DNA from: Deltaproteobacteria bacterium
Lineage (GTDB): Bacteria > Desulfobacterota > Dissulfuribacteria > Dissulfuribacterales > JALVPX01
Assembly: GCA_027023445.1 (NCBI GenBank)
Contig: JALVVK010000127.1
Location: 10,615-74,614, forward strand
Length of the DNA stretch: 64,000 nucleotides
Direction of reading: 5' to 3'
This document shows, in pieces, positions 1 through 64,000 of this stretch. The notes under the pieces were generated by a model that saw only the letters and a program-made list of their open reading frames with translations, was not told the DNA's origin and did no database searches. How positions within the stretch are numbered: position 1 is the stretch's first letter; every line of letters starts with the position of its first letter. Made by a program: the position numbers and the translations under genes.

Positions 1-771
1 ATAGAAGAAGTTGTGGTCATTGCCGTCGATGCTCTTTGCATCTATGAAGTCAGAGGAGTCAGACCCCAGAGCAAAGGAGTAATTTAACTCAGGAGTAATG
101 GTGATATATTTTGCCACGGGGAAGGTGCTGGATACTGACAGTACGCAGTTGTGGAAATCATTCAGCTTCTCGTTGGGATTGCTGGGCTGATAAAAGGCAC
201 CTACATCGTCGGACAAGAAATAACTCACTTCAGCTCCCAGATTGAGAGTTATGTCATTGTTGACAGGAAGTGAATGAGACACGTCAAAGGTGAAATACCA
301 GTAAGGGGTATGCCAGATTTCCCTGTACGCTGTGAGCGTAGGATTCAAAAGGGTGTTCACCTTGGCGCGGACGAAAAGCTCCTGAGAATCTTCGTTGAAG
401 GGCGCCACGTCTTGGAAATTAAAATAGGTATAACCTGCGGTCAGGTCTGCCATCTCAATGGAATGAGTGTAGGACACAGTCGTTTCAGTCCTTGACCAGT
501 TGTTTATTGCGTCAACATTCGGATTGGTATCAAGATCCCCACGCATCTCGGCCTTGAAGCCCATATATTCAACTTCCATTTTCGGTTCAATTATCACGCT
601 GTCCTGGCTCATTTCAAACCCACGCCAGATCTGCTGGCTGAGGACACCCACCGAAAGATTCGCTGTGGGTCTTTCCTCTGCAGCAGCCGCCCATGCGGTA
701 ACGCTCAACATGCAGCATACGAGGGCAAGCATAACTACCTTGATACTTTTGCCTTTAAGTGCCTTTACCAT
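1..771 (-). CDS. Outer-membrane beta-barrel porin-like protein (TorF/Gcw_chp-like); 3' end lies outside the window
   Basis: Manual minus-strand translation. ATG at 771-769 follows a GGGAGG (complement of 780-785). The frame stays open for all 257 codons down to base 1, so the ORF is missing from the supplied track. N-terminus MVKALKGKSIKVVMLALVCCMLSVTAWAAAA looks like a signal peptide. It is followed by LSVGVLSQQIWRGF and alternating aromatic beta-strand-like segments. Confidence 0.55.
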   Translation of the reverse strand, partial: MVKALKGKSIKVVMLALVCCMLSVTAWAAAAEERPTANLSVGVLSQQIWRGFEMSQDSVIIEPKMEVEYMGFKAEMRGDLDTNPNVDAINNWSRTETTVSYTHSIEMADLTAGYTYFNFQDVAPFNEDSQELFVRAKVNTLLNPTLTAYREIWHTPYWYFTFDVSHSLPVNNDITLNLGAEVSYFLSDDVGAFYQPSNPNEKLNDFHNCVLSVSSTFPVAKYITITPELNYSFALGSDSSDFIDAKSIDGNDHNFFY

Positions 772-1178
772 GACTAGTACCTCCCTTTATTTTTGTTTTT
801 TCTATGTGTTGCGGCCTCGACCACATTTCCCATGTCTTCGGCCAAAACCTTGATACAATTTTGTACATCGACATCTAAAAAAATGCAAACAATAATTGTG
901 AATTTCTGTTCATAAAATTCGTATGTGCCTTAACAGGATTATCGGTTATAAGACTCATATTCAATAATCCTAAACCAAAATGGCAAACATTACCTTGTCG
1001 GAAGTACAATATGATTCTTTTTTTGGGCGATGCAAGCAAAATATTAAGGTCGCGTGATAACTTTTCAGGCCAGGTTTGTTCCTGTTTGTGGCATGCCTCC
1101 TTGACTGGTCAATGGTAGTAAACTAAAAACAAGGGTCTGTAGAAATAAGGTTGTAATTTTCCGGGAGGAACAAGGACC

Positions 1179-2666
1179 TTGAGCGAAGAAAGTCAGGTTA
1201 TTTTACAAAGAAAACAGAAGGCCGAGGAACTGGAGAGGGAAGGGATTGCCCTGTACCCCAATGATATAGGGAACCTGGAAAAGGCCGGGGCGATCAAGAG
1301 GGTATACGACGGATACGATCAGGCGGCCCTGGAGAAGGTTCCCCATGTTTTTCATCTGGCAGGCAGGATTATGTCTCTCAGGAGGTTTGGCAAGGCGGCC
1401 TTCCTTCACATAGAAGACAGTACCGGGCGGATACAATTGCACGTGAGGCGTGATCAGATAGGTCCGGAGGCCTACAGGCTGTTCAAAAAATACGATATAG
1501 GCGACATTATCGAGGCCAGAGGTACCCTTTTCAAGACAAAGACAGGGGAACTTACCCTCTCGGTAAACACGATGCGCCTGGTGACCAAGTCAATGAGGCC
1601 GTTGCCCGAAAAGTATCACGGCATCAAGGACAAGGAACTGAGATACCGCCAGAGGTACATGGATCTTCTCATGAATCCCGGGGTCAGGGATGTCTTCAGA
1701 ACCAGATCTAAAATTATCCAGATGATGCGGCAGTATTTTACCTCCAATGGTTTTCTTGAGGTAGAAACGCCAATGATGCAGCCCATTGTGGGTGGAGCGA
1801 CGGCAAAACCATTTGCCACCTATCATAATGCCCTGGATATGAACCTTTTCCTTCGTATCGCGCCGGAGCTGTATCTTAAACGTCTGCTCGTGGGTGGTTT
1901 TGACCGTGTATTTGAATTGAACCGTAATTTCAGGAACGAAGGAATTTCAACTCAGCACAATCCTGAGTTTACCATGCTGGAGTTCTATGAGGCCTATGCC
2001 AATTACGAAGACCTCATGGTCAGGACAGAGGAGTTGTTCGCCCAGATTGCAAGGGATGTAAAGGGCGGCCACGTATTTACTTACCAGGGCCAGGAGGTGG
2101 ACCTTACGCCTCCATGGCGCAGGATGACCCTGGAAGAGGCCCTGGTGGAGGTCGGGGGGATTGGCAGGGAGGAACTTCACGGAGACCCGGCTTCGCTTAT
2201 GCAGAGGCTTGAAGACCTTGGCGCGCCGGTAAAGGGTAATGAGCCTGTTGGTAAATACTGGACCAAGCTTTTTGACCTCCTGGTAGAGCCCAGGCTCATA
2301 CAGCCTACCTTTATCACCCATTATCCGGTAGACGTATCTCCCCTTGCCAGGAAAAACATGAAAGATCCCGGTGTTACGGACAGGTTTGAACTGTTTATTA
2401 CCGGCCGGGAGATCGCCAACGCCTTTTCGGAGTTAAATGATCCCCGTGATCAAAAAAGACGCTTTGAGGAGCAGATAGCCAAAAGGGGGGATGATGAAGA
2501 GATTCCTCCGGAAATGGACAGGGATTATGTCCGCGCCCTTGAGGTGGGTATGCCGCCTGCTGCGGGTGAGGGTATTGGTATTGACAGGGTGGTTATGCTT
2601 TTTACTGATTCCCCTTCCATCAGGGACGTGATACTTTTCCCGCTTCTCCGTGCCAGGGGGGAATAG
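1179..2666 (+). CDS. lysS: Lysine--tRNA ligase, class II
   Basis: 495 aa. The OB-fold N-terminus and class II motifs (FRNEG, GLGIDR-like GIGIDRVVML) are typical of LysS. TTG start follows GGGAGG at 1163-1168. Confidence 0.93.
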   Translation: MSEESQVILQRKQKAEELEREGIALYPNDIGNLEKAGAIKRVYDGYDQAALEKVPHVFHLAGRIMSLRRFGKAAFLHIEDSTGRIQLHVRRDQIGPEAYRLFKKYDIGDIIEARGTLFKTKTGELTLSVNTMRLVTKSMRPLPEKYHGIKDKELRYRQRYMDLLMNPGVRDVFRTRSKIIQMMRQYFTSNGFLEVETPMMQPIVGGATAKPFATYHNALDMNLFLRIAPELYLKRLLVGGFDRVFELNRNFRNEGISTQHNPEFTMLEFYEAYANYEDLMVRTEELFAQIARDVKGGHVFTYQGQEVDLTPPWRRMTLEEALVEVGGIGREELHGDPASLMQRLEDLGAPVKGNEPVGKYWTKLFDLLVEPRLIQPTFITHYPVDVSPLARKNMKDPGVTDRFELFITGREIANAFSELNDPRDQKRRFEEQIAKRGDDEEIPPEMDRDYVRALEVGMPPAAGEGIGIDRVVMLFTDSPSIRDVILFPLLRARGE

Positions 2667-2723
2667 TCCCCTGGGCCGGCCATCAATATGGGCTGGTCAT
2701 TAATATAAAAGGAAACCTCTTCT

Positions 2724-4022
2724 ATGTCCTTTGAATGGTTCGTTGCCCTGAGATATCTCAGGGCCGGGCGCAAGCAGGCCTTCATTTCCCTGATTACCTG
2801 TATCTCCATTCTGGGAGTGGCAGTGGGGGTCATGGCCCTTATTGTGGTGATAGCGGTTATGGCAGGTTTCCAGGACCACCTGCGCACCAAGATCCTTGGG
2901 ATCAATTCTCATATCCTGGTCAGGCATTACTACGGCCCGTTTGATAATCCCGATAAAATCGGCAAAAAGATCATGTCCGTGAGGGTGAAACGCCCTGGCG
3001 TCCTGGGAAATTTTCTAAATGACGTTCTGGGGGAAAAAGATGGTGTCCATGTCACCGCGTTGACCCCTTTTGTTAATATTCAGGCATTATTGAGTTCAGG
3101 GACAAGGGTCAGCGGAGCTGTGATAAGGGGCGTTGATCCGGATACGGTGACAAAGGTTATCAACATTGGAGATATTATAGACGGAGAGGGCATAAGCGCG
3201 CTCAAAAAATATGGTAAGAATGGCAGACGGATACCGGGTATTATCCTTGGCAAGGAGATGGCCCGAACATTAGGGGTATCCGTCGGACAGAGCATTCATG
3301 TGGTGCTACCCTCAGGGACCATCAGCCCGGTGGGCATGCTTCCCAAAATTCGACCATTCAGGGTAATAGGAATCACAACCACGGGTGTTTATGAATACGA
3401 CGCCTCTTTTGCGTTTATCTCTATCCACGCCGCCCAGAAGCTGCTCGGCATAGGGAACAGGGTACAGGGTTTTGAGCTCAAGGTTTCTGACATCTACGCG
3501 GCAGACAGGCTGAGCCAGGCCATTCAGAAGGCCCTTGGCTTTCCCTTTTGGACTATCGACTGGCAGCACATGAGCAGGAATCTTTTTTCCGCCCTTAAAC
3601 TCGAAAAGTTAGCCATGTTTATCGTTCTCACCCTTATCGTCCTGGTGGCGGCCTTTAATATTATCAGCACCCTTATCATGATGGTCATGGAGAAAAAACA
3701 GGATATCGCAATACTGAAGGCCCTGGGGGCATCTGACCGGAAAATCCTGAGAATTTTTATGTACAACGGCATCACCATCGGGCTTATAGGCACCCTTATG
3801 GGCACTGTGGGCGGTATCGGTCTATGCTGGGCGCTCAGCCGTTACAAATTTATAAAAATCCCTGCCGATGTATATTACACCAGTACTCTTCCCATCCTTT
3901 TGCATACCAGTGATGTGCTTGCCATATCAATAAGCACGATGATTATATGTTTTTGCGCCACAATCTACCCTGCGAGACAGGCCGCAAAGATCAATCCTTC
4001 AGAGGCATTGCGAAACAGTTGA
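2724..4022 (+). CDS. Lipoprotein-releasing system permease (LolC/LolE family, FtsX-like)
   Basis: 432 aa. N-terminus MSFEWFVALRYLRAGRKQAFIS is the LolC/E signature. It has a large periplasmic loop and a C-terminal FtsX-type 3-TM bundle. No lolD ATPase gene follows. Confidence 0.85.
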   Translation: MSFEWFVALRYLRAGRKQAFISLITCISILGVAVGVMALIVVIAVMAGFQDHLRTKILGINSHILVRHYYGPFDNPDKIGKKIMSVRVKRPGVLGNFLNDVLGEKDGVHVTALTPFVNIQALLSSGTRVSGAVIRGVDPDTVTKVINIGDIIDGEGISALKKYGKNGRRIPGIILGKEMARTLGVSVGQSIHVVLPSGTISPVGMLPKIRPFRVIGITTTGVYEYDASFAFISIHAAQKLLGIGNRVQGFELKVSDIYAADRLSQAIQKALGFPFWTIDWQHMSRNLFSALKLEKLAMFIVLTLIVLVAAFNIISTLIMMVMEKKQDIAILKALGASDRKILRIFMYNGITIGLIGTLMGTVGGIGLCWALSRYKFIKIPADVYYTSTLPILLHTSDVLAISISTMIICFCATIYPARQAAKINPSEALRNS

Positions 4023-4057
4023 TTGAAAAATCCTGTTCACCCGGATTATGAGGGATT

Positions 4058-5146
4058 CTATTTATTGGCACCTGAAGTACGCGATCCTGGATTAAGGACC
4101 TGTTTCTTAGATTTCCAGACACTGTCAGGGTGGTTGAGTACACGGAGGATCTTGCCGCGCACCCTGAATATGATCCCTCTTTCATCCCTTATCCATCCAC
4201 AGGACTGTTTTTGATCCCACCGCCCCACATGAAGGAGCTTCATGCCTCGTCCCTTGAGGTGCACGGTAAGGCGACCGTACTGGTCCCCAGGACCCAGCCC
4301 GATTTTTCCAGCCTTTGCCACCGGGACAATTTTTTCGGCCTCAAGGGGGAACAGGACTGAAAGCAATTTTTGGGCGTCCGCATCCTTTTTATGAGAGACG
4401 TTGCCATCAAAGGTTAAGATCCAGTCTGTTCCACTGTTTCCCGAAATTTTCCCTGTGGTCTTGCCTTCCTTATCCGCTTTTTTTGACAAGGCCTCGCTGT
4501 TTTGCACCAGGCTCCATTCCAGAGAGCCCCTGGAATAAGAAATGCCTTCGATCTCTTCCGGGCCCTGGCTTATTACGGTAAGATCGACCCATGGAGCCGC
4601 CTCGGGATTTCTTTTGGGGATTAAATTCCAGATATCAAACAGACCAAGAAGGTTTCTGGAAACGAGATACACGGTGTCATCCTGGTTTCTCCTTACGAAA
4701 CATGAATCCCAGCGGGGGCCCCTCTTGCCCGCAAGAAGATGCGCCAGTTCCTTTCCGTTGCGTTTGAACAGCAAGTGAAGGGCCTCGCTGTCCTTGAGGT
4801 GGAAGGTTTCAAGAATGTCTTTTCCGCTCGCGCGTTTTTCCCCCTGCAGGTTGCTTATCTGGAACAGCAGTCTCCTCACTTTTTGTACCTTTGCCGGGGC
4901 GGGATATGTAGTGCTGTTTCCAGAGAGATAAACCCACCACCCCTTGTCGTTTTTTTTGATATGCAGGGCGTTTTTGGTCTGGGCCTTTCCGGTCCAGACC
5001 AAAATTTCTTCTGCGGATTGAACAGAGGGACAGAGCCGGGAATAAAAATCTTCGTCGTGGACCCTGGCGGGCCTTTGTTGATAGATATAGATCCCCGCAA
5101 GGATTAACAGAGTTGAGGCCAATATGAAAAGATAGCTTTTTTTCAT
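4058..5146 (-). CDS. DUF4340-like membrane-anchored protein of the GldG-type ABC exporter operon
   Basis: ATG at 5146 has a GGAGGT about 5 nt upstream; the track ORF starts earlier, at 5233. It has a single N-terminal TM (MKKSYLFILASTLLILAGIYIY). Its position directly after a GldG-like gene is the usual DUF4340 context. The family call is by context and architecture only. Confidence 0.55.
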   Translation of the reverse strand: MKKSYLFILASTLLILAGIYIYQQRPARVHDEDFYSRLCPSVQSAEEILVWTGKAQTKNALHIKKNDKGWWVYLSGNSTTYPAPAKVQKVRRLLFQISNLQGEKRASGKDILETFHLKDSEALHLLFKRNGKELAHLLAGKRGPRWDSCFVRRNQDDTVYLVSRNLLGLFDIWNLIPKRNPEAAPWVDLTVISQGPEEIEGISYSRGSLEWSLVQNSEALSKKADKEGKTTGKISGNSGTDWILTFDGNVSHKKDADAQKLLSVLFPLEAEKIVPVAKAGKIGLGPGDQYGRLTVHLKGRGMKLLHVGRWDQKQSCGWIRDERGIIFRVRGKILRVLNHPDSVWKSKKQVLNPGSRTSGANK

Positions 5147-5157
5147 TTTTACCTCCG

Positions 5158-7620
5158 TTATCCCGTGATAAACACGCAGTTTATCCTTGCCTTTTTCCGT
5201 TTCAATGCCCGGATAATACCGTATGCCATCCACAAAGAAGGTACAAGGAATATGACTATCGCGCGCCAGAATATCCGGGCCTGTGCCGACACCGGAGGTA
5301 TGAACCTCTGAATCTGGGTCTTGGATCTGACGTGAATAAGGTCATTACCCAGGGCCAGGGCGTCCACGCAGTTAAGTGCCAGGGTGGTGTTGTCCATGGC
5401 GTCTATGGCCGTATCAGTGAACATTTCCGAGCAACCGATTACAATCAGTTTGCCGCTTTTGGGCCTGGCAATTGATTGTTGCCCGGTTTCAGCCGTTTTA
5501 GCCTGATCTGCGCCAGTTTTTTCCCCTTTCTTTTTCTTTCCAGATGAAGGCCATGGCGGCACGGGCTTCCCCTCAAACGGATCGGGGAATATCCCCTCCA
5601 CGTACAGGGCAAGTGGCCTTGCTCCCATCTTGTCCCTCCCCGGCGGGATAAAGTCCTGTTGGGAAAGGTTTCCCGGATGATAAGGTACCTCCCAGCTTGC
5701 GGGGCTGGATTTGAACAGGGTTGTGACCTTAATGCCAAGTTTATTTATCTTTTTGTGGTCTTGCCTGAGTGCAGAGCCCCATAGATAAAGCAGGCCCTGG
5801 ACCCTGTTGGTCACGGAAAAATCCTGATTCATCTGGTCAGAGAGAACCTGTATCTGCATTGGATAGTTTACCGGGGTCTGAACCATGGCAGTGAACATGC
5901 CCATGCGCTGAGTGCTTGTTATCCGGAGCGGAATGTGCCGTTGGTCAAAAAGCATATCTTTGCTTATCTTCAGTCCGAGAGGCGATATAAGCCGGTTTAC
6001 TTGGTCTATGGGGACCTGCCGCGGGGTTACAGTGATTCCTCCCTCTGAATCCTCATTATATGCGTACTTCAGGGCCTGGGCGGCCAGTATGACAGATCCT
6101 CCCGACCTCAAAAAACGATATATCTCATAGCGCTGCCGCTCATTCAGCCTCTCAGGGGACAGGATAAAAAGCAGGCTTGTGTCCTTGGGAAGGGGATGAT
6201 TCTTATCAATGCCCCGCCTTACCACCTGGTACCCTTCACCATTTAATATCTGAATCAGCGTCTGGTAGTCATAGGAAGGCGGTACAGCGCGCCCCATCTG
6301 CTGCAAAAACATCAGAGTTTGAGGATTGAGTTCACGGTGGGGCGCCCAGATTACCACCTTTGGTTTGTGGTCCAGGATAAGGCGATATATCTTTGAGGCA
6401 AGTTCGTATTCCAGGTTACCCAGGGACTCCGGTACTACCTGGGGTACGATCTCCTCCTTTTTATCCAGATAGGCCAGAGAAATGGATGAATAAATCCGTT
6501 TTATATTGACCGTGTCCTGTTCGATGGTCTGGGCGCTGAAGGGAACGATACCCTTCTTTTGAAGATCCGGGATTTTATCCGGTATCTTCATCGGGTCCAC
6601 CACCCTGAAAATGAATTTGGGAGACAAACGTGCCAGTTCTTCCATAATATCTTTTACATCCCGTGCTATATCCTTCATGGGAGTGGGCAGCCGATCCCTG
6701 GAGGTAACATAATAGGTGACAATTATCGGGGCCTTGAGTTTTTTAAGGATCCTTTTTGTGCCGGCGGATATGGTATATAATTTTTCCTGAGTGAGGTCCG
6801 CCTTCGGGAGGGATATGTTGCGGACAACGCCATTTACCAGCAAGGTAATGCCAATAAGGAGGGCGATACCCAGGCCTCCCCCCTTTGTTCTGCGCATCTT
6901 CAGCCGGCCTTCCAGGATAAATATATTTATGGCGAGAAACAGGATCGTGTAACTGAGGAAAAACAGGACATCCCCTGTATCAATAACTCCCTTTGCAAAG
7001 GAATTAAAATGGGAGGGGATGCCAACCGTGTCTTTCAGAAAGGTGCCGAACCCGGGCAGCCACCCGTCGATAAGGGATGGAGTAAAGTCCGTACCGAACA
7101 GGTAGCAGGCAAATCCGATTACGAGAGACAGGATAAACGCTACGATCTGGTCTGTGAAAAGGGCGGAAACCGCCATCCCCAGGGCCAGAAGTTCCGCGGT
7201 AAGTAACGTGATTCCCAGGTATCCACCCAGGATGGGGCCGGGGTCCGGGTTACCCAGGAATGCCAGCATTAATGGTATTGTCAAAGTACCCAGGGTAACC
7301 AGTATGGAGAATAGAAAGGCTGCCAGGAATTTCCCCAGGCATAATTCAGCGCTGCCCGCAGGCAGGCTGAAAAGCAGGGCCAATGTGCCGTTTTTCCTCT
7401 CCTCTGCCCACAGTCTCATGGTAAGCGCCGGTATAAACACGATAAGTATGAGGGGCACAGTGGAAAAGAAGCTTCTCATGCTGCACAGGCCGGAGAGAAA
7501 AAAGGTGGCCATGTATGTGCCACATGCCACAAGCAGAAAAACCACTGAAAACACGTAGGCCACGGGGGCGTTAAAATAGGCGGATATCTCCCTGCGGGCG
7601 ACAGTAATAATGTTTTTCAT
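5158..7620 (-). CDS. Fused ABC-2 type permease (GldF-like) plus GldG-like auxiliary domain
   Basis: 820 aa. The N-terminal ~240 aa are polytopic (MKNIITVARREISAYFNAPVAYVF..., typical ABC-2 permease start). The remaining ~570 aa form a large soluble GldG-like region that ends in a TM helix. Confidence 0.7.
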   Translation of the reverse strand: MKNIITVARREISAYFNAPVAYVFSVVFLLVACGTYMATFFLSGLCSMRSFFSTVPLILIVFIPALTMRLWAEERKNGTLALLFSLPAGSAELCLGKFLAAFLFSILVTLGTLTIPLMLAFLGNPDPGPILGGYLGITLLTAELLALGMAVSALFTDQIVAFILSLVIGFACYLFGTDFTPSLIDGWLPGFGTFLKDTVGIPSHFNSFAKGVIDTGDVLFFLSYTILFLAINIFILEGRLKMRRTKGGGLGIALLIGITLLVNGVVRNISLPKADLTQEKLYTISAGTKRILKKLKAPIIVTYYVTSRDRLPTPMKDIARDVKDIMEELARLSPKFIFRVVDPMKIPDKIPDLQKKGIVPFSAQTIEQDTVNIKRIYSSISLAYLDKKEEIVPQVVPESLGNLEYELASKIYRLILDHKPKVVIWAPHRELNPQTLMFLQQMGRAVPPSYDYQTLIQILNGEGYQVVRRGIDKNHPLPKDTSLLFILSPERLNERQRYEIYRFLRSGGSVILAAQALKYAYNEDSEGGITVTPRQVPIDQVNRLISPLGLKISKDMLFDQRHIPLRITSTQRMGMFTAMVQTPVNYPMQIQVLSDQMNQDFSVTNRVQGLLYLWGSALRQDHKKINKLGIKVTTLFKSSPASWEVPYHPGNLSQQDFIPPGRDKMGARPLALYVEGIFPDPFEGKPVPPWPSSGKKKKGEKTGADQAKTAETGQQSIARPKSGKLIVIGCSEMFTDTAIDAMDNTTLALNCVDALALGNDLIHVRSKTQIQRFIPPVSAQARIFWRAIVIFLVPSLWMAYGIIRALKRKKARINCVFITG

Positions 7621-7643
7621 GATGGATTCTCCCCAGTAGAATT

Positions 7644-8603
7644 CTATGAGAGTGAATCGTTATCACTGTTTTCCCGTTTACTTATCAGTGACATGAATAC
7701 CTCTTCCAGGTTTTCAGGCTCCGGGTAAAGCTCTTTTACCAGGATGTCTTTCCCCTTGAGCATCACTGCCAGGGAATCCAGGATTCCGGCCTTTTTGTTT
7801 CCTTCAATCCTGTAACCTCGACAGCCGACCTCAGATATCTCAAGGTGATGGACCATGTTTACGCCGGGAAGTTTTTTCAGCTCCTGGCCGATATCAGTTT
7901 CAGATTTGATGAGAAGCCTTATGGAATCATGGCGTTTAACCTGGTCTGACAGGTCGGCCAGCCTTCCCTGTGCCCGGAGCCTGCCGTTGTTGATTACCAG
8001 AATCCGGTCGCTTACGGCTGTAATCTCCTGGAGTATGTGGGTACTGAAAAGAACGGCCTTTTCACGGGAGAGAGTCCTGACCAGGGACCTTATTTCCATA
8101 ATCTGCAGCGGGTCGAGCCCGGAGGTGGGTTCGTCGAGAATCAGTACCGGAGGGTCGTGTATAAGGGCCTGGGCCAGACCTGCCCGTTGTCTATAGCCCT
8201 TGGAAAGTTCACGCAGCGGGCGGCACCACATCTTCTGCAGACCACAGTTACATGCCACCCATTCAAGCCTGTTCTTAAGGAGAGAGCCGCTGAGGCCTCT
8301 CGCCCTGCCGACAAAATCGAGGTATTCCCTGACCTCCATTTCGTCGTAAAGCGGCGCCTGTTCAGGAAGATAGCCAAGGGATGCCCTGACTTCGGAGGAA
8401 TTTGCTGTTACGTCAAAACCTGCCACCCTTGCCGTGCCACCTGATGGAACTATCTGGGTGGCAAGTATTTTCATTATGGTGGTTTTGCCAGCTCCATTGG
8501 GGCCAAGGAGTCCGACCACCTCTCCACGGGTTACAGAAAAGCTTACCTTATCAAGTGCCACCGTATTGCCATAGAGCATGCAAAGATCATGTGCCTCGAT
8601 CAT
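7644..8603 (-). CDS. ABC transporter ATP-binding protein (GldA-like)
   Basis: Walker A GPNGAGKTT, signature LSKGYRQR and Walker B LILDEPTSGLD. I prefer the ATG at 8603, which follows GGGAGGAAG; the track ORF starts at 8651. Confidence 0.9.
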   Translation of the reverse strand: MIEAHDLCMLYGNTVALDKVSFSVTRGEVVGLLGPNGAGKTTIMKILATQIVPSGGTARVAGFDVTANSSEVRASLGYLPEQAPLYDEMEVREYLDFVGRARGLSGSLLKNRLEWVACNCGLQKMWCRPLRELSKGYRQRAGLAQALIHDPPVLILDEPTSGLDPLQIMEIRSLVRTLSREKAVLFSTHILQEITAVSDRILVINNGRLRAQGRLADLSDQVKRHDSIRLLIKSETDIGQELKKLPGVNMVHHLEISEVGCRGYRIEGNKKAGILDSLAVMLKGKDILVKELYPEPENLEEVFMSLISKRENSDNDSLS

Positions 8604-8884
8604 TGACTTCCTCCCTGACGGATGTGAAAGCAGCGGGATGCTGCGGCTCATGAGCCTCGGGCATCAATATGGTGGTGGACCGTGGCTGGTTTCTGACCGG
8701 TGAAAAAATAAACCCGCAGGGGGAAAGGGTCAAGGGGGGCATATATGCCGCATTCCCTGGGACTGATCCAATAACCTGTTTTACTGGTTAATGCTTAACA
8801 TACAGGCCTGGTTTTGATATGATGCCATGAAGGTGGCTTAGGTTCCCATGGTCAGAAAACGCGGTGTTTATAGAGGTATTTTAA

Positions 8885-9331
8885 ATGACTGATAAATGTG
8901 AAATGCCGGATTATGTTCCTCCTTCTGCCCGCATACGGGAAATACTTAAAAAATATAAAAGGATTGCCATTGTAGGGCTGTCCCACAAACCGCACAGGGA
9001 TTCTTTTAAGGTTGCTGAATATCTTCTGGATCATGGATACGATATAATCCCGGTCAATCCAAACAGGACGGAGATACTTGGTAAAAAATCCTATCCTGAT
9101 CTGGCCTCCATCCCTAAGCCTCCAGAGATAGTAGATATCTTCCGAAGACCCGATGCTATACCAGCCATTGTGGATGAGGCAATAAACGCAGGGGCCAAGG
9201 TGATATGGATGCAACTTGGTCTTGCAAACAGAGAGGCCGCGCAAAAGGCTCGAAATGCCGGCCTTGAGGTAGTGCAGTCGAGATGTATCAAAATAGAACA
9301 TGAGGCCATGGAAAAAAATTTCAGGGGGTAA
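8885..9331 (+). CDS. CoA-binding domain protein (YccU/YneT-like)
   Basis: 148 aa. KRIAIVGLSHKPHRDSFKV...GYDIIPVNP matches the CoA-binding Rossmann pattern. Confidence 0.75.
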   Translation: MTDKCEMPDYVPPSARIREILKKYKRIAIVGLSHKPHRDSFKVAEYLLDHGYDIIPVNPNRTEILGKKSYPDLASIPKPPEIVDIFRRPDAIPAIVDEAINAGAKVIWMQLGLANREAAQKARNAGLEVVQSRCIKIEHEAMEKNFRG

Positions 9332-9430
9332 ACTATTTTTTAACACGGGTTAATATCTTGACTTGGGGACGAAAACATGGTATCGGACCCAGGCTGATGT
9401 TTTGTTAGATCTGTTCTGGATCATCTCGGT

Positions 9431-9507
9431 CGGGACGTGGCGCAGTCTGGAAGCGCACCTGAATGGGGTTCAGGGGGCCGGAGGTTCAAATCCTCTCGTC
9501 CCGACCA
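9431..9507 (+). tRNA. tRNA-Pro (anticodon GGG)
   Basis: Hand-folded cloverleaf. Acceptor CGGGACG/CGTCCCG, D stem GCGC/GCGC, anticodon stem CCTGA/TCAGG with loop AT-GGG-GT, T stem GGAGG/CCTCT, loop TTCAAAT, encoded CCA. Confidence 0.9.
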
Positions 9508-9614
9508 ACTTACTTCCTGTAGTAAATCCGGTGGATGGACGTTTGGTGGTTTCATGTTCTGAGGCTCAGGACATCACGGAATTTTTATTGATTTCGGAAA
9601 AAGGAGGGTCCGCA

Positions 9615-10073
9615 ATGGCCTTGGGCCTTGTAAACGCCTCAAAGGCGATTGAACAGGTTAGGCGGCCCGGTGACGAGGCTTCAACAGCCGTCCAGGTATC
9701 CTGTGGAATGGGCTTTCATCTACTGGTAGAGATGTGGCAGTCCCCGTTCCCAACCCTGGCGGATGCGAATATAATTGAACAGGCCCTTGGGCGTGCCGGA
9801 AAGAATAACAGAGACATGGATGAGGTGTCCGACGCACAGGTCCGGGTACATCAATTCAGCCCGTATGGCGTGTCCGGAACGGCAAGCAGCCCATCCACAC
9901 AGATCCTCATACACACCTGGCCTGAAAACAAGTATGCTGCTGTGGATATCTATGCCCGGGGCAGGGAAAGCGCCTATCAGGTGCTTGAGCAGATGAAACG
10001 GGATCTTAAACCCGGCGCGGTAAATGTTCTTGAGATTCAGCGCGGCAATCTTCTGGATATGGAGGACACTTGA
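9615..10073 (+). CDS. S-adenosylmethionine decarboxylase (SpeH/class 1)-like protein lacking the canonical processing Ser and catalytic Cys
   Basis: ATG 9615 follows AAGGAGGG (9601-9608). Contains FSPYGVSG...ILIHTWPENKYAAVDIY, the SpeH core. The track ORF 9363..10073 runs through the tRNA and is an artefact upstream of 9615. Confidence 0.7.
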   Translation: MALGLVNASKAIEQVRRPGDEASTAVQVSCGMGFHLLVEMWQSPFPTLADANIIEQALGRAGKNNRDMDEVSDAQVRVHQFSPYGVSGTASSPSTQILIHTWPENKYAAVDIYARGRESAYQVLEQMKRDLKPGAVNVLEIQRGNLLDMEDT

Positions 10074-10945
10074 CTCACTACTGGTGGTCCGAGAGAGTTG
10101 GACCAGGATTTTCCCACAGCTACGAGGTGGAACTCCTCTACGAGGAGCGCACACCCTTCCAGCACATGTTCATCTTCAATACCCCTTTCTGGGGTCGTGC
10201 CCTGGTTTTAGACGGGGTCATCCAACTCACAGAAGGCGACGAATACGTTTATCATGAAATGATGGTCCATGTCCCCATTTTGGGCAGGGATCAGCAGGTC
10301 AGGTCTGTTCTCATTATAGGTGGGGCTGATGGCGGCGCTCTGCGAGAGGTACTGACCCACGAATCTGTTGAAAGGGTTGTGCAGGTTGAGTTGGACAAGG
10401 CCGTTTTGAAGGCATGCCGGAAATACATGCCAGAAATATGCCGTGGCTGGGATGATCCCAGGGTCCAGCTTATTATCGGTGATGGTGCAGGGTATATGAA
10501 GGAGGCCGCCAGGCGCGGCGAACAGTTTGACGTGATTCTTCTTGACTCAACAGATCCCATAGGACCGGCAATATCATTGTTTGAGAGGCCTTTCCACGAG
10601 GACATAGCCGCCTGTCTCAGTGATCATGGTGTGGTAGTGCGTCAATCAGGTCTGCCGAGAACCATGCCCAAGGTCATGCCCTTTGTAATGAAAAGATTCG
10701 AGGATGTGCTGCCTCTGGTCCAGGTTTACAGGGCTCCCGTCTCGGTATATGGAGACGAAATGGCCTTTGTGGCAGCCACAAAGGACGGCGTGGCACTGAA
10801 CAACCCCAGAGGCGATCACATCGGGAAATTTTATAACCCGGGTTGCCACCGGGCGGCCTTCGAGCTTCCCACATGGTGGAATAAACTTATTGAATCCTAT
10901 GAAGATGATGGACAGATTCCCCTTGAGACCATCAATATTCTTTGA
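10070..10945 (+). CDS. speE: Spermidine synthase (aminopropyltransferase)
   Basis: LDGVIQLTEGDEYVYHEMM, IIGGADGGALRE and LDSTDPIGPAISLF motifs. The TTG start overlaps the upstream stop by 4 nt. Confidence 0.88.
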   Translation: MTHYWWSERVGPGFSHSYEVELLYEERTPFQHMFIFNTPFWGRALVLDGVIQLTEGDEYVYHEMMVHVPILGRDQQVRSVLIIGGADGGALREVLTHESVERVVQVELDKAVLKACRKYMPEICRGWDDPRVQLIIGDGAGYMKEAARRGEQFDVILLDSTDPIGPAISLFERPFHEDIAACLSDHGVVVRQSGLPRTMPKVMPFVMKRFEDVLPLVQVYRAPVSVYGDEMAFVAATKDGVALNNPRGDHIGKFYNPGCHRAAFELPTWWNKLIESYEDDGQIPLETINIL

Positions 10946-11237
10946 TTGTATTGTAACAGGTTTGTTCCTCCATATTTTTTCAGCAAATTTCCGTCAAGCA
11001 CCAAAATCGTAAAATATAAGGCATCCACATGCAATTGTCCCGAATTATTGCCAAACCAGAAATCGGTTATCACATTACAGAAATTTGATTATCCCGGATA
11101 ATGTCATGTTCACGCATGGCCGACAGATTGGATTTAAGCGGCGCTTACGAATTTTCCTTCCATGCCATGGCGGCAGACCTTGCCGGAGACGGGCAGTAAA
11201 CGTCCAATGAAAATAATTCAGGAAATTGAACATGTTA

Positions 11238-11345
11238 TGGTGAATTGCCGCAAGGGACTCACAATTTTGCCGAATCTACAAGGCAGAGGGCGCACAGACG
11301 TACTTTATGTACTTCAGGTGCACGACAACGCAGTATCCCGGGTTT
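11238..11345 (+). repeat. Family A repeat, partial copy (conserved core only)
   Basis: TTTGCCGAATCTACAAGGCAGAGGGCGCACAGACGTACTTTATGTACTTCAGGTGCACGACAACGCAG aligns with the cores at 36948-37016 and 63806-63874. It ends in TATCCCGGG. Confidence 0.75.
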
Positions 11346-11382
11346 AAATCAAACCGGGGTTAACAACGGCGCGGTTAACATA

Positions 11383-12711
11383 ATGAAAAACAGTAAAAAC
11401 GAAATAACCCGCCAGACGCGCAGAATAATCTGGTCCGGAATATGTCTTGCCGTATTCTGGTGGTTTTTTGAATCAGCCACACACGTTTTCATATTTCATC
11501 AGGGCAACCTGATGACACAGGTTTTAAGCCCCAGAGTCCATGAATTATGGATGCGTATGGTTGTAGTCGTCTTATTGATGGGTTTTGCCTTCTATGCCAG
11601 GGGTGTTGTCATTCAGCGCTATAAAGCAGGGGAAAAAATAAGACGGGCCCATGCGGAACTGAACCAGATATTTAATACCGCTGCTGATGGGATGCGCATC
11701 ATAGACAAAAATTTCAACATGCTCAGGATCAATCAGACTTTTTTGAAAATGAGTGGGCTCAGCGAAAAGGAAACACAAGGTAAAAAGTGCTTCCAGGTAT
11801 TCCCAGGGCCGGATTGTCATACGTCCGAGTGTCCACTGAGTCGAATCATGGCCGGTGAGAAAAGAATTGAACATGACATTGAAAAAACCCGGAAGGATGG
11901 CCGGAAAATCCCCTGCATACTGACAGCCATGCCGTTCAAAAATACTCAGGGAGAATTGATTGGCATAGTAGAAGATTTCAAGGATATAACGACCAGAAAG
12001 CTCGCGGAACAGGCCCTTCGGAAAACGAATAATGAATTAAACGATTTCGTAAGGATAGTCTCCCATGACCTTAAAACCCCTATCTTTATAATCCAGGGGT
12101 TCTCTTCCAAATTACAGAAGAAATATAGCGACAGGCTGGATGACAAGGGCCGGGAATATATTGATCGAATAATAGAGAGCGCCCAGCGCATGGATCTCCT
12201 GGTTACAGACCTTCTCGCCCTGTCAAGGAGCGAACATTTAAAGTATTCCTTCAAGAATGTCTCTTCTTATGAGGTCCTGGATAAAGTCATCTCAAGCCTG
12301 GGGGACAGAATCAGGGAAAAGAGGATAGAAATAATCATGCCTCGGGATCTGCCGGAGATATGCGCTGACAGGCCACGTATCTACAGGGTTTTTGAAAACC
12401 TGATTGTAAACGCCATCAAATACATGGGGCACCCCCGGCATCCAAGGATTGAAATCGGATATGAAGATCTCGAAAATTTTCATCGTTTTTTTGTCCGGGA
12501 CAATGGCATTGGAATCGACCCGAAACATCACAGGGAAATATTCAAGATGTTCAAGAGGGTCAACGATTCCCCTGAGAGCAAGGGGTCCGGGCTGGGACTT
12601 ACAATTGTTGAGAAGGTCATCCTTGCCCATGGAGGAAAGGTATGGGTTGAATCCGAAAAGGGCAAAGGCGCCACCTTTTATTTTACCCTGCCCAAGGAAA
12701 TTAACAGATAA
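11383..12711 (+). CDS. PAS-domain sensor histidine kinase
   Basis: ATG 11383 (MKNSKNEI...), two N-terminal TM helices, a PAS region, H-box VSHDLKTPI, and N/G boxes (NAIKY, DNGIGI, GSGLGL). The track ORF start at 11245 lies inside the repeat. Confidence 0.88.
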   Translation: MKNSKNEITRQTRRIIWSGICLAVFWWFFESATHVFIFHQGNLMTQVLSPRVHELWMRMVVVVLLMGFAFYARGVVIQRYKAGEKIRRAHAELNQIFNTAADGMRIIDKNFNMLRINQTFLKMSGLSEKETQGKKCFQVFPGPDCHTSECPLSRIMAGEKRIEHDIEKTRKDGRKIPCILTAMPFKNTQGELIGIVEDFKDITTRKLAEQALRKTNNELNDFVRIVSHDLKTPIFIIQGFSSKLQKKYSDRLDDKGREYIDRIIESAQRMDLLVTDLLALSRSEHLKYSFKNVSSYEVLDKVISSLGDRIREKRIEIIMPRDLPEICADRPRIYRVFENLIVNAIKYMGHPRHPRIEIGYEDLENFHRFFVRDNGIGIDPKHHREIFKMFKRVNDSPESKGSGLGLTIVEKVILAHGGKVWVESEKGKGATFYFTLPKEINR

Positions 12712-12729
12712 AAACCAGGCCTGCCGGGA

Positions 12730-13542
12730 TTAGGCTTCATGCGTCTGCGCGGAAAAGGAATCGAGCACAGCCAGGCTCATGGCTGCATGCCATGTGGCGT
12801 CAAGAAAGGGGGCCGCGCTGTTTTTTCTGGAAAATCCGCCTGAGCCGGTTTTACAGGCCATGATAAAACGTATGGCGGCATCCACGTCCCGAGGATATTT
12901 TTTCAGCATGGACAGCGCCCTCAGCGCGTAATCACAGTTATCAATATAAGAGGTGGTATGGGGCATAAACCCAAATCCACCATCCATGTTCTGACAGTCC
13001 CTGAACCAGCGGGCGGCCATTTCACAGTCTATACTTTTCAGCCCAAGGATCGAGTCAACATAAAAGATCATCCACCTTTCCTTAACAATCCCCTTCCAGG
13101 AGGGACTTAAAGTGTTCATGTGGAATTCAGGAACTTCCATGGGGGAATCGTGAAACAGCTCTGTCATAATTTTTACCATATAATATTGATAATCCACTGA
13201 CATGCCCCTACCACTCCGGTCGCTGAGGAATCCGGATAAACATTGATCGTCTATAGGAATCCCAAGAAACCTGCGAGACCACAACAGTTGAAACAGGGTC
13301 TTGGGGCTATTTACCCGGACATGCAGGTTGGATTTCAGGTACCTTCTATGGGCGTCGATGGAGCCTGGTATTTTCACGCTTTTTTCCCCTTGCTTCTGCC
13401 GGGCAAGGTCTATAATCCTGAACGCATGATAGGTGTCCTCTATTGTGGCCGGCAACCGTGGCGTGGCACCAAAGCCGCCGGAATCTTTTGCCAGTTTTTT
13501 TACAAAGCCAATCATGTCTTTTAAGGCCTTATAAAAAATCAT
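12730..13542 (-). CDS. Prenyltransferase/squalene-oxidase repeat (alpha-alpha toroid) protein
   Basis: 270 aa with three spaced GGFG/GGFS repeats (SGGFGATP, DGGFGFMP, SGGFSRKN), each followed by aromatic or Leu-rich helices. Confidence 0.5.
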   Translation of the reverse strand: MIFYKALKDMIGFVKKLAKDSGGFGATPRLPATIEDTYHAFRIIDLARQKQGEKSVKIPGSIDAHRRYLKSNLHVRVNSPKTLFQLLWSRRFLGIPIDDQCLSGFLSDRSGRGMSVDYQYYMVKIMTELFHDSPMEVPEFHMNTLSPSWKGIVKERWMIFYVDSILGLKSIDCEMAARWFRDCQNMDGGFGFMPHTTSYIDNCDYALRALSMLKKYPRDVDAAIRFIMACKTGSGGFSRKNSAAPFLDATWHAAMSLAVLDSFSAQTHEA

Positions 13543-13697
13543 AAGATGCCTCCTTGCCAGGACGGATGTTTACATTTTATGAAAATACCATCGGAGTGAA
13601 ATCGTTAAAAATAAATACCACAGGCCAACAACACGTTTTTTTACGGCACTATCAATATTATTAAGTTTATAGATTTTTTTCGGAGGAGCAAGTACCC

Positions 13698-14213
13698 ATG
13701 AACAACAGTCTGGCAGGTATGGAAAAGGTGGTCATCGTTGATGAGGCAAACAGGGTTACAGGTTCAGCTTCCCGATCCGAGATGAGAAGGCATAATCTTA
13801 TTCACCGGGCGACATACGTCCTGGTGTTTAATTCGCAAGGGAATCTCTTTGTTCACAAGCGCACTGCCTGCAAGGACCTTTATCCAGGCCATTATGACGT
13901 TGCCGCGGGCGGTGTGGTGCTCGCAGGAGAACGCTATGAGGAAGGGGCAAAACGTGAACTTGAAGAAGAATTAGGGATCTCTGGCACGCGGTTAACAAAA
14001 TCCTTTGATTTTTATCACCAAAGCAGACACAACAGGGTGTGGGGAAGGGTTTTTTCCTGCATCCATGACGGGCCTGTACGTTTACAGAAGGAAGAGGTTG
14101 AACACGGCTGTTTCATGGAAATTGGACAGATACTACGGATGATGGGAACCCACCCATTCACTCCGGACGGGGTTCTGGTGCTGCGCCGTTATCTTGATTC
14201 ACATGGGGCATAA
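13698..14213 (+). CDS. Nudix hydrolase (IDI-like/YfcD-like subfamily, not an IDI)
   Basis: Intact Nudix box GGVVLAGERYEEGAKRELEEELGI. The N-terminus resembles type 1 IDI, but the IDI Cys motif is absent. GGAGGA RBS. Confidence 0.8.
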   Translation: MNNSLAGMEKVVIVDEANRVTGSASRSEMRRHNLIHRATYVLVFNSQGNLFVHKRTACKDLYPGHYDVAAGGVVLAGERYEEGAKRELEEELGISGTRLTKSFDFYHQSRHNRVWGRVFSCIHDGPVRLQKEEVEHGCFMEIGQILRMMGTHPFTPDGVLVLRRYLDSHGA

Positions 14214-14471
14214 TCCCGGATTATGCACTTCAAATACCGAATAAAATAATTTCTTCTATAATTTAAGCATGTTGTTGTCAATATAACACCAAAAATATTC
14301 ACCTGAATGCTGACAAGTTCCAATAGCAAAAATGTTCGGCATTTAAAGCCATAAGGGGCTCGCAATTTCACCGAATTTACTGCGTTGTCGGGCAGTTGAA
14401 GTACCATAATGTCTGCATGCCCTCCGCCTTGCACCTTTGACAAACTTGCGAGCTGCATAATCCGGGATTAT
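14208..14471 (-). repeat. Family A repeat, full copy in inverted orientation, with extended palindromic ends
   Basis: Ends are GCATAATCCCGGATTATGCAC and GCTGCATAATCCGGGATTAT. The reverse complement aligns with 36926-37180 at both ends and in the core. The left end overlaps the Nudix stop codon at 14211-14213. Confidence 0.85.
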
Positions 14472-14562
14472 CCGCTTCCGTGGATTCAGGGCCGGTTTAT
14501 TTCGGCCACAGGCCTTGGTTTTTCCGCTTGAAGTCATGCGACATGACATGTATTGTCCATCC

Positions 14563-16332
14563 ATGTCGTTGAAAATTCTTCTGATATATCCGTATTGCCT
14601 TGAAGAAAGGGGCAAGGATTACGATGTAAGGCCTGTACCAATAGGGGTTTACTATATCGGGGCACTCCTCAGGGAACATGGCTACGACATAGAAATACTG
14701 AATTGGTACAATATTAATAAATTCCCTGAAAAAATTAGTGAACTCCTCGAGCAAAAACGACCTGACATAATTGGCCTTTCCGTGCTGCAGGCCAATCGAT
14801 GGGGCGCACTGGAGATCGCTAAAGCCGCAAAAAAACTGAACCCGGACGTCAAAATTGTATACGGAGGAGTGGCGGCCACATTCCTCTGGCGTCATTTTCT
14901 TTCCCATTTTTCAGAAGTGGATTTTATTGTGCTGGGAGAGGGGGAATACACATTCCTTAACCTGGTAAAAGGCTTGGAAAAAAATGACCTGGAAGCCTTG
15001 GAGAAGACTGGTGGCCTTGCCTTCAGGAAGAATGGCACCCCATTCAGGACAGGGGAACCGACGCCCGTGGAAGATATCGACAGACTTCCCGTGCCTTCAA
15101 AATACTTTGATTATCAACATGTGGTTTCGGCAAGGGGATGTCCATGGAACTGCACGTTCTGTGGATCACCCCGGTTCTGGGGACGCAAAGTCCGTTTCCA
15201 TTCCCCTGATTATTTCGTCGATCAACTGGAATTGCTTTATAAAAAGGGCATAAACTTCTTCTATGTATCTGACGATACCTTCACCCTCAAAAAAAACAGG
15301 GTCATCGAAATCTGCAGACAGATCATAAAACGGGGCCTTCGTATTACATGGCAGGCCATATCAAGGGTTGACTGCGTTGACGAGGACATACTTTACTGGA
15401 TGCGTCTTGCCGGCTGCGTGCAGATAAGCTATGGGGTTGAAAGCGGCTCCAAAAAAATGAGGGATTTCTTCAATAAAAAAACAGATACGGCCACCATCAA
15501 GAAAACTTTCAACCTGACAAGGTCCTACGGAATCCTCGCAAGGGCCTATTTCATCTATGGATCCCCGGGAGAGACATGGGAAACCATTCAGGAAAGCATA
15601 GACCTCATACATGAAACAAGGCCATTAAGCGTTGTTTTTTACATACTGGACATCTATCCTGGAACCGCCCTGTACGATGACTTCAAGCGAAGAAAAAACA
15701 TATCAGACGATATCTGGCTGAAAAAGATTGAAGACATAATGTATCATGAAACCGATCCCCGCCTCTCGGCGGACCAGATCCTTGCCTTTGGCAGGAAGTT
15801 GCGTACAGATTACTATAATAATCTGCACAGGTTTACCGAACACCTGAATCTGGTTGACAAAAAGGAACTGTACAAGGCCCACGCAGATTTCTGCACCAGG
15901 CTCGCCATGACGTTCCAATTCGGCGACTATGCCCATAACAAACAGGTACAAAACAGGGAACAGGTAGCGGAAAGACTTTTCAAAAAGGCTCTGACATACT
16001 ATCCGGATCATCATGCCTACCTTGGATTAGGCATCATATATCAAAAGAAAAGACAGTTTGAAAAATCCATCAAACTACTTGAGGAAGGCGTACAGCACTA
16101 TCCCGGAAGCCAGCAAATTAATATATGCCTCGGGGTAAGCTACATGAATACCGGCAATTTCCAAAAGGCCCTTTCCTGCTTCCTGCCCTTTAAAAATTCA
16201 CCGGACGCTCTTCAAAGGGCGGCACAGTGCTATGAAATTCTGGGAGATATTGAAAACATGAAGGCCTGCAAAAACCGGATTCAGTCACTGCAGACCTTCT
16301 CTGCCAGGCAGACACATTTCAGTGGCACATAA
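14563..16332 (+). CDS. B12-binding-domain radical SAM protein with C-terminal TPR repeats
   Basis: N-terminal cobalamin-binding-like region (ILLIYPY...GVYYIGALLREHGYDIEILN), radical SAM cluster motif CPWNCTFC, and a TPR-like C-terminus. I prefer the ATG at 14563. Confidence 0.82.
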   Translation: MSLKILLIYPYCLEERGKDYDVRPVPIGVYYIGALLREHGYDIEILNWYNINKFPEKISELLEQKRPDIIGLSVLQANRWGALEIAKAAKKLNPDVKIVYGGVAATFLWRHFLSHFSEVDFIVLGEGEYTFLNLVKGLEKNDLEALEKTGGLAFRKNGTPFRTGEPTPVEDIDRLPVPSKYFDYQHVVSARGCPWNCTFCGSPRFWGRKVRFHSPDYFVDQLELLYKKGINFFYVSDDTFTLKKNRVIEICRQIIKRGLRITWQAISRVDCVDEDILYWMRLAGCVQISYGVESGSKKMRDFFNKKTDTATIKKTFNLTRSYGILARAYFIYGSPGETWETIQESIDLIHETRPLSVVFYILDIYPGTALYDDFKRRKNISDDIWLKKIEDIMYHETDPRLSADQILAFGRKLRTDYYNNLHRFTEHLNLVDKKELYKAHADFCTRLAMTFQFGDYAHNKQVQNREQVAERLFKKALTYYPDHHAYLGLGIIYQKKRQFEKSIKLLEEGVQHYPGSQQINICLGVSYMNTGNFQKALSCFLPFKNSPDALQRAAQCYEILGDIENMKACKNRIQSLQTFSARQTHFSGT

Positions 16333-16341
16333 TATTGGGGC

Positions 16342-16406
16342 ATTATCCGGGGTTGTGCGCCTCAAATGCCTGAAAAAATGATTTCAGCTTCATAACCCGG
16401 GGTTAT
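16342..16406 (-). repeat. Family A miniature derivative (two termini plus ~40 nt of the right arm)
   Basis: ATTATCCGGGGTTGTGCGCCTCAAATGCCTGAAAAAATGATTTCAGCTTCATAACCCGGGGTTAT. It matches the reverse complement of 37141-37180 and is bounded by terminal-type palindromes. Confidence 0.65.
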
Positions 16407-16426
16407 CGGACATGAGGTATTCGTTG

Positions 16427-16840
16427 TCATCCCTGCGTTGCGCTCTGAAATGCCTCGTCCAGGCGGGACTCAACATACCGGATCCTGTCTTCGTCAAATT
16501 TTTCTATGTCAAAACATATGGCATCCTCGCCCAGTAGACCGCCGGGCACAAAATCTCCCTTTTCTTCAGGATCCTTGATAAGCTCAGCATAAAAACATAC
16601 GGACAGCCATCGGGGCTGATCTTCAATAACGTCTACCATGACAAACATGGGTTTATTCTTCAGGTTTTCGTGTGTTGCCCTCAGAGAATAGGTCACCTTG
16701 GGCCGGGGTAAAAAATCCAGCTTTATCCCTGGCTTGGACATAAGATGATCCTTCAGGCGTATAAAGACCTTTTTGTTCTGTTCAGGGGAATCCGGCCAAT
16801 CCTTAATGAACGATTCGAGTGCCTGAATAACTTTTTCCAT
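16427..16840 (-). CDS. Hypothetical protein (138 aa)
   Basis: ATG 16840 follows AGGAGAAC. I recognise no motif. The track ORF starts at 16888. Confidence 0.5.
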   Translation of the reverse strand: MEKVIQALESFIKDWPDSPEQNKKVFIRLKDHLMSKPGIKLDFLPRPKVTYSLRATHENLKNKPMFVMVDVIEDQPRWLSVCFYAELIKDPEEKGDFVPGGLLGEDAICFDIEKFDEDRIRYVESRLDEAFQSATQG

Positions 16841-16943
16841 GTGTTCTCCTGTCAATTCTCTTGATTGTTTGAAGAAGTATTTTATCATCCATATGCTCAG
16901 AAAAACAATCTATTTTTTTGTGTCCTGTGCCCGAACCCCGACT

Positions 16944-17026
16944 TTCATGCCAAGTGGCGCTTCGCTTTGTCCATGTATGTTCTTGTGTGTCCATGGCTAA
17001 TCAAAAAATGCATTTTCGGATAAAAT
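16944..17026 (+). repeat. Family B repeat, partial (half hairpin plus the 60-nt right module)
   Basis: TTCATGCCAAGTGGCGCTTCGC, followed by TTTGTCCATGTATGTTCTTGTGTGTCCATGGCTAATCAAAAAATGCATTTTCGGATAAA. It matches 41945-41966 and 42131-42190. Confidence 0.75.
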
Positions 17027-17097
17027 TTACGAGCCTCTTGTGGCTTCAATGGTAAATTCCTGTGGCCATCCCAGGCAAACATGGCTATAAATATTGT

Positions 17098-18807
17098 ATG
17101 GGAAATCGAATACATGGCGACATAAAGGGGCTTTCACATAAGCAAAGGCGTTTACTGGAAAGGCTATACAGAAGAAAGGTACATCCTGACAGGCTGATTT
17201 CACCGGAACTGGCTCGCGCACTGGCCTCTGTCTCCGGGAATACCGGAAGGCAGGTTGCCGTTACCCTGGATCGAAAAGGCACGGTATGCCATGTAATACT
17301 TGGAGACAGCAATGGCATCCTTATCCCGGACCTCAGTTCCTTCAGACGGGGCACCGGCCGACTGAGAGGCCTGCGCTGCGTACACACACACCTTAAGCCT
17401 CTTGGAATAAACGATGAAGATCTTTCAGACCTTGCCCTCCTGAGACTGGATTCCATGGTGGCCATGGAAGTGGCGGACGGGCTACCCGGCCCTGTACATC
17501 TGGCCTATCTGCTTCCGCCCAATCCCGATGGCAAACAGTGGGAGATAGTGGATTTCAGGCATCCAGGCGCGGTGGACCTGCCATTCAAATCCTTTATCAT
17601 GGAGCTGGAGGGAGAGATACAGCGGGTTCAGGGCGCCAGGGAACTTGCAGGGACCGAGGAAAGAGCAATACTGGTGCATTGCGGCAGGTCGCCCAAGACA
17701 GACGCCGAACGTTCCCTGAACGAACTCAGGGAACTGGCCAGATCATCCAGTATCCAGGTACTTGAAACCATATATCAAAGAATTTCCAGGTACAATCCGG
17801 CCTTTCTGATGGGCAGGGGAAAGCTCAGGGAAATCCTGATGCGCGGGCTTTATCTCGGCGCCACCATGATAATTTTTGATCAGGCTCTTTCTCCTGTCCA
17901 GGCGAACAATATATCCAGGCTGACGGATCTCAAGGTCATAGACAGAACTCAACTTATCCTGGATATTTTTGCCCGCCATGCCCGAAGCAGAGGTGGGAAG
18001 ATCCAGGTGGAGCTTGCGCAGCTCCGCTACCTTCTTCCGAGGCTGGTTGGCAGGGGAATAGCCATGTCAAGGTTGACCGGCGGCATAGGAGGAAGGGGTC
18101 CAGGGGAAACAAAACTTGAGGTAGACCGCAGGCGGGTTAAGCTGAGGATCTCCTCCCTGGAAAAGGAACTCAGGAACCTTGCCAGAGGCCGTCGGGAGAG
18201 GAGAAAACGCAGGCACCGAAGAAATATCCCCCTTGTATCCATAATCGGTTACACCAACGCGGGTAAATCCACCCTGCTTAACCGGCTCACCGGGAGCAGC
18301 GTGCTGGCGGAAAACAGGCTTTTTGCCACCCTTGACCCGACGACCAAGGGCATGATCCTGCCCGGCGGAGGCAAAATCCTGGTTTCAGACACGGTTGGAT
18401 TCATCAGGCACATGCCCGGAGACATAAAAAAGGCGTTCAAGGCCACCCTGGAGGAGCTGGAAGACACACGTATTTTCCTGCACGTGGTCGATGCCACAAG
18501 CCCCTACAGAAAGGAAGAAATGGCAGCCGTGGAAAACATACTCCAGGACATGTCGCTTCAGCGCATACCAAGAATAGTGGTTTTTAATAAAATTGATGCG
18601 CTTTCCGGAGATGCCGGCCTGCCTAGGGTGCAGGGGCATCTCCAGGTAAAGATTTCAGCCCTTAAGGGTACAGGGATAAAAAGACTTATTCATACCCTGG
18701 AATCCATTCTGCGTTCCTGCCCACGCAGTCATAACGAAATCCAAGCCCACGAATCCGCGCCGGATCATGAATATTCCGAAGGTCAACAATGGCGGGGCTG
18801 GCCATGA
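17098..18807 (+). CDS. hflX: GTPase HflX, long form with ~190-aa N-terminal extension
   Basis: HflX N-domain plus G domain (G1 GYTNAGKST, G3 DTVGF, G4 NKID). The start is uncertain: ATG 17098 or GTG 17062. The last ~40 codons overlap the 3' end of ugd on the opposite strand. Confidence 0.85.
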   Translation: MGNRIHGDIKGLSHKQRRLLERLYRRKVHPDRLISPELARALASVSGNTGRQVAVTLDRKGTVCHVILGDSNGILIPDLSSFRRGTGRLRGLRCVHTHLKPLGINDEDLSDLALLRLDSMVAMEVADGLPGPVHLAYLLPPNPDGKQWEIVDFRHPGAVDLPFKSFIMELEGEIQRVQGARELAGTEERAILVHCGRSPKTDAERSLNELRELARSSSIQVLETIYQRISRYNPAFLMGRGKLREILMRGLYLGATMIIFDQALSPVQANNISRLTDLKVIDRTQLILDIFARHARSRGGKIQVELAQLRYLLPRLVGRGIAMSRLTGGIGGRGPGETKLEVDRRRVKLRISSLEKELRNLARGRRERRKRRHRRNIPLVSIIGYTNAGKSTLLNRLTGSSVLAENRLFATLDPTTKGMILPGGGKILVSDTVGFIRHMPGDIKKAFKATLEELEDTRIFLHVVDATSPYRKEEMAAVENILQDMSLQRIPRIVVFNKIDALSGDAGLPRVQGHLQVKISALKGTGIKRLIHTLESILRSCPRSHNEIQAHESAPDHEYSEGQQWRGWP

Positions 18808-20023
18808 TTTCCTTCAGCTTTTCCAGGTCGAGATTCCTGAATTCATTCCATTCCGTTACGACCACAAGGGCGTCCGCTCCCGTGGCAGCATCATAAGGAT
18901 CCCTTGCGTAGGTGATCCTGTCCGGGCCGAACAGCTTTTTGAATTCATCCATGGCGGCCGGGTCATATGCCCTGATCTCCGCGCCCATTTTGAGCAGTTC
19001 GTCCACAAGGGTAATGGCAGGAGACTCTCTTGTGTCACTGGTATTGGGCTTAAAAGACAGACCCAAAATCGCGACCTTTTTACCCGCGACGTCCCCTTCC
19101 ATAATGGATACCACCTTGTCAACCATCCGGAGACGCTGAGCCTGATTTACAGACATGACCGCGTTAACGATATTCAAGGGGCATTCATGGTCCCGCCCTA
19201 TCCTGGCAAAGGCCTCTGTATCCTTGGGGAAACAGGACCCGCCAAAACCGGGACCCGGGTGCAGGAATTTCGGCCCTATCCTGCGGTCAAGGCCCATGGC
19301 CTTTGCAACCTGATGGACATCCGCTCCGACCTTCTCGCACAGATTAGCCACCTCGTTTATAAAGGAAATTTTTGTGGCCAGGAAGGAATTTGAGGCGTAC
19401 TTGATCATCTCCGCTGTTTCCAGGTTGGTAATCACAAAGGGGGTCTCGATAAGATAAAGAGGCCGGTAAACGTCCTTGAGTATGGCTATGGCCCGCTGGC
19501 TGTCAGAGCCAAGGACAACCCTGTTGGGACGCATGAAATCCTCAACGGCCGCTCCCTCCCTCAGGAATTCCGGGTTGGACACGATATCTATCTCGGCAGA
19601 CCTGTTTTTACGGTTTTCCGTAACAATGGATTTTATCCACCGGTTGGTCCCTACCGGCACGGTGCTTTTCGTGACCAGGACCTTGTAATCATCCACAGCC
19701 TCAGCAAGTTCCATGGCAACGGCCTTGATCGCCGAAAGATCGACTCCGCCCTGTCCGTCAGAGGGGGTGCCTACCGCGATAAATACCACGAGGGACTGCG
19801 AAACAGCGGGAGCAAGCTTTGTGCTGAAGGAAAGCCTGCCATTGGCCGTGTTTCTTTCCACCAGCTCCCTTAACCCCGGCTCAAAAAAGGGAATCTCTCC
19901 CCGTTCCAACATCTCAATCTTACGCGGGTCATTATCCACGCAGATTACCTGCATGCCAAAGTCTGCAAGGCCTGCCCCTGCCACAAGGCCCACGTAGCCA
20001 CTTCCAATCACAGTTATATGCAT
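18686..20023 (-). CDS. ugd: UDP-glucose 6-dehydrogenase
   Basis: MHITVIGSGYVGLV Rossmann start and catalytic GGSCFPKD motif. 445 aa. Confidence 0.92.
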   Translation of the reverse strand: MHITVIGSGYVGLVAGAGLADFGMQVICVDNDPRKIEMLERGEIPFFEPGLRELVERNTANGRLSFSTKLAPAVSQSLVVFIAVGTPSDGQGGVDLSAIKAVAMELAEAVDDYKVLVTKSTVPVGTNRWIKSIVTENRKNRSAEIDIVSNPEFLREGAAVEDFMRPNRVVLGSDSQRAIAILKDVYRPLYLIETPFVITNLETAEMIKYASNSFLATKISFINEVANLCEKVGADVHQVAKAMGLDRRIGPKFLHPGPGFGGSCFPKDTEAFARIGRDHECPLNIVNAVMSVNQAQRLRMVDKVVSIMEGDVAGKKVAILGLSFKPNTSDTRESPAITLVDELLKMGAEIRAYDPAAMDEFKKLFGPDRITYARDPYDAATGADALVVVTEWNEFRNLDLEKLKEIMASPAIVDLRNIHDPARIRGLGFRYDCVGRNAEWIPGYE

Positions 20024-20066
20024 GTTATTTTCAGCTCCTTAGGGATAACAGATTTTTTTTGCTTCA

Positions 20067-21077
20067 CTATACCTTGAAATAATCTCTGTACCACTGGACG
20101 AATCTGGGGATACCCGTCTCCAATGGGGTTGCCGGCTTAAAACCGACATCACGCACCAGGTCATCTATATCCGCGTAAGTGGCGGGCACATCCCCCGGCT
20201 GAAGGGGCAGGAGGTTTTTGACCGCCTTCATCCCAAGGGATTCCTCGATAATTTCTATGAATCGCATAAGCTCAACCGGCTGGTTGTTGCCTATGTTGTA
20301 TATCTTGTAAGGCGCATAGCTGGAGCCGGGATCCGGATCATCGCCGGTCCAGTGTGGATTCGGCTCAGGCATCCTGTCAAGCACGCGAACCACGCCCTCC
20401 ACTATATCGTCAATATATGTGAAGTCTCTCTGCATCTTGCCATAATTAAAGACATCTATGGGCCTTTTCTCCAGTATGGCCCTGGTGAACAGGAAAAGTG
20501 CCATATCGGGCCTGCCCCAGGGGCCGTAAACCGTGAAAAACCTGAGGCCCGTACAGGGAAGGCCGTAAAGATGGCTGTAGCTGTGGGCCATGAGTTCATT
20601 GGCCTTTTTGCTGGCAGCGTAGATGGAAACCGGATGATCCACGTTATGGTGTACGGAAAAGGGCATTTTGGTGTTTGCTCCGTATACCGAGCTTGAAGAG
20701 GCATAAACCAGATGCTTGATATTATTGTGCCTGCATCCCTCCAGGATATTCAGAAAACCTACCAGGTTGGACTGCGCGTAGGAATGCGGATCCTTGAGGG
20801 AATGCCGCACGCCGGCCTGGGCCGCGAGGTTCACCACCGCGTCAAACCCTTCACTGGCGAAAAGGGACTCCATGGCGGCCCTGTCCGCAAGATCAGTTTT
20901 TACAAAACTGAAATTGGAATAGGGCTTAAGGAGTTCGAGCCTGGCATCCTTGATGGATGGGTCATAGTAATCATTTATTATGTCCAGTCCGACCACCGTT
21001 CTGCCTTCTTCAAGGAGGCGTCTGGACAAATGAAAGCCGATAAAACCGGCCGCGCCTGTCACCAGTATCTTCTGCAT
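20067..21077 (-). CDS. NAD-dependent nucleotide-sugar epimerase (UDP-glucuronate 4-epimerase-like)
   Basis: [14 protein letters not shown] and the YAASK catalytic motif. I prefer the ATG at 21077 (MQKILVTG); the track ORF starts at 21125. Confidence 0.85.
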
Positions 21078-21185
21078 ATCTTTCCCGGGCATATATTCCT
21101 TTTTCCTTTCTCCGGGATGCCGCACGTCTCATCCCGGAAAGAATTCAGTTTCTCAAGTATTCGTAACAAGGGATATTGTCACCCC

Positions 21186-21340
21186 TGGACATGAAAACAG
21201 CCAACCACCCGTTTCCTCTGGTCACTCTATAATCTTTAAGTACGTTGTTATCTTAATTCAATATTCAATTCAATATTCAACACTTACCATTCAACATTGC
21301 CATCCCCTGTACCGTGCACCTTGTACCATGGACCGTTAAT
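21186..21340. repeat. Family B-related repeat mosaic with a 12-bp tandem duplication
   Basis: GGACATGAAAAC, then AATTCAATATTC x2 (about 21254-21277), then CACTTACCATTCAACATTG and TGTACCGTGCACCTTGTACCATGGACCGTTAATC. These resemble modules of 42085-42165. Confidence 0.5.
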
Positions 21341-23182
21341 CTATTCCACGGTCACGCTTTTTGCCAGATTTCTGGGCTGGTCAACATCGCATCCCCTTGC
21401 AACCGCTATCTCGTAAGCCAGAAGCTGGAGCGGGATCACGTACAGGAACGGGTTAATTTCAGGCGCCTGTGGACGGGGGCAGTAAATTACATGCCGGGTT
21501 ATCTTGGCAAGCCCTTTATCTCCCTTTTCACCAACTCCGACCACGATTCCTCTTCTTGAGCGCACCTCTTCAATATTACTTAGAATTTTTTGGTAAACAT
21601 GATCCCTGGGAGCAAGGGCCACAACAGGCATGTCCCGGTCTATCAGTGCTATGGGACCGTGTTTCATCTCACCTGCCGCATAGCCTTCCGCGTGTATATA
21701 GGAAATTTCCTTCAGCTTTAACGCTCCCTCAAGGGCAATGGGGAACTGAAGATCCCTGCCAAGGTAAAGGAAATCGGTGTTACGGTAAAAAATATCGGCA
21801 AGGGAGGCAGCCGCCTCGTGCCAGCCGGCGATATCATCCTGGATGAGAGCCGGAACCTGGATCAGGGCGGAGACAAGATCCTTCATCTCCTGTTTCTGCA
21901 ACCTGCCCCTGACCCGTCCGAGATAAAGGGCCAGAAGATACAGCGCGGTGAGCTGACTTGTAAAGGCCTTGGTGGATGCCACCCCGATTTCAGGCCCTGC
22001 GTGGGTATAAATGGTGCCGTCCGATTCCCTGGTTATGGTGCTTCCCAGGACATTGCATATGGAAACCACCGGAGATTCCAGTTCTTTTGCCATTCTGAGC
22101 CCGGCAAGGGTATCGGCGGTCTCCCCTGACTGGGAAACAGGCACGGTGAGTACCGTGGGATCCAGGAGAAGGTGCCTGTACCGGAATTCAGAGGCCAGAT
22201 CCACCTCCACCGGGATGCCAGCCCATTTTTCAATCCAGTATTTGGCCACCAGACCGGCGTGCCAGGATGTGCCGCATGCCAGAAGAACAACCCTGGTCAG
22301 GTTCCGTATCCTGTCTTCGGAAAGGCGGATCTCAGGAAGATCGATCTCGCCTGTCTCAGGCACCACCCTGCCCCTGAAGGTGTTGAGGATGGCCTGTGGC
22401 TGCTCGTAGATTTCCTTGAGCATGAAATGCTTGTGCCCGGCCTTCTCGGCCATGGACGCGTCCCAGGATATGGACCGGGGCGCCCTTGCTACAGGCTCAA
22501 AGGTTTCCAGGTTTCTTATTTCTATTCCCTGTCCGGAGAGAATGGCTATCTCCCCGTCTTCCAGAAAGAGCAGATCCTTTGTGTAGGGCAACAGCGCCGG
22601 GATATCGGATGCCAGGAAGGATTCACCTTCCAGCAGCCCGAGAACCAGCGGGCTCTGTTTCCTCGCGGCCACGATCTGATCCCCGTTTTTCTTCCAGAGA
22701 ACCGCCATGGCATAGGCGCCTTCGACCTCTTCAAGGGCCTCTCGCACTGCCTGCGCGAGATCTGTACGCAGGTACTTTTCCACAAGATGCGCGAGCACCT
22801 CGGTATCCGTCTCTGACTTGAACCGGTGCCCTTCGGCCTTCAGTTTCTCCCGGAGTGAATAATAATTTTCTATGATGCCATTGTGCACGACCACCAGGTC
22901 CCCGGTGCAGTCCGTATGCGGATGGGCGTTTGTCTCTGAGGGCTCTCCATGCGTGGCCCACCTGGTATGTCCGAGGCCGATGTGACTCCTGGTGTCCATT
23001 AAACCGTTCAGAAGCCGGTTCAGTTCGCCCAGCTTGCCCTGGCTCCTTTTCAGCACAAGTTTCCCATCCCTGATCCAGGCTATCCCAGCAGAATCATATC
23101 CCCTGTATTCCAGCCTCTTGAGCCCTTCCATCAGGATGGGTATTACCCTCCTGTGCCCAACGTAACCAACAATACCGCACAT
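21341..23182 (-). CDS. glmS: Glutamine--fructose-6-phosphate aminotransferase
   Basis: MCGIVGY N-terminal nucleophile, two SIS domains, and C-terminal ...LAKSVTVE. 613 aa. Confidence 0.95.
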   Translation of the reverse strand: MCGIVGYVGHRRVIPILMEGLKRLEYRGYDSAGIAWIRDGKLVLKRSQGKLGELNRLLNGLMDTRSHIGLGHTRWATHGEPSETNAHPHTDCTGDLVVVHNGIIENYYSLREKLKAEGHRFKSETDTEVLAHLVEKYLRTDLAQAVREALEEVEGAYAMAVLWKKNGDQIVAARKQSPLVLGLLEGESFLASDIPALLPYTKDLLFLEDGEIAILSGQGIEIRNLETFEPVARAPRSISWDASMAEKAGHKHFMLKEIYEQPQAILNTFRGRVVPETGEIDLPEIRLSEDRIRNLTRVVLLACGTSWHAGLVAKYWIEKWAGIPVEVDLASEFRYRHLLLDPTVLTVPVSQSGETADTLAGLRMAKELESPVVSICNVLGSTITRESDGTIYTHAGPEIGVASTKAFTSQLTALYLLALYLGRVRGRLQKQEMKDLVSALIQVPALIQDDIAGWHEAAASLADIFYRNTDFLYLGRDLQFPIALEGALKLKEISYIHAEGYAAGEMKHGPIALIDRDMPVVALAPRDHVYQKILSNIEEVRSRRGIVVGVGEKGDKGLAKITRHVIYCPRPQAPEINPFLYVIPLQLLAYEIAVARGCDVDQPRNLAKSVTVE

Positions 23183-23201
23183 TAGGACCTCCTTGCGTCT
23201 C

Positions 23202-24593
23202 TTACCTGGCCCCTTCCCGGAAAAGGATGGTTTTTACCGTCTTGAGAATGATATAAAGATCGAGCACCACGGACATGTGCTTGATATAATAGAGATCATA
23301 TGTCAATTTTTCCATGGCGTCCTCTACAGAGGCACCATAAGGATAATTTATCTGTGCCCAACCCGTAATGCCTGGCTGCACGGTATGTCTCTGGTCATAA
23401 TAGGCTATCAGCTCCCTTAACTGCGATACAAACACCGGTCGTTCAGGCCTCGGACCCACAAAGGACATGTCCCCCTTAAGAACATTCCACATCTGCGGGA
23501 TCTCATCTATCCTGAGTTTTCTTATAATCCTGCCCACCCTGGTCACACGATCATCGTCTTTTTTTGCCCATCTGGCGCCTTTATCCTCCGCGTCGCTTCT
23601 CATGGAACGGAATTTTACAAGGGTAAAGACCCTGCCATCCTTACCCACGCGTTCCTGTCTGAACAATACCGGCCCGGGGGAATCAATCTTTATAAGGATG
23701 GCGGTAAGGCATATAACCGGGAAAGAAATCAGCAGGCCCACGATGCTTGCCAGTATGGCAACCACACGTTTCCCTGTCATCATGAACCAGCTTTTCTGAA
23801 ATCCTTCATGAAAAATTAGCCAGCTCGGATTGATTTTGTCCACAATGATCTTTCCGGTGATTTCCTCGTAGAATGTCTCGCCTTCCAGGACCGCTATGCC
23901 CTGCATCTTGCACCTGAGGAGCTCCTGGACCGGAAGCCTGCCCCGTCTTTCATCCATGGCCACCACGATGCCCTCGGCGCCTGTCTCCTTTAGGCATGAC
24001 ATGTAGTCCTCAACATTATAAAAACACGGTATTCCCTTAATGGATTCCTGCCTGTCCTTTCCGCCATTAAGCAGGATGATGCCAGAAATCTTGAAACCGC
24101 AGTCCCCGTGTCCCTGCACCTCATTTATAATTTTTTCAGGAAAATCACCCTGTCCCACCAGCAGAAGCGGGGTTGTCCCCACCCCTTTCTTCAGTATCAC
24201 CACATATGCGAAACGCCAGACACTGCTGATGGCAACGAACACCAATATGCTTCTGGCGTAGATCCATTTCCCGGGCATAAGGGAGGGGAGGACAAAAAAG
24301 AGAAATCCAAGGGCAATGGACGCCCAGCCCAGGGCCTGAAACAGGGTTATGGCCATCTCAAGGTAGCTGTACCCGGCCCTGAAGGTATAAAGCCCATGGT
24401 AATAAAGGCTTAACAGACACACCAGGGAGATAAGCACGAGTTTCGCCCATAGAACGGGCGTATGGAGCAGTACGAAATTCCAGCCATGGCGGGAAAGATA
24501 TACCAGCACCAGGGAAAACAGGATAAAAAGGCCCTCCCCGGAAAAAAAGAGAAGCTTTCTTACGGGATATTTTTTCCCAAAAAGAGTAAACAT
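23202..24593 (-). CDS. Undecaprenyl-phosphate sugar phosphotransferase (EPS priming enzyme, EpsB/WbaP-like)
   Basis: Five N-terminal TM helices, a central CoA-binding-like region, and the C-terminal bacterial sugar transferase domain (PGPVLFRQERVGKDGRVF...GPRPERP). Confidence 0.88.
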   Translation of the reverse strand: MFTLFGKKYPVRKLLFFSGEGLFILFSLVLVYLSRHGWNFVLLHTPVLWAKLVLISLVCLLSLYYHGLYTFRAGYSYLEMAITLFQALGWASIALGFLFFVLPSLMPGKWIYARSILVFVAISSVWRFAYVVILKKGVGTTPLLLVGQGDFPEKIINEVQGHGDCGFKISGIILLNGGKDRQESIKGIPCFYNVEDYMSCLKETGAEGIVVAMDERRGRLPVQELLRCKMQGIAVLEGETFYEEITGKIIVDKINPSWLIFHEGFQKSWFMMTGKRVVAILASIVGLLISFPVICLTAILIKIDSPGPVLFRQERVGKDGRVFTLVKFRSMRSDAEDKGARWAKKDDDRVTRVGRIIRKLRIDEIPQMWNVLKGDMSFVGPRPERPVFVSQLRELIAYYDQRHTVQPGITGWAQINYPYGASVEDAMEKLTYDLYYIKHMSVVLDLYIILKTVKTILFREGAR

Positions 24594-24699
24594 CTTCGAC
24601 CAGATGACCTTATCCTGGCATTAAGCCGTTTAGCCTTGGAACACAGACATACACGACCTGTTCCCATGCCAGAGAGATAAAAATGAAATCCCTCGTCGG

Positions 24700-25575
24700 T
24701 TATTCAGGGTAACGGTAACATCTTTTGTAATAGGAATATTTGCGGGGAGTGACCTCAAAACCGTTGAAAACAACCCCAAGTATCCTCTCCCTTCCAATCT
24801 TCTCCACGGCCTGTTCTACTACATCCTGGAAGGATTTGCCATAACGAACCACCAGAATAACCGTATCCACGTGTTTCGCAAGGGTCAGGGTTTCAGCTGC
24901 CAGGTTTACAGGAGGGGAATCCAGGATTATGAAACGGTCCGAATATCTCTCCCTGGCCTCGGCCAGCATTGAAGACATCCTGGATGATGTCAAAAGCTCC
25001 GCCGGGTTGCGCGGGGTAGGCCCCGCCGGCAGGACCGTCAACTTTGTCAGCGGGGTTTTTACCAGAAACCTTGCAAGCGAATTCCCGGACTGGAGATAAT
25101 CCGAAAGCCCTTCCTGAGCCTGGATGCCAAGCATTTCATGGGCATGTGGATTTCTCGTATCCGCGTCTATGAGAAGGGCATAGGGATCTATTCCCTGGGC
25201 AATACTGACCGCGAGATTGCAGGCGACAAAGGTCTTACCCTCCTGTTCAAGGGCTGAGGTAATCAGGACAACGCGTTTTTCCTGTCCATCCCTGGGATAA
25301 AGCAGGTGGGAACGCAGCACCTTGAAGTTTTCAGCCGCAGGGGAACCCGGATGGTGATAAACTACAAGCCTGGGGCTGACACTGTTCTGTGTCTGGCCGG
25401 CAGGCAGGGATACGCAGCCCCCCCTTCTCTGGTGATCAGTGCCTTGTGGAGCAGGACTGGCTGCGCCCTCCCTGGCCTCACTCCTTTCATCCTCAGGGGA
25501 ACTGTTTATAACACCTGTTTTCTCAGTGACAGAGGCCTTGCCCGCCTTATCCAGCGCGTCAGCTATCTTTCCCAT
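24700..25575 (-). CDS. EPS-locus BY-kinase-like P-loop ATPase (tyrosine autokinase type)
   Basis: Walker A SALEQEGKT, A' LLIDADTRNP, B FIILDSPP, and a Tyr-rich tail KYSYYKRCYRY. I prefer the ATG at 25575. Confidence 0.8.
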   Translation of the reverse strand: MGKIADALDKAGKASVTEKTGVINSSPEDERSEAREGAASPAPQGTDHQRRGGCVSLPAGQTQNSVSPRLVVYHHPGSPAAENFKVLRSHLLYPRDGQEKRVVLITSALEQEGKTFVACNLAVSIAQGIDPYALLIDADTRNPHAHEMLGIQAQEGLSDYLQSGNSLARFLVKTPLTKLTVLPAGPTPRNPAELLTSSRMSSMLAEARERYSDRFIILDSPPVNLAAETLTLAKHVDTVILVVRYGKSFQDVVEQAVEKIGRERILGVVFNGFEVTPRKYSYYKRCYRYPE

Positions 25576-25591
25576 ATGAAACCCGTTGTAA

Positions 25592-26536
25592 TCACTCAGC
25601 CGTCCTTTCCAGCCACACAATCAAAAAACCTGCCACAGCGAGGACGAAAATTATAACCACATAAATCCAGGAACATGACCTCCCCTCGGATCTTCCTGAT
25701 TTTTCATTATTATTTCCGCCTGTGTCCTTTTGGTCTTTTATGTTCAGTTCGCCCGCGCATTCCTCAATTAATTTATCGTCAATAGTTCTGCAGTTCTTGA
25801 CAAAACCTGTAAGCATACAGCGGTCACACAATATATTTATCAGCCTGGGGACCCCCTTCGTATATTCGTATATCTTTCCAAGGGCCTTGTCTGAAAAGAT
25901 GTCAAGATCCATGGCACCGGCCCTGACCAACCGGTTTTTTACATACTGAAAGGTCTCTTCCCTGCCCATTGATGGAAGATGATAATAAAGTGTAATACGC
26001 TGTTTAAGCGGGCGGAGATCAGGCGACTGAAGTTTGGCGTCCAGCTCTGGCTGGCCTACAAGAATGATGTTTATAAGCTTACTGTTAGGCGTCTCAAGGT
26101 TGGAAAGCAACCTGATTTCTTCCAGCAGATCCTCGGAAAGGCAATGGGCCTCATCCACAATAAGCACCACGTTCTCATCCCGTTCATAGGCCTTTTCCAG
26201 AAAATGGGAAAACCTGACCAGAAATTTGGCCTTGTTTTCCACAGCCCCAAGCTGATAGGCCTCTGCCAGAAGGTAAAAAAAATCTTCCCTGCTGAGGGTC
26301 GGATTTGAGACAAACGCAACCCGCACCTCCTGTGGTATTTTGGTCAGGAGTGTGTGAATCAGCGTGGTTTTACCTGTACCGACCTCCCCTGTTATTACCA
26401 CAAAGCCCTTCCGGTGCGTTACGCCGTAGGTGAGATGCGCCAATCCCTCCCTATGGGCCTCGCTAAGGTAGAGGAAACCGGGATCCGGGGAAATAGTGAA
26501 AGGGTGTTTATTAAGATTGTAATAGGCCAGATACAT
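25592..26536 (-). CDS. ExeA-like AAA ATPase of PEP-CTERM-type EPS loci
   Basis: ITGEVGTGKTT Walker A, LIVDEAHCL Walker B and a C-terminal TM helix. I prefer the ATG at 26536. Confidence 0.75.
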   Translation of the reverse strand: MYLAYYNLNKHPFTISPDPGFLYLSEAHREGLAHLTYGVTHRKGFVVITGEVGTGKTTLIHTLLTKIPQEVRVAFVSNPTLSREDFFYLLAEAYQLGAVENKAKFLVRFSHFLEKAYERDENVVLIVDEAHCLSEDLLEEIRLLSNLETPNSKLINIILVGQPELDAKLQSPDLRPLKQRITLYYHLPSMGREETFQYVKNRLVRAGAMDLDIFSDKALGKIYEYTKGVPRLINILCDRCMLTGFVKNCRTIDDKLIEECAGELNIKDQKDTGGNNNEKSGRSEGRSCSWIYVVIIFVLAVAGFLIVWLERTAE

Positions 26537-26550
26537 GCAGGGGAACCCGT

Positions 26551-28173
26551 TTAAAATAAACCGGCCAGCGAACCGGCCCCTTTTTCCCAAAGTATGAAAA
26601 GGAGACCACCGACCCCTGCGTAACAGGAAAATGCCAAAAGCCCGAGGCCTATGTTCTTAAAAAATTTCTTCCTTTTTTCATCCGGAGTCAGGACCAACGG
26701 AAGGCAGGCAACCATGGGAAGCTTCAGGGCCTTCGTGACCTCGTCAGGATCGTAAAAAGCCTTTGAGATAAATTCCAGCGCAAGAGCTGATCCGACCCCG
26801 GTGCCAAGGGCCAGGATCAGGGTCATGAGCAGGACCTTTTTGACATTCGGTTTTATCGGGGTCTCCGGCATACGTGCCGGATCAATCACCCTGAACTGCT
26901 CCCCCTCCTGCCTGCGTTCAAGGGCAGCGGCCTGTTCCGCCTCTATCTTCCGGGTAAGGAGATTATTATAGGTCTGCCTCAGGTTATTATAATCCCTGGT
27001 AATATCTATAAGCTCCTGTTCCCTCTTTGGAGTATCCTCAATCCGCTTTTTATAGACCTCTATCTGCTTTTTGATTTTTTTATTCTCTTCCTTCATTGCC
27101 TTGATTTCCATATCAAGGCTTTTGATCTGGTACCTGAGTCCAACGACAACCGCGTTCTGATACGGAGGTTCATCAGAAGAAGCCTCGTGCGATACCCCTG
27201 GAGCCTGGGTGCCATTCACTTGTCCGGCATGCCTATGTGCCTGTTCTTTTTCCAGCTTGGCGATAAGCTGTTTTGTGGCTATTACGTCCGGGTACTGTTC
27301 AGTGTACCTGGTCCTGAGATCCCTGAGTCGCTCTTTCAGGGACTCAAGCGTGACAGGAGCCCGGACACCGTCAGCATGCCCAGCGGCCTTGGCCAGACGG
27401 GTTGATGCCGCAAGACGCAGGTTGTTCTCTTCATCAGCCAGCTCGCGCTGTAACAGCAATTTTCTGTCCTCGGCTCTCCGGATGTCCTCCTGAAGTCCCT
27501 CCATCTGCTGGCCCAGGCGTTCCATCATGGCGATATTCGTGTCTCTCTGCTCAGGAAGCTCTCCCATGTGCTTCATCTTGTATTTTTTAAGGGCTTCCTC
27601 CCTTTCCTTAAGGCTTTTATAGACCTTCTCCAGTTGCTGCGCCAGAAACTCAGCCGTACTCTTGGCCTGGCTCTCTCTGAGCTTCAGATTCTCTTCGATA
27701 AACATGTTTGCAAGGGAGTTGCAGACCTTGGTGATGAGCACAGGATCCGTTCCTTCATAGGACAGGATAAAGGCGTTGTTTCTGTCGGTCCTCGGGCTCT
27801 CAATGCTGATCTTTTTCCGCATTAGCTCGACCACGGTCTCCATGGGATATTTTTCTCTCATGTCCGGGTAAAGGTTAAACTGCTGGATAAGCCTTTCCAG
27901 GGTGGTCCGGCTTATGACCTCCTGCCATATGCCCCGGATACGCTCCCGAACATTCCCTGTCACCGTGGAACGTACGTAATTTTCCGGCACCTTCTGGGGA
28001 ACCACCACAATGGTGGTACTCGTCTTGTATACCCTGGTGGCAACCAGGCAGTAGACAATCCCTGCGATAAGCAGGGGAACGGTGCCAAATATGATGACCC
28101 ATTTTCTTCTAAGGATCAGGGATAGATATCTATCCAGATCAAGCGGCTGTTGTTTTTCGGTCTCAGCGGCCAT
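26551..28173 (-). CDS. Polysaccharide chain-length determinant (Wzz/GumC-like, PCP family)
   Basis: N-terminal TM after LDLDRYLSLILRRKW, a long coiled-coil periplasmic region, and a C-terminal TM pair. Confidence 0.85.
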   Translation of the reverse strand: MAAETEKQQPLDLDRYLSLILRRKWVIIFGTVPLLIAGIVYCLVATRVYKTSTTIVVVPQKVPENYVRSTVTGNVRERIRGIWQEVISRTTLERLIQQFNLYPDMREKYPMETVVELMRKKISIESPRTDRNNAFILSYEGTDPVLITKVCNSLANMFIEENLKLRESQAKSTAEFLAQQLEKVYKSLKEREEALKKYKMKHMGELPEQRDTNIAMMERLGQQMEGLQEDIRRAEDRKLLLQRELADEENNLRLAASTRLAKAAGHADGVRAPVTLESLKERLRDLRTRYTEQYPDVIATKQLIAKLEKEQAHRHAGQVNGTQAPGVSHEASSDEPPYQNAVVVGLRYQIKSLDMEIKAMKEENKKIKKQIEVYKKRIEDTPKREQELIDITRDYNNLRQTYNNLLTRKIEAEQAAALERRQEGEQFRVIDPARMPETPIKPNVKKVLLMTLILALGTGVGSALALEFISKAFYDPDEVTKALKLPMVACLPLVLTPDEKRKKFFKNIGLGLLAFSCYAGVGGLLFILWEKGAGSLAGLF

Positions 28174-28177
28174 TATT

Positions 28178-29437
28178 TCATCTCCATTCGCGAGTAGCGG
28201 AAAGCCTGAAAAGTACCAGGGTATCCCTGAACTGGCTGTCCGCGTCCGATGAATACCTTTCCCTCTGCATCAGATTAAGGGAACAGGAAAGCCATGGCAG
28301 TATCCGATAGGAAACGCCCGCGGTTCCGCTCCAGAAATCATCCCGGGATGAGGTTATATCCCTGGATTCCTCATGATCATAGGAAATCATGGCATTCGTT
28401 GTTACGCTGGCGGAAAGTTTATATGTCCCGGAGAGGGACACGGACTTATAATCCGTGAATCCCCTTCTCTCCGCGTCGGTATATTCTCCCCTGGCTCCAC
28501 CGGTTCCGGAAAGGCTCAGGGAACCCCGCTCAAAGGTCCTGCTCAGGACAAGATTGTAAGAAATTCCCGTGTTATCCGGGGACGTCTGCTGCTGCCTTAC
28601 ATAATAACCCAGATGGGCACTGAGACTCATCACCTGGCTCAATGCCCGCTCTATGCCAAGGCTGCCGTTATGAACCCGGTAGTCATTATCCCCAGGCCCC
28701 TTATCTCTGAAAAGTTCCAGGCTGTAATCAATACTTAATGTAGTCCGGGGAGACCATCTGTACCGGTATCCGGCACCCATGGTATTTGTCTCCAGCGGAC
28801 TTGAGGTCTCAAAATCCGTTCTTCTCCACGCATAACTGAGACTGAGGCCATGCCTGTGACTGAACCAATAAGCCAGATTGATGCCAGGACCGTATTCATT
28901 GCTGTCCTCCACATCCGGGGCCTTGTTTTTGAGAAGGCTGTCTGAATATGTCATGGAAAGGCGGTCTTCCTCGCCAAAGACATATGAGAAACCGGTCTCA
29001 GCCGTATTTCTGTAATACCTGTTCCGGGTCTTCCTTACCGCTGTAATATGTGGATCCTGCTCTATGGGCTCTTCGCTCAGATAAAAGGTATCATTAAGCA
29101 GGAAGCTGAAACTACTGGAGAGCTGCTGATCAAGGCCCAGGTCAAAGGAATGCCCGATATAATTTTTCTCGGAGTAGCGCTTGAAATTGACCGAGTTAAG
29201 GGTGTAACGACCGTGCAGGGTTCTCGTTGCCCCTTCCTCCTCCAAACCCAAATTGAGGCCAACATCGGTTTCGAAATCAGACACCTCGTTGTCAGGCCTC
29301 AGATAAATATTGGAATCATAGCGCTCAGAGGCATCCAGCCCTGTGGTAACCCTTAATTCTGCCATGGTAAGGCCCTGAAACGAAAGCCAGATCGCAACAG
29401 CCAAAAAAACAGAAACCCAAAAGCCGGTCTTTGCCAT
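28178..29437 (-). CDS. EPS-locus outer-membrane beta-barrel protein
   Basis: Signal peptide, alternating beta-strand pattern throughout, and a C-terminal aromatic end (...LSATREWR). Its position between the export and chain-length genes matches the PEP-CTERM locus OMP. Confidence 0.65.
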   Translation of the reverse strand: MAKTGFWVSVFLAVAIWLSFQGLTMAELRVTTGLDASERYDSNIYLRPDNEVSDFETDVGLNLGLEEEGATRTLHGRYTLNSVNFKRYSEKNYIGHSFDLGLDQQLSSSFSFLLNDTFYLSEEPIEQDPHITAVRKTRNRYYRNTAETGFSYVFGEEDRLSMTYSDSLLKNKAPDVEDSNEYGPGINLAYWFSHRHGLSLSYAWRRTDFETSSPLETNTMGAGYRYRWSPRTTLSIDYSLELFRDKGPGDNDYRVHNGSLGIERALSQVMSLSAHLGYYVRQQQTSPDNTGISYNLVLSRTFERGSLSLSGTGGARGEYTDAERRGFTDYKSVSLSGTYKLSASVTTNAMISYDHEESRDITSSRDDFWSGTAGVSYRILPWLSCSLNLMQRERYSSDADSQFRDTLVLFRLSATREWR

Positions 29438-29454
29438 GACCCCCCCCGTTTGGC

Positions 29455-30099
29455 CTATGGAACTATGATTGTGTCCCCAGGCGCGAGCTCGATATTTGTA
29501 TCAAGGTCCTCTCCCCTTGACACCTTGCTGTAATTAAACCTGATTTTTCTTTGCCTGCCGTTTTCCATCCGTACTATGACGATGTTTTTTTCATCCGCCC
29601 ACTGGGCCAACCCGCCCGCAAGGGACAGGGCCTGAAGCACCGTAAGCCCATGGTGCAGTGGAAACTGGCCGGGGTTGTTTACCTTACCCATTATGTAAAT
29701 ATTTTTGCTGTGTATCTCCCGAACGGTCACTGAAACCGTGGGGTTGGACACATATCTGGAAAGGGCTTTTTCCAGCCGGGCTTTGAGCTGAAGGGGAGTC
29801 AGGCCGGCCGCGGTCACATCGTCCAGCAGGGGCAAGGTAATTTTCCCATCAGGCCTCACGGGAATAGTCCGTGAAAGATTGGGCTCTCGCCAGACCTGTA
29901 TTTCAAGCACATCTGACGGACCGATAATATAATGATTTACAGCCACCTGATTTTTCCGCACTTCTTTTTCGGGCGTCTGGGCGCATGTCAAAGTACACGC
30001 AACGCACAAAAGAAAGAGGGCTGAAATGGATATTGCGGCCGTCCAAAAACAGGACCCTGAATACCACGAAAAACAAAATTCACGAAGGTATGATCGCAT
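29455..30099 (-). CDS. Polysaccharide export protein (Wza/EpsA-like periplasmic component)
   Basis: Lipoprotein-like signal, YIIGPSDVLEIQVW (the PES motif region of Poly_export), and a SLBB-like C-terminus. Confidence 0.85.
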   Translation of the reverse strand: MRSYLREFCFSWYSGSCFWTAAISISALFLLCVACTLTCAQTPEKEVRKNQVAVNHYIIGPSDVLEIQVWREPNLSRTIPVRPDGKITLPLLDDVTAAGLTPLQLKARLEKALSRYVSNPTVSVTVREIHSKNIYIMGKVNNPGQFPLHHGLTVLQALSLAGGLAQWADEKNIVIVRMENGRQRKIRFNYSKVSRGEDLDTNIELAPGDTIIVP

Positions 30100-30102
30100 G
30101 AT

Positions 30103-30423
30103 TTATTTCCCCTCTCTGATACGGATCAGGTATTCCTCCCACTCGGCAGGCAGGAGGTACCTTTTCTTATTGTTACAGTCCTTGCAGGCAGGCACCAGAT
30201 TGCTCCTGATACTTTTTCCCCCTCTGCTCAGGGGGATGACATGGTCCATGGTCAACTGTGAAGGCCCGACCCTGCGCCTGCAGTAATGGCAGACGCCCCT
30301 GGCGCATTTATTTCTCCACCATCGGGTCTTCCTGAGCTCCCTTGCCTTGTTTTTTTCCCTCTGAATATCTTCTTCGTCAGATAGCGGGGAAAAATAGAAT
30401 TCTTTTTCAGAATGATGTTTCAC
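30103..30423 (-). CDS. Small HNH endonuclease
   Basis: 106 aa. CHYC...DHVIPLSRGG...NLVPACKDCNNKK is the HNH/zinc motif. GTG start. The stop lies 3 nt before the start of the export gene. Confidence 0.75.
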   Translation of the reverse strand: MKHHSEKEFYFSPLSDEEDIQREKNKARELRKTRWWRNKCARGVCHYCRRRVGPSQLTMDHVIPLSRGGKSIRSNLVPACKDCNNKKRYLLPAEWEEYLIRIREGK

Positions 30424-30504
30424 GGTTTAACAAACCCTGATTCCTTCTTGCGAACCCGGCAGGATTTTAAAAGGGTTCAAGGGGTAATTCCATTTGCTAT
30501 CTTT

Positions 30505-30590
30505 TTTCATGCACAGGAGCGCAAGACACCTCTTTGCATGAAAGTTTCGGGGATTTTTCCAACTTAACACCTAAAATAACCTAACACGCT
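30505..30590 (+). repeat. Family B repeat, hairpin plus TTAACAC module
   Basis: TTTCATGC (30505-30512) pairs with GCATGAAA (30536-30543). It is followed by AACTTAACACCTAAAATAACCTAACAC, which resembles 42054-42075. Confidence 0.6.
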
Positions 30591-30735
30591 ATAATTTTCC
30601 ATACGGATAATGCCGTTATTATCTTTATGAAGGGGCTATATCCATGGTAGAATTTCCAAAACCTCTGTAGAGGTATAAAAACTGTCAGGGAAATATTTAA
30701 ATATATCAGACAGGCCGTACGTTTGATCAACACGC

Positions 30736-31698
30736 ATGCATTCACCCATGTCATCTGAGCTGAACACGGATATAAACATACGCACGGGTTCCAGGGCCCT
30801 TTTGCTCAGGCAAAAGGTTCTTATGGAGGCCCTCCAGATCAATCTGCCGGGGATTTCGGGCAACGTCCGCCTCGCCCTGTCCATGTGTGCTGACGTTAAC
30901 ACCGGAGCAGCCGAACTTTCAGCTGCCCTGTTAAAAGATTATGCCATCACGCTGGCACTGATTAAACAGGCCCACTCCGCCTTTTTTTCCGTGGATAAGA
31001 CCGAGACATGTTCCATGCGCCATATTGTTGTCATGCTGGGCATGGACAACGTGACAAAAATTGTGCTTTCCTGTCCCAGACTGCCCTCTGAAGGGATTCA
31101 GGCAAGGAAATTCAAGCGAAGTCTTCTCGGGCACCTCATGGCCAGATCAGTAATGGCAGGTTTTATCGCCTGGAATATAGCTCCTGTATGGGAGGAAGAT
31201 CCAGGGAAAATGGCTGTGTGCGCCATGCTCTACAGCCTGGACGATATTGCCGTTGCCGCTGTTCGGCCCGGGGCCGCAAGGGTCCTGTGGGAGCTTCGTC
31301 ACGCGCCCAGAAACATGCAGAAGCTCTCCAGAAAAATGGTAGGGTGGAAACCCGGTGAACTGGGGATGGAGCTTGCTAAAAGGTGGAATCTGCCCAGACA
31401 GGTAAGATATTCCATAGCATTTAACGGACTGACACCATATAAACTCGACCCATCGACCTCGGTCATTACCCCTGTTACGGTTCACATAAACAGAGTATTA
31501 TTTTATGCGGGTCTTAAAAAACCCTATGCGGGCAGGAGACAGATGACCGAATGGAACGAGCTCAGGAACCTGGCCCGGGGCAGGGAAAAGCGCCTGGAAA
31601 AACTGTTTAAAAAGGGCCTGCTGAAATTCAGGGACGAGAACAGGTTCATGGCCGACATCATGTGGGAACAAGGCATGCTGGAAAACATGCTTATCTGA
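30736..31698 (+). CDS. HDOD-domain signalling protein
   Basis: 320 aa. LPGISGNVRLALSMCADVNTGAAELSAALLKDYAITLALIKQAHSAFF...IVVMLGMDNV follows the HDOD pattern. Confidence 0.65.
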   Translation: MHSPMSSELNTDINIRTGSRALLLRQKVLMEALQINLPGISGNVRLALSMCADVNTGAAELSAALLKDYAITLALIKQAHSAFFSVDKTETCSMRHIVVMLGMDNVTKIVLSCPRLPSEGIQARKFKRSLLGHLMARSVMAGFIAWNIAPVWEEDPGKMAVCAMLYSLDDIAVAAVRPGAARVLWELRHAPRNMQKLSRKMVGWKPGELGMELAKRWNLPRQVRYSIAFNGLTPYKLDPSTSVITPVTVHINRVLFYAGLKKPYAGRRQMTEWNELRNLARGREKRLEKLFKKGLLKFRDENRFMADIMWEQGMLENMLI

Positions 31699-32534
31699 GT
31701 TGGATATTGAATTCCCGGAAACAGAAACAACTTGAAAAAATCCTTTTTGCCGCTCTTGGCCGAAGGCCCGATCTCTACGGGCTGGTCCTGGGACAGGGTG
31801 GTTGGATAACGTACAAGGCCCTTAGAAAGGCATTGATTCAGGAGCCAGGCCTGACAGGCCTGCGCCTTGCCGGAATCAAAAATTTTTTTATCGTCACGCG
31901 GCCTGAACGCTTTGAATGGAAAGATGAAAAGGTCAGGGTGAGGCCGGAATACCAGGTTCCGAAACTGTGGGAACCGGTCGAGGTGGAGCCTCCTGAACGG
32001 CTTTATTGTGCCATACGTCCTGCCGCTATTCCCCATGTCATGAAACACGGTCTTGGACACGTATCCAGACCCAGACAGCTTGTAATGGCAGCCGAAAGGG
32101 AACTTGCCCAAAGGATTGGCCGCATCAGGGGGCCGGATCTGCTGCCTGTAAGCGTTCTGGCCGGAAGGGCATGGAAGGCCGGCATCAGTTTTTTCGTCTC
32201 AGTCAAGGAATGTTTCCTGGCTGATCATGTCCCTCCTGAATTTCTTTTGCTCCCCCCGTTGCCAAAAGGACTTAAAAAAGCGGGGAAAAAGAATCCGGAC
32301 AAAAAAACGGACAAATCAGGCAAAAAGCCACAGAAAACCCAAAAACAGCATGTTCAAGACCAGGCGGGTTCCTTTATGTTGAGACCTGAACATTTGCTGG
32401 GTATGATACCGCCATCTGGCGCAGACGCCGAAAGGATGCGGGAAAAGGGGAAGTTTGAACGAAAAAAAAGACGAAAACGGGGCGGCAGAAAAAATAGAGC
32501 CGGAACGCCATTTGGGAAAAACACGTCAAAATAG
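31662..32534 (+). CDS. Tpt1/KptA (RNA 2'-phosphotransferase)-like protein with divergent active-site positions and a Lys/Arg-rich tail
   Basis: LEKILFAALGRRPDLYGLVLGQGGWITYKAL... and ...LYCAIRPAAIPHVMKHGLGHVSRPRQLVMAAERELAQRIG...FLADHVPPEFL run parallel to E. coli KptA over their whole length. The start is uncertain: GTG 31662, CTG 31695 or TTG 31707. Confidence 0.55.
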   Translation: MGTRHAGKHAYLSWILNSRKQKQLEKILFAALGRRPDLYGLVLGQGGWITYKALRKALIQEPGLTGLRLAGIKNFFIVTRPERFEWKDEKVRVRPEYQVPKLWEPVEVEPPERLYCAIRPAAIPHVMKHGLGHVSRPRQLVMAAERELAQRIGRIRGPDLLPVSVLAGRAWKAGISFFVSVKECFLADHVPPEFLLLPPLPKGLKKAGKKNPDKKTDKSGKKPQKTQKQHVQDQAGSFMLRPEHLLGMIPPSGADAERMREKGKFERKKRRKRGGRKNRAGTPFGKNTSK

Positions 32535-32541
32535 AAAACAC

Positions 32542-33963
32542 ATGAACGGCCTTGCAAAAATTATCTGCCTCTTTATGGCATTTTCCATTCTGTTTTCCTC
32601 GAGTGCTTCCGCGCTCATGTCCGTGGAGGAAGAGCGCCAGATGAGGGGCAAGCTTCTGCAGATGGTAAGAGCCAGGGCCAGCCTGATAAATGATCCTGAG
32701 GTAATAGAATATGTCTCGGACATAGGGCACAAAATACTGGCGCACGTGAAGAATCCCCTTTTCCACTATGAATTTTTCGTTATCCGGGACGAAGGGATGA
32801 ACGCTTTTGCCATGCCGGGAGGCCTTGTTTTCGTACACACAGGTCTTATTGAAAACATCGATTCGGAAAATGAACTTGCCTGTGTGCTGGCGCACGAAAT
32901 CGGCCATGTTCAGGGGCGCCATATAGCAAGAAGGATGGAGCGCATGAAAAGGGTAAACATAGCAAGCCTCGCTGTTGCCGTGGCAGGACTGTTCCTCGGA
33001 AGCGGCCAGGCCGAGTCTGCCATACTTGCCACAAGTGGCGCTCTCAGCGCCTCAATATCCCTCAAGTACAGCAGGGAAGATGAAGAAGAGGCAGACCGAA
33101 GGGCCTATCAGTGGCTGTGCGCAGCCGGATACGATCCAAGAGGGCTTGTAAGGGTACTGAAAAAGATGCGGAAATACCGCTGGCTTGGATCTGACTCCAT
33201 ACCCAGCTATCTTTCAACCCACCCCACCACACCTCAGAGGATAACCTACCTTGAAGATCTGTATAACAGGGATGTCTGTCCATTGAAGGTAAAGGAGGAC
33301 ACCTTTAGGCTAAAACGTATACAGATCAAGGTTACTGTCCTCAGCCACGATCCGGCTATGCTGGAAAAAAAATTTTCCCGGGAACTCAAATCGGACCCCA
33401 ATAATATTTTTATGCTTTTTGGCCTTGCCCAGTCCCTGCTGGCTGACAGAGAGTATGACAGGGCAATAGGCGTATATCAAAGGTTGATCGCCAAGGGACG
33501 CCAGGGCAAAAAATTTCTTCCTGACCTGGGATGGGCCTTTCTTGCCGCCGGCAGATACCAGGATGCGATAAATATTTTGCGTCCGTATGCAGAGGCGCAT
33601 CCAGGGGATTACAGCGTCCGTTATGGACTGGCAAAGGCATACCTGGAATTGAAAAGGCCGAATCAGGCATTATCGCTGTTAGAGGATATAAAGGACAAAC
33701 TATCCAATCAAAGCGAAATTGCCCTTCAGATGGGTCGTGCAATGGAGGAACTGGGCAGACTGGGAGAAGCCCACTATTATTTCTATCTTCATTACAGGGA
33801 GACAGGGAACATGATGTCTGCAAGGTTCCACAGGCAAAAGGCCCTGGAGTTATTGCCACGGGATAGCGTGCTTTATAAAAAATTGAAAAATAACATGCAT
33901 GCCCGGGAAGATGATCCAGGTGGGAAAATAAACGGGGGAAGGGATAGCGGAGGCACAAACTGA
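32542..33963 (+). CDS. M48 family zinc metallopeptidase with C-terminal TPR repeats (BepA/YfgC-like)
   Basis: Signal peptide, HEIGHV (HExxH), a downstream EEEADR, and a TPR region. I prefer the ATG at 32542. Confidence 0.85.
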   Translation: MNGLAKIICLFMAFSILFSSSASALMSVEEERQMRGKLLQMVRARASLINDPEVIEYVSDIGHKILAHVKNPLFHYEFFVIRDEGMNAFAMPGGLVFVHTGLIENIDSENELACVLAHEIGHVQGRHIARRMERMKRVNIASLAVAVAGLFLGSGQAESAILATSGALSASISLKYSREDEEEADRRAYQWLCAAGYDPRGLVRVLKKMRKYRWLGSDSIPSYLSTHPTTPQRITYLEDLYNRDVCPLKVKEDTFRLKRIQIKVTVLSHDPAMLEKKFSRELKSDPNNIFMLFGLAQSLLADREYDRAIGVYQRLIAKGRQGKKFLPDLGWAFLAAGRYQDAINILRPYAEAHPGDYSVRYGLAKAYLELKRPNQALSLLEDIKDKLSNQSEIALQMGRAMEELGRLGEAHYYFYLHYRETGNMMSARFHRQKALELLPRDSVLYKKLKNNMHAREDDPGGKINGGRDSGGTN

Positions 33964-34427
33964 TGAAATCTTTCTGGCTGGTGGCAATATGCGTGGCCCT
34001 TCTGGACCAGGCTGCCAAGGCCTTCATCGAAAGCACTTTTTACCTGCATGAACTTCATCAGGTCATACCGGGTCTTTTAAACCTCGTCTATGTAACCAAT
34101 ACCGGTGCAGCCTTTGGCCTCATGGCAGGGACTGAAACATGGCGGCATCTTTTTTTTCAGGCTGTAAGCGTCCTCGCCATGGGGGGTATAGCTTATCTAT
34201 ATTATGCCGCGCGGTCCGGCAGCAGGCTCCTGTTCTGGGGCTGTTCCCTGGTGTTCGGCGGGGCGCTTGGCAATCTGATCGACAGGATTCGCAACAGATA
34301 CGTTACGGACTACATCGACTTCCACGTTGGTTCCCACCACTGGCCGGCATTTAATCTGGCTGATTCCGCAATCACCATAGGCGCGGTCTGCCTGGCCCTG
34401 TTTTTTCTCCTTATGCCGGAGGATTAG
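33963..34427 (+). CDS. lspA: Lipoprotein signal peptidase II
   Basis: NTGAAFG, GGALGNLIDR and FNLADSAI motifs. The start overlaps the upstream stop (TGATG). Confidence 0.92.
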   Translation: MKSFWLVAICVALLDQAAKAFIESTFYLHELHQVIPGLLNLVYVTNTGAAFGLMAGTETWRHLFFQAVSVLAMGGIAYLYYAARSGSRLLFWGCSLVFGGALGNLIDRIRNRYVTDYIDFHVGSHHWPAFNLADSAITIGAVCLALFFLLMPED

Positions 34428-34649
34428 CCAGGAGTCAGCCTATTATCCCGGATTACGGCCTGTTTATCTATGGTTCCGTAAAAAGTCTTCCGTTACCCAA
34501 GGCGCAAGTCTTTCTCTTTTTGATAGCAAACAGGTTAAATCGATTTTGGTTTTTGGGCGCTTTAACAGGCAACCCACCTAAAATAATAAACAAAATCACT
34601 TGGGATATTTTTTAGGTCCCCGGTTGAGCAGAAAAATAAAAAAGGGGTC

Positions 34650-34702
34650 TTGCAATCAAAAAAAACGTGTTTATATTAGCACTCGCTATTGATGGGTGCT
34701 AA
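34650..34702 (+). promoter_or_regulatory. Sigma-70-type promoter (TTGCAA-N16/17-TATATT) overlapping a CIRCE operator (HrcA site)
   Basis: CIRCE at 34676-34702 reads TTAGCACTC-N9-GGGTGCTAA, against the consensus TTAGCACTC-N9-GAGTGCTAA. It lies 80 nt upstream of groES. Confidence 0.85.
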
Positions 34703-34782
34703 CAAAAGGTGGCCACCTCTTTGGATCTTATTTAATTTATTAAACAAAAAATAACCAAAATAAACAAAGGAGATTGAGGGCT

Positions 34783-35070
34783 ATGAAAATTCGTCCATTA
34801 CATGATCGCATTCTTGTCAAACGTCTGGAAGAAGAGGAAAAGACCAAGGGAGGCATCATTATCCCTGATTCCGCCAAGGAAAAACCCATTGAAGGCGAGG
34901 TGAAGGCCGTGGGAAACGGCAGGGTGCTCGATAATGGAGAGACAAGGCCCCTGGAGGTAAAGGAAGGGGATCGCATATTATTTGGGAAATATGCGGGCAC
35001 TGAGATCAAGATTGAGGGCGAAGAATTCCTGATGATGCGTGAAGATGATGTCCTTGGAATCATTGAATAA
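34783..35070 (+). CDS. groES: Co-chaperonin GroES
   Basis: [14 protein letters not shown]... 95 aa, AAGGAG RBS. Confidence 0.96.
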
Positions 35071-35094
35071 TTAAATCGAGACAGCTTCATCTGA

Positions 35095-36768
<1,674 letters not shown>

Positions 36769-36812
36769 TACACGACGGTATAACAGAAATAGATTCACCA
36801 ACAAACCAAACA

Positions 36813-36850
36813 AGCAGGGGCCCCTTATCATATGGGGCCCTTGCTGTTTA
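36813..36850 (+). terminator. Rho-independent terminator of groESL
   Basis: 12-bp stem AGCAGGGGCCCC/GGGGCCCTTGCT with loop TTATCATAT, followed by a short U-containing GTTTA rather than a long U tract. Confidence 0.7.
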
Positions 36851-36925
36851 TAGCCTGCCATTCCCTCAGATTTCAGCGCCTTGCCATGGGGAATACTGAT
36901 CTGTTTTTTTGCCTCATTCCTTTAA

Positions 36926-37180
36926 CCCGGATTATGCAGCTCGTAAGTTTGCCGAAGATGCAAGGCAAAGGGCACGCAGACGTACTTGTATACTTCAACT
37001 GCCCGACAACGCAGCAGATTCGGTAAATTTGCGAGTTCCTTGTGGCTTCAAGTGCCTGAGATGTAACACTGGAGGAAACCGCACCTTTTAGGTTAACAAA
37101 ATATCTGGCTGAATCGCGGCTAACTCTTTAATCATTCGACAAAAATCATTTTCTCAGGCGCTTGAAGTGCATAATCCGGG
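36926..37180 (+). repeat. Family A repeat, full copy (reference copy A1)
   Basis: Termini CCCGGATTATGCA and TGCATAATCCGGG. Helix 1 pairs 36940-36953 with 37022-37035. Helix 2 pairs 37046-37060 with 37153-37167. About 92% identical to 63784-64000. Confidence 0.9.
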
Positions 37181-37349
37181 TTTGAGGTTCAAATTTTGAG
37201 CTTGCTTTCTTCCCCAGGTTACAAGTCACCGCCTCAGCACAAAAGTTTAGATAATCATTTATTGATGAAGCAGAACCTGCGTGTTAGTTTGGATGAAAAA
37301 TTTAATTGTTGAGAACCTACCTTAGGATAGGGGTTCTGAGGAGATATCC

Positions 37350-38777
37350 ATGGATTATGAAGTCGTCATAGGGCTTGAGGTTCACGTACAGCTTAAGACT
37401 GAAAGCAAAATTTTTTGTGGATGCTCCACCACTTTTGGCGCGCCGCCCAACACCCATACATGCCCTGTTTGTCTTGGGATGCCAGGGGTCCTTCCCGTGT
37501 TGAACAGGAACGTGGTGGAATATGCCATGAGGATGGCTCTGGCGACAAATTGCCAGATCGCTCCATACAGCCAGTTTGCCCGGAAAAACTATTTCTATCC
37601 GGATTTGCCCAAAGGGTACCAGATTTCCCAGTATGAATTACCCCTGGCCGAACACGGATGGGTTGAAATCGACTTGAACGGACAGACCAAACGTATCGGA
37701 ATTACCCGAATACATCTTGAAGAGGATGCGGGAAAACTTATACATGATGAAAACAGGCCGGTCAGCTATGTCGACCTTAACCGCACAGGGGTGCCGCTGA
37801 TTGAGATTGTCAGCGAGCCTGACATGAGGGATCCCGAAGAGGCGGGAGCATACCTTAAAAAATTGCGCCAGCTTGTTCGTTACCTGGGAATAAGTGATGG
37901 CAACATGGAGGAAGGGAGCCTCCGGTGCGACGCAAATATATCCCTCAGGCCCAGGGGCCAGGATGAACTTGGCGTCAAATCCGAACTCAAGAACATGAAT
38001 TCCTTTCGCCATGTGCAGAAGGCCCTGGAATATGAAATAAGACGTCAGAGCGCCCTTTTAATGGATAACCGGAAGGTTGTCCAGGAAACCCGGCTGTGGG
38101 ACCATGGCAGAGGCGTCACCGTAGCCATGAGAGGCAAGGAGGAGGCGCATGATTACCGGTATTTCCCCGATCCCGATCTGGTGCCGGTCAGGATTGAAGA
38201 CCAATGGCTGGAATCCGTTAAAAAAAGCCTGCCTGAGCTCCCTGATATAAAAAGAGAAAGATTTGTCAGGGAATACGGCCTGCCCGCCTACGACGCGGGA
38301 GTTCTCACATCTTCCCGTTCCATGGCCGATTATTTTGAATCATGCGTAAAGGCGTTTCCCAGGCCTAAGACAGTCAGCAACTGGATAATGGTGGAACTGA
38401 TCCGGCTTCTGAAGCAGGACAACAGGGAAATCAGCGCATGCCCGGTCAGCGCGGACCATCTGGCAGGACTCCTGAAGTTGCTGGAAAAAGGAACCATCAG
38501 TGGCAAAATGGCCAAGGATGTACTGGAGCAGGCATACAGCACAGGCACTTCTCCTGAAGAAATAGTGAGGGAACAAGGCCTTGCCCAGGTAAGCGATGAG
38601 GCCACGCTCAGGGCTGTTATCCAGGAGGTCATAGACGACTGTCCACAGGAAGTGGAAAAATACCGGGCAGGCAAACACAAAATTCTGGGGTTCCTGGTTG
38701 GCCAGGTAATGAAACGGACAAAGGGCAAGGCCAATCCCCAGAAGGTCAACGCCCTTTTAAGGGAGTTGCTGGGATAG
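37350..38777 (+). CDS. gatB: Asp/Glu-tRNA(Asn/Gln) amidotransferase subunit B
   Basis: [15 protein letters not shown]... and a C-terminal YqeY-like tail. 475 aa. Confidence 0.95.
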
Positions 38778-38779
38778 AA

Positions 38780-39883
38780 ATGGATGCCAATCAATATCAG
38801 GACCCTGTTGAGCTTTTATCCGCAAAGGGTGGTTCCTCTGTTGTGCCATTGCGATGGCAGGGCGGAAACCTTTATCTTCTGGACCAGAGGCTGCTGCCTT
38901 ACGAAGAGGTCTGGCTGCAATATTCAAGGCCTGAGCAGGTAGCCTGCGCGATAACCGATCTGGTAGTCAGGGGCGCGCCGGCAATCGGCATAACAGCGGC
39001 CCTTGGCATGGTCCTGGCCGCAATGTGTCTCAAGGAAGAAAAAGAAGACCTGCTTCGGGATAAATGGCTCGGGCATGCGGAGCGGATGATCAGTGCCCGG
39101 CCTACCGCGGTCAACCTGGCCTGGGCGGTGAAGCGGATGAAGAGGGCCTTTGACGTCTTCATGGAGGAATCTTCCACCTCCGGACTTTCCGGACTTGTAA
39201 AACGTCTGGAGCGGGAGGCAATGTCTATCTGGCTTGAGGATGTCAGGGCCAATCTTACCATGGGTGAGCATGGCCAGGCACTATTTCCCGAGGAGGGCGG
39301 TGTGCTTACACACTGCAATGCGGGTGCGCTGGCTACCGGTGGCTATGGCACGGCCTTGGGGGTCATAAGGGCCGCAATTGCCAATGGTAAAAAGATACAT
39401 GTGGTAGCTGACGAAACCAGGCCATGGCTTCAGGGGGCAAGGCTCACCGCGTACGAACTGGCAAAGGATCACATTCCGGTTACCCTGACAGTGGACAGCG
39501 CGTCAGGGCTTCTTATGCGAAAAGGGATGATCCGTGCGGTAATAGTTGGAGCGGACAGGATCGCGGCCAACGGTGATGTGGCCAATAAGATCGGGACCTA
39601 TAATGTCGCCGAACTTGCAAGGGCCAACGGTATTCCGTTCTTTGTAGCGGCCCCTACCTCTACCCTGGACCTGGACACCCCTGGAGGAGATGAGATCCCC
39701 ATAGAAGAACGTCCTCCTGAAGAAATAACTACCATAGCGGGAAAGATATTTACCGTCCCTGAGGCAAGAGTGTATAATCCCGTATTCGACATTACTCCCA
39801 ACAACCTGATCTCGGCCATAATCACCGAGAAAGGTGTGCTTACACCTCCCTATGGACCAGCCATCTCAGCCTGCATGTCTTAA
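38780..39883 (+). CDS. mtnA: S-methyl-5-thioribose-1-phosphate isomerase (eIF-2B alpha/beta/delta family)
   Basis: LYLLDQRLLPYEE...VVRGAPAIGITAA...TRPWLQGARLTAYEL...GADRIAANGDVANKIGTY. Confidence 0.88.
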   Translation: MDANQYQDPVELLSAKGGSSVVPLRWQGGNLYLLDQRLLPYEEVWLQYSRPEQVACAITDLVVRGAPAIGITAALGMVLAAMCLKEEKEDLLRDKWLGHAERMISARPTAVNLAWAVKRMKRAFDVFMEESSTSGLSGLVKRLEREAMSIWLEDVRANLTMGEHGQALFPEEGGVLTHCNAGALATGGYGTALGVIRAAIANGKKIHVVADETRPWLQGARLTAYELAKDHIPVTLTVDSASGLLMRKGMIRAVIVGADRIAANGDVANKIGTYNVAELARANGIPFFVAAPTSTLDLDTPGGDEIPIEERPPEEITTIAGKIFTVPEARVYNPVFDITPNNLISAIITEKGVLTPPYGPAISACMS

Positions 39884-39896
39884 CCATCTGATCCAG

Positions 39897-40802
39897 ATGG
39901 TATCAAATTTTTTCGATGCCCACACGGCAGCCCTTTTGATGGCCAACCATGACAGATCTGTCCTGAGGCTCACCGCGTGGGAGACACTGAGCCCACACCT
40001 TGTGCCGGGCTGTGAGATCAAAACAGGCCAGGGATTGATTGGCTGGGTGGCAAAGGAAGGGAAAAACCTGCACGTTACAAGGTTTTCAAGAGATACGAAA
40101 ACCCTTGGAATTTACAGTGAAGACGCGCACATCAAGGCCTTTCTTGCCGCGCCCCTGCCAGGCTCACGCGGCGTTATCATGGTAGACAGCAAAAACCGTT
40201 ACGCCTTTCCGGAAAAGAAGCAACGCATTCTGAACAACTGCGCCCAGGTAGCCCTGGTTTTATACTCTTCCCTGGTGCATGAAGAAGAACTTAATTTCTA
40301 CAGGGCATGCCACCAATGGATGACCACGGAATTCCCTGGGCCGGAATCGGCCTTAAATGGTCTTTTAAGGCTTTTGGGAATGCGGTCCGGCCTGGTCATT
40401 TTCAAACCCAATAACATTGAACGGCTTGAGATAGCGGCGTTGATCCATCCTGCCGGGACTGGCAAATTCAAAAAGGGGATGATAATAAAACAGATGAATG
40501 GGCTTGCCGCCTGGATTCTGGCGCACAAACAGGACATTTTATTAGACAGGCCAGGGGCTGATCACCACAAGTCGTTCATACTTTATCCGGATGAGCCCAT
40601 TGAACGTGGATCCGTGGTTGTGGGACTTTTTCAACCGGCAAGGTGCGGTTCTTTCGCATGGATACTCACAGGGGACAAAAAAACAAGGGGGCTGCCCAAA
40701 GGCGTACTGGACCTTTTGGCAGCCAACCTGAAGGCCCGGTTTTTCCACATGGGATCTGACGTTAAGGCTCATGGGGCATGGTGTAAAACCCACAGGCCAT
40801 AG
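39897..40802 (+). CDS. GAF-domain protein
   Basis: GQGLIGWVAKEGKNLHV...IKAFLAAPLP is the GAF core. A second GAF-like half is possible. I prefer the ATG at 39897. Confidence 0.6.
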   Translation: MVSNFFDAHTAALLMANHDRSVLRLTAWETLSPHLVPGCEIKTGQGLIGWVAKEGKNLHVTRFSRDTKTLGIYSEDAHIKAFLAAPLPGSRGVIMVDSKNRYAFPEKKQRILNNCAQVALVLYSSLVHEEELNFYRACHQWMTTEFPGPESALNGLLRLLGMRSGLVIFKPNNIERLEIAALIHPAGTGKFKKGMIIKQMNGLAAWILAHKQDILLDRPGADHHKSFILYPDEPIERGSVVVGLFQPARCGSFAWILTGDKKTRGLPKGVLDLLAANLKARFFHMGSDVKAHGAWCKTHRP

Positions 40803-40918
40803 CTCATAATCATGGGAGGGCAGAGGATGGTTACAAACAAAAGATCTAATTTTTTGCCTGCTGTAATTCATCACTTACCTTCCAATATTCAATATTTCCG
40901 TGTTCAAGAGTTCTTGCT

Positions 40919-41941
40919 GTGAAAAAGCTGAAAAAGTATATAAAACAAGATCTTGCGATGGATCTGGGTACTGCAAACACCCTTATTTATCTGCAGGATG
41001 AAGGCATAGTGCTGAATGAGCCAACGGTCATAGCCTTAAACCAGTATGGATCGATACTGAAAGTAGGCGCGGATGCCAAGGCCTATCTGGGAAAGACCCC
41101 AGAGGGCCTGAGGGCCGTGCGGCCATTAAAAGACGGTGTAATAGAAGATTTTGAGGCTGCCTCATTGCTTATTCAATCTTTTTTGTCCATGGCCAAGGAA
41201 CGCAGAGGCATCCTGTCGCCTCGGGTGGTCATTTGCGTGCCTTCCAATATTACCCAGGTGGAAAAAAGATCCGTTATGGAGGCGGCAAGGGCCGCAAGGG
41301 TCAGGAAGATCTATTTACTGGAGGAGGTGATGGCCGCGGCTATTGGCGCCGGCCTCCCCATATATGAAAACCGTCCAATGATGATAGTGGATATCGGTGG
41401 GGGCACCACGGAGGTCGCGGTAATCTCCAGAGGGGCATACATATGCGCTGAAGCTATCAGGGTTGCGGGTGATGAAATGGACGAGGCGATAAGAAGGTGG
41501 TTTGTCTCTTGCCGTTCCATGGATCTCGGCATAAATACCGCGGAAAGGGTAAAGTGGACCGTGGGAGCGGCGATGGAGGATTCTTCATGGCAGGACCTTG
41601 AAATGGATGTGTATGGCAAGGACATTAGAAGCGGAATTCCCCAAAGCGTGACTGTCACGGCCAGGGATTTGATCCCTGCATTTTCAGAGCCGGTACAGGC
41701 CATCGTGGACCTCATATCAGATACCTTAAATGGATTGGACCCGGTTGTGATGAAATCAATCATGTCAGTGGGAATCACACTTACAGGAGGCGGTTCACAG
41801 CTGAGAGGGCTTGCTGATCTACTGGGGCAGGCTGTGGGCACCAGCGTTCATATGGCAGAAGAACCTCTGACCAGTGTGGTTAAAGGAGCGGGCAAGACAG
41901 TCCAGGATTTCAAGAAATACAAAAACGTATTTATTAACTAA
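40919..41941 (+). CDS. mreB: MreB-family actin-like protein (orphan paralog, no mreCD)
   Basis: DLAMDLGTANTLIYL...NEPTVIAL...VVICVPSNITQVEKRSV...DIGGGTTEVAVIS...LTGGGSQLRGL. GTG start. Confidence 0.88.
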   Translation: MKKLKKYIKQDLAMDLGTANTLIYLQDEGIVLNEPTVIALNQYGSILKVGADAKAYLGKTPEGLRAVRPLKDGVIEDFEAASLLIQSFLSMAKERRGILSPRVVICVPSNITQVEKRSVMEAARAARVRKIYLLEEVMAAAIGAGLPIYENRPMMIVDIGGGTTEVAVISRGAYICAEAIRVAGDEMDEAIRRWFVSCRSMDLGINTAERVKWTVGAAMEDSSWQDLEMDVYGKDIRSGIPQSVTVTARDLIPAFSEPVQAIVDLISDTLNGLDPVVMKSIMSVGITLTGGGSQLRGLADLLGQAVGTSVHMAEEPLTSVVKGAGKTVQDFKKYKNVFIN

Positions 41942-41943
41942 AC

Positions 41944-42190
41944 CTTCATGCTAAGTGGTGTTTCGCACCCCGGAGCATGAAAATGTTGAATGATAAATGG
42001 TGAATTGTAAATTGCGGCAAACAAATTTTTATTAAATTCAGAAGGATATAATAACTTAACACCTTAACTTAACATTCAGGATTTACCATTTAACATTGTA
42101 TTTTCAATGCGCTTCTGGGAACATTTTGTTTTTTGTCCATGTACGTCCTTGTGTATTAATGACCAATCAAAAAATGCATTCTGGAATAAA
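41944..42190 (+). repeat. Family B repeat, longest composite copy (reference copy B1)
   Basis: Hairpin TTCATGCT/AGCATGAA (41945-41981). An internal inverted repeat pairs 41975-42005 with 42075-42110. TTAACAC modules are present. The right module 42131-42190 is shared with 16966-17026. Confidence 0.8.
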
Positions 42191-42192
42191 TC

Positions 42193-43053
42193 ATGAGAAG
42201 ACTTGATCTATATCTTGCCGGGGTTAAAGACGCCAGGTGCAGAAAATATCTCTCAGTGGCAGGCGCTGCCGCCTTGAAGGCAGGGGGCGTGCTGAAGGGC
42301 CTTTACGGGCAGCCTCATCAAATCAGGCACAAGGGAGAGATAGACCTGGTTACTGAGGCAGACGTCGCCTCTGAGAAAACAGTGATAGAAATCTGTTCAC
42401 AGGGGCTTCCAGAGGCGGAAATACTGGCCGAAGAATCAAATTCTGACTCTGACTATGCGGGTGTGCCCGGCAATCTGACATGGATTGTTGATCCTTTGGA
42501 CGGCACCACCAATTTTGCCCACGGGTTTCCGTGGTTCTGTGTATCCATTGCCCTGGCAGCCCGGGGCAAAATCGTGGCAGGGGTAATATATGCCCCGGTT
42601 TTTGATGATTTTTTTTGCGCCTGCCGGGGTTACGGGGCATGTCTTAATGGTGCCCCGATAAATGTTTCAGAAGAATCCGGGCTCTCCGGATCCCTTGTGG
42701 CAACGGGTTTTCCATATGACATCCACAGGCATCCCCGGCCGGTGATGCGGGCACTTGAAGCCATGATAGTAAAGGCCCAGGGCATAAGGAGGGCAGGGGC
42801 CGCCGCCATGGACCTGGCATATGTTGCCTGCGGCAGGCTTGATGGTTTCTGGGAAATAAAACTCAAGCCATGGGACACGGCGGCAGGCCAGCTTCTGGTG
42901 GAAGAGGCTGGAGGCAAGGTTACAGACCTAAGCGGCCGGAATTACAATCCTTTTATCCCTGAAATCCTGGCATCCAACGGGAAAATCCACGCCGCGATGA
43001 CAGACGCATTGCGACCTTTCAGCTCAGCACACATGCAAGGTGAAGTCAGATGA
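42193..43053 (+). CDS. suhB: Inositol monophosphatase family protein
   Basis: [20 protein letters not shown] and WDTAAG motifs. Confidence 0.88.
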
Positions 43054-43523
43054 GCACTTACGAGGAAATTACGTGTCCTGCCTGTGGACACAAAATAAAG
43101 CGGTATTCAAACCCGATTCCCACGGTAGATATCATAATCGAGGTAAAAGACGGCATCGTTCTGATTCTGAGGAAAAATCCACCTCATGGATGGGCCATAC
43201 CAGGCGGTTTTGTAGACTATGGGGAGAATCTTGAACAGGCAGCCCGTCGGGAGGCCAAAGAGGAAACAGGCCTGGACGTGGAACTTGTCTGTCAGCTTGG
43301 CACCTATTCCGATCCTTCCAGGGATCCACGTCATCATACGATAAGCACGGTATTTGTGGCATCTGCCAGGGGAGTCCCCAGGGGAGGCGATGACGCGCTG
43401 AAGGCAAAGGCATTCAGCCTTGATCAGATCCCCAGGAATTTAACCTTTGATCACGGCAAAATTCTCAGGGATTATATGGAATTCAAACAAGGGAAAAGAG
43501 GAGCCTGCGGACCGCAGGGATAA
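43050..43523 (+). CDS. Nudix hydrolase with N-terminal zinc ribbon
   Basis: CPACGHK, then Nudix box [28 protein letters not shown] overlap with suhB. Confidence 0.85.
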
Positions 43524-43525
43524 AA

Positions 43526-44512
43526 TCACCTATCCTTTCCTATTGCTCCGTGCACGACTACCCTGTTGCCTCCGGTTTTTTTGGCAGCATACATGGCGTC
43601 ATCGGCCTGGTGGACCAGACGGTTCAGTTTATCCCTTAATTTTTCAGAGGTGTTCTCAAATTTGGCAATCCCTATGCTCAGGGATGTGCCAGCCACGTTG
43701 CTGAGACCATGATATTTTTTCCTTATACGTTCCGCAATCTGTTCAACCTGGTCATCCGTTGCCTGCGGGACAATCACCGTAAATTCATCCCCCCCGTATC
43801 TGAAGGGTGTGTCCACATGATGCCTGGTGGAACTGGTCAACACCCCGGCCATAACCTTCAGGACCTTGTCACCTTCCGTATGGCCCAGAGTGTCGTTTAC
43901 TTCCTTGAAATTGTCCAGATCAATCATAAGCAGGAAAAGTGGGTAATTCTGCCTTGAGGCCCTCTCTGCCTCCTCTTCCAGGCGCTGCTCAAAAAAACGT
44001 CTGTTGTAAAGATCGGTCAACGGATCCCTTACAGACAGGCGACGCAACATGGATCTTAAGGCCCTTTCTCGGATTATTCTGTTGAGCTTTGCCTCGAATT
44101 CATCCAGATTAAAGGGTTTTTTAATAAAATCACTCGCTCCTGCCCCGATTACATCAGTATAGGTGAACTCTCTGCCATAGCCGGTCATGACAAGGATATC
44201 CGTGTTAGGCCACTTTTTTTTGACCTTTTTCATAAGGCTCATTCCATCAAGCCTGGGCATTATCAAATCGGTTACAAGAATGGTACAGGGAGCCTGCTCC
44301 AGAAGGGACATGGCCTCTTTGCCATCTGCGGCACTCCGGTATCTGTACCCCAGCCTCGTACAGAACTCCTTCAGCAAGGCAAGTATGGTTGGATCATCAT
44401 CCACGATGAGAAGACGCTGGGATTCGATAAGAGGTATCTCCAATGACTGCATGTATTTTTTTTCAGATAAATTGTTTTTATCAAACGGACACATAAAAAA
44501 CCAACCGGACAT
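43526..44512 (-). CDS. Response regulator receiver plus GGDEF diguanylate cyclase
   Basis: LLIVDDDP...VTDLIMPRLDG receiver and RYGGDEF active-site motif. The start is uncertain (44512 or 44452). Confidence 0.88.
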   Translation of the reverse strand: MSGWFFMCPFDKNNLSEKKYMQSLEIPLIESQRLLIVDDDPTILALLKEFCTRLGYRYRSAADGKEAMSLLEQAPCTILVTDLIMPRLDGMSLMKKVKKKWPNTDILVMTGYGREFTYTDVIGAGASDFIKKPFNLDEFEAKLNRIIRERALRSMLRRLSVRDPLTDLYNRRFFEQRLEEEAERASRQNYPLFLLMIDLDNFKEVNDTLGHTEGDKVLKVMAGVLTSSTRHHVDTPFRYGGDEFTVIVPQATDDQVEQIAERIRKKYHGLSNVAGTSLSIGIAKFENTSEKLRDKLNRLVHQADDAMYAAKKTGGNRVVVHGAIGKDR

Positions 44513-44834
44513 CTAAGCCGTTAAGACATTCGCAGGGCTTGCCCTGACGGCCGTTCTATAAATCATAAAATGGAATTATAGGCACATTCAATCTATTTTA
44601 ATAATATACAGACAGTTATTATATCTCAAGCTAAAATCTTCCCGGCGCATCTCCATAAGTGTCAAAAAAATGTCACAAATTATTTGACAGGGTCCAAACG
44701 TCTAATTACTTATTATTATGTGTATGAATCTAAAGCCAGATCATGTATTTTAAATGCCAAACAACATTTATTTTGATGAGGCGCATCTTTTACCGTTAAA
44801 ATATAACACTGAATGGTAATTTCTGAATATTAAA

Positions 44835-44960
44835 TTAAGGTGCCAAGTTGTTATCTCTTTCTGAATTTAATAAAAACTTATTTACCGCAATTTGCAATTC
44901 AACTTTTATCATTCAACATTTTCATGCTCTGGGATGGAAACATCGCCTGGCATGAATGCC
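44835..44960 (-). repeat. Family B repeat, inverted copy of the left ~125 nt of B1
   Basis: The reverse complement reads GGCATTCATGCCAGGCGATGTTTCCATCCCAGAGCATGAAAATGTTGAATGATAAAAGTTGAATTGCAAATTGCGGTAAA... and aligns with 41944-42070. Confidence 0.8.
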
Positions 44961-44979
44961 TGGGGGGGGGAAAAAAATC

Positions 44980-46431
44980 ATGTTAAACGAGTCTATCTTG
45001 GTGGTAGACGATGCCCCTGATATCAGGGCTGGCATGGCCGAAATATTAAAAAATGCCGGTTACCATGTTGATACTGCATCTGATGGCCAGGAGGCCATAG
45101 AAAAGCTGGACGACCGTTTTTTCGACGTAGTTCTCACCGACCTCGCAATGCCAAGGAAAAACGGCATGGATGTGCTCAATTTCCTGAAAAAACATTCTCC
45201 AGAATCGGTCTGCATTATCATTACTGGATACGGTACCATAAAAGGCGCAGTGGACGCCATGAAGAAAGGGGCCTTTGATTATCTTACCAAGCCCGTAAAG
45301 GCGGAAGAGGTCCTTATAGTGATCCAGAAGGCGCTGGATGTCAGACAGCTCAAAAGGGAAAACCTGTCTCTCAAGCAGGAATTGATACATATCTATGGCT
45401 TTGACCGTATCGTCGGCAAAAGCAAGGCCATGCAAAAGGTCTTTCAACTTATAGAAAAGGTCGCATCCACTGACAGCACGGTTCTGATTACAGGGGAAAG
45501 CGGTACGGGCAAGGAACTTATTGCTCATGCCATCCATTTTGCGAGCAACCGTAAGGACAGGCCGTTTGTTCCGGTTAATTGCGCAGCCATTCCCGAAGAA
45601 CTCCTGGAAAGCGAGATCTTCGGACATGAAAAAGGCGCCTTTACCCACGCCATCAAGACCAGGATCGGCAGATTTGAACTGGCGGACAAGGGCACTATTT
45701 TTCTTGATGAAATAGGGGAAATGAGTCCTGCCCTGCAGGTAAAACTACTGAGGGTTCTCCAGGAACGCAAATTTGAAAGGGTCGGTGGAGTCAAAACCAT
45801 CCGGGTAGACATCAGGGTTATCGCGGCCACAAATGTTGATCTCGAAAAGGCCGTGAGGGAGAACCGTTTCAGAGAAGATCTCTACTACCGGCTGAACGTG
45901 ATTCCGATTCATATACCTCCCCTGCGCGAAAGACGTTCCGACATTCCACTTCTGATAAAGCACTTTATGAAAAAGTTTTGTGCGGACAAACGTACACTTG
46001 TACAGGACATTGATCAGGAGGCGATGGAATGCATGACGTCATATGCATGGCCAGGGAATGTCCGGGAGCTGGAAAATATTATTGAGAGAATGGCAATACT
46101 TGCTAATGGTCCGACCATCACAATAGACGATCTGCCGGAAAGAATCGTGGGGAAGCGAAGAGGTGGCGGTTATGCGCTGGCAGGAGACATTCAAAACCTG
46201 GCCATGCTTGCCGAAGAGGGTTTTTCTCTCAGTTCCGCAGTAGAGCAATTCGAGAAAACCCTGATTCTCCAAGCGCTTGATAAAACAGGCTGGGTTAAAA
46301 ATCGTGCGGCCAAACTGCTAAAAATGAACAGAACCACTCTGATAGAAAAGATGAAAAAACAAAAACTTATGACCCCTAAAAAGAAATCGGCCAAGGGTAC
46401 TGACAAAAAAGCGGTATCTACAGTAAATTAG
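44980..46431 (+). CDS. Sigma-54-dependent response regulator (NtrC/AtoC family)
   Basis: Receiver (VVDDAP...LTDLAMPRKNG), AAA+ domain with GESGTGKE and a GAFTHA variant of GAFTGA, and a C-terminal Fis-type HTH. I prefer the ATG at 44980. Confidence 0.92.
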   Translation: MLNESILVVDDAPDIRAGMAEILKNAGYHVDTASDGQEAIEKLDDRFFDVVLTDLAMPRKNGMDVLNFLKKHSPESVCIIITGYGTIKGAVDAMKKGAFDYLTKPVKAEEVLIVIQKALDVRQLKRENLSLKQELIHIYGFDRIVGKSKAMQKVFQLIEKVASTDSTVLITGESGTGKELIAHAIHFASNRKDRPFVPVNCAAIPEELLESEIFGHEKGAFTHAIKTRIGRFELADKGTIFLDEIGEMSPALQVKLLRVLQERKFERVGGVKTIRVDIRVIAATNVDLEKAVRENRFREDLYYRLNVIPIHIPPLRERRSDIPLLIKHFMKKFCADKRTLVQDIDQEAMECMTSYAWPGNVRELENIIERMAILANGPTITIDDLPERIVGKRRGGGYALAGDIQNLAMLAEEGFSLSSAVEQFEKTLILQALDKTGWVKNRAAKLLKMNRTTLIEKMKKQKLMTPKKKSAKGTDKKAVSTVN

Positions 46432-46516
46432 AGGAAATTAAAGGAAAGATCTGCTGTCCGGGGCGACGGTGCCCCGACAAAAAATATGCGAAAACAGGAG
46501 ATTTAGAAGGCCAGAC

Positions 46517-47593
46517 ATGAATTTGATCAAAGGAAAAATATTTTGCAGTGCCTTTTTAAATGTCATTATTTTGACAATATTACTTTCCGGTGCGACAATG
46601 CAATGTTCTGCCGCTTCCCGTGTGTCAGCAATTGCCGTGTTGCCGCTTCAATCCGAACTTGGAGCCCAAAAAGACTACATTGGTGCGGCCGCGGGACAAA
46701 TCCTTATCAGTAGGCTTGCGGCTCTTGGTATCAGGACCGTGGATCCCCTCACGGTCCGGAACGCATTGAAAAAAAACCATTTTGATCTGTCTTCACTTTC
46801 CAGCGAATTAGGGGGGGCCTGTATTGTGTCGGGCCGTGTTGCCAGTGCCGGGGAATATATGCAGATTTTTCTTTCCCTGTTATGTCCTCAAAACGGCAGG
46901 ACAATAAAAATTCATTCCAGACCGATAAAGGAAAAACAGATGCCGACTGAGCTGGGTTCCCTGGCAGACAGGATAAAATTATTGACAGAATCAGTCGATA
47001 TCACCACCGGAAAGGCAGATAAATCGTTGTCTGATAACAAGCAGGCTAAGGAATTGGCCCGGCTCAAACCCGAATCTCATGCCGACATCAGGGCCAGCGC
47101 TGGATCCTCGCATACTAAATCAGAAAACACGGAACAGAAACAACATCACCAGGCTCAATCAAACCAGGATGAATACGACGAGGGAGACAATCTTCTTCCA
47201 GACTACCCTGTTCCGGTAGATGAAGATATCCCCCAAAAGGCAGAGGTGAAAGATGAATCCGGCACGGCCAAGAAACAGAGCTCGCAGAAAAACGTGGCTG
47301 ATTCTGAGGACAGGGGCGCTTCGGGACTGGATAACAATGGAAGGAGCTGGCTTTACTGGCTGATGCCATGGAAAAGCAATCATGTGAAGACAGGTCAGAA
47401 AATGACCGCCCTTACCCCGAAGCTGCCTTATCCGCCCCCAGGCGTCACGGATACGCAGTCCGGGCGGTCCGGGGATATGGGATCAGACAGGGTAAATCCC
47501 CGGGACAGGCAAGGCGCATCTCCAGACCAGGGCGCCGTAAATTCCATCCCGAAAGACATCCCCGCTGAAGGTCCGATATGGCAGTGGCGATAA
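46517..47593 (+). CDS. Secreted hypothetical protein with a low-complexity charged C-terminal half
   Basis: ATG 46517, signal-like MNLIKGKIFCSAFLNVIILTILLSGATMQCSAA, an N-terminal ~130-aa globular region, then Q/K/E/D/S-rich sequence. No motif recognised. Confidence 0.5.
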   Translation: MNLIKGKIFCSAFLNVIILTILLSGATMQCSAASRVSAIAVLPLQSELGAQKDYIGAAAGQILISRLAALGIRTVDPLTVRNALKKNHFDLSSLSSELGGACIVSGRVASAGEYMQIFLSLLCPQNGRTIKIHSRPIKEKQMPTELGSLADRIKLLTESVDITTGKADKSLSDNKQAKELARLKPESHADIRASAGSSHTKSENTEQKQHHQAQSNQDEYDEGDNLLPDYPVPVDEDIPQKAEVKDESGTAKKQSSQKNVADSEDRGASGLDNNGRSWLYWLMPWKSNHVKTGQKMTALTPKLPYPPPGVTDTQSGRSGDMGSDRVNPRDRQGASPDQGAVNSIPKDIPAEGPIWQWR

Positions 47594-47693
47594 TAAAGTT
47601 ATCCCGCTTTGTTTCCTGCCGGTTGTTACGTTATGTTTCAAGCATTGCGTCACCCGGCAGGTCCACGTATTCATGGGGCACCACATCCCAATC

Positions 47694-48785
47694 CTATTTT
47701 CCGGACGGCCTTCCCGATAGCTTAACACGTACACGACGGAGGGTTTCGTTCCTGTAGACAGATAGTGTGATCGTATCTCCAGGATACATGCGTCTTAACT
47801 GTGACAGGACCTCAATATCCGAACGTACGTTTTTGCCATTCACCGCAACGATGATATCCCCGCCCGCATAATAAATCTGATTTCCAAGACATACCTTGCG
47901 GCTGGCCGCACGTAGCCCTGCCTTTGCTCCCGGACCATTTCTGGCAAGGTTCGTTACCATGGCCCCATGATCCACAGGAAGTCCCAAGATTCTTGCCAGT
48001 GAAGGAGTTACTGGTTGGAGGGTCACGCCCATCCACGGCCGCTCCACGCTGCCCCTGGATATAATCTGGGAGGCAATCCAGATTACCGTGTCTGATGAAA
48101 TGGCGAAACCGATACCAGGGACAGGGCCTTCGGGAAGGAACAGAGCCGTGTTCATGCCTATGGCCCTGCCGGATAAATCAACAAGGGGGCCTCCCCGCCA
48201 TGATTTCTGAACCGGGATATTGGTCTGGATAACCATGTCCACCGCATAGCCTGAAGGGGTAAGAACAGAGGGACGTATAGCGCTGATGATCCCCTGAGCT
48301 ACTACAAATCCCCTGGTAAAAGGGCTTGCCAGTGATAACACCTTGCGGCCCGGTTTCAGTGTGTCAAAGGTACCCATGGCCATTGGATCAAGTGATTGCA
48401 ATTCATCTTTCGGGGCCTGGATCTGCAATATGGCAATACCAGTCTCCGGATCCGTTCCCAAAAACTTGGCAGGCCAGCGATTGCCATTGAATAAAATCAC
48501 TTCCACCGCATGCGGATCAGAAATTATCTCCATCGTCGTAGCTACATGCCCGTCTCCGTCGATAATAAATCCAGATCCCATTCCCGCGGGCTGCACCGGG
48601 CGGGAGAGATCCTGCGGGGTGATAGTGGTACTCACAACACCTACAACCCCCCTGCATATCCTGGAACAAAGGGCGGTGACGGTGGACTTGCTCCAGGCGC
48701 AGGAAAAGCCGGAAGCAACCAGGATAATGCCTGCGGCCGCCATGAACAGACAGAAAATCCGTCCTGCAGGTTCCTGAAATTTCAT
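47694..48785 (-). CDS. HtrA/DegS-like trypsin-fold plus PDZ protein with all three catalytic-triad positions substituted
   Basis: GSGFIID...GIAILQI...GGPLVDLSGRAIGMNTA...GIGFAI plus a PDZ region aligns with DegS/DegP. The aligned His, Asp and Ser positions read Glu, Gly and Arg. Confidence 0.75.
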   Translation of the reverse strand: MKFQEPAGRIFCLFMAAAGIILVASGFSCAWSKSTVTALCSRICRGVVGVVSTTITPQDLSRPVQPAGMGSGFIIDGDGHVATTMEIISDPHAVEVILFNGNRWPAKFLGTDPETGIAILQIQAPKDELQSLDPMAMGTFDTLKPGRKVLSLASPFTRGFVVAQGIISAIRPSVLTPSGYAVDMVIQTNIPVQKSWRGGPLVDLSGRAIGMNTALFLPEGPVPGIGFAISSDTVIWIASQIISRGSVERPWMGVTLQPVTPSLARILGLPVDHGAMVTNLARNGPGAKAGLRAASRKVCLGNQIYYAGGDIIVAVNGKNVRSDIEVLSQLRRMYPGDTITLSVYRNETLRRVRVKLSGRPSGK

Positions 48786-49594
48786 TGCACACCTCCCCCT
48801 GCCAGCAGGATTGCCACGATTCCTGCCAGAACAAGACGATAGGATACAAAGGGATAAAAGGTATGCCTTACCAGGAATTTCATTAAAAAGGCAATGGCAA
48901 GATAGCCTGAGATGCAGGCGGCCAGAAAACCCCAGAGATAACTGGCATCCAGGCCTGAAAAACCGTGCCTGAAGAGCTTTAACCCCTCATAAAAACCGGC
49001 TCCTGCTATAATGGGCGCTGAAAGCAGGAAGGAAAACTTGGCTGCGGCCTGCCTTTCCATGCCAAGGAACAGGGCCGCGGTCATGGTAATCCCGCTCCTG
49101 GACACTCCTGGTACAACGGCGAGGGCCTGGGCGCAGCCTACAACGAGCGCGTCCCTGACCCCGATGCGCTCAAAGGTTCTGTTCTGCCTTGACATGCGTT
49201 CCGCGGCAAAAAGAAGCAGAGCAACGCCTGACAGGGTGCTTACCACCACCCAGGGCGATCTCAGCACTGTGGAGACAATGTCTTCCAGGAAAAAACCAAA
49301 AATGGCGCCGGGTATTGTGCCAAGTATCAACAGAAACAAAAGCCTTGCGTCCCTTTGATTAACAAGGGAACCCGCCATTGCCTTCCAATCCTCACGGAAA
49401 TAATACAGTACGGCCAAGAGGGTCCCCATGTGTAGCGTCACATCAAATACGATTGAAACATCCTTAAGGCCCAGGAAATATTCCGCCAGGATCAGATGCC
49501 CTGAACTGGACACAGGCAAAAATTCCGTAGCCCCCTGAAGGATTCCAAGCATGACTGCGTCAACAGGATTCATAATCATGATTGATATTGCCAC
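48782..49594 (-). CDS. uppP: Undecaprenyl-diphosphate phosphatase
   Basis: GILQGATEFLPVSSSGHL and PGVSRSGITM motifs. The exact start is uncertain. Confidence 0.9.
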   Translation of the reverse strand: MAISIMIMNPVDAVMLGILQGATEFLPVSSSGHLILAEYFLGLKDVSIVFDVTLHMGTLLAVLYYFREDWKAMAGSLVNQRDARLLFLLILGTIPGAIFGFFLEDIVSTVLRSPWVVVSTLSGVALLLFAAERMSRQNRTFERIGVRDALVVGCAQALAVVPGVSRSGITMTAALFLGMERQAAAKFSFLLSAPIIAGAGFYEGLKLFRHGFSGLDASYLWGFLAACISGYLAIAFLMKFLVRHTFYPFVSYRLVLAGIVAILLAGGGVQ

Positions 49595-49640
49595 CCCACA
49601 CCTTTACATTATAGAGAATATTAATGGTTATGCCTTAAAT

Positions 49641-49750
49641 TTTCATGCAAGGTGGTGCTTCGCATCCCTGAACATGAAAGCAGGCTCAACGCCCAAAGGT
49701 ATAAGGCAAAAAATAATATCTTTAATCTCTTACTTTGGGCCTTGAGCTTT
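49641..49750 (+). repeat. Family B repeat: hairpin plus a second, unrelated hairpin
   Basis: TTTCATGCAAGGTGGTGCTTCGCATCCCTGAACATGAAA, then GGCTCAACGCCCAAAGG pairing with CTTTGGGCCTTGAGC. Confidence 0.65.
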
Positions 49751-49831
49751 CAGCTTTGAGCTTTTTCAGATAAAAATTGTATTTTTGAAACCTTTCAACA
49801 ATAAACCAGGCAAAAAGTTTACTCAATAGCT

Positions 49832-50842
49832 ATGACAATTAAAAAGAAAGACCTCGGAAGACTTATTATGGCAGGTTTACCTGCACGGACACTGACCAGG
49901 GATATCCGGGAGTTCATCCTGGAAAATGGACTTTGCAATTTCGTCCTGTTTAAACGTAATGTGGACAAGGGGATTGAACAGGCCAGGGCACTATGCCAGG
50001 ATATTAAAGACCTGTGCCAGGAGGCAGGCCTTCCTTTTCCTGTAATTGCAACGGATCAGGAGGGAGGAACAGTACAGAGGCTCGCGCCTCCCCACTGGCC
50101 TTCTATACCGGGAAACATGCAGGTCGCGAAGGCGATGGACCCCTTAAAAGCGGTGGATGAACAGGTGGATGAGGTGGTGCAGAGCCTGAAGTCAATAGGG
50201 GTATCCCTGAACCTTGCCCCTGTCCTTGACGTAGGCCCGGCAAACACAGGGGTTCTCAAGGGACGCACATATGGACAGGATCCCAGGATGGTATCCTACC
50301 TTGGACTTGCATATATACGGAAACTCCAGTTCATGGGCATCGGGGCAACGGCAAAACATTTTCCCGGTATCGGCAGGGTTGAGCAGGACCCCCATGTAAA
50401 AAGGCCTGTAATACATGCCGATGCCAGGACAATCTTCAGGGAACTTATGCCTTTTGAATATGCCATTGAGATGTCAGTCCAGGCCATAATGACCTCCCAT
50501 GTGATATATACAGACCTTGATCCGGACAACCCAGCTACCTTTTCAAGGGCTATTGTCACAGATCTCCTGAGGGGGAAAATGGCTTACAAAGGGGTGGCCA
50601 TGACAGATGACCTTGAGATGGGGGGCATCACCGCTTACGGTGAAACAGGGGAGGCTTCCGTGAGGGCACTGGAGGCCGGACATGATCTCCTGTTGATATG
50701 TAACGATCCTGAACGGGTGACAGAGGCAGTGGATTCGATCCATAAGGCTGTCATGCAGGGAAGGCTTGCCACGCAGGAGATAGAACTTCACCTTAATCGT
50801 GTGGAGCGAATGCGAAATCATCTGGCCTCCACAAATCATTGA
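49832..50842 (+). CDS. nagZ: Beta-N-acetylhexosaminidase (GH3, NagZ-like)
   Basis: TDQEGGTVQRL, KHFPGIGRVEQDPH (Asp-x-His retained) and AMTDDLEM motifs. Confidence 0.85.
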   Translation: MTIKKKDLGRLIMAGLPARTLTRDIREFILENGLCNFVLFKRNVDKGIEQARALCQDIKDLCQEAGLPFPVIATDQEGGTVQRLAPPHWPSIPGNMQVAKAMDPLKAVDEQVDEVVQSLKSIGVSLNLAPVLDVGPANTGVLKGRTYGQDPRMVSYLGLAYIRKLQFMGIGATAKHFPGIGRVEQDPHVKRPVIHADARTIFRELMPFEYAIEMSVQAIMTSHVIYTDLDPDNPATFSRAIVTDLLRGKMAYKGVAMTDDLEMGGITAYGETGEASVRALEAGHDLLLICNDPERVTEAVDSIHKAVMQGRLATQEIELHLNRVERMRNHLASTNH

Positions 50843-50899
50843 TCACACAAGACCAGATACGAAGACTGCTGTTCACAAAAATTCATACTATGGATCAAG

Positions 50900-51368
50900 A
50901 TGCGCAGTTTTCTGCTTCTTGCCCTTCCAGTTGGCATTGTGGCCGGTCTTGGATCTGTTGTCTATACCCTGCAGGATCTGTCGCATGTGGTATTCCTGGA
51001 CCACATGGCAGGTTACAGGCCCACGGGGCAAGGTGGAAAACATCCACTGTTTCATGCCTCGTCCAATCCCTTTGTAAGATGGATGCTCATAGTGGTGCCT
51101 ACAATTGGAGGCATTCTCTCTGTATGGCTTATCTACACATTTACCCCCGAAGGACATGGGACAGGTGCGGCCATAGAGGCATATCATTTCAACTGGATGA
51201 TCATACAGGACGGAATGCCACCTATCAGGATAATCGCCTCTGCACTCACCATTGGTTCGGGCGGCTCAGGAGGCCTATAGGAGCCAATCGCCCAGATCGG
51301 AGCGGTCGTTGGATCCATAATATCACGTTCGCTTGGCCTCTGGGAACATGAAAGATTGCGTCCTGAAT
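50900..51368 (+). pseudogene. ClC-type chloride channel remnant (about the N-terminal quarter, with an internal stop)
   Basis: The frame reads ...PEGHGTGAAIEAYH...LTIGSGGSGGL, then TAG at 51278-51280 where ClC proteins have GREGP. The same frame continues EPIAQIGAVVGSIISRSLGLWEHERL, then stops. About 430 codons expected for a ClC protein are absent before ribD. Confidence 0.75.
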
Positions 51369-51403
51369 AACAGTAGGCAGATCTCAGGGGAAACAATCCC
51401 TAC

Positions 51404-52591
51404 CTAATGCCTCTGTTTTTTCCAGAGGGCATTGAGGTCGGAAATCATGCCCTGGATGAGAAGGTTGTCGCCAAGGGCCTGTCTTTTTACGTGGTGGAGC
51501 CTGCAGGCATGGTCCAGTGTGCCGGCTCCCATGCCTCCGATGCCGGGTCTCGCATCCAGCCCGCCGATTACCATGGGCGCGTAAAAGAAAAGCGCTTCGT
51601 CCACAAGGCGCTGATCCCAGAAAGAGCCGTGAACCGTGGCGCCTCCTTCCACAAGAATTGACTGTATCCCCATGTCGCCAAGACTTGACAGAAGTGCCCT
51701 GAGGTCTATCCCCCCGGAGGAACCGTCTGCCGGAAGCAGCAGGATGGATGCGCCGGCTGCCTCAAATCTGCGTATCCTGTCGGCAGATGCTTTTCCCCTG
51801 ACTCCCACCAGCAGTGTGGGGGCATGAGGGTTGTCGGCACTCCTGAGCCATTCTTCCATGGACACAGAAGATTCCTTCACCACCTTGCTGTCAAGAGGAC
51901 TGGACAGGGAACTGTCGAGAATCACGCGCAGAGGATCCCTGGCCGTGCCACGCGGCAATCTGCATGTCAGCGAAGGATCATCTGCCAGAACCGTCCCCTT
52001 CCCCACCAGAATGGCGTCGCATATGTGTCGCATGCGGTGACCGTAGGCCCTGGACCGCCGATTGGTAATCCACTGGGAATGACCGGTACGGGTGGCGGTT
52101 CGGCCATCAAGACTCATGGCGACCTTGCTTATTATCCACGGGAGCCCGGTTGTAAGGTGTTTGGCAAAAGGGGCGATAATTTTTCTGCATTCATATTCAA
52201 GGCATCCAGACTTCACGGAAAGGCCCCTGGACCGAAGAAACCCGATCCCTCCGCCATCGACCCTGGGATTCGGATCAACAGTGCCAACGACCACGCGGCT
52301 GATTCCCGCTTTCAGTATGGCGCGGGTGCATGGCGGGGTGCGTCCTGTATGATTGCACGGCTCAAGTGTGACATAGATCGTGGCATTTTGGGCCCTAATG
52401 CCAGCGGCGTTCAAGGCATGAACCTCTGCGTGAGGGGTGCCGGCCTTCATGTGCCAGCCCTCCCCGACTATACGGCCATCCCTGACAACTACCGCTCCAA
52501 CTGCGGGATTCGGCCTGGTAGCCCCAAGCCCCTTGCGGGCAAGGGCAAGGGCACGGCGCATGAATTTAATGTCATCCCCTGCCCACATCAT
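51404..52591 (-). CDS. ribD: Bifunctional riboflavin biosynthesis deaminase/reductase
   Basis: HAEVHAL and PCNHTGRTPPC deaminase motifs plus a reductase domain. I prefer the start at [15 protein letters not shown]; the track ORF starts at 52615. Confidence 0.9.
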   Translation of the reverse strand: MMWAGDDIKFMRRALALARKGLGATRPNPAVGAVVVRDGRIVGEGWHMKAGTPHAEVHALNAAGIRAQNATIYVTLEPCNHTGRTPPCTRAILKAGISRVVVGTVDPNPRVDGGGIGFLRSRGLSVKSGCLEYECRKIIAPFAKHLTTGLPWIISKVAMSLDGRTATRTGHSQWITNRRSRAYGHRMRHICDAILVGKGTVLADDPSLTCRLPRGTARDPLRVILDSSLSSPLDSKVVKESSVSMEEWLRSADNPHAPTLLVGVRGKASADRIRRFEAAGASILLLPADGSSGGIDLRALLSSLGDMGIQSILVEGGATVHGSFWDQRLVDEALFFYAPMVIGGLDARPGIGGMGAGTLDHACRLHHVKRQALGDNLLIQGMISDLNALWKKQRH

Positions 52592-53060
52592 CCTGTTTGC
52601 CTGAAGATGAATCATTCAGTATTTCAAGCAGTTGAGCCATAAATTCTTTCAGATCCTTGAACTGCTTGTATACCGAGGCAAAACGGACATAGGCCACATC
52701 ATCCCATTCCCTGAGCTGGGCCATTACCTTCTCTCCGATAAACCGACCGGTTATTTCTCTGTCACCCCGGTCCTGAATCTCTTTTTCCAGGGAATTTACA
52801 AAGGATTCAACCTGATCCATGCTTATCGGGCGTTTCTCGCATGCCTTGAGAATGCCTTCTATAACCTTTTTCCTGTCAAACGGTTCACGTCTGCCGTCCT
52901 TTTTTACCACCATTGGCTGAAATTCTTCCACCCGCTCATAGGTGGTAAATCTCTCACCGCATTTCAGACATTCGCGGCGGCGCCGGATGGCCCTGCCGTC
53001 TTTGCTTGCCCTCGAATCCACTACCTTGCTGTCCGCAGATGAGCAAAAAGGGCATCTCAT
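52572..53060 (-). CDS. nrdR: Transcriptional repressor NrdR
   Basis: [17 protein letters not shown] zinc ribbon plus an ATP-cone. Confidence 0.95.
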
Positions 53061-53554
53061 GACATTTCATCCTTTGTGTGGAATACAATGTCCGTGGTGC
53101 ATGCCCTGAGATCTATGTCTGCCTCCCTGAGCATTCCCATTGAAAGCTCATCAGGATACCCTTCCTGGTATCTGATGGATACGACCCCTGCGTTAATAAG
53201 CATTTTTGTGCATATTACGCATGGCAGATTGGTGCAATAAAGGGTAGATCCGGCTACCGGAACACCATGCTGGGCTGCCTGAATCAATACGTTCTGTTCC
53301 GCGTGCAGTGCACGGCAGAGTTCATGGCGCTGACCTGATGGCACATGCATTTCTTCACGAAGGCACCCAAGTTCAAGACAGTGTTTGAGACCGGCAGGCG
53401 CGCCGTTATATCCGGTGGCAAGAATCCTGTGATCCTTTACCAGTACAGCGCCCACCTTTCTCCGCAGGCAGGTAGATCGAAGGGCCACCAGATGGGCAAT
53501 GGACATAAAGTAGGAATCCCATGATGGCCTGCTGTTATTCCCGCGCGCCTCCAT
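53057..53554 (-). CDS. dCMP deaminase (ComEB-like)
   Basis: HAEQN and PCVICTKM zinc motifs. I prefer the ATG at 53554, which lies after the glyA stop. Confidence 0.85.
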
Positions 53555-54854
53555 TAGTCCATTGGCCCTCCGGAACCGTATGTGCAAGCCCTGAGCTTTT
53601 CTCGTATCTGGCAAGCCGGGCCTGGTAAAGGGGATACCTGTTGCATATATCCAGAACCTTTAACCTGATTTCTCTGATTCTTTTATCATCATCAGGATGG
53701 GTCAGAAGTTCTGCTATGTAATTGCCGATCTCCTGCATGTCCGCTGGCCCCAGGCCCCTTGTGGTCACAGCAGGGGTGCCAATGCGTATTCCGCTGGTAA
53801 CCCTGGGCGGCCTGGTGTCAAAGGGGATGGCATTTTTGTTTACTGTAATGCCGGCCTTCTCCAAAACATTTTCCGCCTCGGCTCCAGTGACGCCTTTGTC
53901 AGACAGGTCCAGCAGGACAAGATGATTATCAGTTCCGCCTGAAACCAGACGAAAACCTTTTTCATGGAGTACTCGTGCAAGTTCCTGCGCGTTCGCAACA
54001 ATGCGCTGCTGATAAAATTTGAATTCGCTCCCAAGGGCCTCTTTAAAGGCAACCGCCTTTGCGGCTATCACATGCATGAGTGGCCCACCCTGAATACCAG
54101 GGAAAATCTGGCTGTTAAGAAGGCGCCCGTATTTTTCTCTGGAGAGGATGATGCCACCTCTGGGCCCGCGCAGGGTTTTGTGTGTGGTGGAGGTGATGAA
54201 ATGGGCAAAAGGCACCGGGGATGGATGAATGCCCGCGGCTACAAGCCCCGCGATGTGGGCCATATCCACCATGAGATAGGCGCCTACCTCCTCGGCGATG
54301 GCCCCAAAGGAGGCAAAATCAATGGTGCGGGGATAGGCGCTGGCCCCGGCAACTATCATCTTTGGCCTGTGTTTTCTGGCAAGATCTGCCACCTCGGCCA
54401 TATCGATGGTTTCCGATTCCCTGCTCACTCCGTAATGAACAATATTGAAAAAACGGCCGGAGAAACTCACGGATGCCCCGTGGGACAGGTGCCCGCCGTG
54501 TGCGAGATTCATGGAAAGAATCGTATCTCCTGGATCAAGGGTGGCGAAATAGACCGCCATGTTGGCCTGGCTGCCGGAATGGGGTTGAACATTTGCGTAT
54601 TCCGAACCAAACAGTGTGTTAAGGCGGTCCACCGCAAGCTGCTCTACTACATCCATATTCTCGCAGCCACCGTAGTAGCGTCTTCCGGGATATCCCTCGG
54701 CATATTTGTTCATGAAGACACTGCCTTCTGCCTCAAGAACCGCTTCACTGACAAAATTTTCTGATGCAATCATCTCAAGCTGGGTGGTCTGTCTTTCAAT
54801 TTCGGCCCGTAAGGCGCCAAAGACCTCGGGATCCACATCGCTAAGGTAAAACAC
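53535..54854 (-). CDS. glyA: Serine hydroxymethyltransferase
   Basis: LEMIASENF...[15 protein letters not shown]-Lys motif. GTG start. Confidence 0.95.
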
Positions 54855-54856
54855 TT

Positions 54857-55288
54857 TTAATCTCCATCCATCATGCTTATTCTTCTCAGGTGCCTTCCGC
54901 CATCAAACGGAGTGGTAAGCCATACCTTTACCATTTCTTCCGCAAGACCAGGGCCGATGACCCTTCCTCCCATGCAAAGTATGTTTGCGTCATTGTGCCG
55001 GCGGCTCATTTTTGCGGTAAATAGCTCGTGGCACAGGGCGGCTCTTATGCCGGAAACCCTGTTGGCCGTCATGGAAACGCCGATTCCAGTGCCACAGATG
55101 AGGATCCCCCTGTCGCAGCCGCCCGAGGCCACCAGATGAGCAACTTCCCTGGCCTGTACAGGATAATCCACGGATTCCGTGGAGTAACAGCCCACATCCC
55201 GGACCTCGTGGCCAAGGTCCGCGAGGAGAGAGCGAATTCTCTCCTTCAGCTCGAATCCCCCATGATCTGAACCTATCGCTATTTTCAT
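54857..55288 (-). CDS. rpiB: Ribose-5-phosphate isomerase B
   Basis: [15 protein letters not shown]...ILICGTGIG. Confidence 0.92.
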
Positions 55289-55300
55289 CCGAATGCCCTT

Positions 55301-56557
55301 TTACGAAAATTTACGGAATATCAACACGGCATTGGTGCCGCCAAAACCAAAGGAATTTGACATGACGGTAGTCAGGTCCTTTTTCCTTGCCTTATTGGGT
55401 ACGTAATCCAGATCACACCCCGGATCCGGATTCTCATAATTGATAGTGGGCGGCATTATGCCGTCTTCCAGTGCCTTGATACAGAAAACCGCTTCTATGC
55501 CGCCAGCGCCACCCAGGAGATGGCCGGTCATGGACTTTGTCGAGCTGACGGGAATTTGCCTGGCTCTTTCTTTGAAAACGGTCTTTATCGCCTTTGTTTC
55601 GCAGGAATCGTTGAGAGGCGTACTGGTGCCGTGGGCGTTTATATAGTCGATTTCCCGGTAGGTGATGCCGGCATCCTCCAGCGCCATGGCCATACAACGC
55701 GCAGCCCCCTCGCCGTCATCCGGCGGGGCGGTCATGTGATATGCATCCCCGGTGAGACCGTAGCCTTTTATCTCCCCCCTTATGCGAGCTCCTCTTGTCT
55801 GGGCGTGCTCCAGGGACTCAATAATCAGGATGCCGGAACCTTCTCCGATGATGAAGCCGTCACGGTCCCTTTCAAAGGGTCTGGATGCCTTTTCCGGTTG
55901 GTCATTTCTCAGAGAAAGGGCCTTGAGCGCTGAAAATCCGGACAGGGCCAGGGGAGTTATCACCGACTCGGAACCACCGCATATCATCACATCGGCCACA
56001 CCCCACTGGACCAGTTTGAATGCCTCGCCTATGGCATGAGTCCCGGCCGCACAGGCCGTACAGACCACAAGATTCGGGCCCTTGGCGCCGAACATGATGG
56101 ATATGTGGCCTGATGCCATGTTGGGAATGGCCATGGGAATAAAAAAGGGGCTGACCCTTTTGGGGCCTTTCTGTACCAGAATGTCCCTGTAATGTTCAAT
56201 GGTACCAAGGCCTCCAAGACCACAACCCGTGTATATCCCCACCCTGTCGGCCATATCATCGGTAATCTCAAGCCCCGCGTCGTCAAGGGCCATCCGGGTT
56301 GCGGCCACAGCCAGATGCACAAAGGGATCCAGGCGCCTTACCATCTTCGGAGGCATGAAGTCCGAGGGATTGAAGCCTTTTACCTCGGCCGCAATACGGC
56401 ATGGGTATCCGGATGCATCAAATTTGGTCACAGGGCCGATTCCTGATCTGCCCGCGACAATGTTTTTCCAGCTCTCATCTACCCCCACACCCAGGGGGGA
56501 AACAAGACCGATGCCGGTGACTACCACTCTTCTCTTTTCTGTTTTTGAAATCGACAT
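55301..56557 (-). CDS. fabF: 3-oxoacyl-ACP synthase II
   Basis: RRVVVTGIG, active-site ACAAG Cys, and [14 protein letters not shown] His motifs. I prefer the ATG at 56557. Confidence 0.93.
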
Positions 56558-56589
56558 AGTCCTGGTTTCTGCGATCGCGTCCAAGTAGT

Positions 56590-56826
56590 TTACTTGCCGG
56601 CCCTTTCTTTTATGTAGTTGATGGCATCCTGAACGGTCTGCATCTTCTCGCTCTCCTCATCAGCGATTTCAACGCCGTATTCCTCTTCCATGGCCATTAC
56701 CAGCTCGACGAGATCCAGCGAATCCGCTCCAAGGTCATCCACAAAAGACGCCTCAGGAACCACCTTTTCCTTAGGTACACTCAACTGACTCGCTATAATA
56801 TCAACCATTTTGGATTCTACGCTCAT
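56590..56826 (-). CDS. acpP: Acyl carrier protein
   Basis: 78 aa with the DLGADSLD phosphopantetheine site. Confidence 0.96.
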
Positions 56827-56852
56827 GTTTTCCTCCTGTTATTAATGATATA

Positions 56853-57611
56853 TTAACTGCATAATAAACCACCGTTCACATGAAGCACGTGTCCGGTGAT
56901 GTATGACGCATGCTCCGAGGCCAGAAAGGCCACGGCGTCCGCCACCTCTTCAGGCCTGCCGAGCCGACCGGAAGGTATCTGGCCCAGAAGCTGGTCCTTT
57001 ACCTTTTCCGGCAGCACGGCCGTCATGTCCGTTTCAATGAATCCCGGAGCCACAACATTGGCCGTGATCCCCCTTGGAGCCACCTCTCTCGCCAGGGCCC
57101 TGGTGAAGCCCTCAATCCCCGCCTTGGCTGCCGCATAGTTACACTGGCCGGCATTACCCATGGAGCCTACTACCGATCCAATATTTATGATCCTGCCCCA
57201 TCGCTGTTTCAGCATATTCATGAGGACAGGCTGTGTACAGTTATATATCCCTTTCAGATTTACGGACATAACCCTGTCCCAGTGTTCTTCCTTCATGCGA
57301 GCCAGAAGGCCGTCTCTGGTGATACCCGCATTGTTGACCAATATATGGATGGCCCCCTGTTCCTTGATCAGTCCCTTAAGGGCCTTGGCACTGGCATCCC
57401 TGTCTGACACGTCAAAGGGAAGAAGGGATGCCTGTCCCCCCTCCCGGATAATTTCATCCACCACGTCCCGGGCCGCGTTCTCATTGCTCACGTAATTTAT
57501 AAAAACCCTGGCTCCAAGTCCGGCAAGCCTTCTGGAAATTGCCCTGCCAATTCCCCTGGAACCTCCGGTTACCACCGCGATCCTGTCTTTCAAGCCTTGA
57601 TTGCAACACAT
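56853..57611 (-). CDS. fabG: 3-oxoacyl-ACP reductase
   Basis: VTGGSRGIG, NNAG and YAAAK SDR motifs, in fab-cluster context. Confidence 0.9.
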   Translation of the reverse strand: MCCNQGLKDRIAVVTGGSRGIGRAISRRLAGLGARVFINYVSNENAARDVVDEIIREGGQASLLPFDVSDRDASAKALKGLIKEQGAIHILVNNAGITRDGLLARMKEEHWDRVMSVNLKGIYNCTQPVLMNMLKQRWGRIINIGSVVGSMGNAGQCNYAAAKAGIEGFTRALAREVAPRGITANVVAPGFIETDMTAVLPEKVKDQLLGQIPSGRLGRPEEVADAVAFLASEHASYITGHVLHVNGGLLCS

Positions 57612-57645
57612 AATCCCTGAACCCGGCCTTTCTCTCTCCCGCGCC

Positions 57646-58698
57646 TCAGCAACGGCGCTCCTTTATACTTTTAATCAAAAGAGGAAGAATCTGTTTGACA
57701 TCTCCCACAATCCCGTATGTTGCCATGTCAAAAATGGGTGCGTTCGGATCCTTGTTTACCGCCACAATAATCTCTGAGGCCCTTATGCCTACCGTGTGAT
57801 GGATAGCTCCGGACACACCAAGTCCTATGTAGAGCTTCGGGGATATGGTCACCCCGGTCTGGCCGATCTGAAAGTTTTCAGAGGCCCATCCGGCATCCAC
57901 CACCGGGCGGGTCGCGCCTATACATCCCCCGAGAAGGCTGGCAAGCTCCTGCGCCATGTTTACATATTCCTCGGATTCAACGCCCCTGCCAATGGTTACA
58001 ACGACATCGCTCTGGCAAATGTCCGGACCCTGAATCTCTTCATGAATGGATTCAAGTACCCGGATTCCACTGCTCAAAAGGTCCTGACCCGGTTCGTAAC
58101 GCGTAATGCTGCCTTTTCTGGATCTGTCTTCAGGCAGAGGCTTCAGTACATGAGGCCTTACGGTAGCCATCTGGGGCCTGTGAGCCGGGCAGACAATACC
58201 TGCCATGAGATTGCCGCCAAAGGTCGGCCTTGTCTGGACGAGGACGTTGTTTTCGTTTATGTCCAGGCCCATGCAATCCGCCGTAAGTCCTGTTTCCAGC
58301 ATGGTCGCCACCCTGGGGATGTAGGCTCGTCCGGTAGTGGTTGATGGGGCCAGTATTATCTCCGGTCTGTCCAGCCTCGCAAGGGCGGCTATTACGTCTC
58401 CATAAACCTGATCCCTGAAATCAGCCAGCTCCGGATGGTCCAGTACCAGTACCCGGTCAGCGCCCCGGGAAACCGCGTCCTGTATCTGGTCTTCCGGAAG
58501 GCCGTGGCCCAGCAGTACGCAGGCCAGATCCACCCCAAGCCGGTCTGAAAGCTCCCTGCCCTTGGACAGAAGTTCCGCGGTTACGGCGGGAAATTCTCCC
58601 TGTGCGGGTTCTGAAATCACCCAGACTCCCTTCCACGCATTCAGATCCCTGGGGTCAGGGGGTGAAGCGGTATCCTTGGAAAGCACTATCTGAGACAT
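57646..58698 (-). CDS. etfA: Electron transfer flavoprotein alpha subunit
   Basis: C-terminal GVSGAIHHTVGIRASEIIVAVNKDPNAPIF...YGIVGD FAD-binding signature. Confidence 0.9.
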   Translation of the reverse strand: MSQIVLSKDTASPPDPRDLNAWKGVWVISEPAQGEFPAVTAELLSKGRELSDRLGVDLACVLLGHGLPEDQIQDAVSRGADRVLVLDHPELADFRDQVYGDVIAALARLDRPEIILAPSTTTGRAYIPRVATMLETGLTADCMGLDINENNVLVQTRPTFGGNLMAGIVCPAHRPQMATVRPHVLKPLPEDRSRKGSITRYEPGQDLLSSGIRVLESIHEEIQGPDICQSDVVVTIGRGVESEEYVNMAQELASLLGGCIGATRPVVDAGWASENFQIGQTGVTISPKLYIGLGVSGAIHHTVGIRASEIIVAVNKDPNAPIFDMATYGIVGDVKQILPLLIKSIKERRC

Positions 58699-58699
58699 C

Positions 58700-59488
58700 T
58701 TATATTACCCCTGCCTCTTTCAGCCGTTCCATGAGAGTGCCAACCTGTTCCTCAGGGCTGCCTGAAAGGATCTCCCGCCTGGCTTCGAAAGAGGGAATCC
58801 ATGTAGACTTGACCCTCGTGGGCGAACCCTTGAGCCCCGTACGTTCAGGATCTGCCCCAAGGTCTTCGAGGCCCCATACGGGTACCGTTGTCTTTTTGGC
58901 CCGCATTTTACCCCTGAGTGACGGGACCCTCGGGTCGTTTAAGGAGGGATGAACGGTTATAAGCGCGGGCAATCTGAGCTCCAGCAGGTCGCGGCCGTTA
59001 TCAGTCATTCTTGTAAGCTGGAGCAGACCTTCTGACACGTTTGGCCCAATTTCTGAGACACATGTTACGCTGGGGACATTAAGCCTGGCGGCAAGGCCCG
59101 GACCTACCTGGGCCGTATCGCCGTCAACAGCCTGCTTACCACAGATAACAAGGTCAAAGGAGCCGATTTTTTTTATGGCTTTCGCCAGGACATAGGTGGT
59201 AGCCAGGGTATCCGCGCCGGCAAAGGCACGGTCTGAAAGCAGGACCACGTCGTCCACCCCAAGGCTTATGGCATCCCGCAGCGCCTGCTCCGCCTGGGGA
59301 GGCCCCATGGTGACAGCCGTTATCCTGGCGCCAAGGCTGTCTTTCAGGGTAAGGGCCGCCTCTATGGCATGAAGGTCAGGCGGATTTATTATCGCGCCAA
59401 CACCTTCCCTTATAAGGATGCCCTTTTCTGAATCAAATTTGATGGCCTCTGTGTCAGGGACCTGTTTTATGCATACAATTATGTTCAT
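58700..59488 (-). CDS. etfB: Electron transfer flavoprotein beta subunit
   Basis: MNIIVCIKQVPDTE start. 262 aa. Confidence 0.9.
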   Translation of the reverse strand: MNIIVCIKQVPDTEAIKFDSEKGILIREGVGAIINPPDLHAIEAALTLKDSLGARITAVTMGPPQAEQALRDAISLGVDDVVLLSDRAFAGADTLATTYVLAKAIKKIGSFDLVICGKQAVDGDTAQVGPGLAARLNVPSVTCVSEIGPNVSEGLLQLTRMTDNGRDLLELRLPALITVHPSLNDPRVPSLRGKMRAKKTTVPVWGLEDLGADPERTGLKGSPTRVKSTWIPSFEARREILSGSPEEQVGTLMERLKEAGVI

Positions 59489-59504
59489 GCCGTTTCCGTA
59501 AGGG

Positions 59505-60668
59505 CTACTTTTTGGCGTATTCGCTGTTTAACGCCTTGCCTATGACATTGCGCAAAATCTGGCTTGTGCCCTCGTAGATCTGGAGAACCTTGGCGTCTCT
59601 CATCATTTTTTCCACGGGACATTCCTTCATGTAACCGTAACCGCCCATGATCTGCACCGCGTCCACGGCAACCTTCATGGCCGTTTCCGTTGGAAAAAGC
59701 TTGGCCATGGCGGCAATCTTGGAGATGTTTTTAGATCCTGAATCAATGGTGCGGGCAACGGAGTAAATCAGTGCCCTGGAGGCCTCTATTTCGGTTGCCA
59801 TGTCGGCCAGCATGTGCTGGATGGCCTGAAAAGAGATTATGGGCTGCCCGAACTGAACTCTCTGCCTGGCATACCTGGCCGCTTCATCCAGCGCCGCCTG
59901 GGCAAGCCCCACTCCGACAGCCCCGATACCCGGCCTGGCCAGGTCCAGGGTCCTCATGGCAATGATAAAGCCCTGTCCCCGCCGGCCAAGGATGCGATCC
60001 TTCGGGATACGGCAATCATCAAAAAACAATTCTCTGGTAGAAGATGCCCTAAGGCCCATCTTCCTTTCCTTTTTGCCAAAGCTGAATCCCGCATCACCCT
60101 TTTCCACAATAAAGGCGGACGCGCCCCGTGCTCCCTTGTGTTTGTCAGTTTTGGCAATGATGGTATATATTTCAGCCTCACCACCATTGGTAATCCATTG
60201 TTTGGAGCCATTCAGGACCCAGAAGTCTCCATCCTCTTCAGCAGTAGTCTGTATGCCGGCGGCATCACTCCCAGCGTTGGCCTCTGTGAGTCCGAAGGCC
60301 GCGAGCTTTTTCCCTGATGCAATCTCAGGCAGGTATTTCTTTTTCTGCTCCTCCGAGCCAAACAGCAGTATCGGATAACCACCAAGGGCGCTGGCCGCAT
60401 AGGTGGTTGTTATCGCGATACAACCATGTGCCAGATGTTCCAGGGCCAGGCAGATTTCAAGGGATCCTCCTCCCATTCCACCATATTCCTCCGGGATAAA
60501 GAGTCCAAAAAGGTCTGCCTGCGCCAGGTCCTTAATTATGGCCCAGGGGAATTCCTCGTTTTCATCCAGTTCGTTTCTTACGGGGATGATCTTTTCCTCG
60601 ACGATCTGCCTTGCGAGATCTATTATCATCTGTTGTTCTTCAGTTAAGAAATAATTTACCTGGGTCAT
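59505..60668 (-). CDS. Acyl-CoA dehydrogenase (short-chain/butyryl-CoA dehydrogenase-like)
   Basis: 387 aa. Contains GLTEANAGSD and QIYEGTSQI (catalytic Glu region). Confidence 0.88.
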   Translation of the reverse strand: MTQVNYFLTEEQQMIIDLARQIVEEKIIPVRNELDENEEFPWAIIKDLAQADLFGLFIPEEYGGMGGGSLEICLALEHLAHGCIAITTTYAASALGGYPILLFGSEEQKKKYLPEIASGKKLAAFGLTEANAGSDAAGIQTTAEEDGDFWVLNGSKQWITNGGEAEIYTIIAKTDKHKGARGASAFIVEKGDAGFSFGKKERKMGLRASSTRELFFDDCRIPKDRILGRRGQGFIIAMRTLDLARPGIGAVGVGLAQAALDEAARYARQRVQFGQPIISFQAIQHMLADMATEIEASRALIYSVARTIDSGSKNISKIAAMAKLFPTETAMKVAVDAVQIMGGYGYMKECPVEKMMRDAKVLQIYEGTSQILRNVIGKALNSEYAKK

Positions 60669-60755
60669 TGTGAAATCCTTTCGTAATGATTTCAGGAACC
60701 GCGGGAAAATAATAACACCGTATCTTACTTTAATCTTATAGCTGTAAAACTGTCA

Positions 60756-61739
60756 CTACCAGCGCATCGCCACAGAACCCCATGTGAACCCTCCTCCAAA
60801 TGCAACCATGAGAAGATTCATCCCGGGCGTAAGGATACCTGAACGGTTGGCCTCATCCAGTGCTATTGGAATGCTTGCCGCAGAGGTATTACCATACTTG
60901 TGGATATTGATAAAGACCTTTTCCCTTGATAATCCAAGCCTTTCACGCATATGTTCCAGTATCCGCATGTTTGCCTGATGAGATATGAGCAGGTCCACGT
61001 CTTCACCTGTGAAGCCGTTGGCCTCAAGGGCCTCCCACGCAACGGCCTCAAGTGCCCTGACCGCATGCCTGAACACATCCCTTCCCTGCATCTGTATATA
61101 CTGCCATCCCTTTTCCAGGACTTCTGGCGTGAGGGGAACCGCTGTGCCGAGGGCCTTTATGGTGAGAAGCTCCCAGAGCGTTCCGTCGGCATGCAGATGG
61201 GTGGAAAGAATGCCCCGATCCCCCTTTTCCCCGGCAACTACCGCGGCACCAGCGCCATCGCCAAACAACACGCATGTACCCCGGTCTTTCCAGTTAACTC
61301 TTCTGGAAAGCACCTCGCTGCCTACCACGAGAATCTTTAACCGCTGATTGTCCTTTATGAATTTATCAGCAATGGACAAACCATATAAAAACCCCGAACA
61401 CGTGGCCGACAGGTCAAAGGCCCCCGCCTTTTCCGCGCCGAGTTCCCTCTGAACAAGACACGCCACAGACGGCATGGGCATATCAGGCGACATGGTCCCC
61501 ACGATAATAAGATCCAGATCCCGGGCACGGATACCGGCCATTTCAAGGGCCTCCTTTGAGGCCTCCGCCGCAAGATAGGAATTGGTTTCCCCCTCTCCAG
61601 CTATGTAGCGCTGATGGATCCCGGTTCGGGTGCGTATCCATTCGTCGCTGGTATCCACCATGCGTTCAAGATCCTTGTTGGTTAAAACCTGGCTGGGCAG
61701 CTTTGCCCCTGTCCCGATGATTACAGAGCGAACAGGCAT
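60756..61739 (-). CDS. fabH: 3-oxoacyl-ACP synthase III
   Basis: Active-site Cys in ATCSGF, HQAN and GNTSAAS motifs. Confidence 0.93.
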   Translation of the reverse strand: MPVRSVIIGTGAKLPSQVLTNKDLERMVDTSDEWIRTRTGIHQRYIAGEGETNSYLAAEASKEALEMAGIRARDLDLIIVGTMSPDMPMPSVACLVQRELGAEKAGAFDLSATCSGFLYGLSIADKFIKDNQRLKILVVGSEVLSRRVNWKDRGTCVLFGDGAGAAVVAGEKGDRGILSTHLHADGTLWELLTIKALGTAVPLTPEVLEKGWQYIQMQGRDVFRHAVRALEAVAWEALEANGFTGEDVDLLISHQANMRILEHMRERLGLSREKVFINIHKYGNTSAASIPIALDEANRSGILTPGMNLLMVAFGGGFTWGSVAMRW

Positions 61740-61785
61740 TTTAGTCGAATAAACTCCTGGTCCATGTTAATTAGGTTGTTTGTAG

Positions 61786-62799
61786 TTAATCCACCTGAGC
61801 AACCGAAAGCTCCCGGGCACTGGAAAAGGCGCCTTCTATCCGGTGGGTCAGGTCAATATCGGCCATTTCATGGGCCACGCGTACCGCGTTTTTTACCGCC
61901 CTCGGGCTTGAACGGCCATGACAGATAATACCTACGCCGTTAACACCCAGGAGAGGGGCACCTCCGTATTCGGCATAATCCACTCTCCTGCGGAAATGTC
62001 TGAAGGCTGAGCTGGCCAGCGCATACCCCATTTTGGCCATGAAACTTCCTCCAAGTTCGGCCTTTAGCATGGTAAGTATGGATTCTGCAAGCCCTTCGCT
62101 CAATTTAAGGCAGATGTTGCCCACAAATCCGTCACAGACAATGACATCTACATCCCCCTTGAACACATCCCTGCCTTCCACGTTGCCTACAAAATTAAGG
62201 TCACTTGATTCAAGAAGATCGTATGCCCTTTTGACCTGAAGGTTGCCCTTTGTGTCCTCTTCACCAATGCTCAAAAGGCCTACCCTGGGCCTGGGCTTAT
62301 TGAGGAGCGCTTCAAGAAATACCGATCCCATTACCCCGAACTGCAACAGGTGACGGGGCTTGCAATCGACATTCGCCCCCACGTCAATCATGACCACGGG
62401 ATCCTTCAGCGTGGGCATCATGGTGGCGATTGCCGGGCGTACATTTTTTATCCGTCCAAGGGTAAACATGGCCGTGGCCAGGGTTGCGCCTGAGTTGCCG
62501 GCGCTTACTACCGCATCCGCGCTTCCGGCCCGAACCAGCTCAAAGGCGACACGTACAGAGGAATCCTTTTTGTGCCTGAGGGCATCAGAGGGGGATTCGT
62601 TCATCTCCACTACCTGAGAGGCTTCATGGATATGAACAGGCAAATCAGCGGCGCCGCAACCTTTAAGCTCGCGGGCGAGTTCCTGCTCTTTCCCCACAAG
62701 GATTACATCTATTCCCCACTCACGGGCGGCTGCAACGGCCCCCTCAACCAGGGGAGCCGGCCCGCTGTCTCCGCCCATGGCGTCTACGGCTACACTCAT
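61786..62799 (-). CDS. plsX: Phosphate acyltransferase PlsX
   Basis: AVDAMGGD start region. 337 aa. Lies in rpmF-plsX-fabH context. Confidence 0.93.
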   Translation of the reverse strand: MSVAVDAMGGDSGPAPLVEGAVAAAREWGIDVILVGKEQELARELKGCGAADLPVHIHEASQVVEMNESPSDALRHKKDSSVRVAFELVRAGSADAVVSAGNSGATLATAMFTLGRIKNVRPAIATMMPTLKDPVVMIDVGANVDCKPRHLLQFGVMGSVFLEALLNKPRPRVGLLSIGEEDTKGNLQVKRAYDLLESSDLNFVGNVEGRDVFKGDVDVIVCDGFVGNICLKLSEGLAESILTMLKAELGGSFMAKMGYALASSAFRHFRRRVDYAEYGGAPLLGVNGVGIICHGRSSPRAVKNAVRVAHEMADIDLTHRIEGAFSSARELSVAQVD

Positions 62800-62802
62800 T
62801 AT

Positions 62803-62988
62803 TTAGATGTCGTCTTCCCTGTCAGTAAAATTTTTTCCTCTATATGTGCCGCAATGGGGACATACCCTGTGCGGAAGTTTGGGCTCTGTGCACTGAGGAC
62901 ACGTGGACATGCTCTGGACACGGATTCCGTCGTGCGCGCGACGCTTCCCGCGCCTTGATCTGGATGTTTTTCTCTTTGGAACTGCCAT
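62803..62988 (-). CDS. rpmF: 50S ribosomal protein L32
   Basis: [19 protein letters not shown]... with a CxxC...CxxC zinc ribbon. Confidence 0.96.
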
Positions 62989-63013
62989 TTCGGATCTACC
63001 TCCAGTTTAAATT

Positions 63014-63628
63014 CTATTTAATCGGCTGTTTGCCGGAAACACTTATTTTTTTGAGGACGGCAAATGGATTTTCCGGTTTGCGGGAATGACACGCACATTT
63101 TTCTCTGTTCAGATCCGCGCCGCATATTGGACACAGCCCGCGGCAATCCTCCCTGCAAAGATGTTTCATGGGAATCTGCAGAAGGATCTGTTCTCTGAAC
63201 AGATCCGCAAGAGGCACCTCAATGCCATCAAAAAAGGAAATTTCCATGTCCTCGTCTTTGAGCTCGATCTGCTCTTTGATCTCTGATACAGGCCGGCCCA
63301 GAAGGATGTATGAAAATTTTATTCTTATGTTCCTGTTAAAGTCCGTCAGGCACCGATCACATATCAGGCCGATTTCAGCGGCAACCTCGCCTTGCAGATA
63401 AACGCCACCTCGAATTTTCTGTAAAAAGGCCGTTCCTGCCACGGTGGACACCGCCTTACAGTCATCCGTGTCGGCAAACAGCCCCGGCATATCATCGTAG
63501 GCCCGGTGAAGGCCGCCTTCCGGAATATCTTCCACCAGGACCGTTTCCCTGAAGGTTTCCTGTATCTTCACTGGATGAAGGCTGCGTTTTGCTGTTGTCA
63601 TTTCAGGAAAAATATCTTTAAAAAACAT
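63014..63628 (-). CDS. DUF177 (YceD-like) protein
   Basis: Canonical position upstream of rpmF. C-terminal CREDCRGLCPICGADLN motif. Confidence 0.85.
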   Translation of the reverse strand: MFFKDIFPEMTTAKRSLHPVKIQETFRETVLVEDIPEGGLHRAYDDMPGLFADTDDCKAVSTVAGTAFLQKIRGGVYLQGEVAAEIGLICDRCLTDFNRNIRIKFSYILLGRPVSEIKEQIELKDEDMEISFFDGIEVPLADLFREQILLQIPMKHLCREDCRGLCPICGADLNREKCACHSRKPENPFAVLKKISVSGKQPIK

Positions 63629-63783
63629 CTAATTCCGTTGTTTCCAATAACCCGGACGACGAATGCCGGGAATATTTCCAGAGCATTCAGCTTATTCCCG
63701 GATTTTTAACATGAATCCCCTACTATAAAAAGGGATTAGGGCTTGTCAAGCAAAATGACTTTCGGGTTGGTCTTTTATATCAT

Positions 63784-64000
63784 CCCGGATTATGCAGCCC
63801 GCAAGTTTGCCGAAGATGCAAGGCGACGGGCACGCAGACGTACTTGTGTACTTCAAGTGTCCGACAAGGCGGCAGATTCGGTAAATTTGCGGGTCCCTTG
63901 TGGCTTCAAGTGCCTGAGATGTAACACTGGAGGAAACCGCACCTTTTAGGTGAACAAAATGTCTGGCTGGATTGCGGCTAAGTCTTTAATTGTTCGACCA
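63784..64000 (+). repeat. Family A repeat, copy A2 (3' end outside window)
   Basis: By hand count, 18 substitutions and no indels against 36926-37142 over about 215 nt. Confidence 0.9.

Follow-up and report, generated by a model that had tools for sequence, protein, structure and literature searches.

Catalytically dead relatives of AdoMet decarboxylase (AdoMetDC) were known before as the prozyme, a pseudoenzyme controlling polyamine synthesis in trypanosomes, and as a dead AdoMetDC-like domain inside animal spermine synthase. In class 2 eukaryotic AdoMetDC, the C-terminal half of the protein donates residues in trans, and so does the degraded part of SpeD-SpeDC fusions in bacteria, with the assignment of residues to cis and trans roles taken from the Thermotoga maritima and human structures. 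Wu et al. are said to have found in 2008 that the N-terminal domain of spermine synthase is AdoMetDC-like and needed for activity, and we know of no sequence similarity between this AdoMetDC-like domain of the animal enzyme and SpeH. The N-terminal domain has also been associated with dimerization (PMC11203672).

In AdoMetDC, cleavage and decarboxylation have been assigned to S63, H68, and C83, and the Pro of the HTWPE motif distinguishes bona fide AdoMetDC from arginine decarboxylase (ADC) (PMC10407285). The neofunctionalized relatives SpeDA and SpeDC are marked by a processing Ser, with Gln/Thr/Phe/Tyr in the ornithine decarboxylases (ODC) and loss of the HTWPE Pro in the ADC (PMC10407285). 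Fusion proteins have been described in Victivallis vadensis (WP_116885763) and Desulfobacter latus (WP_178365596) in which an active SpeD is joined to a degraded C-terminal SpeD domain that misses residues critical to the active site and shows no self-cleavage (PMC10407285).

Here, we followed up an earlier note on a 64-kb stretch of DNA (the window, meaning the whole stretch that was analyzed), which had described a 152-aa protein with the class 1 AdoMetDC fold that lacks the pyruvoyl-forming Ser and the catalytic Cys and is encoded directly ahead of an intact spermidine synthase gene. The note had offered three readings of this protein, i.e., a non-catalytic partner, a Thr-processing variant, or a neofunctionalized decarboxylase. 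We compared the protein, hereafter dead SpeH, and its gene neighborhood with those of its closest relatives and of canonical SpeH.

Organization of the dead speH-speE locus

The dead speH gene starts with the ATG at 9615, 7 nt past AGGAGG (9602-9607), and stops with the TGA at 10071-10073. The features of the locus are the following:

9431 to 9507, + strand: tRNA-Pro(GGG) (ARAGORN; Rfam RF00005, 59.3 bits), 107 nt upstream of dead speH
9508 to 9614, + strand: leader of dead speH with its Shine-Dalgarno sequence AGGAGG, from the sequence
9615 to 10073, + strand: dead speH, a class 1b AdoMetDC paralogue of 152 aa (PF02675, E 7e-22)
9615 to 9701, + strand: N-terminal extension, residues 1-29, predicted disordered (pLDDT <50; alignments)
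9894 to 9902, + strand: S94-T95-Q96 replacing the canonical E-S-H cleavage site, with the Thr95 codon ACA at 9897-9899
9912 to 9926, + strand: HTWPE motif, H100-T-W-P-E104 (T. maritima H68...E72), invariant in 67/67 sequences of the clade described below
9957 to 9959, + strand: Arg115 (CGG) at the position of the catalytic Cys83, from the sequence and its alignment to 1TLU
10058 to 10073, + strand: stop-start junction ATGGAGGACACTTGA, with GGAGGA (10061-10066) as the speE Shine-Dalgarno sequence
10070 to 10945, + strand: speE, an intact spermidine synthase/polyamine aminopropyltransferase of 291 aa (PF01564, 4e-48; PF17284, 5e-14)

A mechanical open reading frame from 9363 to 10073 is not a real gene and reads through the tRNA gene. 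The leader contains no riboswitch or other known RNA family according to Rfam, which at E<=1 returned the tRNA only, and no terminator-like site was seen in it, the promoter and terminator scan giving no convincing candidates.

As the earlier note had read, the speE start overlaps the stop of dead speH by 4 nt, with TTG at 10070-10072 against TGA at 10071-10073, and the two genes are separate frames with no covalent fusion between them. speE lies immediately downstream of dead speH in 60 of 67 loci. The junction DNA, ACT-TGA-CT, is invariant in all 65 loci examined and is preceded by GGAGGA or GGGGGA, while canonical speH-speE pairs of other phyla are spaced by 6-15 nt or more. A conserved C-terminal M-E-D-T was considered as a protein motif, but most of it can be accounted for by constraints on the DNA: the Shine-Dalgarno sequence and the TTG start of speE lie within these codons, and Thr is encoded by ACT in every case.

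The product of speE does have the intact substrate motifs that had been ascribed to it (Q31, YHE, GGxDGG, E107/D109, D138, and DSTDP), and its catalytic motifs show 100% conservation across the clade. It scores 269.6 against NF002010, above the cut-off of 260, and its best match in the PDB is SpeE of Bacillus subtilis (1IY9, 3e-53).

Loss of the cleavage site and the catalytic cysteine

PF02675 (AdoMet_dc) covers the window protein over its full length, and a profile-profile comparison (hhalign) of its family with canonical SpeH gave a probability of 99.9%. Its identity to T. maritima AdoMetDC is 33%, and its score of 70.9 bits against the NCBIfam equivalog TIGR03330 falls below the cut-off of 75.65. 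In the AlphaFold2 model, the core (residues 30-145) has a pLDDT of about 85-97; the best PDB match in Foldseek is 1TMI, the uncleaved, non-processing S63A mutant of T. maritima AdoMetDC (E 1e-10), with 1VR7 and 1TLU of the same organism likewise matched at E 1e-10. Further matches of the model are the N-terminal domain of human spermine synthase (3C6K, E 1.5e-6) and the T. brucei AdoMetDC/prozyme (5TVM). All members of the clade have an N-terminal extension, which is missing from T. maritima SpeH.

Three independent alignments, i.e., HMMER against T. maritima 1TLU, MAFFT with 27 relatives, and hhalign between profiles, agree on the cleavage-site region without gaps. A Ser at the cleavage position was looked for against SpeH, and S94-T95-Q96 was found on E62-S63-H64 and R115 on C83 in all three alignments, so that the earlier placement of a Thr on the pyruvoyl Ser, a Ser on the preceding Glu, and an Arg on the catalytic Cys holds. 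No substitute Ser is conserved in the cleavage loop of the family, in which positions 91, 92, and 94 all vary. What is missing relative to an active AdoMetDC is the Glu-Ser cleavage pair, the proton donor Cys83, and a score above the TIGR03330 cut-off; what is present is the fold and homology of PF02675 and the His and Pro of HTWPE, together with two residues relevant to processing, H68 (H100 in the window protein) and S55 (S87).

A conserved clade under purifying selection

The dead SpeH family forms a single clade of 67 sequences from 67 genomes of Thermodesulfobacteriota, which is monophyletic with a neighbor-joining bootstrap of 128/200. The position of S63 is occupied mostly by Ala (A45 I5 L4 V4 S4 T3 M2), including in the closest relatives of the window protein (71-74% identity), while the position of E62 has no consensus. 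At the position of C83, Arg (17), Glu (13), Gly (8), Lys (6), and Ser, Asn, and Asp (5 each) are found besides others, and Cys is found in none of the 67. The few members with a Ser at the cleavage site are those of loci L036 and L060-62, and all Ser and Thr codons at this position are one step from GCN. Because the site is mostly Ala but also Ile, Leu, Val, Met, or Ser, and Cys never occurs, Thr95 of the window protein is, judging from these alignments, incidental. The same substitutions mark this conserved clade of 67 sequences, which indicates that the changes in the window gene are not due to chance.

Eighteen canonical positions are still invariant in the clade (T. maritima numbering: H7, E11, F49, P51, G53, V54, S55, I67, H68, T69, W70, P71, E72, Y75, A77, D79, R112, and G113), and about ten invariant residues are the clade's own (W41, P44, F45, A49, A51, Q80, I112, and A120). 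The reading frame is intact in all 67 genomes. The dN/dS of dead speH within the clade, 0.02-0.08, equals that of speE and holds in the loci that lack speE; between the window gene and its relatives it is 0.035-0.07. Given this low dN/dS, the monophyly of the clade, and the newly gained invariant residues, the dead SpeH protein is, on sequence grounds, functional. Many members of the clade are thermophiles (Thermodesulfatator, Thermodesulfobacterium, Caldimicrobium). NCBI and JGI label family members “adenosylmethionine decarboxylase (proenzyme).”

Gene neighborhood and searches for a second AdoMetDC

The tRNA-Pro(GGG) gene recurs upstream of dead speH in 25 of 33 clade loci according to ARAGORN and in 54 loci according to blastn, and it is never found upstream of the canonical speH genes (loci L074-L092). 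A second recurrent neighbor is a gene for a DUF62 SAM hydrolase (PF01887/PF20257), present in 26 loci, in 20 of them after speE and in six directly after dead speH. These latter six loci have no speE, and dead speH is nonetheless under purifying selection there. No DUF62 gene occurs in the 64-kb window or nearby in the loci of Thermodesulfobacteria. Genes of the MTA-salvage type lie near some loci (PNP_UDP_1 in L003, IF-2B/MtnA-like in L012), and a Pfam search over the remaining open reading frames of the window for other polyamine genes returned one IF-2B/MtnA-like gene only.

A second open reading frame with the AdoMetDC fold was found neither in the window nor in the 92 loci compared (1.36 Mb in total; tblastn and HMM), and a canonical AdoMetDC gene within ±10 kb was found in 0 of the 67 clade loci. 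When eight canonical SpeH sequences were used together for a profile search, the 120 listed of 7995 matches included none from the clade genera or other Thermodesulfobacteria. Similarly, the canonical sequence nearest to the clade profile (P0165, from an unrelated MAG with 37% GC) retrieved cyanobacterial relatives only and no canonical SpeH of Thermodesulfobacteria among the 120 matches listed. The earlier suggestion of a non-catalytic partner is supported in its general form, and its comparison with the prozyme is not borne out to the same extent, as the gene neighborhood supports SpeE, and partly the DUF62 SAM hydrolase, rather than a canonical AdoMetDC as the putative partner.

Proposed role and alternative explanations

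With its catalytic residues lost, the remainder strictly conserved, and its production linked to that of SpeE, dead SpeH probably assists polyamine synthesis in a non-catalytic way. Our best explanation, which we hold tentatively and at slightly below an even chance, is that it is an uncleaved, ligand-binding pseudoenzyme partnering SpeE, in effect a split counterpart of the N-terminal domain of spermine synthase. Such a class 1b paralogue, without a pyruvoyl cofactor and without the proton-donor Cys, would not decarboxylate AdoMet, and since no pyruvoyl group would form its chain would stay uncleaved and proenzyme-like. The rest of the AdoMet pocket is kept, so that an adenosyl-sulfonium or thioether ligand (AdoMet, dcAdoMet, or MTA) is most likely still bound. 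At the observed ACTTGA/TTG junction, termination and reinitiation may couple translation of the two proteins at a fixed ratio. Dead SpeH would then most likely serve the aminopropyltransferase step as a ligand-binding subunit or regulator without catalysis of its own, and dcAdoMet would presumably come from an enzyme whose gene is located elsewhere in the genome. Several points count against parts of this proposal. The six loci without speE keep dead speH with a DUF62 gene next to it, so that dead SpeH cannot be a scaffold of SpeE only unless speE is located elsewhere in those genomes. Moreover, bacterial SpeE has an oligomerization domain of its own (PF17284), and a 273-aa aminopropyltransferase of Thermodesulfobacterium, not necessarily one encoded next to a dead speH, is active on its own in E. 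coli (PMC11107197).

The main rival, possible but not the best-supported version and in our estimate rather unlikely, is a prozyme-like role in which dead SpeH heterodimerizes with a canonical SpeH encoded elsewhere and activates or regulates the production of dcAdoMet, with F49, S55, H68, and E72 donated in trans to the pyruvoyl/Cys site of the partner. The retention of precisely these residues and the loss of E62, S63, and C83 form the complement that would also be expected of a trans-complementing partner of SpeH, the model matches the T. brucei heterodimer, and an intact SpeE implies that an active AdoMetDC must exist in these cells. The documented SpeD fusions of Victivallis and Desulfobacter point in the same direction, as does the degraded C-terminal domain of one such fusion (P0163), which reads PRAH...HTWPE and has no Cys. 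That domain falls outside the clade, however, and P0163 owes its high score to having two domains, so that kinship between the clade and the degraded fusion domain was rejected. Further, 100% conservation extends to H7 and E11, although both would be located on the dead side of such a heterodimer, and speE is coupled to dead speH in 60 of 67 loci where an AdoMetDC-fold gene within ±10 kb accompanies it in none. We consider it doubtful, and less probable than the prozyme-like role, that dead SpeH binds AdoMet or dcAdoMet (e.g., the wrong sulfonium diastereomer) or MTA and, together with the DUF62 SAM hydrolase, clears or buffers unusable or inhibitory adenosyl compounds near SpeE, especially in thermophiles. 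The position of the DUF62 gene after speE or directly after dead speH, the many thermophiles in the clade, the MTA-salvage-type genes near L003 and L012, and the kept pocket residues are all consistent with this idea, which derives from the neighborhood and is countered by the absence of DUF62 from the window and from the surroundings of the Thermodesulfobacteria genes. Still less probable is that clade members with an intact SpeE, cultured thermophiles among them, wholly lack a canonical AdoMetDC and that dcAdoMet would be made or delivered by an undescribed non-pyruvoyl route through the Ser-less SpeH, possibly involving the adenosyl-transfer enzyme DUF62; the lack of a second AdoMetDC-fold gene in the 1.36 Mb compared agrees with this reading.

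It is very improbable that the protein is still a decarboxylase, whether one that processes Thr95 to an alpha-ketobutyryl group or a neofunctionalized arginine or ornithine decarboxylase. The presence of H100 and S87, the Ser of the L036 and L060-62 proteins, and the database labels would agree with an enzyme, but in 60 of 67 sequences the cleavage position is occupied by Ala, Ile, Leu, Val, or Met (Thr in only 3 and Ser in 4), none has the Cys, Ala is found in the relatives at 71-74% identity, each Ser or Thr codon is a single step from GCN, and the TIGR03330 score is below the cut-off. With the site mostly non-processable and the Cys absent, the function selected across the clade cannot depend on a pyruvoyl-type cofactor. 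The incidental nature of the Thr thus rules out both enzymatic readings of the earlier note: the Thr-processing variant has a consensus Ala against it that cannot be processed, and the pyruvoyl-dependent ADC or ODC would require a Ser that is absent, while HTWPE keeps the Pro that distinguishes AdoMetDC from ADC. A decaying remnant of speH has next to no probability; the catalytic residues are gone, as would be expected of a pseudogene, but this reading is refuted by the frame kept intact in 67 genomes, the dN/dS of 0.02-0.08, and the eighteen canonical and about ten new invariant positions.

Implications for polyamine metabolism

Dead SpeH and SpeE offer a simple two-protein system in which to study the contribution of a dead AdoMetDC module to an aminopropyltransferase, and dead SpeH may illustrate a stage on the way toward the architecture of spermine synthase or toward the two-domain class 2 AdoMetDC. 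As a consequence of the proenzyme label in the databases, metabolic reconstructions of Thermodesulfobacteriota may wrongly credit dead SpeH with dcAdoMet synthesis. Should the genomes of the clade prove to be without a canonical AdoMetDC, it becomes a biochemical question where the aminopropyl donor comes from.

Comparison with known systems

The earlier note knew of no bacterial example of a non-catalytic AdoMetDC partner. This needs to be qualified for the degraded SpeD domains of the fusion proteins above; it stands for the free-standing, Ser-less SpeH coupled to speE, of which no description was found in the literature searched. The degraded fusion domains derive from the ODC (SpeDC) branch, whereas dead SpeH is a free-standing protein with a clade of its own, and its gene is coupled to speE.

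Among canonical enzymes, T. maritima TM0655 (1TLU, 1TMI, 1VR7) shares with the window protein the fold, HTWPE, F49, S55, D79, and R112-G113, and canonical class 1b speH is located directly upstream of speE in many phyla, as is dead speH. Unlike T. maritima SpeH, the window protein has no Glu-Ser site, no Cys83, and a 29-residue N-terminal extension, and the dead clade differs from canonical SpeH in its own invariants W41, P44, F45, A49, and A51, in the 4-nt overlap, and in the TTG start of speE. AdoMetDC folds are joined to aminopropyltransferases also in a fusion of Ca. Pelagibacter (PMC11107197) and in Alkalihalobacillus (L085), but there the AdoMetDC domain is active, with its Ser and Cys.

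The trypanosomatid prozyme (5TVM; PMC5201418) and dead SpeH are both selected, catalytically dead paralogues of AdoMetDC in polyamine synthesis. The prozyme is a class 2 eukaryotic fused two-domain protein that heterodimerizes with its active paralogue, whereas dead SpeH consists of a single class 1b domain, has SpeE as its conserved genetic partner, and has no active paralogue nearby. With the N-terminal domain of animal spermine synthase (3C6K), dead SpeH shares a non-catalytic AdoMetDC fold joined to an aminopropyltransferase; the animal module is fused to its enzyme, while dead SpeH is a separate polypeptide with clear homology to SpeH and with its ligand pocket kept.

Locus and gene calls

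Dead SpeH, a SpeH-like paralogue of AdoMet decarboxylase (AdoMetDC), is encoded directly upstream of the aminopropyltransferase gene speE:

9431-9507, + strand: tRNA-Pro(GGG) gene
9615-10073, + strand: dead speH, 152 codons, preceded by AGGAGG
10070-10945, + strand: speE, 291 codons, TTG start, 4-nt overlap with the upstream TGA

The earlier note had described this 4-nt overlap of the speE start with the upstream stop, which we located at 10070-10073, as well as the retention of the SpeE substrate motifs, all of which are present, with NF002010 above its cut-off and B. subtilis SpeE as the best PDB match (3e-53). Judged by sequence, the speE product is a conventional, intact aminopropyltransferase. 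The longest mechanical ORF (9363-10073, 236 aa, TTG start) runs across the tRNA-Pro gene, and longest-ORF callers would over-extend dead SpeH, an effect also visible in two other compared loci (L003 and L021).

Loss of the catalytic residues

Dead SpeH belongs to the AdoMetDC superfamily by homology, with a full-length match to Pfam AdoMet_dc (E 7e-22). Of the features that define active SpeH, it lacks the Ser and the Cys and scores below the NCBIfam equivalog cut-off (70.9 versus 75.65 bits). In three independent alignments (HMMER against T. maritima AdoMetDC 1TLU, MAFFT with relatives, and profile-profile hhalign), the cleavage region is gap-free, S94-T95-Q96 aligns with E62-S63-H64, and R115 aligns with C83. 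Since the residues for self-cleavage and decarboxylation are S63, H68, and C83 (PMC10407285), the earlier reading of Thr at the Ser position, Ser at the preceding Glu, and Arg at the Cys is right in every detail. The alignments thereby show a predicted protein without the residues that form a pyruvoyl group or put it to use.

Among the 67 non-redundant clade members, the Ser position is occupied by Ala (45), Ile (5), Leu (4), Val (4), Ser (4), Thr (3), or Met (2), the Cys position by Arg, Glu, Gly, Lys, Ser, Asn, Asp, and others with Cys in none, and the Glu preceding the Ser position has no consensus. Residues H7, E11, F49, P51, G53, V54, S55, I67, H68, T69, W70, P71, E72, Y75, A77, D79, R112, and G113 (T. 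maritima numbering) show no variation across the 67, nor do the clade-new W41, P44, F45, A49, A51, Q80, I112, and A120 (window numbering). Wherever Ser or Thr occupies the cleavage position, its codon is one step from GCN. This pattern, together with the codons, means that no cofactor made from Ser or Thr can be essential to the selected function. The proposed Thr-processing variant was accordingly abandoned: Thr is common only to the window protein and its two nearest relatives, and relatives of 71-74% identity carry Ala at the Thr95 position.

Ser occurs again at the cleavage position in T. autotrophicus (L036), Caldimicrobium (L060-L062), and the compared protein P0164, within the motifs GDSHIF, GKSHIY, and GCSHVY; these are one-step changes from GCN, and the Cys is still absent. 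Outside the clade, a SpeH from a metagenome-assembled genome (MAG; L077, 10013-10372) has a canonical ESH with Ser replacing the catalytic Cys ('DIYSSKD'), and in Alkalihalobacillus sp. (L085, 9989-11329) AdoMetDC and aminopropyltransferase are fused in one 446-aa protein, which reads 'TSH' at the site and has the Cys.

Family extent and selection

A protein search returned 39 close relatives annotated as AdoMetDC, including those of Thermodesulfatator indicus, T. atlanticus, and Dissulfurirhabdus thermomarina, and a scan of one genome per species yielded 61 further loci, all from Thermodesulfobacteriota (Desulfobacterales-like and Dissulfuribacterales MAGs, Thermodesulfatator, Thermosulfurimonas, Thermodesulfobacterium, and Caldimicrobium). 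The family is compact: when 1.8 billion representatives were searched exhaustively with its profile, no more than six clusters at 50% identity reached E<=1e-30. With 35 canonical sequences included, neighbour joining groups the 67 members in one clade (bootstrap 128/200); dead SpeH represents a family rather than a chance variant. Core dN/dS is 0.02-0.08, equal to that of the adjoining speE, which rules out a decaying gene. Public annotation of the members as AdoMetDC proenzymes is probably wrong as to activity.

Coupling to speE and genomic neighbourhood

At 60 of 67 loci speE lies directly downstream, and all 65 loci examined carry the junction ...GA(N) ACT TGA CT... without variation in the DNA. 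Before the stop, Thr is always encoded by ACT, which places the TTG start inside ACTTGA, and GGAGGA or GGGGGA occurs within the last codons; the invariant DNA accounts for much of the apparent C-terminal 'MEDT' motif. Canonical speH-speE pairs of other phyla in the same scan do not overlap. The junction indicates an old, obligatory translational coupling. Six loci without speE (L014, L021, L023, L024, L034, and L051) still keep the GAAGACACT-TGA-CT junction, which suggests precise speE loss from an ancestral coupled pair.

A DUF62/SAM hydroxide adenosyltransferase gene (PF01887 + PF20257) occurs in 26 clade loci in total, following speE in 20 (matched as SAM_HAT, PF01887) and directly following dead speH in six speE-less loci; none lies within the 64-kb window. 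Neither the window nor any fetched locus (1.36 Mb total) contains a second AdoMetDC-fold ORF.

DUF62 and upstream tRNA-Pro(GGG) genes at other clade loci
L003, 11311-12105: DUF62 gene, PF01887 + PF20257
L012, 10577-11365: DUF62 gene, PF01887 + PF20257
L002 (T. indicus), 9823-9899: tRNA-Pro(GGG), upstream of dead speH
L003, 9750-9826: tRNA-Pro(GGG), upstream of dead speH
L056, 9747-9822: tRNA-Pro(GGG), upstream of dead speH (others likewise)

Absent upstream of every canonical speH, tRNA-Pro(GGG) precedes dead speH by 27-175 nt on the same strand in most of the clade (25 of the 33 loci checked with ARAGORN; 54 loci with blastn). These loci span the whole clade, and every other neighbour varies; the tRNA is absent from the subclade L025-L035/L039. 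The arrangement could reflect co-transcription and processing, or an old synteny anchor. In Thermodesulfobacteria, the leaders just 5' of dead speH (L002, L036, L037, L046, L049, and L052-L069) carry a conserved hairpin, CC(A/G)GGC-loop-GCCTGG, abutting the Shine-Dalgarno GGGGAGGTG; it is absent from the window leader (9508-9614).

Farther away, a Trypsin_2/PDZ protease gene followed by bacA (window 47694-49594; T. indicus 18463-20254) lies downstream of the locus, a remnant of broader gene order shared by distant clade members. At window 37350-39883, gatB precedes an IF-2B family gene (MtnA-like, methylthioribose-1-phosphate isomerase type), a pair that in L012 directly adjoins the dead speH and DUF62 genes (59% identity to the window). 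The exopolysaccharide-type cluster at 20067-30099 (- strand; epimerase, GlmS-like, sugar transferase, Wzz/GNVR, porin-like protein, Poly_export) is unrelated to dead speH.

Proposed role and comparison with known systems

Dead SpeH is under strong purifying selection, with the rest of its pocket kept and its gene coupled to speE. In the AlphaFold model, residues 30-145 form a confident core behind a 29-residue N-terminal extension predicted to be disordered. The model is structurally closest to the S63A mutant of T. maritima AdoMetDC, which is uncleaved. The N-terminal domain of human spermine synthase, likewise a match (3C6K, E 1.5e-6), offers a structural precedent; Wu et al. in 2008 reportedly found it to be AdoMetDC-like and needed for activity. 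We propose that the chain stays uncleaved, would still bind an adenosyl ligand, and may assist SpeE, either as a subunit without catalysis of its own or as a regulator. The spermine synthase domain has been linked to dimerisation (PMC11203672).

Of the earlier suggestion of a non-catalytic, prozyme-like partner, the first part is supported; gene neighbourhood favours SpeE as the partner, and the prozyme-like role becomes the main rival. The active site of T. maritima and human AdoMetDC combines pyruvoyl and Cys from one protomer or half with Phe, Ser, His, and Glu from the other, so a dead subunit in which only S63 and C83 are missing could supply the other half of an active partner's site, as the degraded domain of bacterial SpeD-SpeDC fusions does (PMC10407285; P0163, with its degraded C-terminal SpeD domain). 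However, active speH is never nearby in the loci examined, and neither H7 nor E11 varies in the clade, even though this role would place them on the dead side of the heterodimer. In a third reading, dead SpeH would work with the DUF62 SAM hydrolase to remove or buffer sulfonium compounds that cannot be used. Selectivity for (R,S)-SAM is described for one DUF62 enzyme (PMC10491745).

Returning to the pairing with SpeE, whether clade genomes encode a canonical AdoMetDC would decide between an ordinary pseudoenzyme and a more radical story. Intact SpeE requires dcAdoMet. Aminopropyltransferases of Thermodesulfobacterium thermophilum expressed in E. coli produce spermidine and thermospermine (PMC11107197).

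No description of a protein of this type was found in the literature searched. Dead SpeH resembles the prozyme but is single-domain and bacterial; it resembles the spermine synthase N-terminal domain but is unfused to a transferase and keeps sequence homology to SpeH; and it resembles the degraded SpeD domain of fusions but is free-standing and speE-coupled, with a conserved pocket.

Follow-up and report, generated by a model that had tools for sequence, protein, structure and literature searches.

A repeated, hairpin-forming element of a deltaproteobacterial genome is a probable mobile element with IS1380-type ends

Introduction

A short segment, A3, of the DNA of a Deltaproteobacteria bacterium (GCA_027023445.1) is flanked by a Nudix-family gene and a gene of the B12-binding radical-SAM type; it resembles two other segments, A1 and A2, of the same contig. 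The original prediction for this locus, made from the letters of the DNA, held that A3 keeps two helices by compensatory change, that its pairing is complete on one strand only, and that such an asymmetry is what selection on a single-stranded transcript of defined polarity would produce. The locus thus raises the question of what the repeat is, an RNA gene or something else, and what its preference for one strand means. The window analysed is the 64,000-nt stretch of contig JALVVK010000127.1 from position 10,615 to position 74,614 of the forward strand; coordinates of A1-A3 and their surroundings are positions in this window.

Results

Copies of the repeat

A1, A2 and A3 are copies of one ~250-nt repeat, of which the window holds three intact and two decayed copies (Table 1). 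The decayed copy at 11201-11345 is rearranged, with the helix-1 loop in the plus orientation, an inverted arm and junction, and then a degenerate right end (TATCCCGGG). The other decayed copy, situated directly past the stop of the radical-SAM gene, consists of a left end (CCCGGGTTATGAAGC) and a right end (GGCATTTGAGGCGCACAACCCCGG), both degenerate.

Table 1. Features of the window, with strand and supporting evidence
Feature	Positions	Strand	Details and evidence
A3, complete MITE copy	14215..14466	- (sense = minus)	252 nt; nhmmer 220 bits, alignments, folds
A3 neighbours: Nudix-family gene and B12-binding radical-SAM gene	both sides of A3	+	Pfam
Nudix-family ORF	13698-14213	+	Pfam NUDIX; stop TAA 14211-14213
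A3 left terminal inverted repeat	14454..14466	-	exact match; reads CCCGGATTATGCA on minus strand
A3 right terminal inverted repeat	14215..14227	+	exact match; reads CCCGGATTATGCA on plus strand
A3 target-site duplication, copy 1	14210..14214		ATAAT; includes Nudix stop TAA 14211-14213
A3 target-site duplication, copy 2	14467..14471		ATTAT; 4/5 identical to copy 1
A3 helix-1 module	14356..14454	-	~100-nt irregular hairpin beside left terminal repeat; covariance model R1, 99.4 bits
A3 helix 2	14228..14349	-	arms 14336-14349 and 14228-14241, ~94-nt AT-rich variable loop between
A1, complete copy	36926..37180	+	255 nt; fold, nhmmer
A1 target duplication	36921-36925 / 37181-37185		TTTAA / TTTGA; 4/5 identical
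A1 neighbours: groEL-like gene and gatB	35113-36768 (groEL-like); 37350-38777 (gatB)		Pfam
A2, copy cut by window end	63784..64000	+	92% identical to A1; nhmmer
Decayed, rearranged copy	11201..11345	+	nhmmer; covariance model 41 bits, model positions 22-79
Decayed miniature copy	16347..16419	-	nhmmer, model positions 182-252

Genomes and metagenomes yielded 38 further loci, whose neighbours differ from locus to locus. Full-size copies are 234-265 nt long and non-coding; internally deleted derivatives of 165, 148, 117, 111, 83, 72 and 66 nt also occur, most of them with intact target duplications. A metagenome scan with the 19-nt right end returned copies and remnants and did not return an autonomous element. 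Distant repeat-like matches in L026, L027 and L029 turned out to be host genes or chance. An 89-codon frame that opens at the ATG of the A3 left repeat was considered as a possible coding sequence and rejected: the frame is not conserved, running into a stop after 30 codons in A1 and being broken in the copies by indels of 1, 2, 10 and 11 nt. A search of the literature with the sequence of the repeat retrieved nothing but primers.

Terminal repeats and insertion sites

The ends of A1, of A3 and of 15 genome loci are exact copies of a 13-nt terminal inverted repeat, CCCGGATTATGCA; matches to it in the window number 10, against 2.45 expected. The 15 loci were found by scanning GTDB genomes for two such repeats separated by a gap, and come from four deltaproteobacterial or Desulfobacteraceae MAGs, one Leptospiraceae and one Calditrichota MAG. 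Copies of the repeat itself are present in several deltaproteobacterial MAGs; unrelated interiors are enclosed by the same ends in Leptospiraceae, in Calditrichota and in a viral contig.

Of 41 pairs of terminal repeats, 19 lie between direct repeats of 5 bp that match perfectly; permuted flanks gave 2.5 on average and 8 at most. The duplicated target is an AT-rich pentamer, often one that takes in the TAA stop codon of a gene, as it does in A3; 7 of 26 copies have landed on such a codon. An interpretation of the flanking sequence as a 7-bp GTTWAAC duplication, which had pointed to integron attC-like cores, gave way to a 5-bp duplication beside a 13-nt repeat; 19 copies fit the latter perfectly. 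The palindromic end of A3 had been described as extending over the Nudix stop codon. It does overlap the codon; what lies there is the imperfect duplication ATAAT/ATTAT beside the terminal repeats and not part of an RNA. A3 is, as proposed, antisense to both flanking genes, its sense strand being minus and both genes lying on the plus strand. Taking the copies together, ~10 are co-directional with their neighbouring genes and 9 opposed, which is close to random. The closing stem of the element never covaries.

Insertion sequences with the same ends

Members of the IS1380 family have ends that start with CC, direct repeats of 4-5 bp and a length of ~1.55-2.0 kb (ISfinder table). The ends of the repeat start with CCC and its duplication is 5 bp long, and two insertion sequences found here carry the same ends: one of 1672 bp in a related MAG (L045, 3356-5027; IRL CCCAAATTATGCAGCTCGCAGG, IRR ...GCTGCATAATCCGGG) and one of 1597 bp (L047, 3237-4833). 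Both are pseudogenes in other genomes, with the ends CCCAAATTATGCAGC / CCCGGATTATGCAGC placed around fragments of an IS1380-family transposase. The frameshifted L045 transposase matches NCBIfam NF033539 (IS1380 family) in two collinear segments, with E-values of 1e-20 (profile positions 159-316) and 2e-8 (37-122); the whole-protein cut-off of this profile is 180 bits, and the fragments score lower because the gene is broken. Against Pfam PF13701, the transposase fragments reach an E-value of 2e-11. The frameshifted transposases are only ~24% identical to an ISEcp1 sequence. A homology search for an intact transposase gave eight fragmentary proteins only. In L020 and L008, the genes that adjoin fragments of the element encode an AAA ATPase, a DEAD helicase and an M48 peptidase, with no transposase among them.

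The repeat thus has inverted repeats at both ends and a target duplication of fixed length, is small, non-coding and dispersed, and has a transposase-bearing counterpart with the same ends, as is characteristic of a MITE. Given its terminal inverted repeats, its 5-bp duplications and its link to IS1380-family transposases, we conclude that A1-A3 are in all likelihood mobile DNA and not free-standing RNA genes. The MITE is presumably mobilised in trans by an IS1380-family DDE transposase, though the insertion sequences recovered are pseudogenes that lie in related MAGs and not in this window, and the homology search yielded no intact transposase.

The left 22 nt of the L045 insertion sequence match the left end of the MITE, and the 'sense' strand of the MITE is therefore the transposase-coding strand. 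Three copies of the insertion sequence have only ~22 nt in common with the MITE, and their 5' leaders are devoid of helix 1. This rules out helix 1 as the leader of the transposase mRNA; the hairpin was not simply inherited from such a leader.

Helices and covariation

The body of the element is a fold-back. Helix 1, a hairpin module of ~100 nt, stands apart and lies directly inside the left repeat. Helix 2 continues the terminal repeats inwards; in a 148-nt variant without helix 1, these repeats are 27-28 bp long. In A1, helix 2 consists of CTTCAAGTGCCTGAG (37046-37060) paired with CTCAGGCGCTTGAAG (37153-37167), and on the minus strand of A3 of CTTTAAATGCCGAA paired with TTCGGTATTTGAAG. The individual pairs cited originally were confirmed: in A1, 37053:37160 is U-G and, in helix 1, 36944:37031 is U-G and 36947:37028 and 36951:37024 are G-U; in A3, 14231:14345 and 14236:14340 are C-A and A-C on the plus strand and both G-U on the minus strand. 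The loop enclosed by helix 2 in A3 was said to lack obvious similarity to that of A1. It is not wholly unrelated, and a small hairpin motif, CA(C/G)C-UUYW-GGUGAA, is kept in the alignments.

In an alignment of 21 copies, 16 of 61 pairs are altered on both sides, and both helices are kept by compensatory change as predicted. Covariation exceeds background (score 0.191, against 0.134 in shuffles, with 0 of 500 reaching the observed value), and 93.1% of cells are paired, a share that falls to 24-43% once the partners are displaced by 1-3 columns. For the helix-1 module, both sides have changed in 16 of 24 pairs, a count made on an alignment that was fitted to the model and favours the structure; none of 500 shuffles matched the observed value by any measure. 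The helix-1 hairpin is also found outside the MITE, twice in L020 (L020a and L020b) and in L042, where the basal stems are different but compensated. The apical part (GAUGCAAGG ... GGGCAC ... GUACUUUGGUAC ... GUGCCCGACAACGCAG) is conserved; the basal stem, by contrast, varies freely, and does so outside the MITE too. A scan of viral contigs with a degenerate apical motif gave one true hairpin, that of L042; four other matches lay within coding DNA and were discarded as chance. Covariation fails to tell an RNA from a DNA hairpin or palindrome, and template switching from one arm to the other can produce compensatory changes in DNA palindromes even where there is no selection.

Strand asymmetry

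Both strands of the copies were folded. The sense strand of A1 reached -104.4 kcal/mol (z -9.3) and the antisense strand -89.0 (z -6.2); the values for A3 were -76.7 kcal/mol (z -3.7) for the sense, minus strand and -64.1 (z -3.3) for the plus strand, in agreement with the prediction. The sense strand was better folded in 19 of 21 copies, by a mean difference of -9.6 kcal/mol, and RNAalifold on the 21 copies gave -23.1 for sense and -10.0 for antisense. The same strand was better in the stand-alone hairpins L020a (-55.2 vs -41.1 kcal/mol), L020b (-40.9 vs -32.0 kcal/mol) and L042. In L001, the two strands of helix 1 were equal (-54.6 vs -54.2 kcal/mol), and other MITE families with the same ends showed an inconsistent preference, ranging from -7 to +9 kcal/mol in Leptospiraceae.

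Complete pairing on the sense strand does not hold family-wide: there are 117 G-U cells and 49 A-C cells (55 and 11, respectively, in helix 2 alone). Variants present in a single copy are symmetric (16 G-U, 19 A-C); those present in at least three copies favour G-U (13 versus 4, p ~0.05), as do those in at least five (8 versus 1, p ~0.04), and a Mann-Whitney test gave p = 0.023. Parsimony on a neighbour-joining tree counted 51 changes to G-U and 41 to A-C, with 14 and 8, respectively, on internal branches. The p values, ~0.02-0.05, are marginal and come from copies related by descent; the asymmetry of G-U over A-C is real, but statistically modest and weaker than two copies on their own would suggest. 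Since G-T is the mildest mismatch in single-stranded DNA as well, the asymmetry cannot separate RNA from ssDNA. The proposal of selection on a transcript of fixed polarity is supported in part: almost every copy has its better fold on the same strand, but single-copy variants do not share the bias.

Transcription signals

A scan for sigma-70-like promoters found none in A1 and A3. A terminator scan of the same two copies found two candidates, which are not conspicuous against the 0.8 and 0.6 expected from shuffles, and none at an element end. Comparison with Rfam 15 gave nothing at gathering score in the elements when the window was scanned, and nothing at E-values up to 10 over A1. The element may plausibly give rise to a transcript of defined polarity.

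Discussion

We consider it somewhat better than an even chance that A1, A2 and A3 represent a ~250-bp non-autonomous MITE derived from the IS1380 family, the sense-strand pairing of which has been filtered in single-stranded form in multiplying lineages. In these lineages, G-U would probably be tolerated in the single-stranded sense strand and A-C would not, while individual copies, once inserted, would decay symmetrically. The single-stranded form may be RNA or ssDNA, with RNA distinctly the likelier; the RNA would then be made by transcription running into the element at its left repeat, like that of the parent insertion sequence. As to a role, we can offer a guess by analogy: a compact fold-back may keep the two ends together and make the element benign and self-contained when transcribed. 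The precedent for it would be the bcr1 repeat of the Bacillus cereus group and not a trans-acting small RNA.

It is possible, with clearly lower probability, that the same IS1380-type MITE is asymmetric without any function. The few G-T mismatches of a founder would have been inherited by all its descendants, and the arms would stay complementary through processes at the DNA level, such as template switching or gene conversion from arm to arm of the palindrome, along with repeated deletion and recombination. Such an origin fits the 16 G-U and 19 A-C single-copy changes, the 51 and 41 tree-based events, the equal strands of helix 1 in L001, the random gene-relative orientation and the lack of a promoter or terminator in A1 and A3, as well as the inconsistent preference of other families with these ends; rearranged copies with inverted loops, at 11201-11345 of the window and in L026, further show that the palindromes recombine. 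It does not account well for the bias of high-frequency variants (13:4 and 8:1), for the appearance of the bias in each of the two helices taken alone and in the stems of L020 and L042, which evolved independently, or for the same strand being favoured by 19 of 21 copies. We are more doubtful still that the helix-1 hairpin is an independent unit, either a structured RNA or a signal in ssDNA, that an IS1380-type MITE has captured and now spreads; if it were, the transposon would be a vehicle for a functional non-coding module, whose polarity would follow the strand that encodes the transposase.

Strong covariation in all helices, one better-folded strand, and a helix-1 apex that is conserved above a freely varying basal stem, also outside the MITE, are what genes for structured small RNAs or riboregulators, with transcription signals of their own and the terminal palindrome as closing stem, could be expected to show. 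We nevertheless regard such genes as improbable: the closing stem is flanked by 5-bp target duplications and never covaries, the 13-nt ends also enclose unrelated sequences in other phyla and an IS1380-family insertion sequence, derivatives in which deletion has left nothing but the ends have transposed all the same, orientation is random, and the scans showed no promoter or convincing terminator in A1 and A3 and no Rfam family. HUH transposases (IS200/IS605, REPINs) recognise strand-specific hairpins, and the hairpins here are strand-specific; moreover, a frame that by eye is IS200/RAYT-like lies beside element remnants in L019, L022, L036 and L038. It is even so very improbable that an HUH enzyme of the IS200/RAYT type moved the element as ssDNA, in the manner of REP/REPIN, with the hairpins as ssDNA substrates, for elements moved in this way lack the terminal inverted repeats at both ends and the target duplications that are present here. 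The ends match those of an IS1380-family DDE insertion sequence, and in L019-type loci the remnant breaks up the RAYT-like frame and does not accompany it. Terminal repeats of the Tn3 family start with GGGG, and the insertion sequence with the ends of our repeat encodes an IS1380-family, not a Tn3-family, transposase. A Tn3-derived miniature element (TIME) is the least credible of the alternatives; the duplications of TIMEs are indeed 5 or 6 bp long and fall in AT-rich DNA, but their homologous terminal repeats measure 38 bp (PMC4133298), while the shared repeat here is 13-15 nt long and starts with CCC.

What follows from the IS1380-type MITE is that the conspicuous repeat of this genome is mobile DNA, and that A1-A3 should not be annotated as small-RNA genes. 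A MITE superfamily with the IS1380-type end CCCRRATTATGCA is documented in Deltaproteobacteria, Leptospiraceae, Calditrichota and a viral contig. The mechanism of IS1380-family transposition is poorly understood, and the polarity, if it holds, would point to a new strand-specific step in the life of these elements; the repeat would also be the second well-supported bacterial MITE, after bcr1, with a fold selected in single-stranded form. Compensated hairpins that fold better on one strand are interesting, yet have bacterial precedent.

Comparison with known systems

We know of no described IS1380-derived MITE, and a non-exhaustive literature search did not find one. ISEcp1, a member of the IS1380 family, has IRL CCTAGATTCTACGT and 5-bp AT-rich repeats (PMC6061673). 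The elements described here likewise have ends that start with CC (CCCAGATTATGCA / CCCGGATTATGCA) and 5-bp AT-rich duplications; unlike ISEcp1 and other IS1380 insertion sequences, the window copies are ~250 bp long and without transposase. A close parallel is bcr1, a group A bcr repeat of the Bacillus cereus group, which is ~155 bp long, dispersed and non-coding, has 5-bp direct repeats at the AT-rich target TTTAT, and is transcribed, with compensatory changes that maintain a cruciform-like RNA fold of two independent stem-loops (Delihas 2011, PMC3184786; PMC6542083). Our repeat is similarly small and non-coding, with 5-bp AT-rich duplications and a compensated fold. It differs in the phylum of its host and in having an IS1380-family insertion sequence with the same ends, and transcription has been shown for bcr1 alone.

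REPINs, imperfect hairpins of ~100 nt that multiply within genomes, resemble the MITE in their conserved pairing and in the stand-alone helix-1 hairpins of L020 and L042. They depend on RAYT and are without such terminal repeats or target duplications, while the MITE has both, and the transposase linked to it is of the DDE type. ERIC/IRU, Correia (nemis), RUP and BOX are also short, intergenic elements with terminal repeats; their transcripts fold into long hairpins and can affect neighbouring mRNAs (PMC3184786). Each has terminal repeats, target sites (TA for Correia) and parent families of its own. Set against them, the family described here is distinguished by its three-way architecture, in which a hairpin module of ~100 nt evolves separately.

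A Structured MITE with Compensated Helices

Every copy of the repeat is bounded by a 13-nt inverted repeat, CCCGGATTATGCA, matches to which number 10 in the window versus 2.45 expected. A scan of GTDB (one genome per species) for the pattern repeat-gap-repeat returned 15 loci; 11 belong to the A1/A3 family and come from four deltaproteobacterial or Desulfobacteraceae MAGs, while four loci in a Leptospiraceae MAG and one in a Calditrichota MAG share the ends and have unrelated interiors. Another 23 loci came from metagenomes scanned with the 19-nt right end. If 13 nt are counted as the repeat, its flanks are direct repeats of 5 bp that are AT-rich (e.g., ATAAA, TTTAA, TTCAT, TTCAA). Of 41 repeat pairs, 19 have a perfect 5-bp duplication (permuted flanks: mean 2.5, maximum 8); that of A1 (TTTAA / TTTGA) and that of A3 are imperfect. 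The ends are retained in deletion derivatives of 165, 148, 117, 111, 83, 72, and 66 nt, most of them with perfect duplications; in the 148-nt derivative (L027) it is precisely the helix-1 module that is missing, which leaves a simple fold-back with terminal repeats of 27-28 bp. Relative to neighboring open frames, the copies are oriented at random (approximately 10 co-directional versus 9 opposed), and no open frame is conserved across the compared copies. An 89-codon frame that starts at an ATG in the left terminal repeat (GGATTATGCAG) runs through A3 (14189-14458, minus strand), but the same frame in A1 stops after 30 codons and is therefore not a gene; any sense-strand transcript would have an AUG at its 5' end. 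From the ends, spread, target duplication, deletion derivatives, orientation, and lack of coding, we conclude that the element is a MITE.

Coordinates of repeat copies and related features (window coordinates, or those of loci and contigs, L-numbered, fetched from other genomes, metagenomes, and IMG/VR)
Feature	Position	Sense strand	Remarks
A1	36926-37180	plus	aligns with A2 and A3 over whole length
A2	63784 to window end	plus	aligns with A1 and A3 over whole length
A3	14215-14466	minus	aligns with A1 and A2 over whole length
Decayed copy	11201-11345		upstream of PAS histidine-kinase gene
Decayed miniature copy	16347-16419	minus	degenerate left and right ends only
Insertion sequence	L045 3356-5027		1672 bp; left CCCAAATTATGCAGCTCGCAGG, right GCTGCATAATCCGGG
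Insertion sequence	L047 3237-4833		1597-bp relative
Insertion sequence	L046 from 1108		IS1380 family
Stand-alone helix-1 hairpin	L020 240-339	minus	
Stand-alone helix-1 hairpin	L020 2998-3097	plus	
Stand-alone helix-1 hairpin	L042 11083-11183	minus	

The original prediction held that the helices of A3 are kept by compensatory change, and this was borne out. Direct reading of A1 and A3 recovered the sequence as described and every cited base pair, including the U-G/G-U pairs of A1 (36944:37031, 36947:37028, 36951:37024, and 37053:37160) and the plus-strand C-A/A-C mismatches of A3 (14231:14345 and 14236:14340), which become G-U on the minus strand. In a 21-copy alignment, the sense strand has 93.1% of its cells paired, a figure that falls to 24-43% once the partners are shifted by 1-3 columns. 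Both sides change in 16 of 61 pairs, and none of 500 shuffles reaches the covariation score. Helix 2 consists of the terminal repeats extended inward, and encloses a loop of ~90 nt that is variable except for a small hairpin motif. A covariance model of helix 1 matches every full copy, and also hairpins without the CCCGGATTATGCA repeats, two in L020 and one in L042 (an IMG/VR contig classed as viral), whose different, compensated basal stems (CTGCTTACAGGGTGCTACAGAT and CCGTTTACAGGGTGCCGCAGAT) surround a common apical domain. With these included in an alignment fitted to the model, 16 of 24 helix-1 pairs change on both sides. Since helix 1 is matched outside the terminal repeats and on other basal stems, it is a module in its own right.

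Insertion Sites and Neighboring Repeats

In 7 of 26 copies (A3, L001, L012, L026, L027, L030, and L034), the 5-bp duplication contains the stop codon of a neighboring frame at least 100 codons long, a TAA five times and a TGA twice; the element inserts on gene ends and regenerates them. The predicted overlap of A3 with the stop at 14211-14213 is real (a TAA within ATAAT), but the sequence taken for an extended palindromic end is the imperfect target duplication, ATAAT / ATTAT, whose halves are near-complementary by chance.

In the decayed copy next to the histidine-kinase gene, the helix-1 loop has plus orientation and the adjoining arm and junction are reverse-complemented, as would be expected had recombination between the arms flipped the hairpin loop. 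A similar inversion is found at L026 2814-2879. The miniature remnant lies directly past the stop of a B12-binding radical-SAM gene (14515-16332), which is thus flanked by A3 upstream and the remnant downstream. Short palindromes at 11087-11103 and 34442-34458 (GATTATCCCGGATAATG and ATTATCCCGGATTACGG) look like a pair of abutting element ends in which AT has been swapped, and may be footprints, another repeat type, or chance. Two 139-nt inverted repeats (41966-42104 and 44798-44936, 84% complementary) stand on either side of a pair of genes, one of the inositol-monophosphatase family (42193-43053) and one for a response-regulator/GGDEF protein (43526-44512), with shorter related pieces in other intergenic regions (21266-21309, 16966-17024, and 42132-42190); they are either a second intergenic repeat family unrelated to the MITE or a duplicated regulatory region.

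The Leptospiraceae loci (L005, L009, L010, and L011) have exact 13-nt ends, and their MITE (~244 nt) holds a symmetric terminator-like hairpin, AAAACCGCC...GGCGGTTTT, and an inner degenerate right end. The Calditrichota locus (L008) also has exact ends, and several copies there end in CCCAGATTATGCA. A 90-nt element with the same ends, an unrelated interior, and the duplication TTAAA lies on an IMG/VR viral contig (L044 444-533). At L019 ~2050-2300, a 29-nt right-end remnant, TTCGGTATTTGAAGTGCATAATCCGGGTT, interrupts a reading frame at a TTTAA site, as it does in L022, L036, and L038; by eye, the frame looks like an IS200/RAYT-type HUH transposase (...IHHVITRG..., ...GYAISF|NRRHG...).

IS1380 Parentage

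A local tblastn search that used an ISEcp1 transposase as query matched L015 (E 7e-11). The transposase fragments of this hit score against NCBIfam NF033539 (IS1380 family) with E 1e-20 and 2e-8, their profile positions being collinear, and also match Pfam PF13701. The contig behind the hit carries the 1672-bp element of L045. IS1380-family insertion sequences (1672 and 1597 bp) are bounded by CCCAAATTATGCAGC / CCCGGATTATGCAGC. One lies ~640 bp from a MITE copy (L045 1951-2204), and its left end is identical to that of the MITE (CCCGGATTATGCAGCTCGCAAG) at 19 of 22 positions, so the sense strand of the MITE corresponds to the transposase-coding strand. All transposase genes recovered (L045, L046, and L047) are frameshifted or truncated, and none of them lies in the window. 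ISEcp1, the best-known family member, has the left repeat CCTAGATTCTACGT and 5-bp AT-rich repeats (PMC6061673). Its ends, its duplication, and its partner mark the element as derived from the IS1380 family.

Strand Asymmetry and the RNA-Gene Reading

RNAfold on both strands gave better folding of the sense strand in A1 (-104.4 kcal/mol, z -9.3, versus -89.0, z -6.2) and A3 (-76.7 versus -64.1 kcal/mol), as predicted, and in 19 of 21 copies overall (mean -9.6 kcal/mol). Helix positions of the 21 copies hold 117 G-U versus 49 A-C cells, and pairing on the other strand is 87.6%. The claimed asymmetry is present, but not among singleton variants (16 G-U versus 19 A-C); parsimony on a neighbor-joining tree counts 51 versus 41 events, with 14 versus 8 on internal branches. 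The signal resides in old, shared variants: 13 versus 4 in at least three copies (p 0.049) and 8 versus 1 in at least five (p 0.039). A Mann-Whitney test gives p = 0.023. Because the copies are related by ancestry, these polarity statistics are marginal. The stand-alone hairpins are independent support: sense versus other strand, L020a folds at -55.2 versus -41.1 and L020b at -40.9 versus -32.0, and four G-U pairs but no A-C are seen by eye in the L042 stem. No consistent strand preference was shown by other MITE families that share the ends. Inserted copies may decay neutrally, while lineages still spreading would have tolerated G-U and rejected A-C on the sense strand, which would point to that strand in single-stranded form, as RNA or ssDNA.

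The original interpretation holds in part: it stands for the compensated helices and the sense-strand fold, but not as a free-standing RNA gene. Against such a gene are the random orientation, a promoter scan that found no promoter-like site in A1 or A3, and a closing stem, putatively the transposase-binding repeat, with no covariation; terminator-like matches in A1 and A3 did not exceed shuffles. Nor is the fold simply inherited from transposase mRNA, since insertion-sequence leaders lack helix 1.

Comparison with Known Elements

An Rfam search gave no matches to the element, and membership in any Rfam family was rejected. REP/REPIN sequences differ from the element, which has duplications and a DDE partner, and Tn3-derived TIMEs have 38-bp repeats (PMC4133298) versus the 13-nt repeat here; neither identity was retained. 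The closest functional analogue is bcr1 of the Bacillus cereus group, a transcribed element of ~155 bp with 5-bp direct repeats, in which compensatory changes maintain a cruciform-like RNA of two stem-loops (PMC3184786; PMC6542083).

Follow-up and report, generated by a model that had tools for sequence, protein, structure and literature searches.

A Tpt1/KptA homologue with a degenerate active site and a basic tail, probably a nucleic acid-binding pseudoenzyme of Desulfobacterota

The window, meaning the whole 64,000-nucleotide stretch of DNA analysed here, carries an open reading frame that resembles Tpt1/KptA, has substitutions at its active site and sits among genes that match envelope-maintenance families. 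Is this Tpt1-like protein (TPTL) still an enzyme, and do its neighbours define what it does?

The Tpt1-like gene and its predicted fold

TPTL and the genes around it are arranged as follows.

30103 to 30423, reverse strand: small, divergent HNH endonuclease gene (PF01844, E = 1.5e-14)
30736 to 31698, forward strand: gene for a stand-alone HDOD-domain protein (PF08668, E = 2.1e-20, 73.5 bits, cut-off 22.9)
31662 to 32534, forward strand: Tpt1/KptA-like ORF (TPTL), 290 aa from GTG 31662
32542 to 33963, forward strand: periplasmic, BepA-like zinc metallopeptidase of family M48 with TPR repeats at its C-terminus (PF01435, E = 1.7e-37, plus TPR families)
33963 to 34427, forward strand: lspA, lipoprotein signal peptidase II (TIGR00077, 111.4 bits, cut-off 73.95)

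The profile matches agree with the identities that a first-pass annotation had given to the HDOD, M48/TPR and LspA genes. The HDOD gene, the upstream partner of TPTL, encodes 320 aa from its first ATG or 316 aa from the gene callers' start at 30748. The M48/TPR peptidase starts at ATG 32542 and has a signal peptide, MNGLAKIICLFMAFSILFSSSASA, and a HEIGH motif. It matches the NCBIfam BepA model at E = 1.7e-66, yet its 225 bits fall short of the cut-off of 570.

The same annotation had described these genes as tightly packed, and they are. From GTG 31662, TPTL overlaps the HDOD gene by 37 nt. TTG 31707, codon 16 of the ORF, lies 8 nt past the HDOD stop. The N-termini of the family align to codon 15/16 of TPTL, and because homologues begin at the equivalent of codon 16, TTG 31707 (275 aa) is probably the true start, in preference to GTG 31662. 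A 7-nt spacer separates TPTL from the M48 ATG, and one base serves both the stop codon of M48 and the start codon of lspA (TGATG). The whole TPTL protein has a pI of 10.6, with no signal peptide and no membrane segment. Its reading frame is unbroken at every locus examined.

TPTL had been proposed to parallel KptA over both lobes, and three kinds of comparison confirm this. It matches NCBIfam RNA 2'-phosphotransferase models (NF002014) at E = 1.6e-15 over model positions 2-178 of 182, and phmmer aligns it to the PDB Tpt1 chains 6EDE, 6E3A, 8TG3, 1WFX and 7KW8 at E = 2.5e-9 to 1.7e-6. When the AlphaFold2 model was compared to the PDB with Foldseek, the top 21 matches were all Tpt1/KptA structures, with probability 1.0 over 174-204 aligned columns. 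A profile built from intact long Tpt1 proteins also matches TPTL, at E = 2.3e-37. A search with Pfam PF01885, suggested earlier as a check, does return a match, but at 18.5 bits it falls below the gathering score of 26, and TPTL scores under every curated cut-off of Pfam and NCBIfam. The model (122-sequence alignment) has a mean pLDDT of 85.8, with values above 94 for each 10-residue block of residues 21-200 except 131-140 (87).

31707 to 32258, forward strand: two-lobe Tpt1 fold, residues 16-199 (AlphaFold2, Foldseek)

The N-terminal part of this fold is a winged-helix "RNA lobe" and the C-terminal part an ART-like "NAD lobe". As in the Tpt1/KptA reference set for PF01885 (Clostridium thermocellum 6E3A/6EDE, Aeropyrum pernix 1WFX/8TG3 and Thermococcus KptA 9LD4), the two lobes span about 175 residues. 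Shared positions include L-x-K-x-L, P36, Y/F-G-L, G-W/F, E85 and R92, and further PP-x-LY, G130-L, L142, A149, G153 and G174-x-x-F. The predicted orientation of the lobes differs from the reference structures, with an rmsd of about 11 Å despite the probability of 1.0. Unlike the 180-aa KptA proteins, TPTL bears a 91-aa basic C-terminal extension. TPTL is a real, full-length, two-lobe homologue of Tpt1/KptA.

Residues at the active site

We numbered the catalytic R-H-R-R tetrad according to Clostridium thermocellum Tpt1 (CthTpt1): R18-H19, Arg68 and Arg121. The roles of R18 and H19 have been described (PMC6333775), as has the H-H-h motif (PMC8120803). The HGT motif contacts the adenosine ribose 2'-OH and nicotinamide; its His and Gly, together with the second His of H-H-h, make the nicotinamide/NMN contacts (PMC10622864). 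The corresponding segments of TPTL are these.

31758 to 31766, forward strand: G33-R34-R35 in place of the catalytic Arg-His, CthTpt1 R18-H19 (three alignments)
31902 to 31919, forward strand: P81-E-R83-F-E-W, matching K66-K-R68-Y-E of CthTpt1; R83 preserves the tetrad Arg and Pro takes the place of Lys66
31929 to 31955, forward strand: K-V-R92-V-R-P-E-Y-Q in place of K-I-R-A-L-Y-G-H-S (alignment)
32007 to 32015, forward strand: C116-A117-I118 in place of the H-G-T NAD+ motif (three alignments)
32067 to 32090, forward strand: R136-P-R138-Q-L-V141-M-A in place of G-R121-Q-Y-V-H125-L-S (three alignments)

The tetrad thus reads G33-R34-R83-R136 and has lost two of its four residues, on which three alignments concur. 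The fourth Arg is retained, since Arg121 aligns to R136 or R138. Unlike Tpt1/KptA, TPTL lacks Arg18, His19, Lys66, Tyr80 (the 2'-PO4 contact, here Pro95), HGT and the second His of H-H-h (Val, V141). In an alignment of 153 family sequences, the first position of the Arg-His site is Gly in 103 and the second is Arg in 86 or His in 25. The Arg68 equivalent is not conserved across the family (Pro in 43 sequences, Arg in 20 and Gly in 18).

The first-pass annotation had listed the replacements LGRRPD, VRVRPEYQ and LYCAIRP; all three are present and are kept in orthologues. It was right that the His of the Arg-His pair is gone (now Arg34), but the Arg of the pair is lost as well and is Gly33. The Arg that it took as a kept catalytic residue of IRAVQGHS is R92, which equals CthTpt1 Arg77 and lies outside the tetrad. 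Its broader claim of a degenerate active site stands, and no corrected alignment restores R-H-R-R.

Other parts of the site persist. The equivalent of the RNA-contacting Lys11 is K26, which is Lys or Arg in 142/153 sequences. The adenine-binding loop (G130-L-x-P) is kept family-wide, TPTL included. The Arg139/Arg140 phosphate cage is likewise kept family-wide (R155 in 142/153); TPTL has Ile at 155 and retains the Arg140 equivalent as R156. With the loop and cage preserved, family members could still bind an adenine nucleotide or an ADP-ribose-like ligand.

Because the residues that grip the 2'-phosphate and hold NAD+ are replaced, the canonical Tpt1 reaction is almost certainly impossible for TPTL, and 5'-phosphate ADP-ribosylation is probably out of reach as well.

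Relatives, tail and gene context

An exhaustive profile search found 594 cluster representatives of the TPTL family at E<=1e-10, and relatives with the LGRRPD[EA]FG motif are encoded by 184 species-level genomes. Among the best 150 of the 594, nearly all are 240-270 aa and combine the Tpt1 fold with a basic tail of roughly 68 aa that carries P-G-S-F and W-K-basic motifs; almost all lack the catalytic residues. Non-catalytic positions are well kept in the 153 aligned sequences, where P36 and G130 are invariant and R92 (148) and R119 (139) are nearly so. The number of relatives and the length and positions that they share indicate a family maintained by selection, not one in decay.

32259 to 32531, forward strand: C-terminal extension, residues 200-290 (composition, AlphaFold2, hhalign)
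32367 to 32375, forward strand: G236-S237-F238, the "P-G-S-F" tail motif of the family (alignment)
32421 to 32498, forward strand: predicted basic helix, residues 254-279, ADAERMREKGKFERKKRRKRGGRKNR (alignment, AlphaFold2, hhalign)

The Lys/Arg-rich tail noted in the first pass is present, with 91 aa, 32% Lys+Arg, a net charge of +21 and a pI of 11.2. It runs from a Lys-rich disordered linker (pLDDT 53-59 at residues 211-240) through the G-S-F motif to the basic helix (82-87 at residues 241-270). The Gly of the motif is found in 135 of the 153 sequences, the Ser in 110 and the Phe in 105. The helix is the "W-K-R-x-R-R" motif of the family, with F-E for W-K in TPTL. The long linker is restricted to the sub-clade of the window, and the Lys-rich stretch of the TPTL tail, KKAGKKNPDKKTDKSGKKPQK, is histone-H1-like. 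Such a tail, attached to a winged helix, would be equally compatible with binding to DNA.

The same tail is found on intact enzymes. Of the 120 closest relatives of one long Tpt1, P0020, 61 keep RHRR and H-T-H and also share the tail motifs PGS[VF] and TWK, with "LPGSV/F" where the TPTL family has P-G-S-F. These proteins from Desulfobacterota MAGs are about 243-248 aa and are annotated as RNA 2'-phosphotransferase in Deltaproteobacteria, Desulfobacterales and Ca. Desulfofervidaceae. P0020 and TPTL are 33% identical. The two groups share the motifs RPDEFGLV and GPP-x-x-K as well as the PGS[VF] and W-K-basic tail, but unlike TPTL the long Tpt1 proteins retain R-H-R-R, YGHS, YHGT, GRQYVHL and RRRD, and they lie in another gene context (panBCD, a 123-aa ORF, Tpt1 and DUF1844, in that order). 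With hhalign, the degenerate family aligns to the intact proteins at a probability of 100% and E = 2.7e-76 over 241 columns, tail included, and neighbour-joining orders the sequences in a graded series from intact through partly to fully degenerate. The homologous tail on intact proteins indicates that the tail is older and that catalysis was lost afterwards; it is an ancestral extension with motifs of its own and not an add-on of degenerate proteins.

How far does the gene neighbourhood extend? The HDOD gene directly precedes TPTL in L005, L088, L089 and L090/L091. The two genes are 7-15 nt apart in L005, L088 and L090, whereas 172 nt lie between them in L089. The M48 gene is directly 3' in 7 related loci, and the HNH gene recurs upstream in L005, L007, L008, L059 and L090. 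The HDOD-TPTL pair recurs even where ArsR-MMPL stands in place of M48, and the TPTL-M48 pair persists across differing upstream flanks, with a 4-nt overlap in L092. These arrangements indicate that in the window's sub-clade TPTL is co-transcribed with HDOD, M48/TPR and LspA, and translational coupling is possible. All of the roughly 8 loci with either adjacency belong to this sub-clade. In a survey of 80 related genomes, HDOD/M48 adjacency was absent at all loci outside it. The HDOD-TPTL-M48-lspA order is therefore conserved locally but not elsewhere, and the envelope-processing operon proposed in the first pass is not a family trait. The downstream genes do match the BepA-type M48/TPR and LspA envelope-maintenance families, but there is no family-wide association with TPTL. 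An RNA-binding role gives no account of the sub-clade coupling to M48/TPR and HDOD.

Outside the sub-clade, TPTL genes neighbour hemL, tRNA-Lys(CUU), cca or rpoD. Of 77 loci, at least 35 have a tRNA-Lys(CUU) gene downstream on the same strand (median 95 nt). The TPTL proteins at these loci are only 38-90% identical, and the genes past the tRNA vary. The CCA-adding enzyme gene lies downstream in about 14 loci, either directly (gaps 22-352 nt) or after a 758-aa ORF of unknown function. The window's own locus has no tRNA-Lys or cca adjacency. The adjacencies elsewhere could be inherited synteny.

What the protein may do

We favour the reading that TPTL is probably a non-catalytic pseudoenzyme of a Desulfobacterota-specific long Tpt1 lineage that binds nucleic acid, likely RNA or tRNA. 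The comparisons above show its ancestor to have been a normal NAD+-dependent RNA 2'-phosphotransferase that had gained a C-terminal extension of about 65 aa, in which a basic helix rich in W-K comes after the P-G-S-F/V motif. The 2'-phosphate grip was then lost in TPTL (Arg18 to Gly, Lys66 to Pro, Tyr80 to Pro), with the Arg68 equivalent R83 kept here and lost in most family members, and replacements also removed HGT and the second His of H-H-h, which hold and strain NAD+. TPTL may still bind a polyanion rich in phosphate, with RNA the likeliest candidate and tRNA a plausible one, through a basic cleft (K26, R34/R35, R83, R92, R119, R136/R138 and R156) and the +21 tail, and would act as a binder, chaperone or reader, not as an enzyme. 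RNA or tRNA is favoured because of the pI, the charge of the tail, the conservation of K26 and the tRNA-Lys/cca synteny. PARP13/ZAP offers a parallel, as an ART fold minus its NAD+-binding triad within an RNA-binding protein. It is eukaryotic and belongs to an unrelated ART clade (PARP, H-Y-E type), and it binds RNA via separate zinc fingers, whereas TPTL would use its own winged-helix lobe and basic tail.

TPTL could instead be a nucleoid-associated protein whose winged helix and H1-like tail compact or mark DNA, which we consider unlikely. Tail composition and pI, the winged-helix N-lobe (AlphaFold2, Foldseek; PMC8120803) and the acceptance of 5'-phosphorylated DNA by Tpt1/KptA, with the TkoKptA-DNA structures 9LD6 and 9LDA among the Foldseek matches, fit this role. 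However, what the family conserves in the tail is the PGSF and WK motifs rather than Lys/Ala/Pro repeats, only the window's sub-clade has the long Lys-rich linker, synteny elsewhere indicates tRNA, and the natural substrate of the parent enzyme is RNA.

Could the dead ART lobe serve as a sensor? It might bind ADP-ribose, NAD(P) or another adenine nucleotide and form a cytoplasmic signalling pair with HDOD, whose domain is likewise a degenerate form of the HD type; the pair would adjust how strongly the co-transcribed M48/TPR and lspA are expressed or how active their products are. The recurrence of HDOD-TPTL without M48, the survival of TPTL-M48 coupling across different flanks, and the family-wide main-chain adenine-binding loop and phosphate-cage Arg are consistent with this idea. 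It is nonetheless improbable: no locus beyond the sub-clade has HDOD or M48, TPTL has Ile155 in place of one cage Arg, the +21 tail is unexpected on a small-molecule sensor, and there were no matches to known signalling or defence systems.

We doubt even more that TPTL remains an enzyme with a re-wired site (R34/R35, R83, R136/R138) performing phosphotransfer or ADP-ribosylation, with NAD+ bound non-canonically or a different nucleotide donor. Two of the four tetrad residues are kept as arginines, Arg (R34) occupies the His position with R35 in addition, the G-L-x-P loop and R156 persist, and relatives range continuously from intact to partly degenerate. Yet Gly sits where loss of Arg is costly: R16A in RslTpt1 slows step 1 380-fold and step 2 710-fold (PMC6333775). 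Both hydrogen-bond donors in HGT, and likewise the second His of H-H-h, have become C/I/V, and the RslTpt1 H99A-T101A double mutant is lethal, with 4% activity left (PMC6333775). The substituted positions also vary (101, T/I/A/V/F/C; 68, P/R/G; 121, G/R/H), which argues for relaxed constraint and against a new catalytic constellation.

Loss of catalytic residues and faster divergence than the neighbours (identity between the window and L088: TPTL 52%, M48 67%, LspA 72%, GroEL 94%) might suggest a functionless, decaying relic of a former kptA, but this is hardly credible given an intact frame at all loci examined, a highly confident predicted fold, and hundreds of diverged members that share length, fold, dozens of conserved positions and tail motifs.

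The HDOD/M48/LspA linkage is a trait of one lineage and not what defines the function of the family. The TPTL family is a large, previously undescribed group in sulfate-reducing Desulfobacterota whose members most likely bind RNA instead of modifying it, a radiation of descendants that has retained the Tpt1 fold and its tail under selection.

A Tpt1 fold with a substituted active site

The 290-aa product of ORF 31662-32534, the window protein, is Tpt1-like across the entire length of the catalytic domain. NCBIfam RNA 2'-phosphotransferase models matched it at E = 1.6e-15 over model positions 2-178 of 182, and the solved Tpt1 chains 6EDE, 6E3A, 8TG3, 1WFX and 7KW8 matched at E = 2.5e-9 to 1.7e-6 (phmmer). 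An AlphaFold2 model from a 3-sequence alignment was unusable (pLDDT 47.6). When we reran the prediction on 122 sequences, mean pLDDT was 85.8, and between residues 21 and 200 every 10-residue block exceeded 94 apart from 131-140 (87). The 21 best Foldseek matches in the PDB were all Tpt1/KptA structures, each at a probability of 1.0 and with E as low as 2e-13. TM-scores to these structures were only ~0.5 and rmsd was ~11 Å, suggesting that the two lobes are oriented otherwise in the model. Taken together, the AlphaFold2, Foldseek and HMM results identify the two-lobe Tpt1 fold, a winged-helix RNA lobe and an ART-like NAD+ lobe, and they bear out the resemblance to KptA over both lobes proposed in the first-pass annotation. 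No second Tpt1-like ORF was found in the window.

The search against PF01885 that the annotation had called for did return a match, but at 18.5 bits it falls under the gathering score of 26. Likewise, the best NCBIfam equivalog reached 57.4 bits, far below its cut-off of 239. Among relatives of the protein, PF01885 was detected in 119 of 122 at E ≤ 0.01 (Pfam).

In Clostridium thermocellum Tpt1 (CthTpt1), the essential tetrad is Arg18-His19-Arg68-Arg121 (PMC6333775; PMC8120803). NAD+ contacts include His101 and Thr103 of the HGT motif, Ile111, Arg139 and Arg140, and the transferred phosphate is touched by Lys66 and Tyr80 (PMC6333775). In Pyrococcus Tpt1, nicotinamide riboside is held by the His and Gly of HGT and by the second His of H-H-h (PMC10622864), a motif of the Tpt1 family (PMC8120803). 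We assigned the equivalent residues of the window protein from three independent alignments that agreed with one another (pairwise phmmer, 155-sequence MAFFT and 8-sequence MAFFT).

Active-site positions of CthTpt1 and their equivalents in the window protein
Arg18: Gly33, lost
His19: Arg34, changed
Lys66: Pro81, lost
Arg68: Arg83, kept
Tyr80: Pro95, lost
His101-Gly-Thr103: Cys116-Ala-Ile118, lost
Arg121: Arg136 (or Arg138), kept
His125: Val141, lost
Arg139: Ile155, lost
Arg140: Arg156, kept

Two of the four tetrad residues are kept (G33, R34, R83, R136/R138). The H-H-h NAD+ motif is lost at both sites, with HGT replaced by C116-A117-I118 and the His of VHL by V141. Of the arginine cage for the NAD+ pyrophosphate (R121, R139 and R140), the window protein retains R136 and R156 and has I155 in place of R139; R139 is conserved in 142 of the 153 aligned sequences of the degenerate family. 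The substitutions reported at first pass (LGRRPD, VRVRPEYQ and LYCAIRP) are all real. However, the Arg of VRVRPEYQ, read there as a kept catalytic residue, corresponds to CthTpt1 Arg77 and lies outside the tetrad, whose third Arg sits in PERFEW. In RslTpt1, R16A (CthTpt1 Arg18) slowed the two chemical steps 380-fold and 710-fold, and a double mutant in the HGT motif was lethal (PMC6333775). Because these mutant data show such losses to be severe, the window protein is very unlikely to carry out the canonical Tpt1 reaction.

A degenerate family and the origin of its tail

A word-indexed search returned only three relatives, all with substitutions identical to those of the window protein. When we ran an exhaustive profile search over 1.84 billion cluster representatives, 1783 matched at E ≤ 1e-3, and 594 of these reached E ≤ 1e-10. 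Nearly all of the best 150 of these 594 are 240-270 aa long and consist of a Tpt1 domain followed by a tail (median 68 aa). Conservation is lost at the catalytic and NAD+ sites of the 153 family sequences: 103 have Gly where CthTpt1 has Arg18, and at the site of His19, 86 have Arg and 25 have His. The sites of Arg68 and Arg121 vary. The His of HGT is replaced by Thr, Ile, Ala, Val or Phe, and the second His by Val or Ile. Strong conservation is seen at dozens of further sites, P36, G130, R92, R119, R155 and L142 among them. The window protein is thus part of a large lineage under selection.

A pattern scan limited to a single genome for each species recovered relatives from 184 genomes, a survey biased to LGRRPD[EA]FG carriers since it used the motif-homogeneous subset A4. 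Almost all of these genomes are Desulfobacterota/Thermodesulfobacteriota, with carriers in Desulfobacterales, Desulfosarcinaceae, Desulfatibacillum, Desulfonema, Desulfobacca, Syntrophales and Thermodesulfobacteriales, and the cultured Thermodesulfatator autotrophicus S606 also has a degenerate copy (L036, NZ_LSFI01000012.1). MAGs related to Desulfonema limicola, Desulfatibacillum and Desulfobacca acetoxidans have the gene as well. Some members are labelled "putative RNA 2'-phosphotransferase" (JGI), a label that is very probably wrong. No account of a degenerate Tpt1 clade turned up in our literature search; as its coverage was incomplete, this result amounts to no more than absence of evidence.

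The tail carries a net charge of +21, and the pI of the whole protein is 10.6. Two conserved motifs mark the family tails: P-G-S-F, whose Gly occurs in 135 of 153 sequences, and a basic W-K-R-x-R-R helix, where 109 sequences have the Trp and 110 the Lys. One of the 150 best matches, P0020, combines such a basic tail with a complete active site. Searching with P0020 gave 656 clusters at E ≤ 1e-10, of ~243-248 aa, named RNA 2'-phosphotransferase in NCBI and JGI and coming from MAGs of Deltaproteobacteria, Desulfobacterales and Ca. Desulfofervidaceae. Among its 120 best relatives, 61 have intact R-H-R-R and H-T-H together with the tail motifs LPGS[VF] and TWKDxSRRxR; others are partly degenerate (for example, Q-H-R-R with Q-A-L).

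Profile-profile comparison (hhalign) of the degenerate family with 31 intact long Tpt1 proteins gave a probability of 100% and E = 2.7e-76 over 241 columns, with the PGSF and W-K tail motifs in register. The window protein itself matched the intact-long profile at E = 2.3e-37. It has its own versions of the three features of the long Tpt1 lineage (GPP-x-P-K junction, P-G-S-F/V motif and W-K-basic helix), namely an LLPPLPK junction, AGSF, and a basic helix with F-E replacing W-K. A crude neighbour-joining tree ordered the sequences from short canonical Tpt1 through intact long and partly degenerate to fully degenerate proteins, the last of which include the window clade. The tail shared with intact long Tpt1 and this tree order argue that the tail predates the loss of catalysis. 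The polybasic tail noticed at first pass is therefore real, but it is ancestral and held in common with catalytically intact relatives.

Genes encoding intact long Tpt1 lie in the order panBCD, 123-aa ORF, Tpt1, DUF1844. At two such loci the ORF precedes the Tpt1 gene and DUF1844 follows it (L093:5628-5999 and 6781-7188; L095:5616-5999 and 6773-7201). The 123-127-aa ORF is conserved, contains Cys, has no Pfam match and is separated from the Tpt1 gene by 1 nt. The ORF and DUF1844 both lie downstream of panBCD and might work together with the active long Tpt1 as one functional module. We found no counterparts of the 123-aa ORF or DUF1844 near the degenerate genes.

Gene neighbourhoods

The genes around the Tpt1-like ORF are as follows.

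30103-30423, minus strand: small HNH endonuclease gene (106 aa), between a polysaccharide-export cluster and the HDOD gene
30736-31698, plus strand: stand-alone HDOD protein gene (Pfam/NCBIfam)
31662-32534, plus strand: Tpt1-like ORF, 290 aa from GTG 31662 (ORF call)
32542-33963, plus strand: M48 metallopeptidase with TPR repeats and a signal peptide, true start ATG 32542 (Pfam/NCBIfam)
33963-34427, plus strand: lspA (Pfam/NCBIfam)
34783-35070: groES, downstream of a CIRCE-type repeat
35113-36768: groEL

The tight spacing described at first pass holds. From GTG 31662, the Tpt1-like ORF overlaps the HDOD gene by 37 nt, a 7-nt spacer separates it from the M48 ATG, and the M48 stop and lspA start have one base in common (TGATG). 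The N-termini of homologues align with codon 16, TTG 31707, which lies 8 nt past the HDOD stop, so TTG 31707 is more likely to be the true start, giving a predicted protein of 275 aa. The deposited 246-aa orthologue P0002 is also mis-started, as an in-frame 262-aa ORF begins 7 nt after its HDOD gene. Codon 239 (32376-32378) encodes Met in the window (SFMLRP) and Val in P0001, the protein of the matching NCBI assembly contig L001 (SFVLRP); the window and that record therefore differ by at least one ATG/GTG substitution.

The M48 protein matches PF01435 (E = 1.7e-37) and several TPR families and has a HEIGH motif and an N-terminal signal peptide. It scored 225 against the BepA equivalog model, whose cut-off is 570 (NCBIfam), and is therefore BepA-like rather than proven BepA. 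LspA matches TIGR00077 at 111.4 bits (threshold 73.95) and PF01252 at E = 2.9e-42. Window 34650-34702 holds a promoter-like site, TTGCAA-16-TATATT, and then a CIRCE-type inverted repeat, TTAGCACTC-N9-GGGTGCTAA (34676-34702), whose position before groES suggests HrcA-type heat-shock control. Since groES-groEL has its own promoter-like site and repeat, the four-gene unit from HDOD to lspA ends at lspA. Promoter and terminator scans of 30300-34850 gave nothing above shuffled controls except the groES promoter. A search with Rfam for an RNA element at the locus returned only tRNA-Pro(GGG) at 9431-9507, 22 kb off.

An HNH gene is found in equal position and orientation in L005, L007, L008, L059 and L090. 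We rejected a defence or conflict system, suggested by an ART fold with an adjoining HNH gene: in PADLOC, none of the Tpt1-like, HDOD and M48 proteins had a match, and the HNH matches were generic only. From 26551-30099 (minus strand) and further upstream, opposite in strand to the Tpt1-like gene, lies a polysaccharide export/chain-length cluster encoding Wzz/GNVR (540 aa), a predicted outer-membrane beta-barrel (419 aa) and a Wza-like Poly_export/SLBB protein (214 aa). In L001 this cluster continues with an AAA_22 ATPase, a Bac_transf sugar transferase and GlmS; it is kept in L005 and, in part, in L007 and L008.

The order HDOD, Tpt1-like, M48/TPR, LspA, groESL recurs in two other assemblies, whose Tpt1-like proteins are 61% and 52% identical to the window protein, and one of the two has a differing upstream flank. 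Partial arrangements were also seen. L089 (36% identity) has HDOD, Tpt1-like and M48; in L092 the Tpt1-like and M48 genes overlap by 4 nt; L007 and L008 have HNH (minus strand), then Tpt1-like, M48 and LspA; and L090 has HDOD and Tpt1-like followed by ArsR and MMPL. This recurrence of full and partial arrangements makes the linkage real within one sub-clade. Searching 80 genomes with the window's neighbours (tblastn), we found the HDOD/M48/LspA linkage to be absent beyond the closest relatives. The survey proposed at first pass thus upholds the arrangement in the window's sub-clade, to which the context is specific, but not at the other loci of these genomes, and an envelope-processing function is ruled out as a property of the family. 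Between L088 and the window, identity is 52% for the Tpt1-like protein, 55% for HDOD, 67% for M48, 72% for LspA, 93% for GroES and 94% for GroEL, so that the Tpt1-like and HDOD proteins diverge much faster than the other four.

Other members of the family have other neighbours. Upstream, hemL is divergent in at least 32 loci, and rpoD in Thermodesulfobacteriales. At least 35 of the 77 loci with enough downstream sequence have tRNA-Lys(CUU) on the same strand, a median of 95 nt (range 54-607) past the Tpt1-like stop; examples within L011-L085 are L025:6800-6876, L035:6798-6874 and L085:6927-7003. The Tpt1-like proteins of these loci are 38-90% identical (median 46%) and fall into 19 clusters at 60% identity, and the gene past the tRNA varies. 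The pairing has therefore outlasted considerable divergence and rearrangement. It represents synteny among related orders and is missing at the window's own locus.

About 14 loci have the order flgM-like, Tpt1-like, an optional 758-aa ORF, CCA-adding enzyme, ClpX-like ATPase. This CCA-adding-enzyme clade includes L012, L013, L015, L016, L021, L022, L027, L029-L031, L033, L037 and L073. The enzyme (PolyA_pol + HD) follows the Tpt1-like gene directly, at gaps of 22-352 nt, or behind the conserved 758-aa ORF, which has no Pfam match. Beyond it lie tRNA-Arg(CCG) on the opposite strand and the ClpX-like AAA+ gene. On its upstream side, the Tpt1-like gene is flanked by flgM-like and 139-aa unknown genes.

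Candidate functions of a probably non-catalytic Tpt1

These data show the window protein to be a Tpt1-fold protein that is degenerate and whose strongly basic extension is conserved and ancestral. The first-pass observation is confirmed and its interpretation partly supported, with the residue assignment, gene context and origin of the tail corrected. The family appears from its sequences to be a radiation of Tpt1/KptA pseudoenzymes, mostly in Desulfobacterota, that kept the fold and C-terminal extension and lost catalytic and NAD+ residues.

What was kept suggests a function. Residues specific for the 2'-phosphate and NAD+ were discarded, and K26, several cleft arginines and the tail were retained; K26, a Lys of the RNA lobe, is K/R in 142 of 153 family sequences. 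This pattern makes it most likely that the protein still binds nucleic acid without modifying it. Our best guess for the ligand is RNA or tRNA, because of the ancestry of the family and its tRNA-Lys and CCA-enzyme neighbourhoods.

Extending this to the phylum, we tentatively propose, as a possible though unlikely scenario, that a radiation of dead Tpt1 proteins was repurposed as non-catalytic tRNA-binding factors. The ancestral tail and RNA lobe would go on recognising tRNA, in line with the genes that lie before tRNA-Lys(CUU) in many genomes and beside the CCA-adding enzyme in others. In that case the proteins would point to the long-sought natural substrate class of bacterial Tpt1, and in the window's sub-clade the factor would be tied to an HDOD partner and envelope-protease genes.

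Across the family the main-chain adenine loop persists, as does part of the phosphate cage, which favours a ligand sensor acting with HDOD; we nonetheless consider such a sensor quite improbable. We hold an equally low opinion of DNA binding, in which an H1-like tail would act together with the winged helix. A re-wired, still-active enzyme is very doubtful, given that the substituted positions are variable.

Returning to nucleic-acid binding without catalysis, many bacteria have Tpt1/KptA but no known 2'-phosphorylated RNA, and its role in them has been described as a long-standing conundrum (PMC6333775). The tail and RNA lobe would have a ligand worth keeping even without catalysis. tRNA is the obvious candidate because the tRNA-Lys(CUU) and CCA-enzyme neighbourhood recurs, and the identity of the ligand could reveal the targets of bacterial long Tpt1. 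The value of the family is therefore twofold. It corrects a systematic mis-annotation: at the window locus the annotation should read non-catalytic Tpt1-like protein, with predicted co-transcription with HDOD, M48/TPR and LspA that is confined to one lineage. It also gives a way to approach the ligands of bacterial long Tpt1 enzymes.

Follow-up and report, generated by a model that had tools for sequence, protein, structure and literature searches.

The window, that is, the whole 64,000-nt stretch of DNA analyzed here, contains five copies of a repeat that we call family A, all of them intergenic. The complete 255-nt copy A1 (36926–37180, + strand) has groEL (35113–36768) on one side and gatB (37350–38777) on the other. 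A2 (63784–64000, + strand), located between tatC and yceD and 92% identical to A1, is cut by the window end; its full length is 255 nt, as seen at locus L134 of the same species (2593–2847, – strand), where it is flanked by the perfect 5-bp duplication ATCAT. A3 (14215–14466, – strand) is complete, measures 252 nt from terminal repeat to terminal repeat, and represents a different subfamily; its neighbors are a NUDIX gene, whose TAA stop codon adjoins A3, and a B12-radical SAM gene. Two smaller copies were recovered in the window by nhmmer and blastn with A1 and A3 as queries. The decayed, truncated left-half copy (11258–11342, + strand; nhmmer match to A1 positions 15–98, E = 7.5e-10), upstream of a PAS/HisKA histidine kinase gene, retains only the hairpin module described below and faint remnants of the terminal repeat. 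The mini copy (16347–16401, – strand) is an internal-deletion derivative of 55 nt, in which the left terminus is joined to the final ~40 nt of the right end. Family-wide, the copies measure 55–264 nt, with one nested copy of 497 nt. An earlier note, made from the sequence alone, had listed these five copies and described all of them as intergenic, and both statements agree with the copies found and with the gene context. Some of its limits had to be moved: A3 (given as 14208–14471) and the mini copy (16342–16406) included the flanking duplications, 5-bp flanks in the latter case, and the left-half copy, regarded as core-only, had been given as 11238–11345.

Complete copies, whether from the window, related MAGs or metagenomes, have the termini CCCGGATTATGCA…TGCATAATYYGGG. 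The window contains five exact matches to the 13-mer terminus; allowing up to two mismatches yields 10 matches versus 2.45 expected, a number reached by 0 of 100 shuffles. The terminal inverted repeats reported by the earlier note are indeed present, 13 bp long in the window form and 28–30 bp long in a shorter, base form of the element. The copies are flanked by 5-bp A/T-rich target-site duplications, roughly WTNAW, which are perfect in seven of ten distinct genome copies and match at four of five positions in the other three; shifted-register controls for these genome copies gave no perfect match. Among the metagenome matches listed, a perfect 5-bp duplication was observed for 35 of 44 long copies and nine of 14 short ones, and duplications of 4 or 6 bp were perfect in 0–1 cases. 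In the window, the duplication matches at four of five positions both for A1 (TTTAA at 36921–36925 and TTTGA at 37181–37185) and for A3 (ATAAT and ATTAT), and the mini copy is flanked by ATAAC (16402–16406) and ATAAT (16342–16346).

There are two size classes, one of 149 nt and one of 255/256 nt. The shorter, base form has terminal repeats that are perfect over 28–30 bp; its inner repeat segment comes directly after the 13-nt terminus, and a 107-nt module seen in the longer form is not present. Judging from the alignment of both forms, the 255-nt form is a composite of the 149-nt base element and the 107-nt insert, a hairpin with a 9-nt linker, which interrupts the left terminal repeat between its positions 13 and 14. 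A1, read on the + strand, consists of the outer left terminal repeat CCCGGATTATGCA (36926–36938), equal to positions 1–13 of the long repeat of the base element; the module (36939–37045), formed by the hairpin (36939–37036; arms 36939–36956 and 37019–37036, conserved apical core 36957–37018) and the linker TCCTTGTGG (37037–37045); the inner left terminal repeat CTTCAAGTGCCTGAGA (37046–37061); the interior of the base element (37062–37151), which includes a small hairpin GCACCTTTTAGGT; and the right terminal repeat, TCTCAGGCGCTTGAAG followed by TGCATAATCCGGG (37152–37180).

The earlier note had described two long internal helices. Both are present, at 36939–36956/37019–37036 and 37046–37061/37152–37167, but the anatomy had been misread: the second one, with the inner left repeat as its 5’ arm, is not a separate internal helix but the inner half of the 28–30-bp terminal inverted repeat, and the first one with its core is not an internal part in its own right but the module inserted into the left repeat. 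The observation that the loop of the second helix, which is the interior of the base element, is common to A1 and A2 and different in A3 is correct. This interior is specific to the A1/A2 subfamily, the A3 interior is like the interiors of copies in other MAGs, and interiors have been exchanged between subfamilies. The module subtype follows the base subtype; we infer that the module would have entered the base element once, long ago, and then diversified along with its host element.

Family A is very probably a non-autonomous DNA transposon (MITE), because it combines inverted termini and 5-bp duplications with a lack of coding capacity, is present in many copies in different genomes, and has deletion derivatives, namely the mini and truncated copies. 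The elements are short (<~600 bp) and non-coding, with no conserved ORF: the only ORF through A3 is not kept in A1. A small protein was considered and rejected: the frame that starts at the terminal ATG spans 89 codons in A3, whereas in A1 it meets a stop after 30. Scans of sequence collections found the core pattern in at least 113 stretches, of which at least about 12 belong to the window type, and the right end of family A in at least 120 stretches; because the genome scan picked sequences by the core pattern, the core appears more conserved than it is. The plasmid collection contained no match to A1, to the 149-nt base form or to the consensus of a 158-nt element discussed below, viral contigs had no match to the core or right-end patterns, and the literature search retrieved no paper for the terminal or core sequences and only an integron review for MITEs in Desulfobacter.

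A DDE transposase with its gene elsewhere in the genome would cut and paste the copies in trans, making 5-bp staggered cuts. To find empty sites, strains were looked up by exact matches to the proteins of gatB, the NUDIX gene and yceD; all strains obtained carry the insertions. Mobility is deduced from the duplications and not observed directly, because every same-species strain assembly retrieved carries A1, A2 and A3. The window copies appear to be old and fixed in the species, and are probably mere passengers between housekeeping genes. Short-read contigs from the same species are broken within the element, as would be expected for a dispersed repeat; family A disrupts short-read assemblies of this Desulfobacterales lineage and also gives rise to spurious N-terminal ORF extensions, for example, 11245–12711 and 14189–14458. 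Annotators should mask the repeats as MITEs instead of pursuing them as RNA genes.

The earlier note had stated that the window lacks genes for a transposase, an integrase or a reverse transcriptase, and in agreement with this Pfam scans detected none of the three in 55 non-overlapping ORFs. No autonomous element with matching termini was seen among 136 loci, plasmids or viral contigs; in metagenomes, 23 solo right ends are preceded by ORFs that are host genes (helicase-like, ARMT1-like, FmdE, Vps62-like and others); and in a tblastn search of the 136 loci the ISEcp1 transposase matched only ISEcp1 itself. Our best guess, a tentative one held with less than even confidence, is that the mobilizing enzyme belongs to the IS1380 family (ISEcp1-like), because the ends start with CC, the duplications are A/T-rich and 5 bp long, and eight of 13 terminal bases agree with the ISEcp1 IRL. 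ISEcp1 is an IS1380-family element that makes 5-bp A/T-rich duplications (PMC2887853). Its IRL, CCTAGATTCTACGT, was confirmed beside the annotated transposase. Family A shows the IS1380 traits of a 4–5-bp duplication, A/T-rich targets and ends starting with CC, and, like IS1380-derived MITEs, it is a small element without coding sequence, enclosed by terminal repeats; eight terminal bases coincide between CCCGGATTATGCA and CCTAGATTCTACG, and CC-(N2)-GATT and ACTTCAAA occur in the ends of both family A and ISEcp1. The similarity is weak, however, with a non-significant local alignment (p = 0.09), and no partner transposase was found among the loci searched; besides, the family A repeat is 28–30 bp long in the base form, and in the window form its left copy is split by the 107-nt insert.

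The features of ends and duplications on which the IS1380 assignment is based are partly common to other families, Tn3 included. A different transposase, for example, of the Tn3 family, ISH3, the IS3/IS2 group or an undescribed kind, is a possibility that we place somewhat short of an even chance. Some other families besides Tn3 also make 5-bp duplications, no IS1380 transposase lies near any copy examined, and the modest match to the ISEcp1 terminus gives this option further weight. Tn3-type repeats begin with GGGG and those of IS3 with TG, whereas the family A ends begin with CC, and both the A/T-rich target preference and the duplication length, as well as the shared terminal motifs, match ISEcp1. 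The Tn3-derived TIMEs resemble family A in being non-coding, bounded by terminal repeats and flanked by 5-bp target duplications, but the family A repeats are 13 bp (split) or 28–30 bp (base) long and start with CCCGR, so the duplication length fits and the repeat length and start do not. The Tn3 family also makes 5-bp duplications, and its repeats are 38 bp long (PMC2887853), as against 28–30 bp here.

Of the two options left by the earlier note, the MITE-like element is supported and the multi-copy structured RNA gene is not. If family A consisted of small-RNA genes, with the terminal repeats as a closing helix, one could account for its very stable fold (A1, + strand: –104.4 kcal/mol, z = –9.3 versus shuffles), for the presence of covariation and for G-U pairs favoring one strand. 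The putative closing helix, however, is flanked by 5-bp target duplications; the copies occur in both orientations without bias; no sigma-70-like promoter was found inside A1 or A3; the interior is swapped between subfamilies; variants of 149, 55 and 497 nt exist; and stem substitutions display neither a G-U versus A-C strand bias nor a difference between paired and unpaired positions. The earlier note could not name an RNA family, and Rfam has none for A1 or the 158-nt element even at E <= 10; for the whole window it gave only a tRNA at the gathering threshold. The small-RNA-gene reading is largely refuted and, in our view, very improbable. Still less probable are REP/BIME palindromes (REPINs) spread by RAYT, or IS200/IS605-type palindrome-associated elements: the repeats are intergenic, palindromic and numerous, but their terminal inverted repeats and 5-bp target duplications are not a trait of REP or IS200/IS605 derivatives, no HUH or Y1 transposase gene is present in the window, and 149–255 nt is far above the size of a REP unit. 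This reading is refuted by the target duplications.

An integron attC site was considered because Desulfobacterales are rich in integrons, and was rejected, since conservation is highest in the apical loop, the sequence lacks an R’/R’’ core-site pattern, and target duplications are present. A 5’-UTR cis-regulator was rejected as well: several copies lie just upstream of start codons, but the orientation statistics are flat. Both neighboring genes are on the element strand in 16 cases and on the opposite strand in 20; the upstream gene is opposite and the downstream one is the same in 19 cases, and the reverse holds in 14. Orientation relative to flanking genes is random. As a MITE, family A is comparable with Correia elements of Neisseria, ERIC/IRU of enterobacteria, and RUP and BOX of pneumococcus, which are likewise multi-copy intergenic repeats of 100–250 bp with inverted ends, strong hairpin potential and a modular or mosaic, sometimes nested, structure. 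The sequences and the host lineage are unrelated, the Correia duplication is TA, and family A is known here from its sequence and not for promoter, IHF-site or RNase III roles.

The hairpin of the module is not confined to family A. An abundant 158-nt MITE from other Desulfobacterales MAGs has the ends GTAACCGTTCACAGGG…CCCTGTGAACGCTTAC (GTAAGCG/GTAACCG) and 8-bp duplications; among at least 77 complete copies, the duplication is perfect in 39 and has at most one mismatch in 63, and shifted registers gave no perfect match. IS66 elements are characterized by inverted repeats starting with GTAAGCG or GTAACCG and by 8-bp direct repeats (PMC11946415, PMC12888890), and the 158-nt element shows both features. 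Sequence comparison indicates that the window-type hairpin is homologous to the center of this IS66-type MITE, with ~82% identity over 76 nt, and the overall stem-loop architecture is common to both. The outer arms cannot be aligned between the two types, yet they are paired in both, the window outer stem having another sequence and being 5 bp shorter. Unlike the 158-nt MITE, the window elements have neither GTAAGCG-type ends nor an 8-bp duplication around the hairpin, the module flanks …GCAGCTC and GAGYYCCT… not being a direct repeat; GTAASCGTTYACAGGG sites in the window do not exceed chance; and the window elements would move, or have moved, by another pair of termini, with 5-bp duplications. 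A simple nested IS66-type insertion was rejected as the origin of the module, as the expected 8-bp duplication is absent.

The earlier note had made its proposal depend on supported covariation, and covariation in the hairpin is strong: 21 of 42 pairs have double changes, 89.5% of cells are paired compared to 28–41% in slid controls, and 0 of 500 shuffles reach this level. In a palindromic transposon, strong covariation does not by itself indicate RNA. The outer stem exists in at least four compensated versions within the window type alone (GCTCG:CGAGC, GCCCG:CGGGT, GCAGC:GCTGC and GCTGG:CCAGC), A-C pairs are absent from the hairpin consensus, which has 4 + 3 G-U pairs, and the + strand of A1 folds 15 kcal/mol better than the – strand (–89 kcal/mol, z = –6.2). 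Compensatory change beyond the need of a neutral passenger, together with the G-U pairs, hints at some strand-specific constraint for which a plain DNA-transposon model has no explanation, and this hint counts against such a model. The hairpin module itself might be functional, as a structured RNA or a DNA cruciform benefiting the carrier elements; it may, for example, take part in split-repeat recognition, stabilize or terminate read-through transcripts, or recruit a host or transposon protein. We regard this as unlikely, if compatible with the MITE explanation. It would explain the persistence of the hairpin in two unrelated MITE families, and is in line with the conserved center between diverged but paired arms, with the covariation, the compensated outer stems and the strand preference just described, with the excess of module-bearing over base copies (45 versus 14 among the metagenome matches listed), and with the resemblance of the segment TTTTGTACTTCAAGTGCCCGA to terminal-repeat positions 7–27 (17/21; shuffle p 0.003–0.013).

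Against a functional hairpin, stem substitutions counted as distinct events reveal no strand bias (G-U versus A-C, 21 versus 16 and 8 versus 6), paired and unpaired positions of the 158-nt family vary equally (0.042 versus 0.042), and orientation relative to transcription is random. The covariation signal comes largely from the single split between the two families; the IS66-type outer stem is the terminal repeat and must co-vary for the transposase; and selection by the core pattern in the genome scan inflates conservation. Quasi-palindrome correction can yield compensated arms without selection, and would be one way in which the arms are kept matched. The other would be that continued transposition is limited to master copies whose palindrome is intact, for instance, if hairpin extrusion brought both parts of the interrupted left repeat close to each other.

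Apart from the shared conserved hairpin, family A is ordinary bacterial mobile DNA. As a MITE, it offers a clean case of modular evolution, in which a long terminal repeat is split by a hairpin and proliferation continues, with the same hairpin common to family A and an IS66-type MITE. That this ~100-nt hairpin is a transferable “fitness cassette” of two unrelated MITE families, with its pairing selected because the hairpin benefits the element as a cruciform or as strand-specific RNA or ssDNA, is a speculation that we consider rather improbable. If transposition depended on hairpin pairing, the element would illustrate how an interrupted end can be tolerated or exploited by a transposase. In the cruciform version, the hairpin would fold out of the split left repeat and the transposase would still see one site.

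Searches of the window by nhmmer and BLASTN with copies A1 and A3 as queries recovered family A at exactly five places, all of them recognized in the earlier note: the large copies A1 (36926-37180, + strand), A2 (63784 to the window end, + strand) and A3 (− strand), a partial copy (11258-11342, + strand) and a mini copy (16347-16401, − strand; match near 16341-16390). A1 and A2 are 92% identical across 215 nt, and A3 aligns to the left ~130 nt and the final ~40 nt of A1 with 80-86% identity. The partial copy is a truncated and decayed left half; the mini copy, 55 nt long and flanked by ATAAC and ATAAT, consists of the left terminus joined to the last ~40 nt. The 13-mer CCCGGATTATGCA has five exact occurrences in the window, and at two or fewer mismatches it has 10 matches against 2.45 expected, a number reached in none of 100 shuffles. 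Pfam scans of the 55 non-overlapping window ORFs found no transposase, integrase or reverse transcriptase, as had been stated from the sequence alone; the ORFs are ordinary housekeeping genes (a lysS-type tRNA synthetase, ABC transporters, speD/speE, groEL, gatB, mreB, a fatty-acid synthesis cluster, ETF/acyl-CoA dehydrogenase genes, glyA and others). Two ORFs are annotation artefacts of mechanical ORF calling through element copies: the 89-codon ORF 14189-14458 lies inside A3, with the terminal-repeat ATG as its start codon, and the histidine-kinase ORF 11245-12711 has an upstream extension crossing the decayed copy, this 488-aa long form being adopted by some gene callers.

Target-site duplications were analyzed in ten distinct complete window-type copies from genomes. 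The 5-bp flanks are identical in seven of them (ATCAT for A2, read from its full-length copy in locus L134, and TTAAA, ATTAA, TTGAA, ATAAT, ATAAA and ATAAT) and agree at four of five positions in A1, A3 and the L113 copy; none of the ten has a perfect flank match at 3, 4, 6, 7 or 8 bp or in registers shifted by ±1-3. Scanning metagenomes for the right end TTTGAAGTGCATAATYYGGG yielded at least 120 loci, and among the matches listed perfect 5-bp duplications flank 35 of the 44 long and 9 of the 14 short copies. The duplicated pentamers are A/T-rich (ATAAA, ATAAT, TTCAA, TTTAT, TTTAA and the like).

Among the metagenome matches listed, copies are of two sizes, 149 nt and 255/256 nt. The 149-nt elements have terminal repeats perfect over 28-30 bp (CCCGAATTATGCACTTCAAATACCGAACAAT … ATTGTTCGGTRTTTGAAGTGCATAATTYGGG), and their alignment with copies A1, A2, A3 and locus L076 (alignment A3) identifies the 255-nt form as a 149-nt element carrying an insert between terminal-repeat positions 13 and 14. 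In A1 this insert, the module, occupies 36939-37045 and comprises a 98-nt hairpin, that is helix 1 of the earlier note with its core, and the linker TCCTTGTGG. Both helices described there are real (36939-36956 paired with 37019-37036, and 37046-37061 paired with 37152-37167), but since the 255-nt form is the base element with an insert after position 13, helix 2 is not a separate feature: it belongs to the long terminal repeat, of which it forms the inner half, and its supposed loop corresponds to the base-element interior, as seen from the alignment with 149-nt forms. The interior varies by subfamily, and it is indeed alike in A1 and A2, which group with L235-type elements (stem GCCTGAG/CTCAGGC), and different in A3, which groups with GCCGAAC/GTTCGGC elements. 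Derivatives of 141-150 nt have a deletion running from the module interior into the element interior, and a 497-nt window-type copy (L037, 800-1296) holds an extra nested insertion of ~240 nt in its interior, bounded by a repeated TGCTGTTGG(A/G)A segment. Nearly all subfamilies keep a small hairpin, CACC-TTTT-GGGTG(AA), despite the differing surrounding interior, for example at window 37086-37098 (GCACCTTTTAGGT) and in the base and window-type elements L136-L255. The module subtype follows the base subtype, which favours a single old insertion of the module with subsequent co-divergence; the presence of module-less 149-nt forms in two subfamilies would then call for recombination among copies or for independent insertions into one site.

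A core pattern derived from four core copies of the window (CAAGGCNNNGGGCNNNCAGACN{7,11}TACTTCA; four matches in the window, none in shuffles) matched at least 113 stretches in species-representative genomes. All but two of the matches listed are labelled Desulfobacterales, Desulfobacteraceae, Desulfobulbaceae, Desulfobacula, Thermodesulfobacteriota, Deltaproteobacteria or delta proteobacterium, the exceptions being an unclassified 'uncultured bacterium' (L078) and a bin labelled Oricola sp. (L087). Judged by its flanks, the core is housed in two different elements. About 12 of the core matches listed are of the window type, with the termini of family A, and about 100 belong to a 158-nt type with the layout GTAACCGTTCACAGGG – 34 nt – GTAAGCGTTTACAGGGTGCCGCAGATG – core – CAGATGCGGTGCCCTGTGAACGCTTAC, the ends GTAACCGTTCACAGGG/CCCTGTGAACGCTTAC and 8-bp duplications (for example, L010 1393-1550; loci L001-L113). 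Among the matches listed, its 8-bp flanks are identical in 39 of 77 complete copies and have at most one mismatch in 63 of 77, with no perfect match in these 77 copies at other lengths or in shifted registers. The IS66 family has as its hallmark ends starting with GTAAGCG or GTAACCG together with 8-bp direct repeats (PMC11946415, PMC12888890). Because the ends and duplications of the 158-nt type match this hallmark, we assign it to the IS66-type MITEs; family A is a transposition product too, but not an IS66-type one. Other Desulfobacterales MAGs carry the 158-nt MITE in great abundance, and one of them, MFD02923.bin.2.57, accounts for at least 20 of the at least 113 matches. In L045 (5236-5563) three hairpin modules stand in tandem with a 99-nt period, adjoining a tRNA gene.

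The central 76 nt of the module are about 82% identical between the window and IS66 types, as counted from consensus sequences. The outer arms are unlike in sequence and length, 18 bp in the window type (GCTCGTAAGTTTGCCGAA/TTCGGTRAAWTTGCGAGY) and 23 bp in the IS66 type (GTAAGCGTTTACAGGGTGCCGCA/TGCGGTGCCCTGTGAACGCTTAC); in both types the arms pair, and the outer stem of the IS66-type element is formed by its own terminal repeat. When 45 sequences of both types (alignment A2) were compared with the structure of the 158-nt consensus, standard pairs filled 89.5% of cells versus 28-41% with slid partners, 21 of 42 pairs had changes on both sides, and the observed covariation values were reached in none of 500 column shuffles. 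Much of this covariation is one split between the two families. Within the window type, the stem base has at least four compensated versions (GCTCG:CGAGC, GCCCG:CGGGT, GCAGC:GCTGC and GCTGG:CCAGC), with GCTGC:GCAGC as an additional one, and some copies have an extra CCCGCG-CATC-GCGGG hairpin within the 3' internal loop.

A structured RNA gene had been proposed as the alternative to a MITE. A search of the whole window against Rfam gave tRNA only, and neither A1 nor the 158-nt element had a match even at E ≤ 10, so that family A belongs to no Rfam family. (The single tRNA gene of the window, 9431-9504, 59.3 bits, is overlapped by a mechanical 5' extension of the speD-like ORF 9363-10073.) Relative to the nearest predicted genes, 121 core copies show no preferred orientation: among the matches listed, both flanking genes are on the element strand in 16 cases and both opposite in 20, while only the downstream gene shares the element strand in 19 and only the upstream one in 14. 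Neither A1 nor A3 contains a sigma-70-like site. These results argue against an RNA gene.

Flat orientation and the lack of a sigma-70-like site also speak against RNA-level selection on the hairpin, for which there are some hints: the consensus sequences hold four and three G-U pairs and no A-C pair, one G-U pair (alignment columns 19:113) is common to both families, and the + strand of A1 (−104.4 kcal/mol, z = −9.3) folds 15 kcal/mol more stably than the − strand (−89 kcal/mol, z = −6.2). However, distinct substitutions off the consensus gave G-U and A-C pairs about equally often, 21 versus 16 in the 158-nt family and 8 versus 6 in the window type, and variability in the 158-nt family is 0.042 at both paired and unpaired positions, as neutral decay of dispersed copies predicts. 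The consensus G-U pairs and the strand difference in stability give no evidence for an RNA gene; they hint at a constraint on master copies to preserve the palindrome, perhaps on one strand. Quasi-palindrome correction during replication needs no selection and would be an alternative source of the matched arms.

Terminal repeats, 5-bp duplications, the lack of coding capacity, derivatives and a composite structure are established for family A, the first four of these upholding the MITE reading of the earlier note. Apart from an autonomous partner and an empty site, neither of which was found in the loci and assemblies retrieved, the family shows every testable defining feature of a MITE; identity with REP/REPIN sequences and with Tn3-type TIMEs was rejected. 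The family is unusual only in its hairpin, which is conserved and compensated, interrupts one of the terminal repeats and also occurs in a MITE of a different IS family. That this hairpin serves as a transferable functional module is unlikely.

Family A would be mobilized in trans by a DDE transposase making 5-bp staggered cuts at A/T-rich sites. Our best guess is an IS1380-like enzyme, because ISEcp1 of the IS1380 family generates 5-bp duplications at A/T-rich targets (PMC2887853) and its left end shares CC, GATT and ACTTCAAA with the base repeat of family A, the local alignment of the two being not significant (p = 0.09). In pC15-1a we confirmed the ISEcp1 left end, CCTAGATTCTACGTCAGTACTTCAAAAAGC, at 147 bp upstream of the annotated transposase. 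No partner transposase was found in the retrieved loci, in viral contigs or beside solo right ends in metagenomes. The module segment TTTTGTACTTCAAGTGCCCGA of the 158-nt consensus (in A1, CTTGTATACTTCAACTGCCCGA at window 36985-37005) resembles terminal-repeat positions 7-27 (TTATGCACTTCAAATGCCTGA) at 17 of 21 positions, with a shuffle p of 0.003-0.013 before correction for several comparisons, and the left end of ISEcp1 also holds GTACTTCAA; these likenesses may reflect chance or a common protein-binding motif.

A1 is inserted between groEL and gatB, A3 between NUDIX and radical SAM genes and A2 between tatC and yceD. Wherever exact-protein look-ups returned an assembly of the species (GCA_0540… MAGs, one ENA scaffold and several Logan contigs), these insertions were there at identical spacing. 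Given identities of 92% for A1/A2 and ~83% for A1/A3, the window copies are old and fixed. Logan contigs L120-L123 and L127-L131 of the same species end within or at the edge of the element, and some begin 287 nt upstream of gatB, near the right boundary of the module, showing that the repeat fragments short-read assemblies. An unrelated second repeat family in the window comprises a 139-nt inverted pair (41966-42104 and 44798-44936, 84% complementary), enclosing a 2.7-kb block with genes for an inositol monophosphatase, a NUDIX protein and a GGDEF response regulator, and a 59-nt direct repeat (83%; 16966-17024 and 42132-42190), which lies immediately upstream of two gene starts, that of a GTPase at 17062 and that of the IMPase at 42193.
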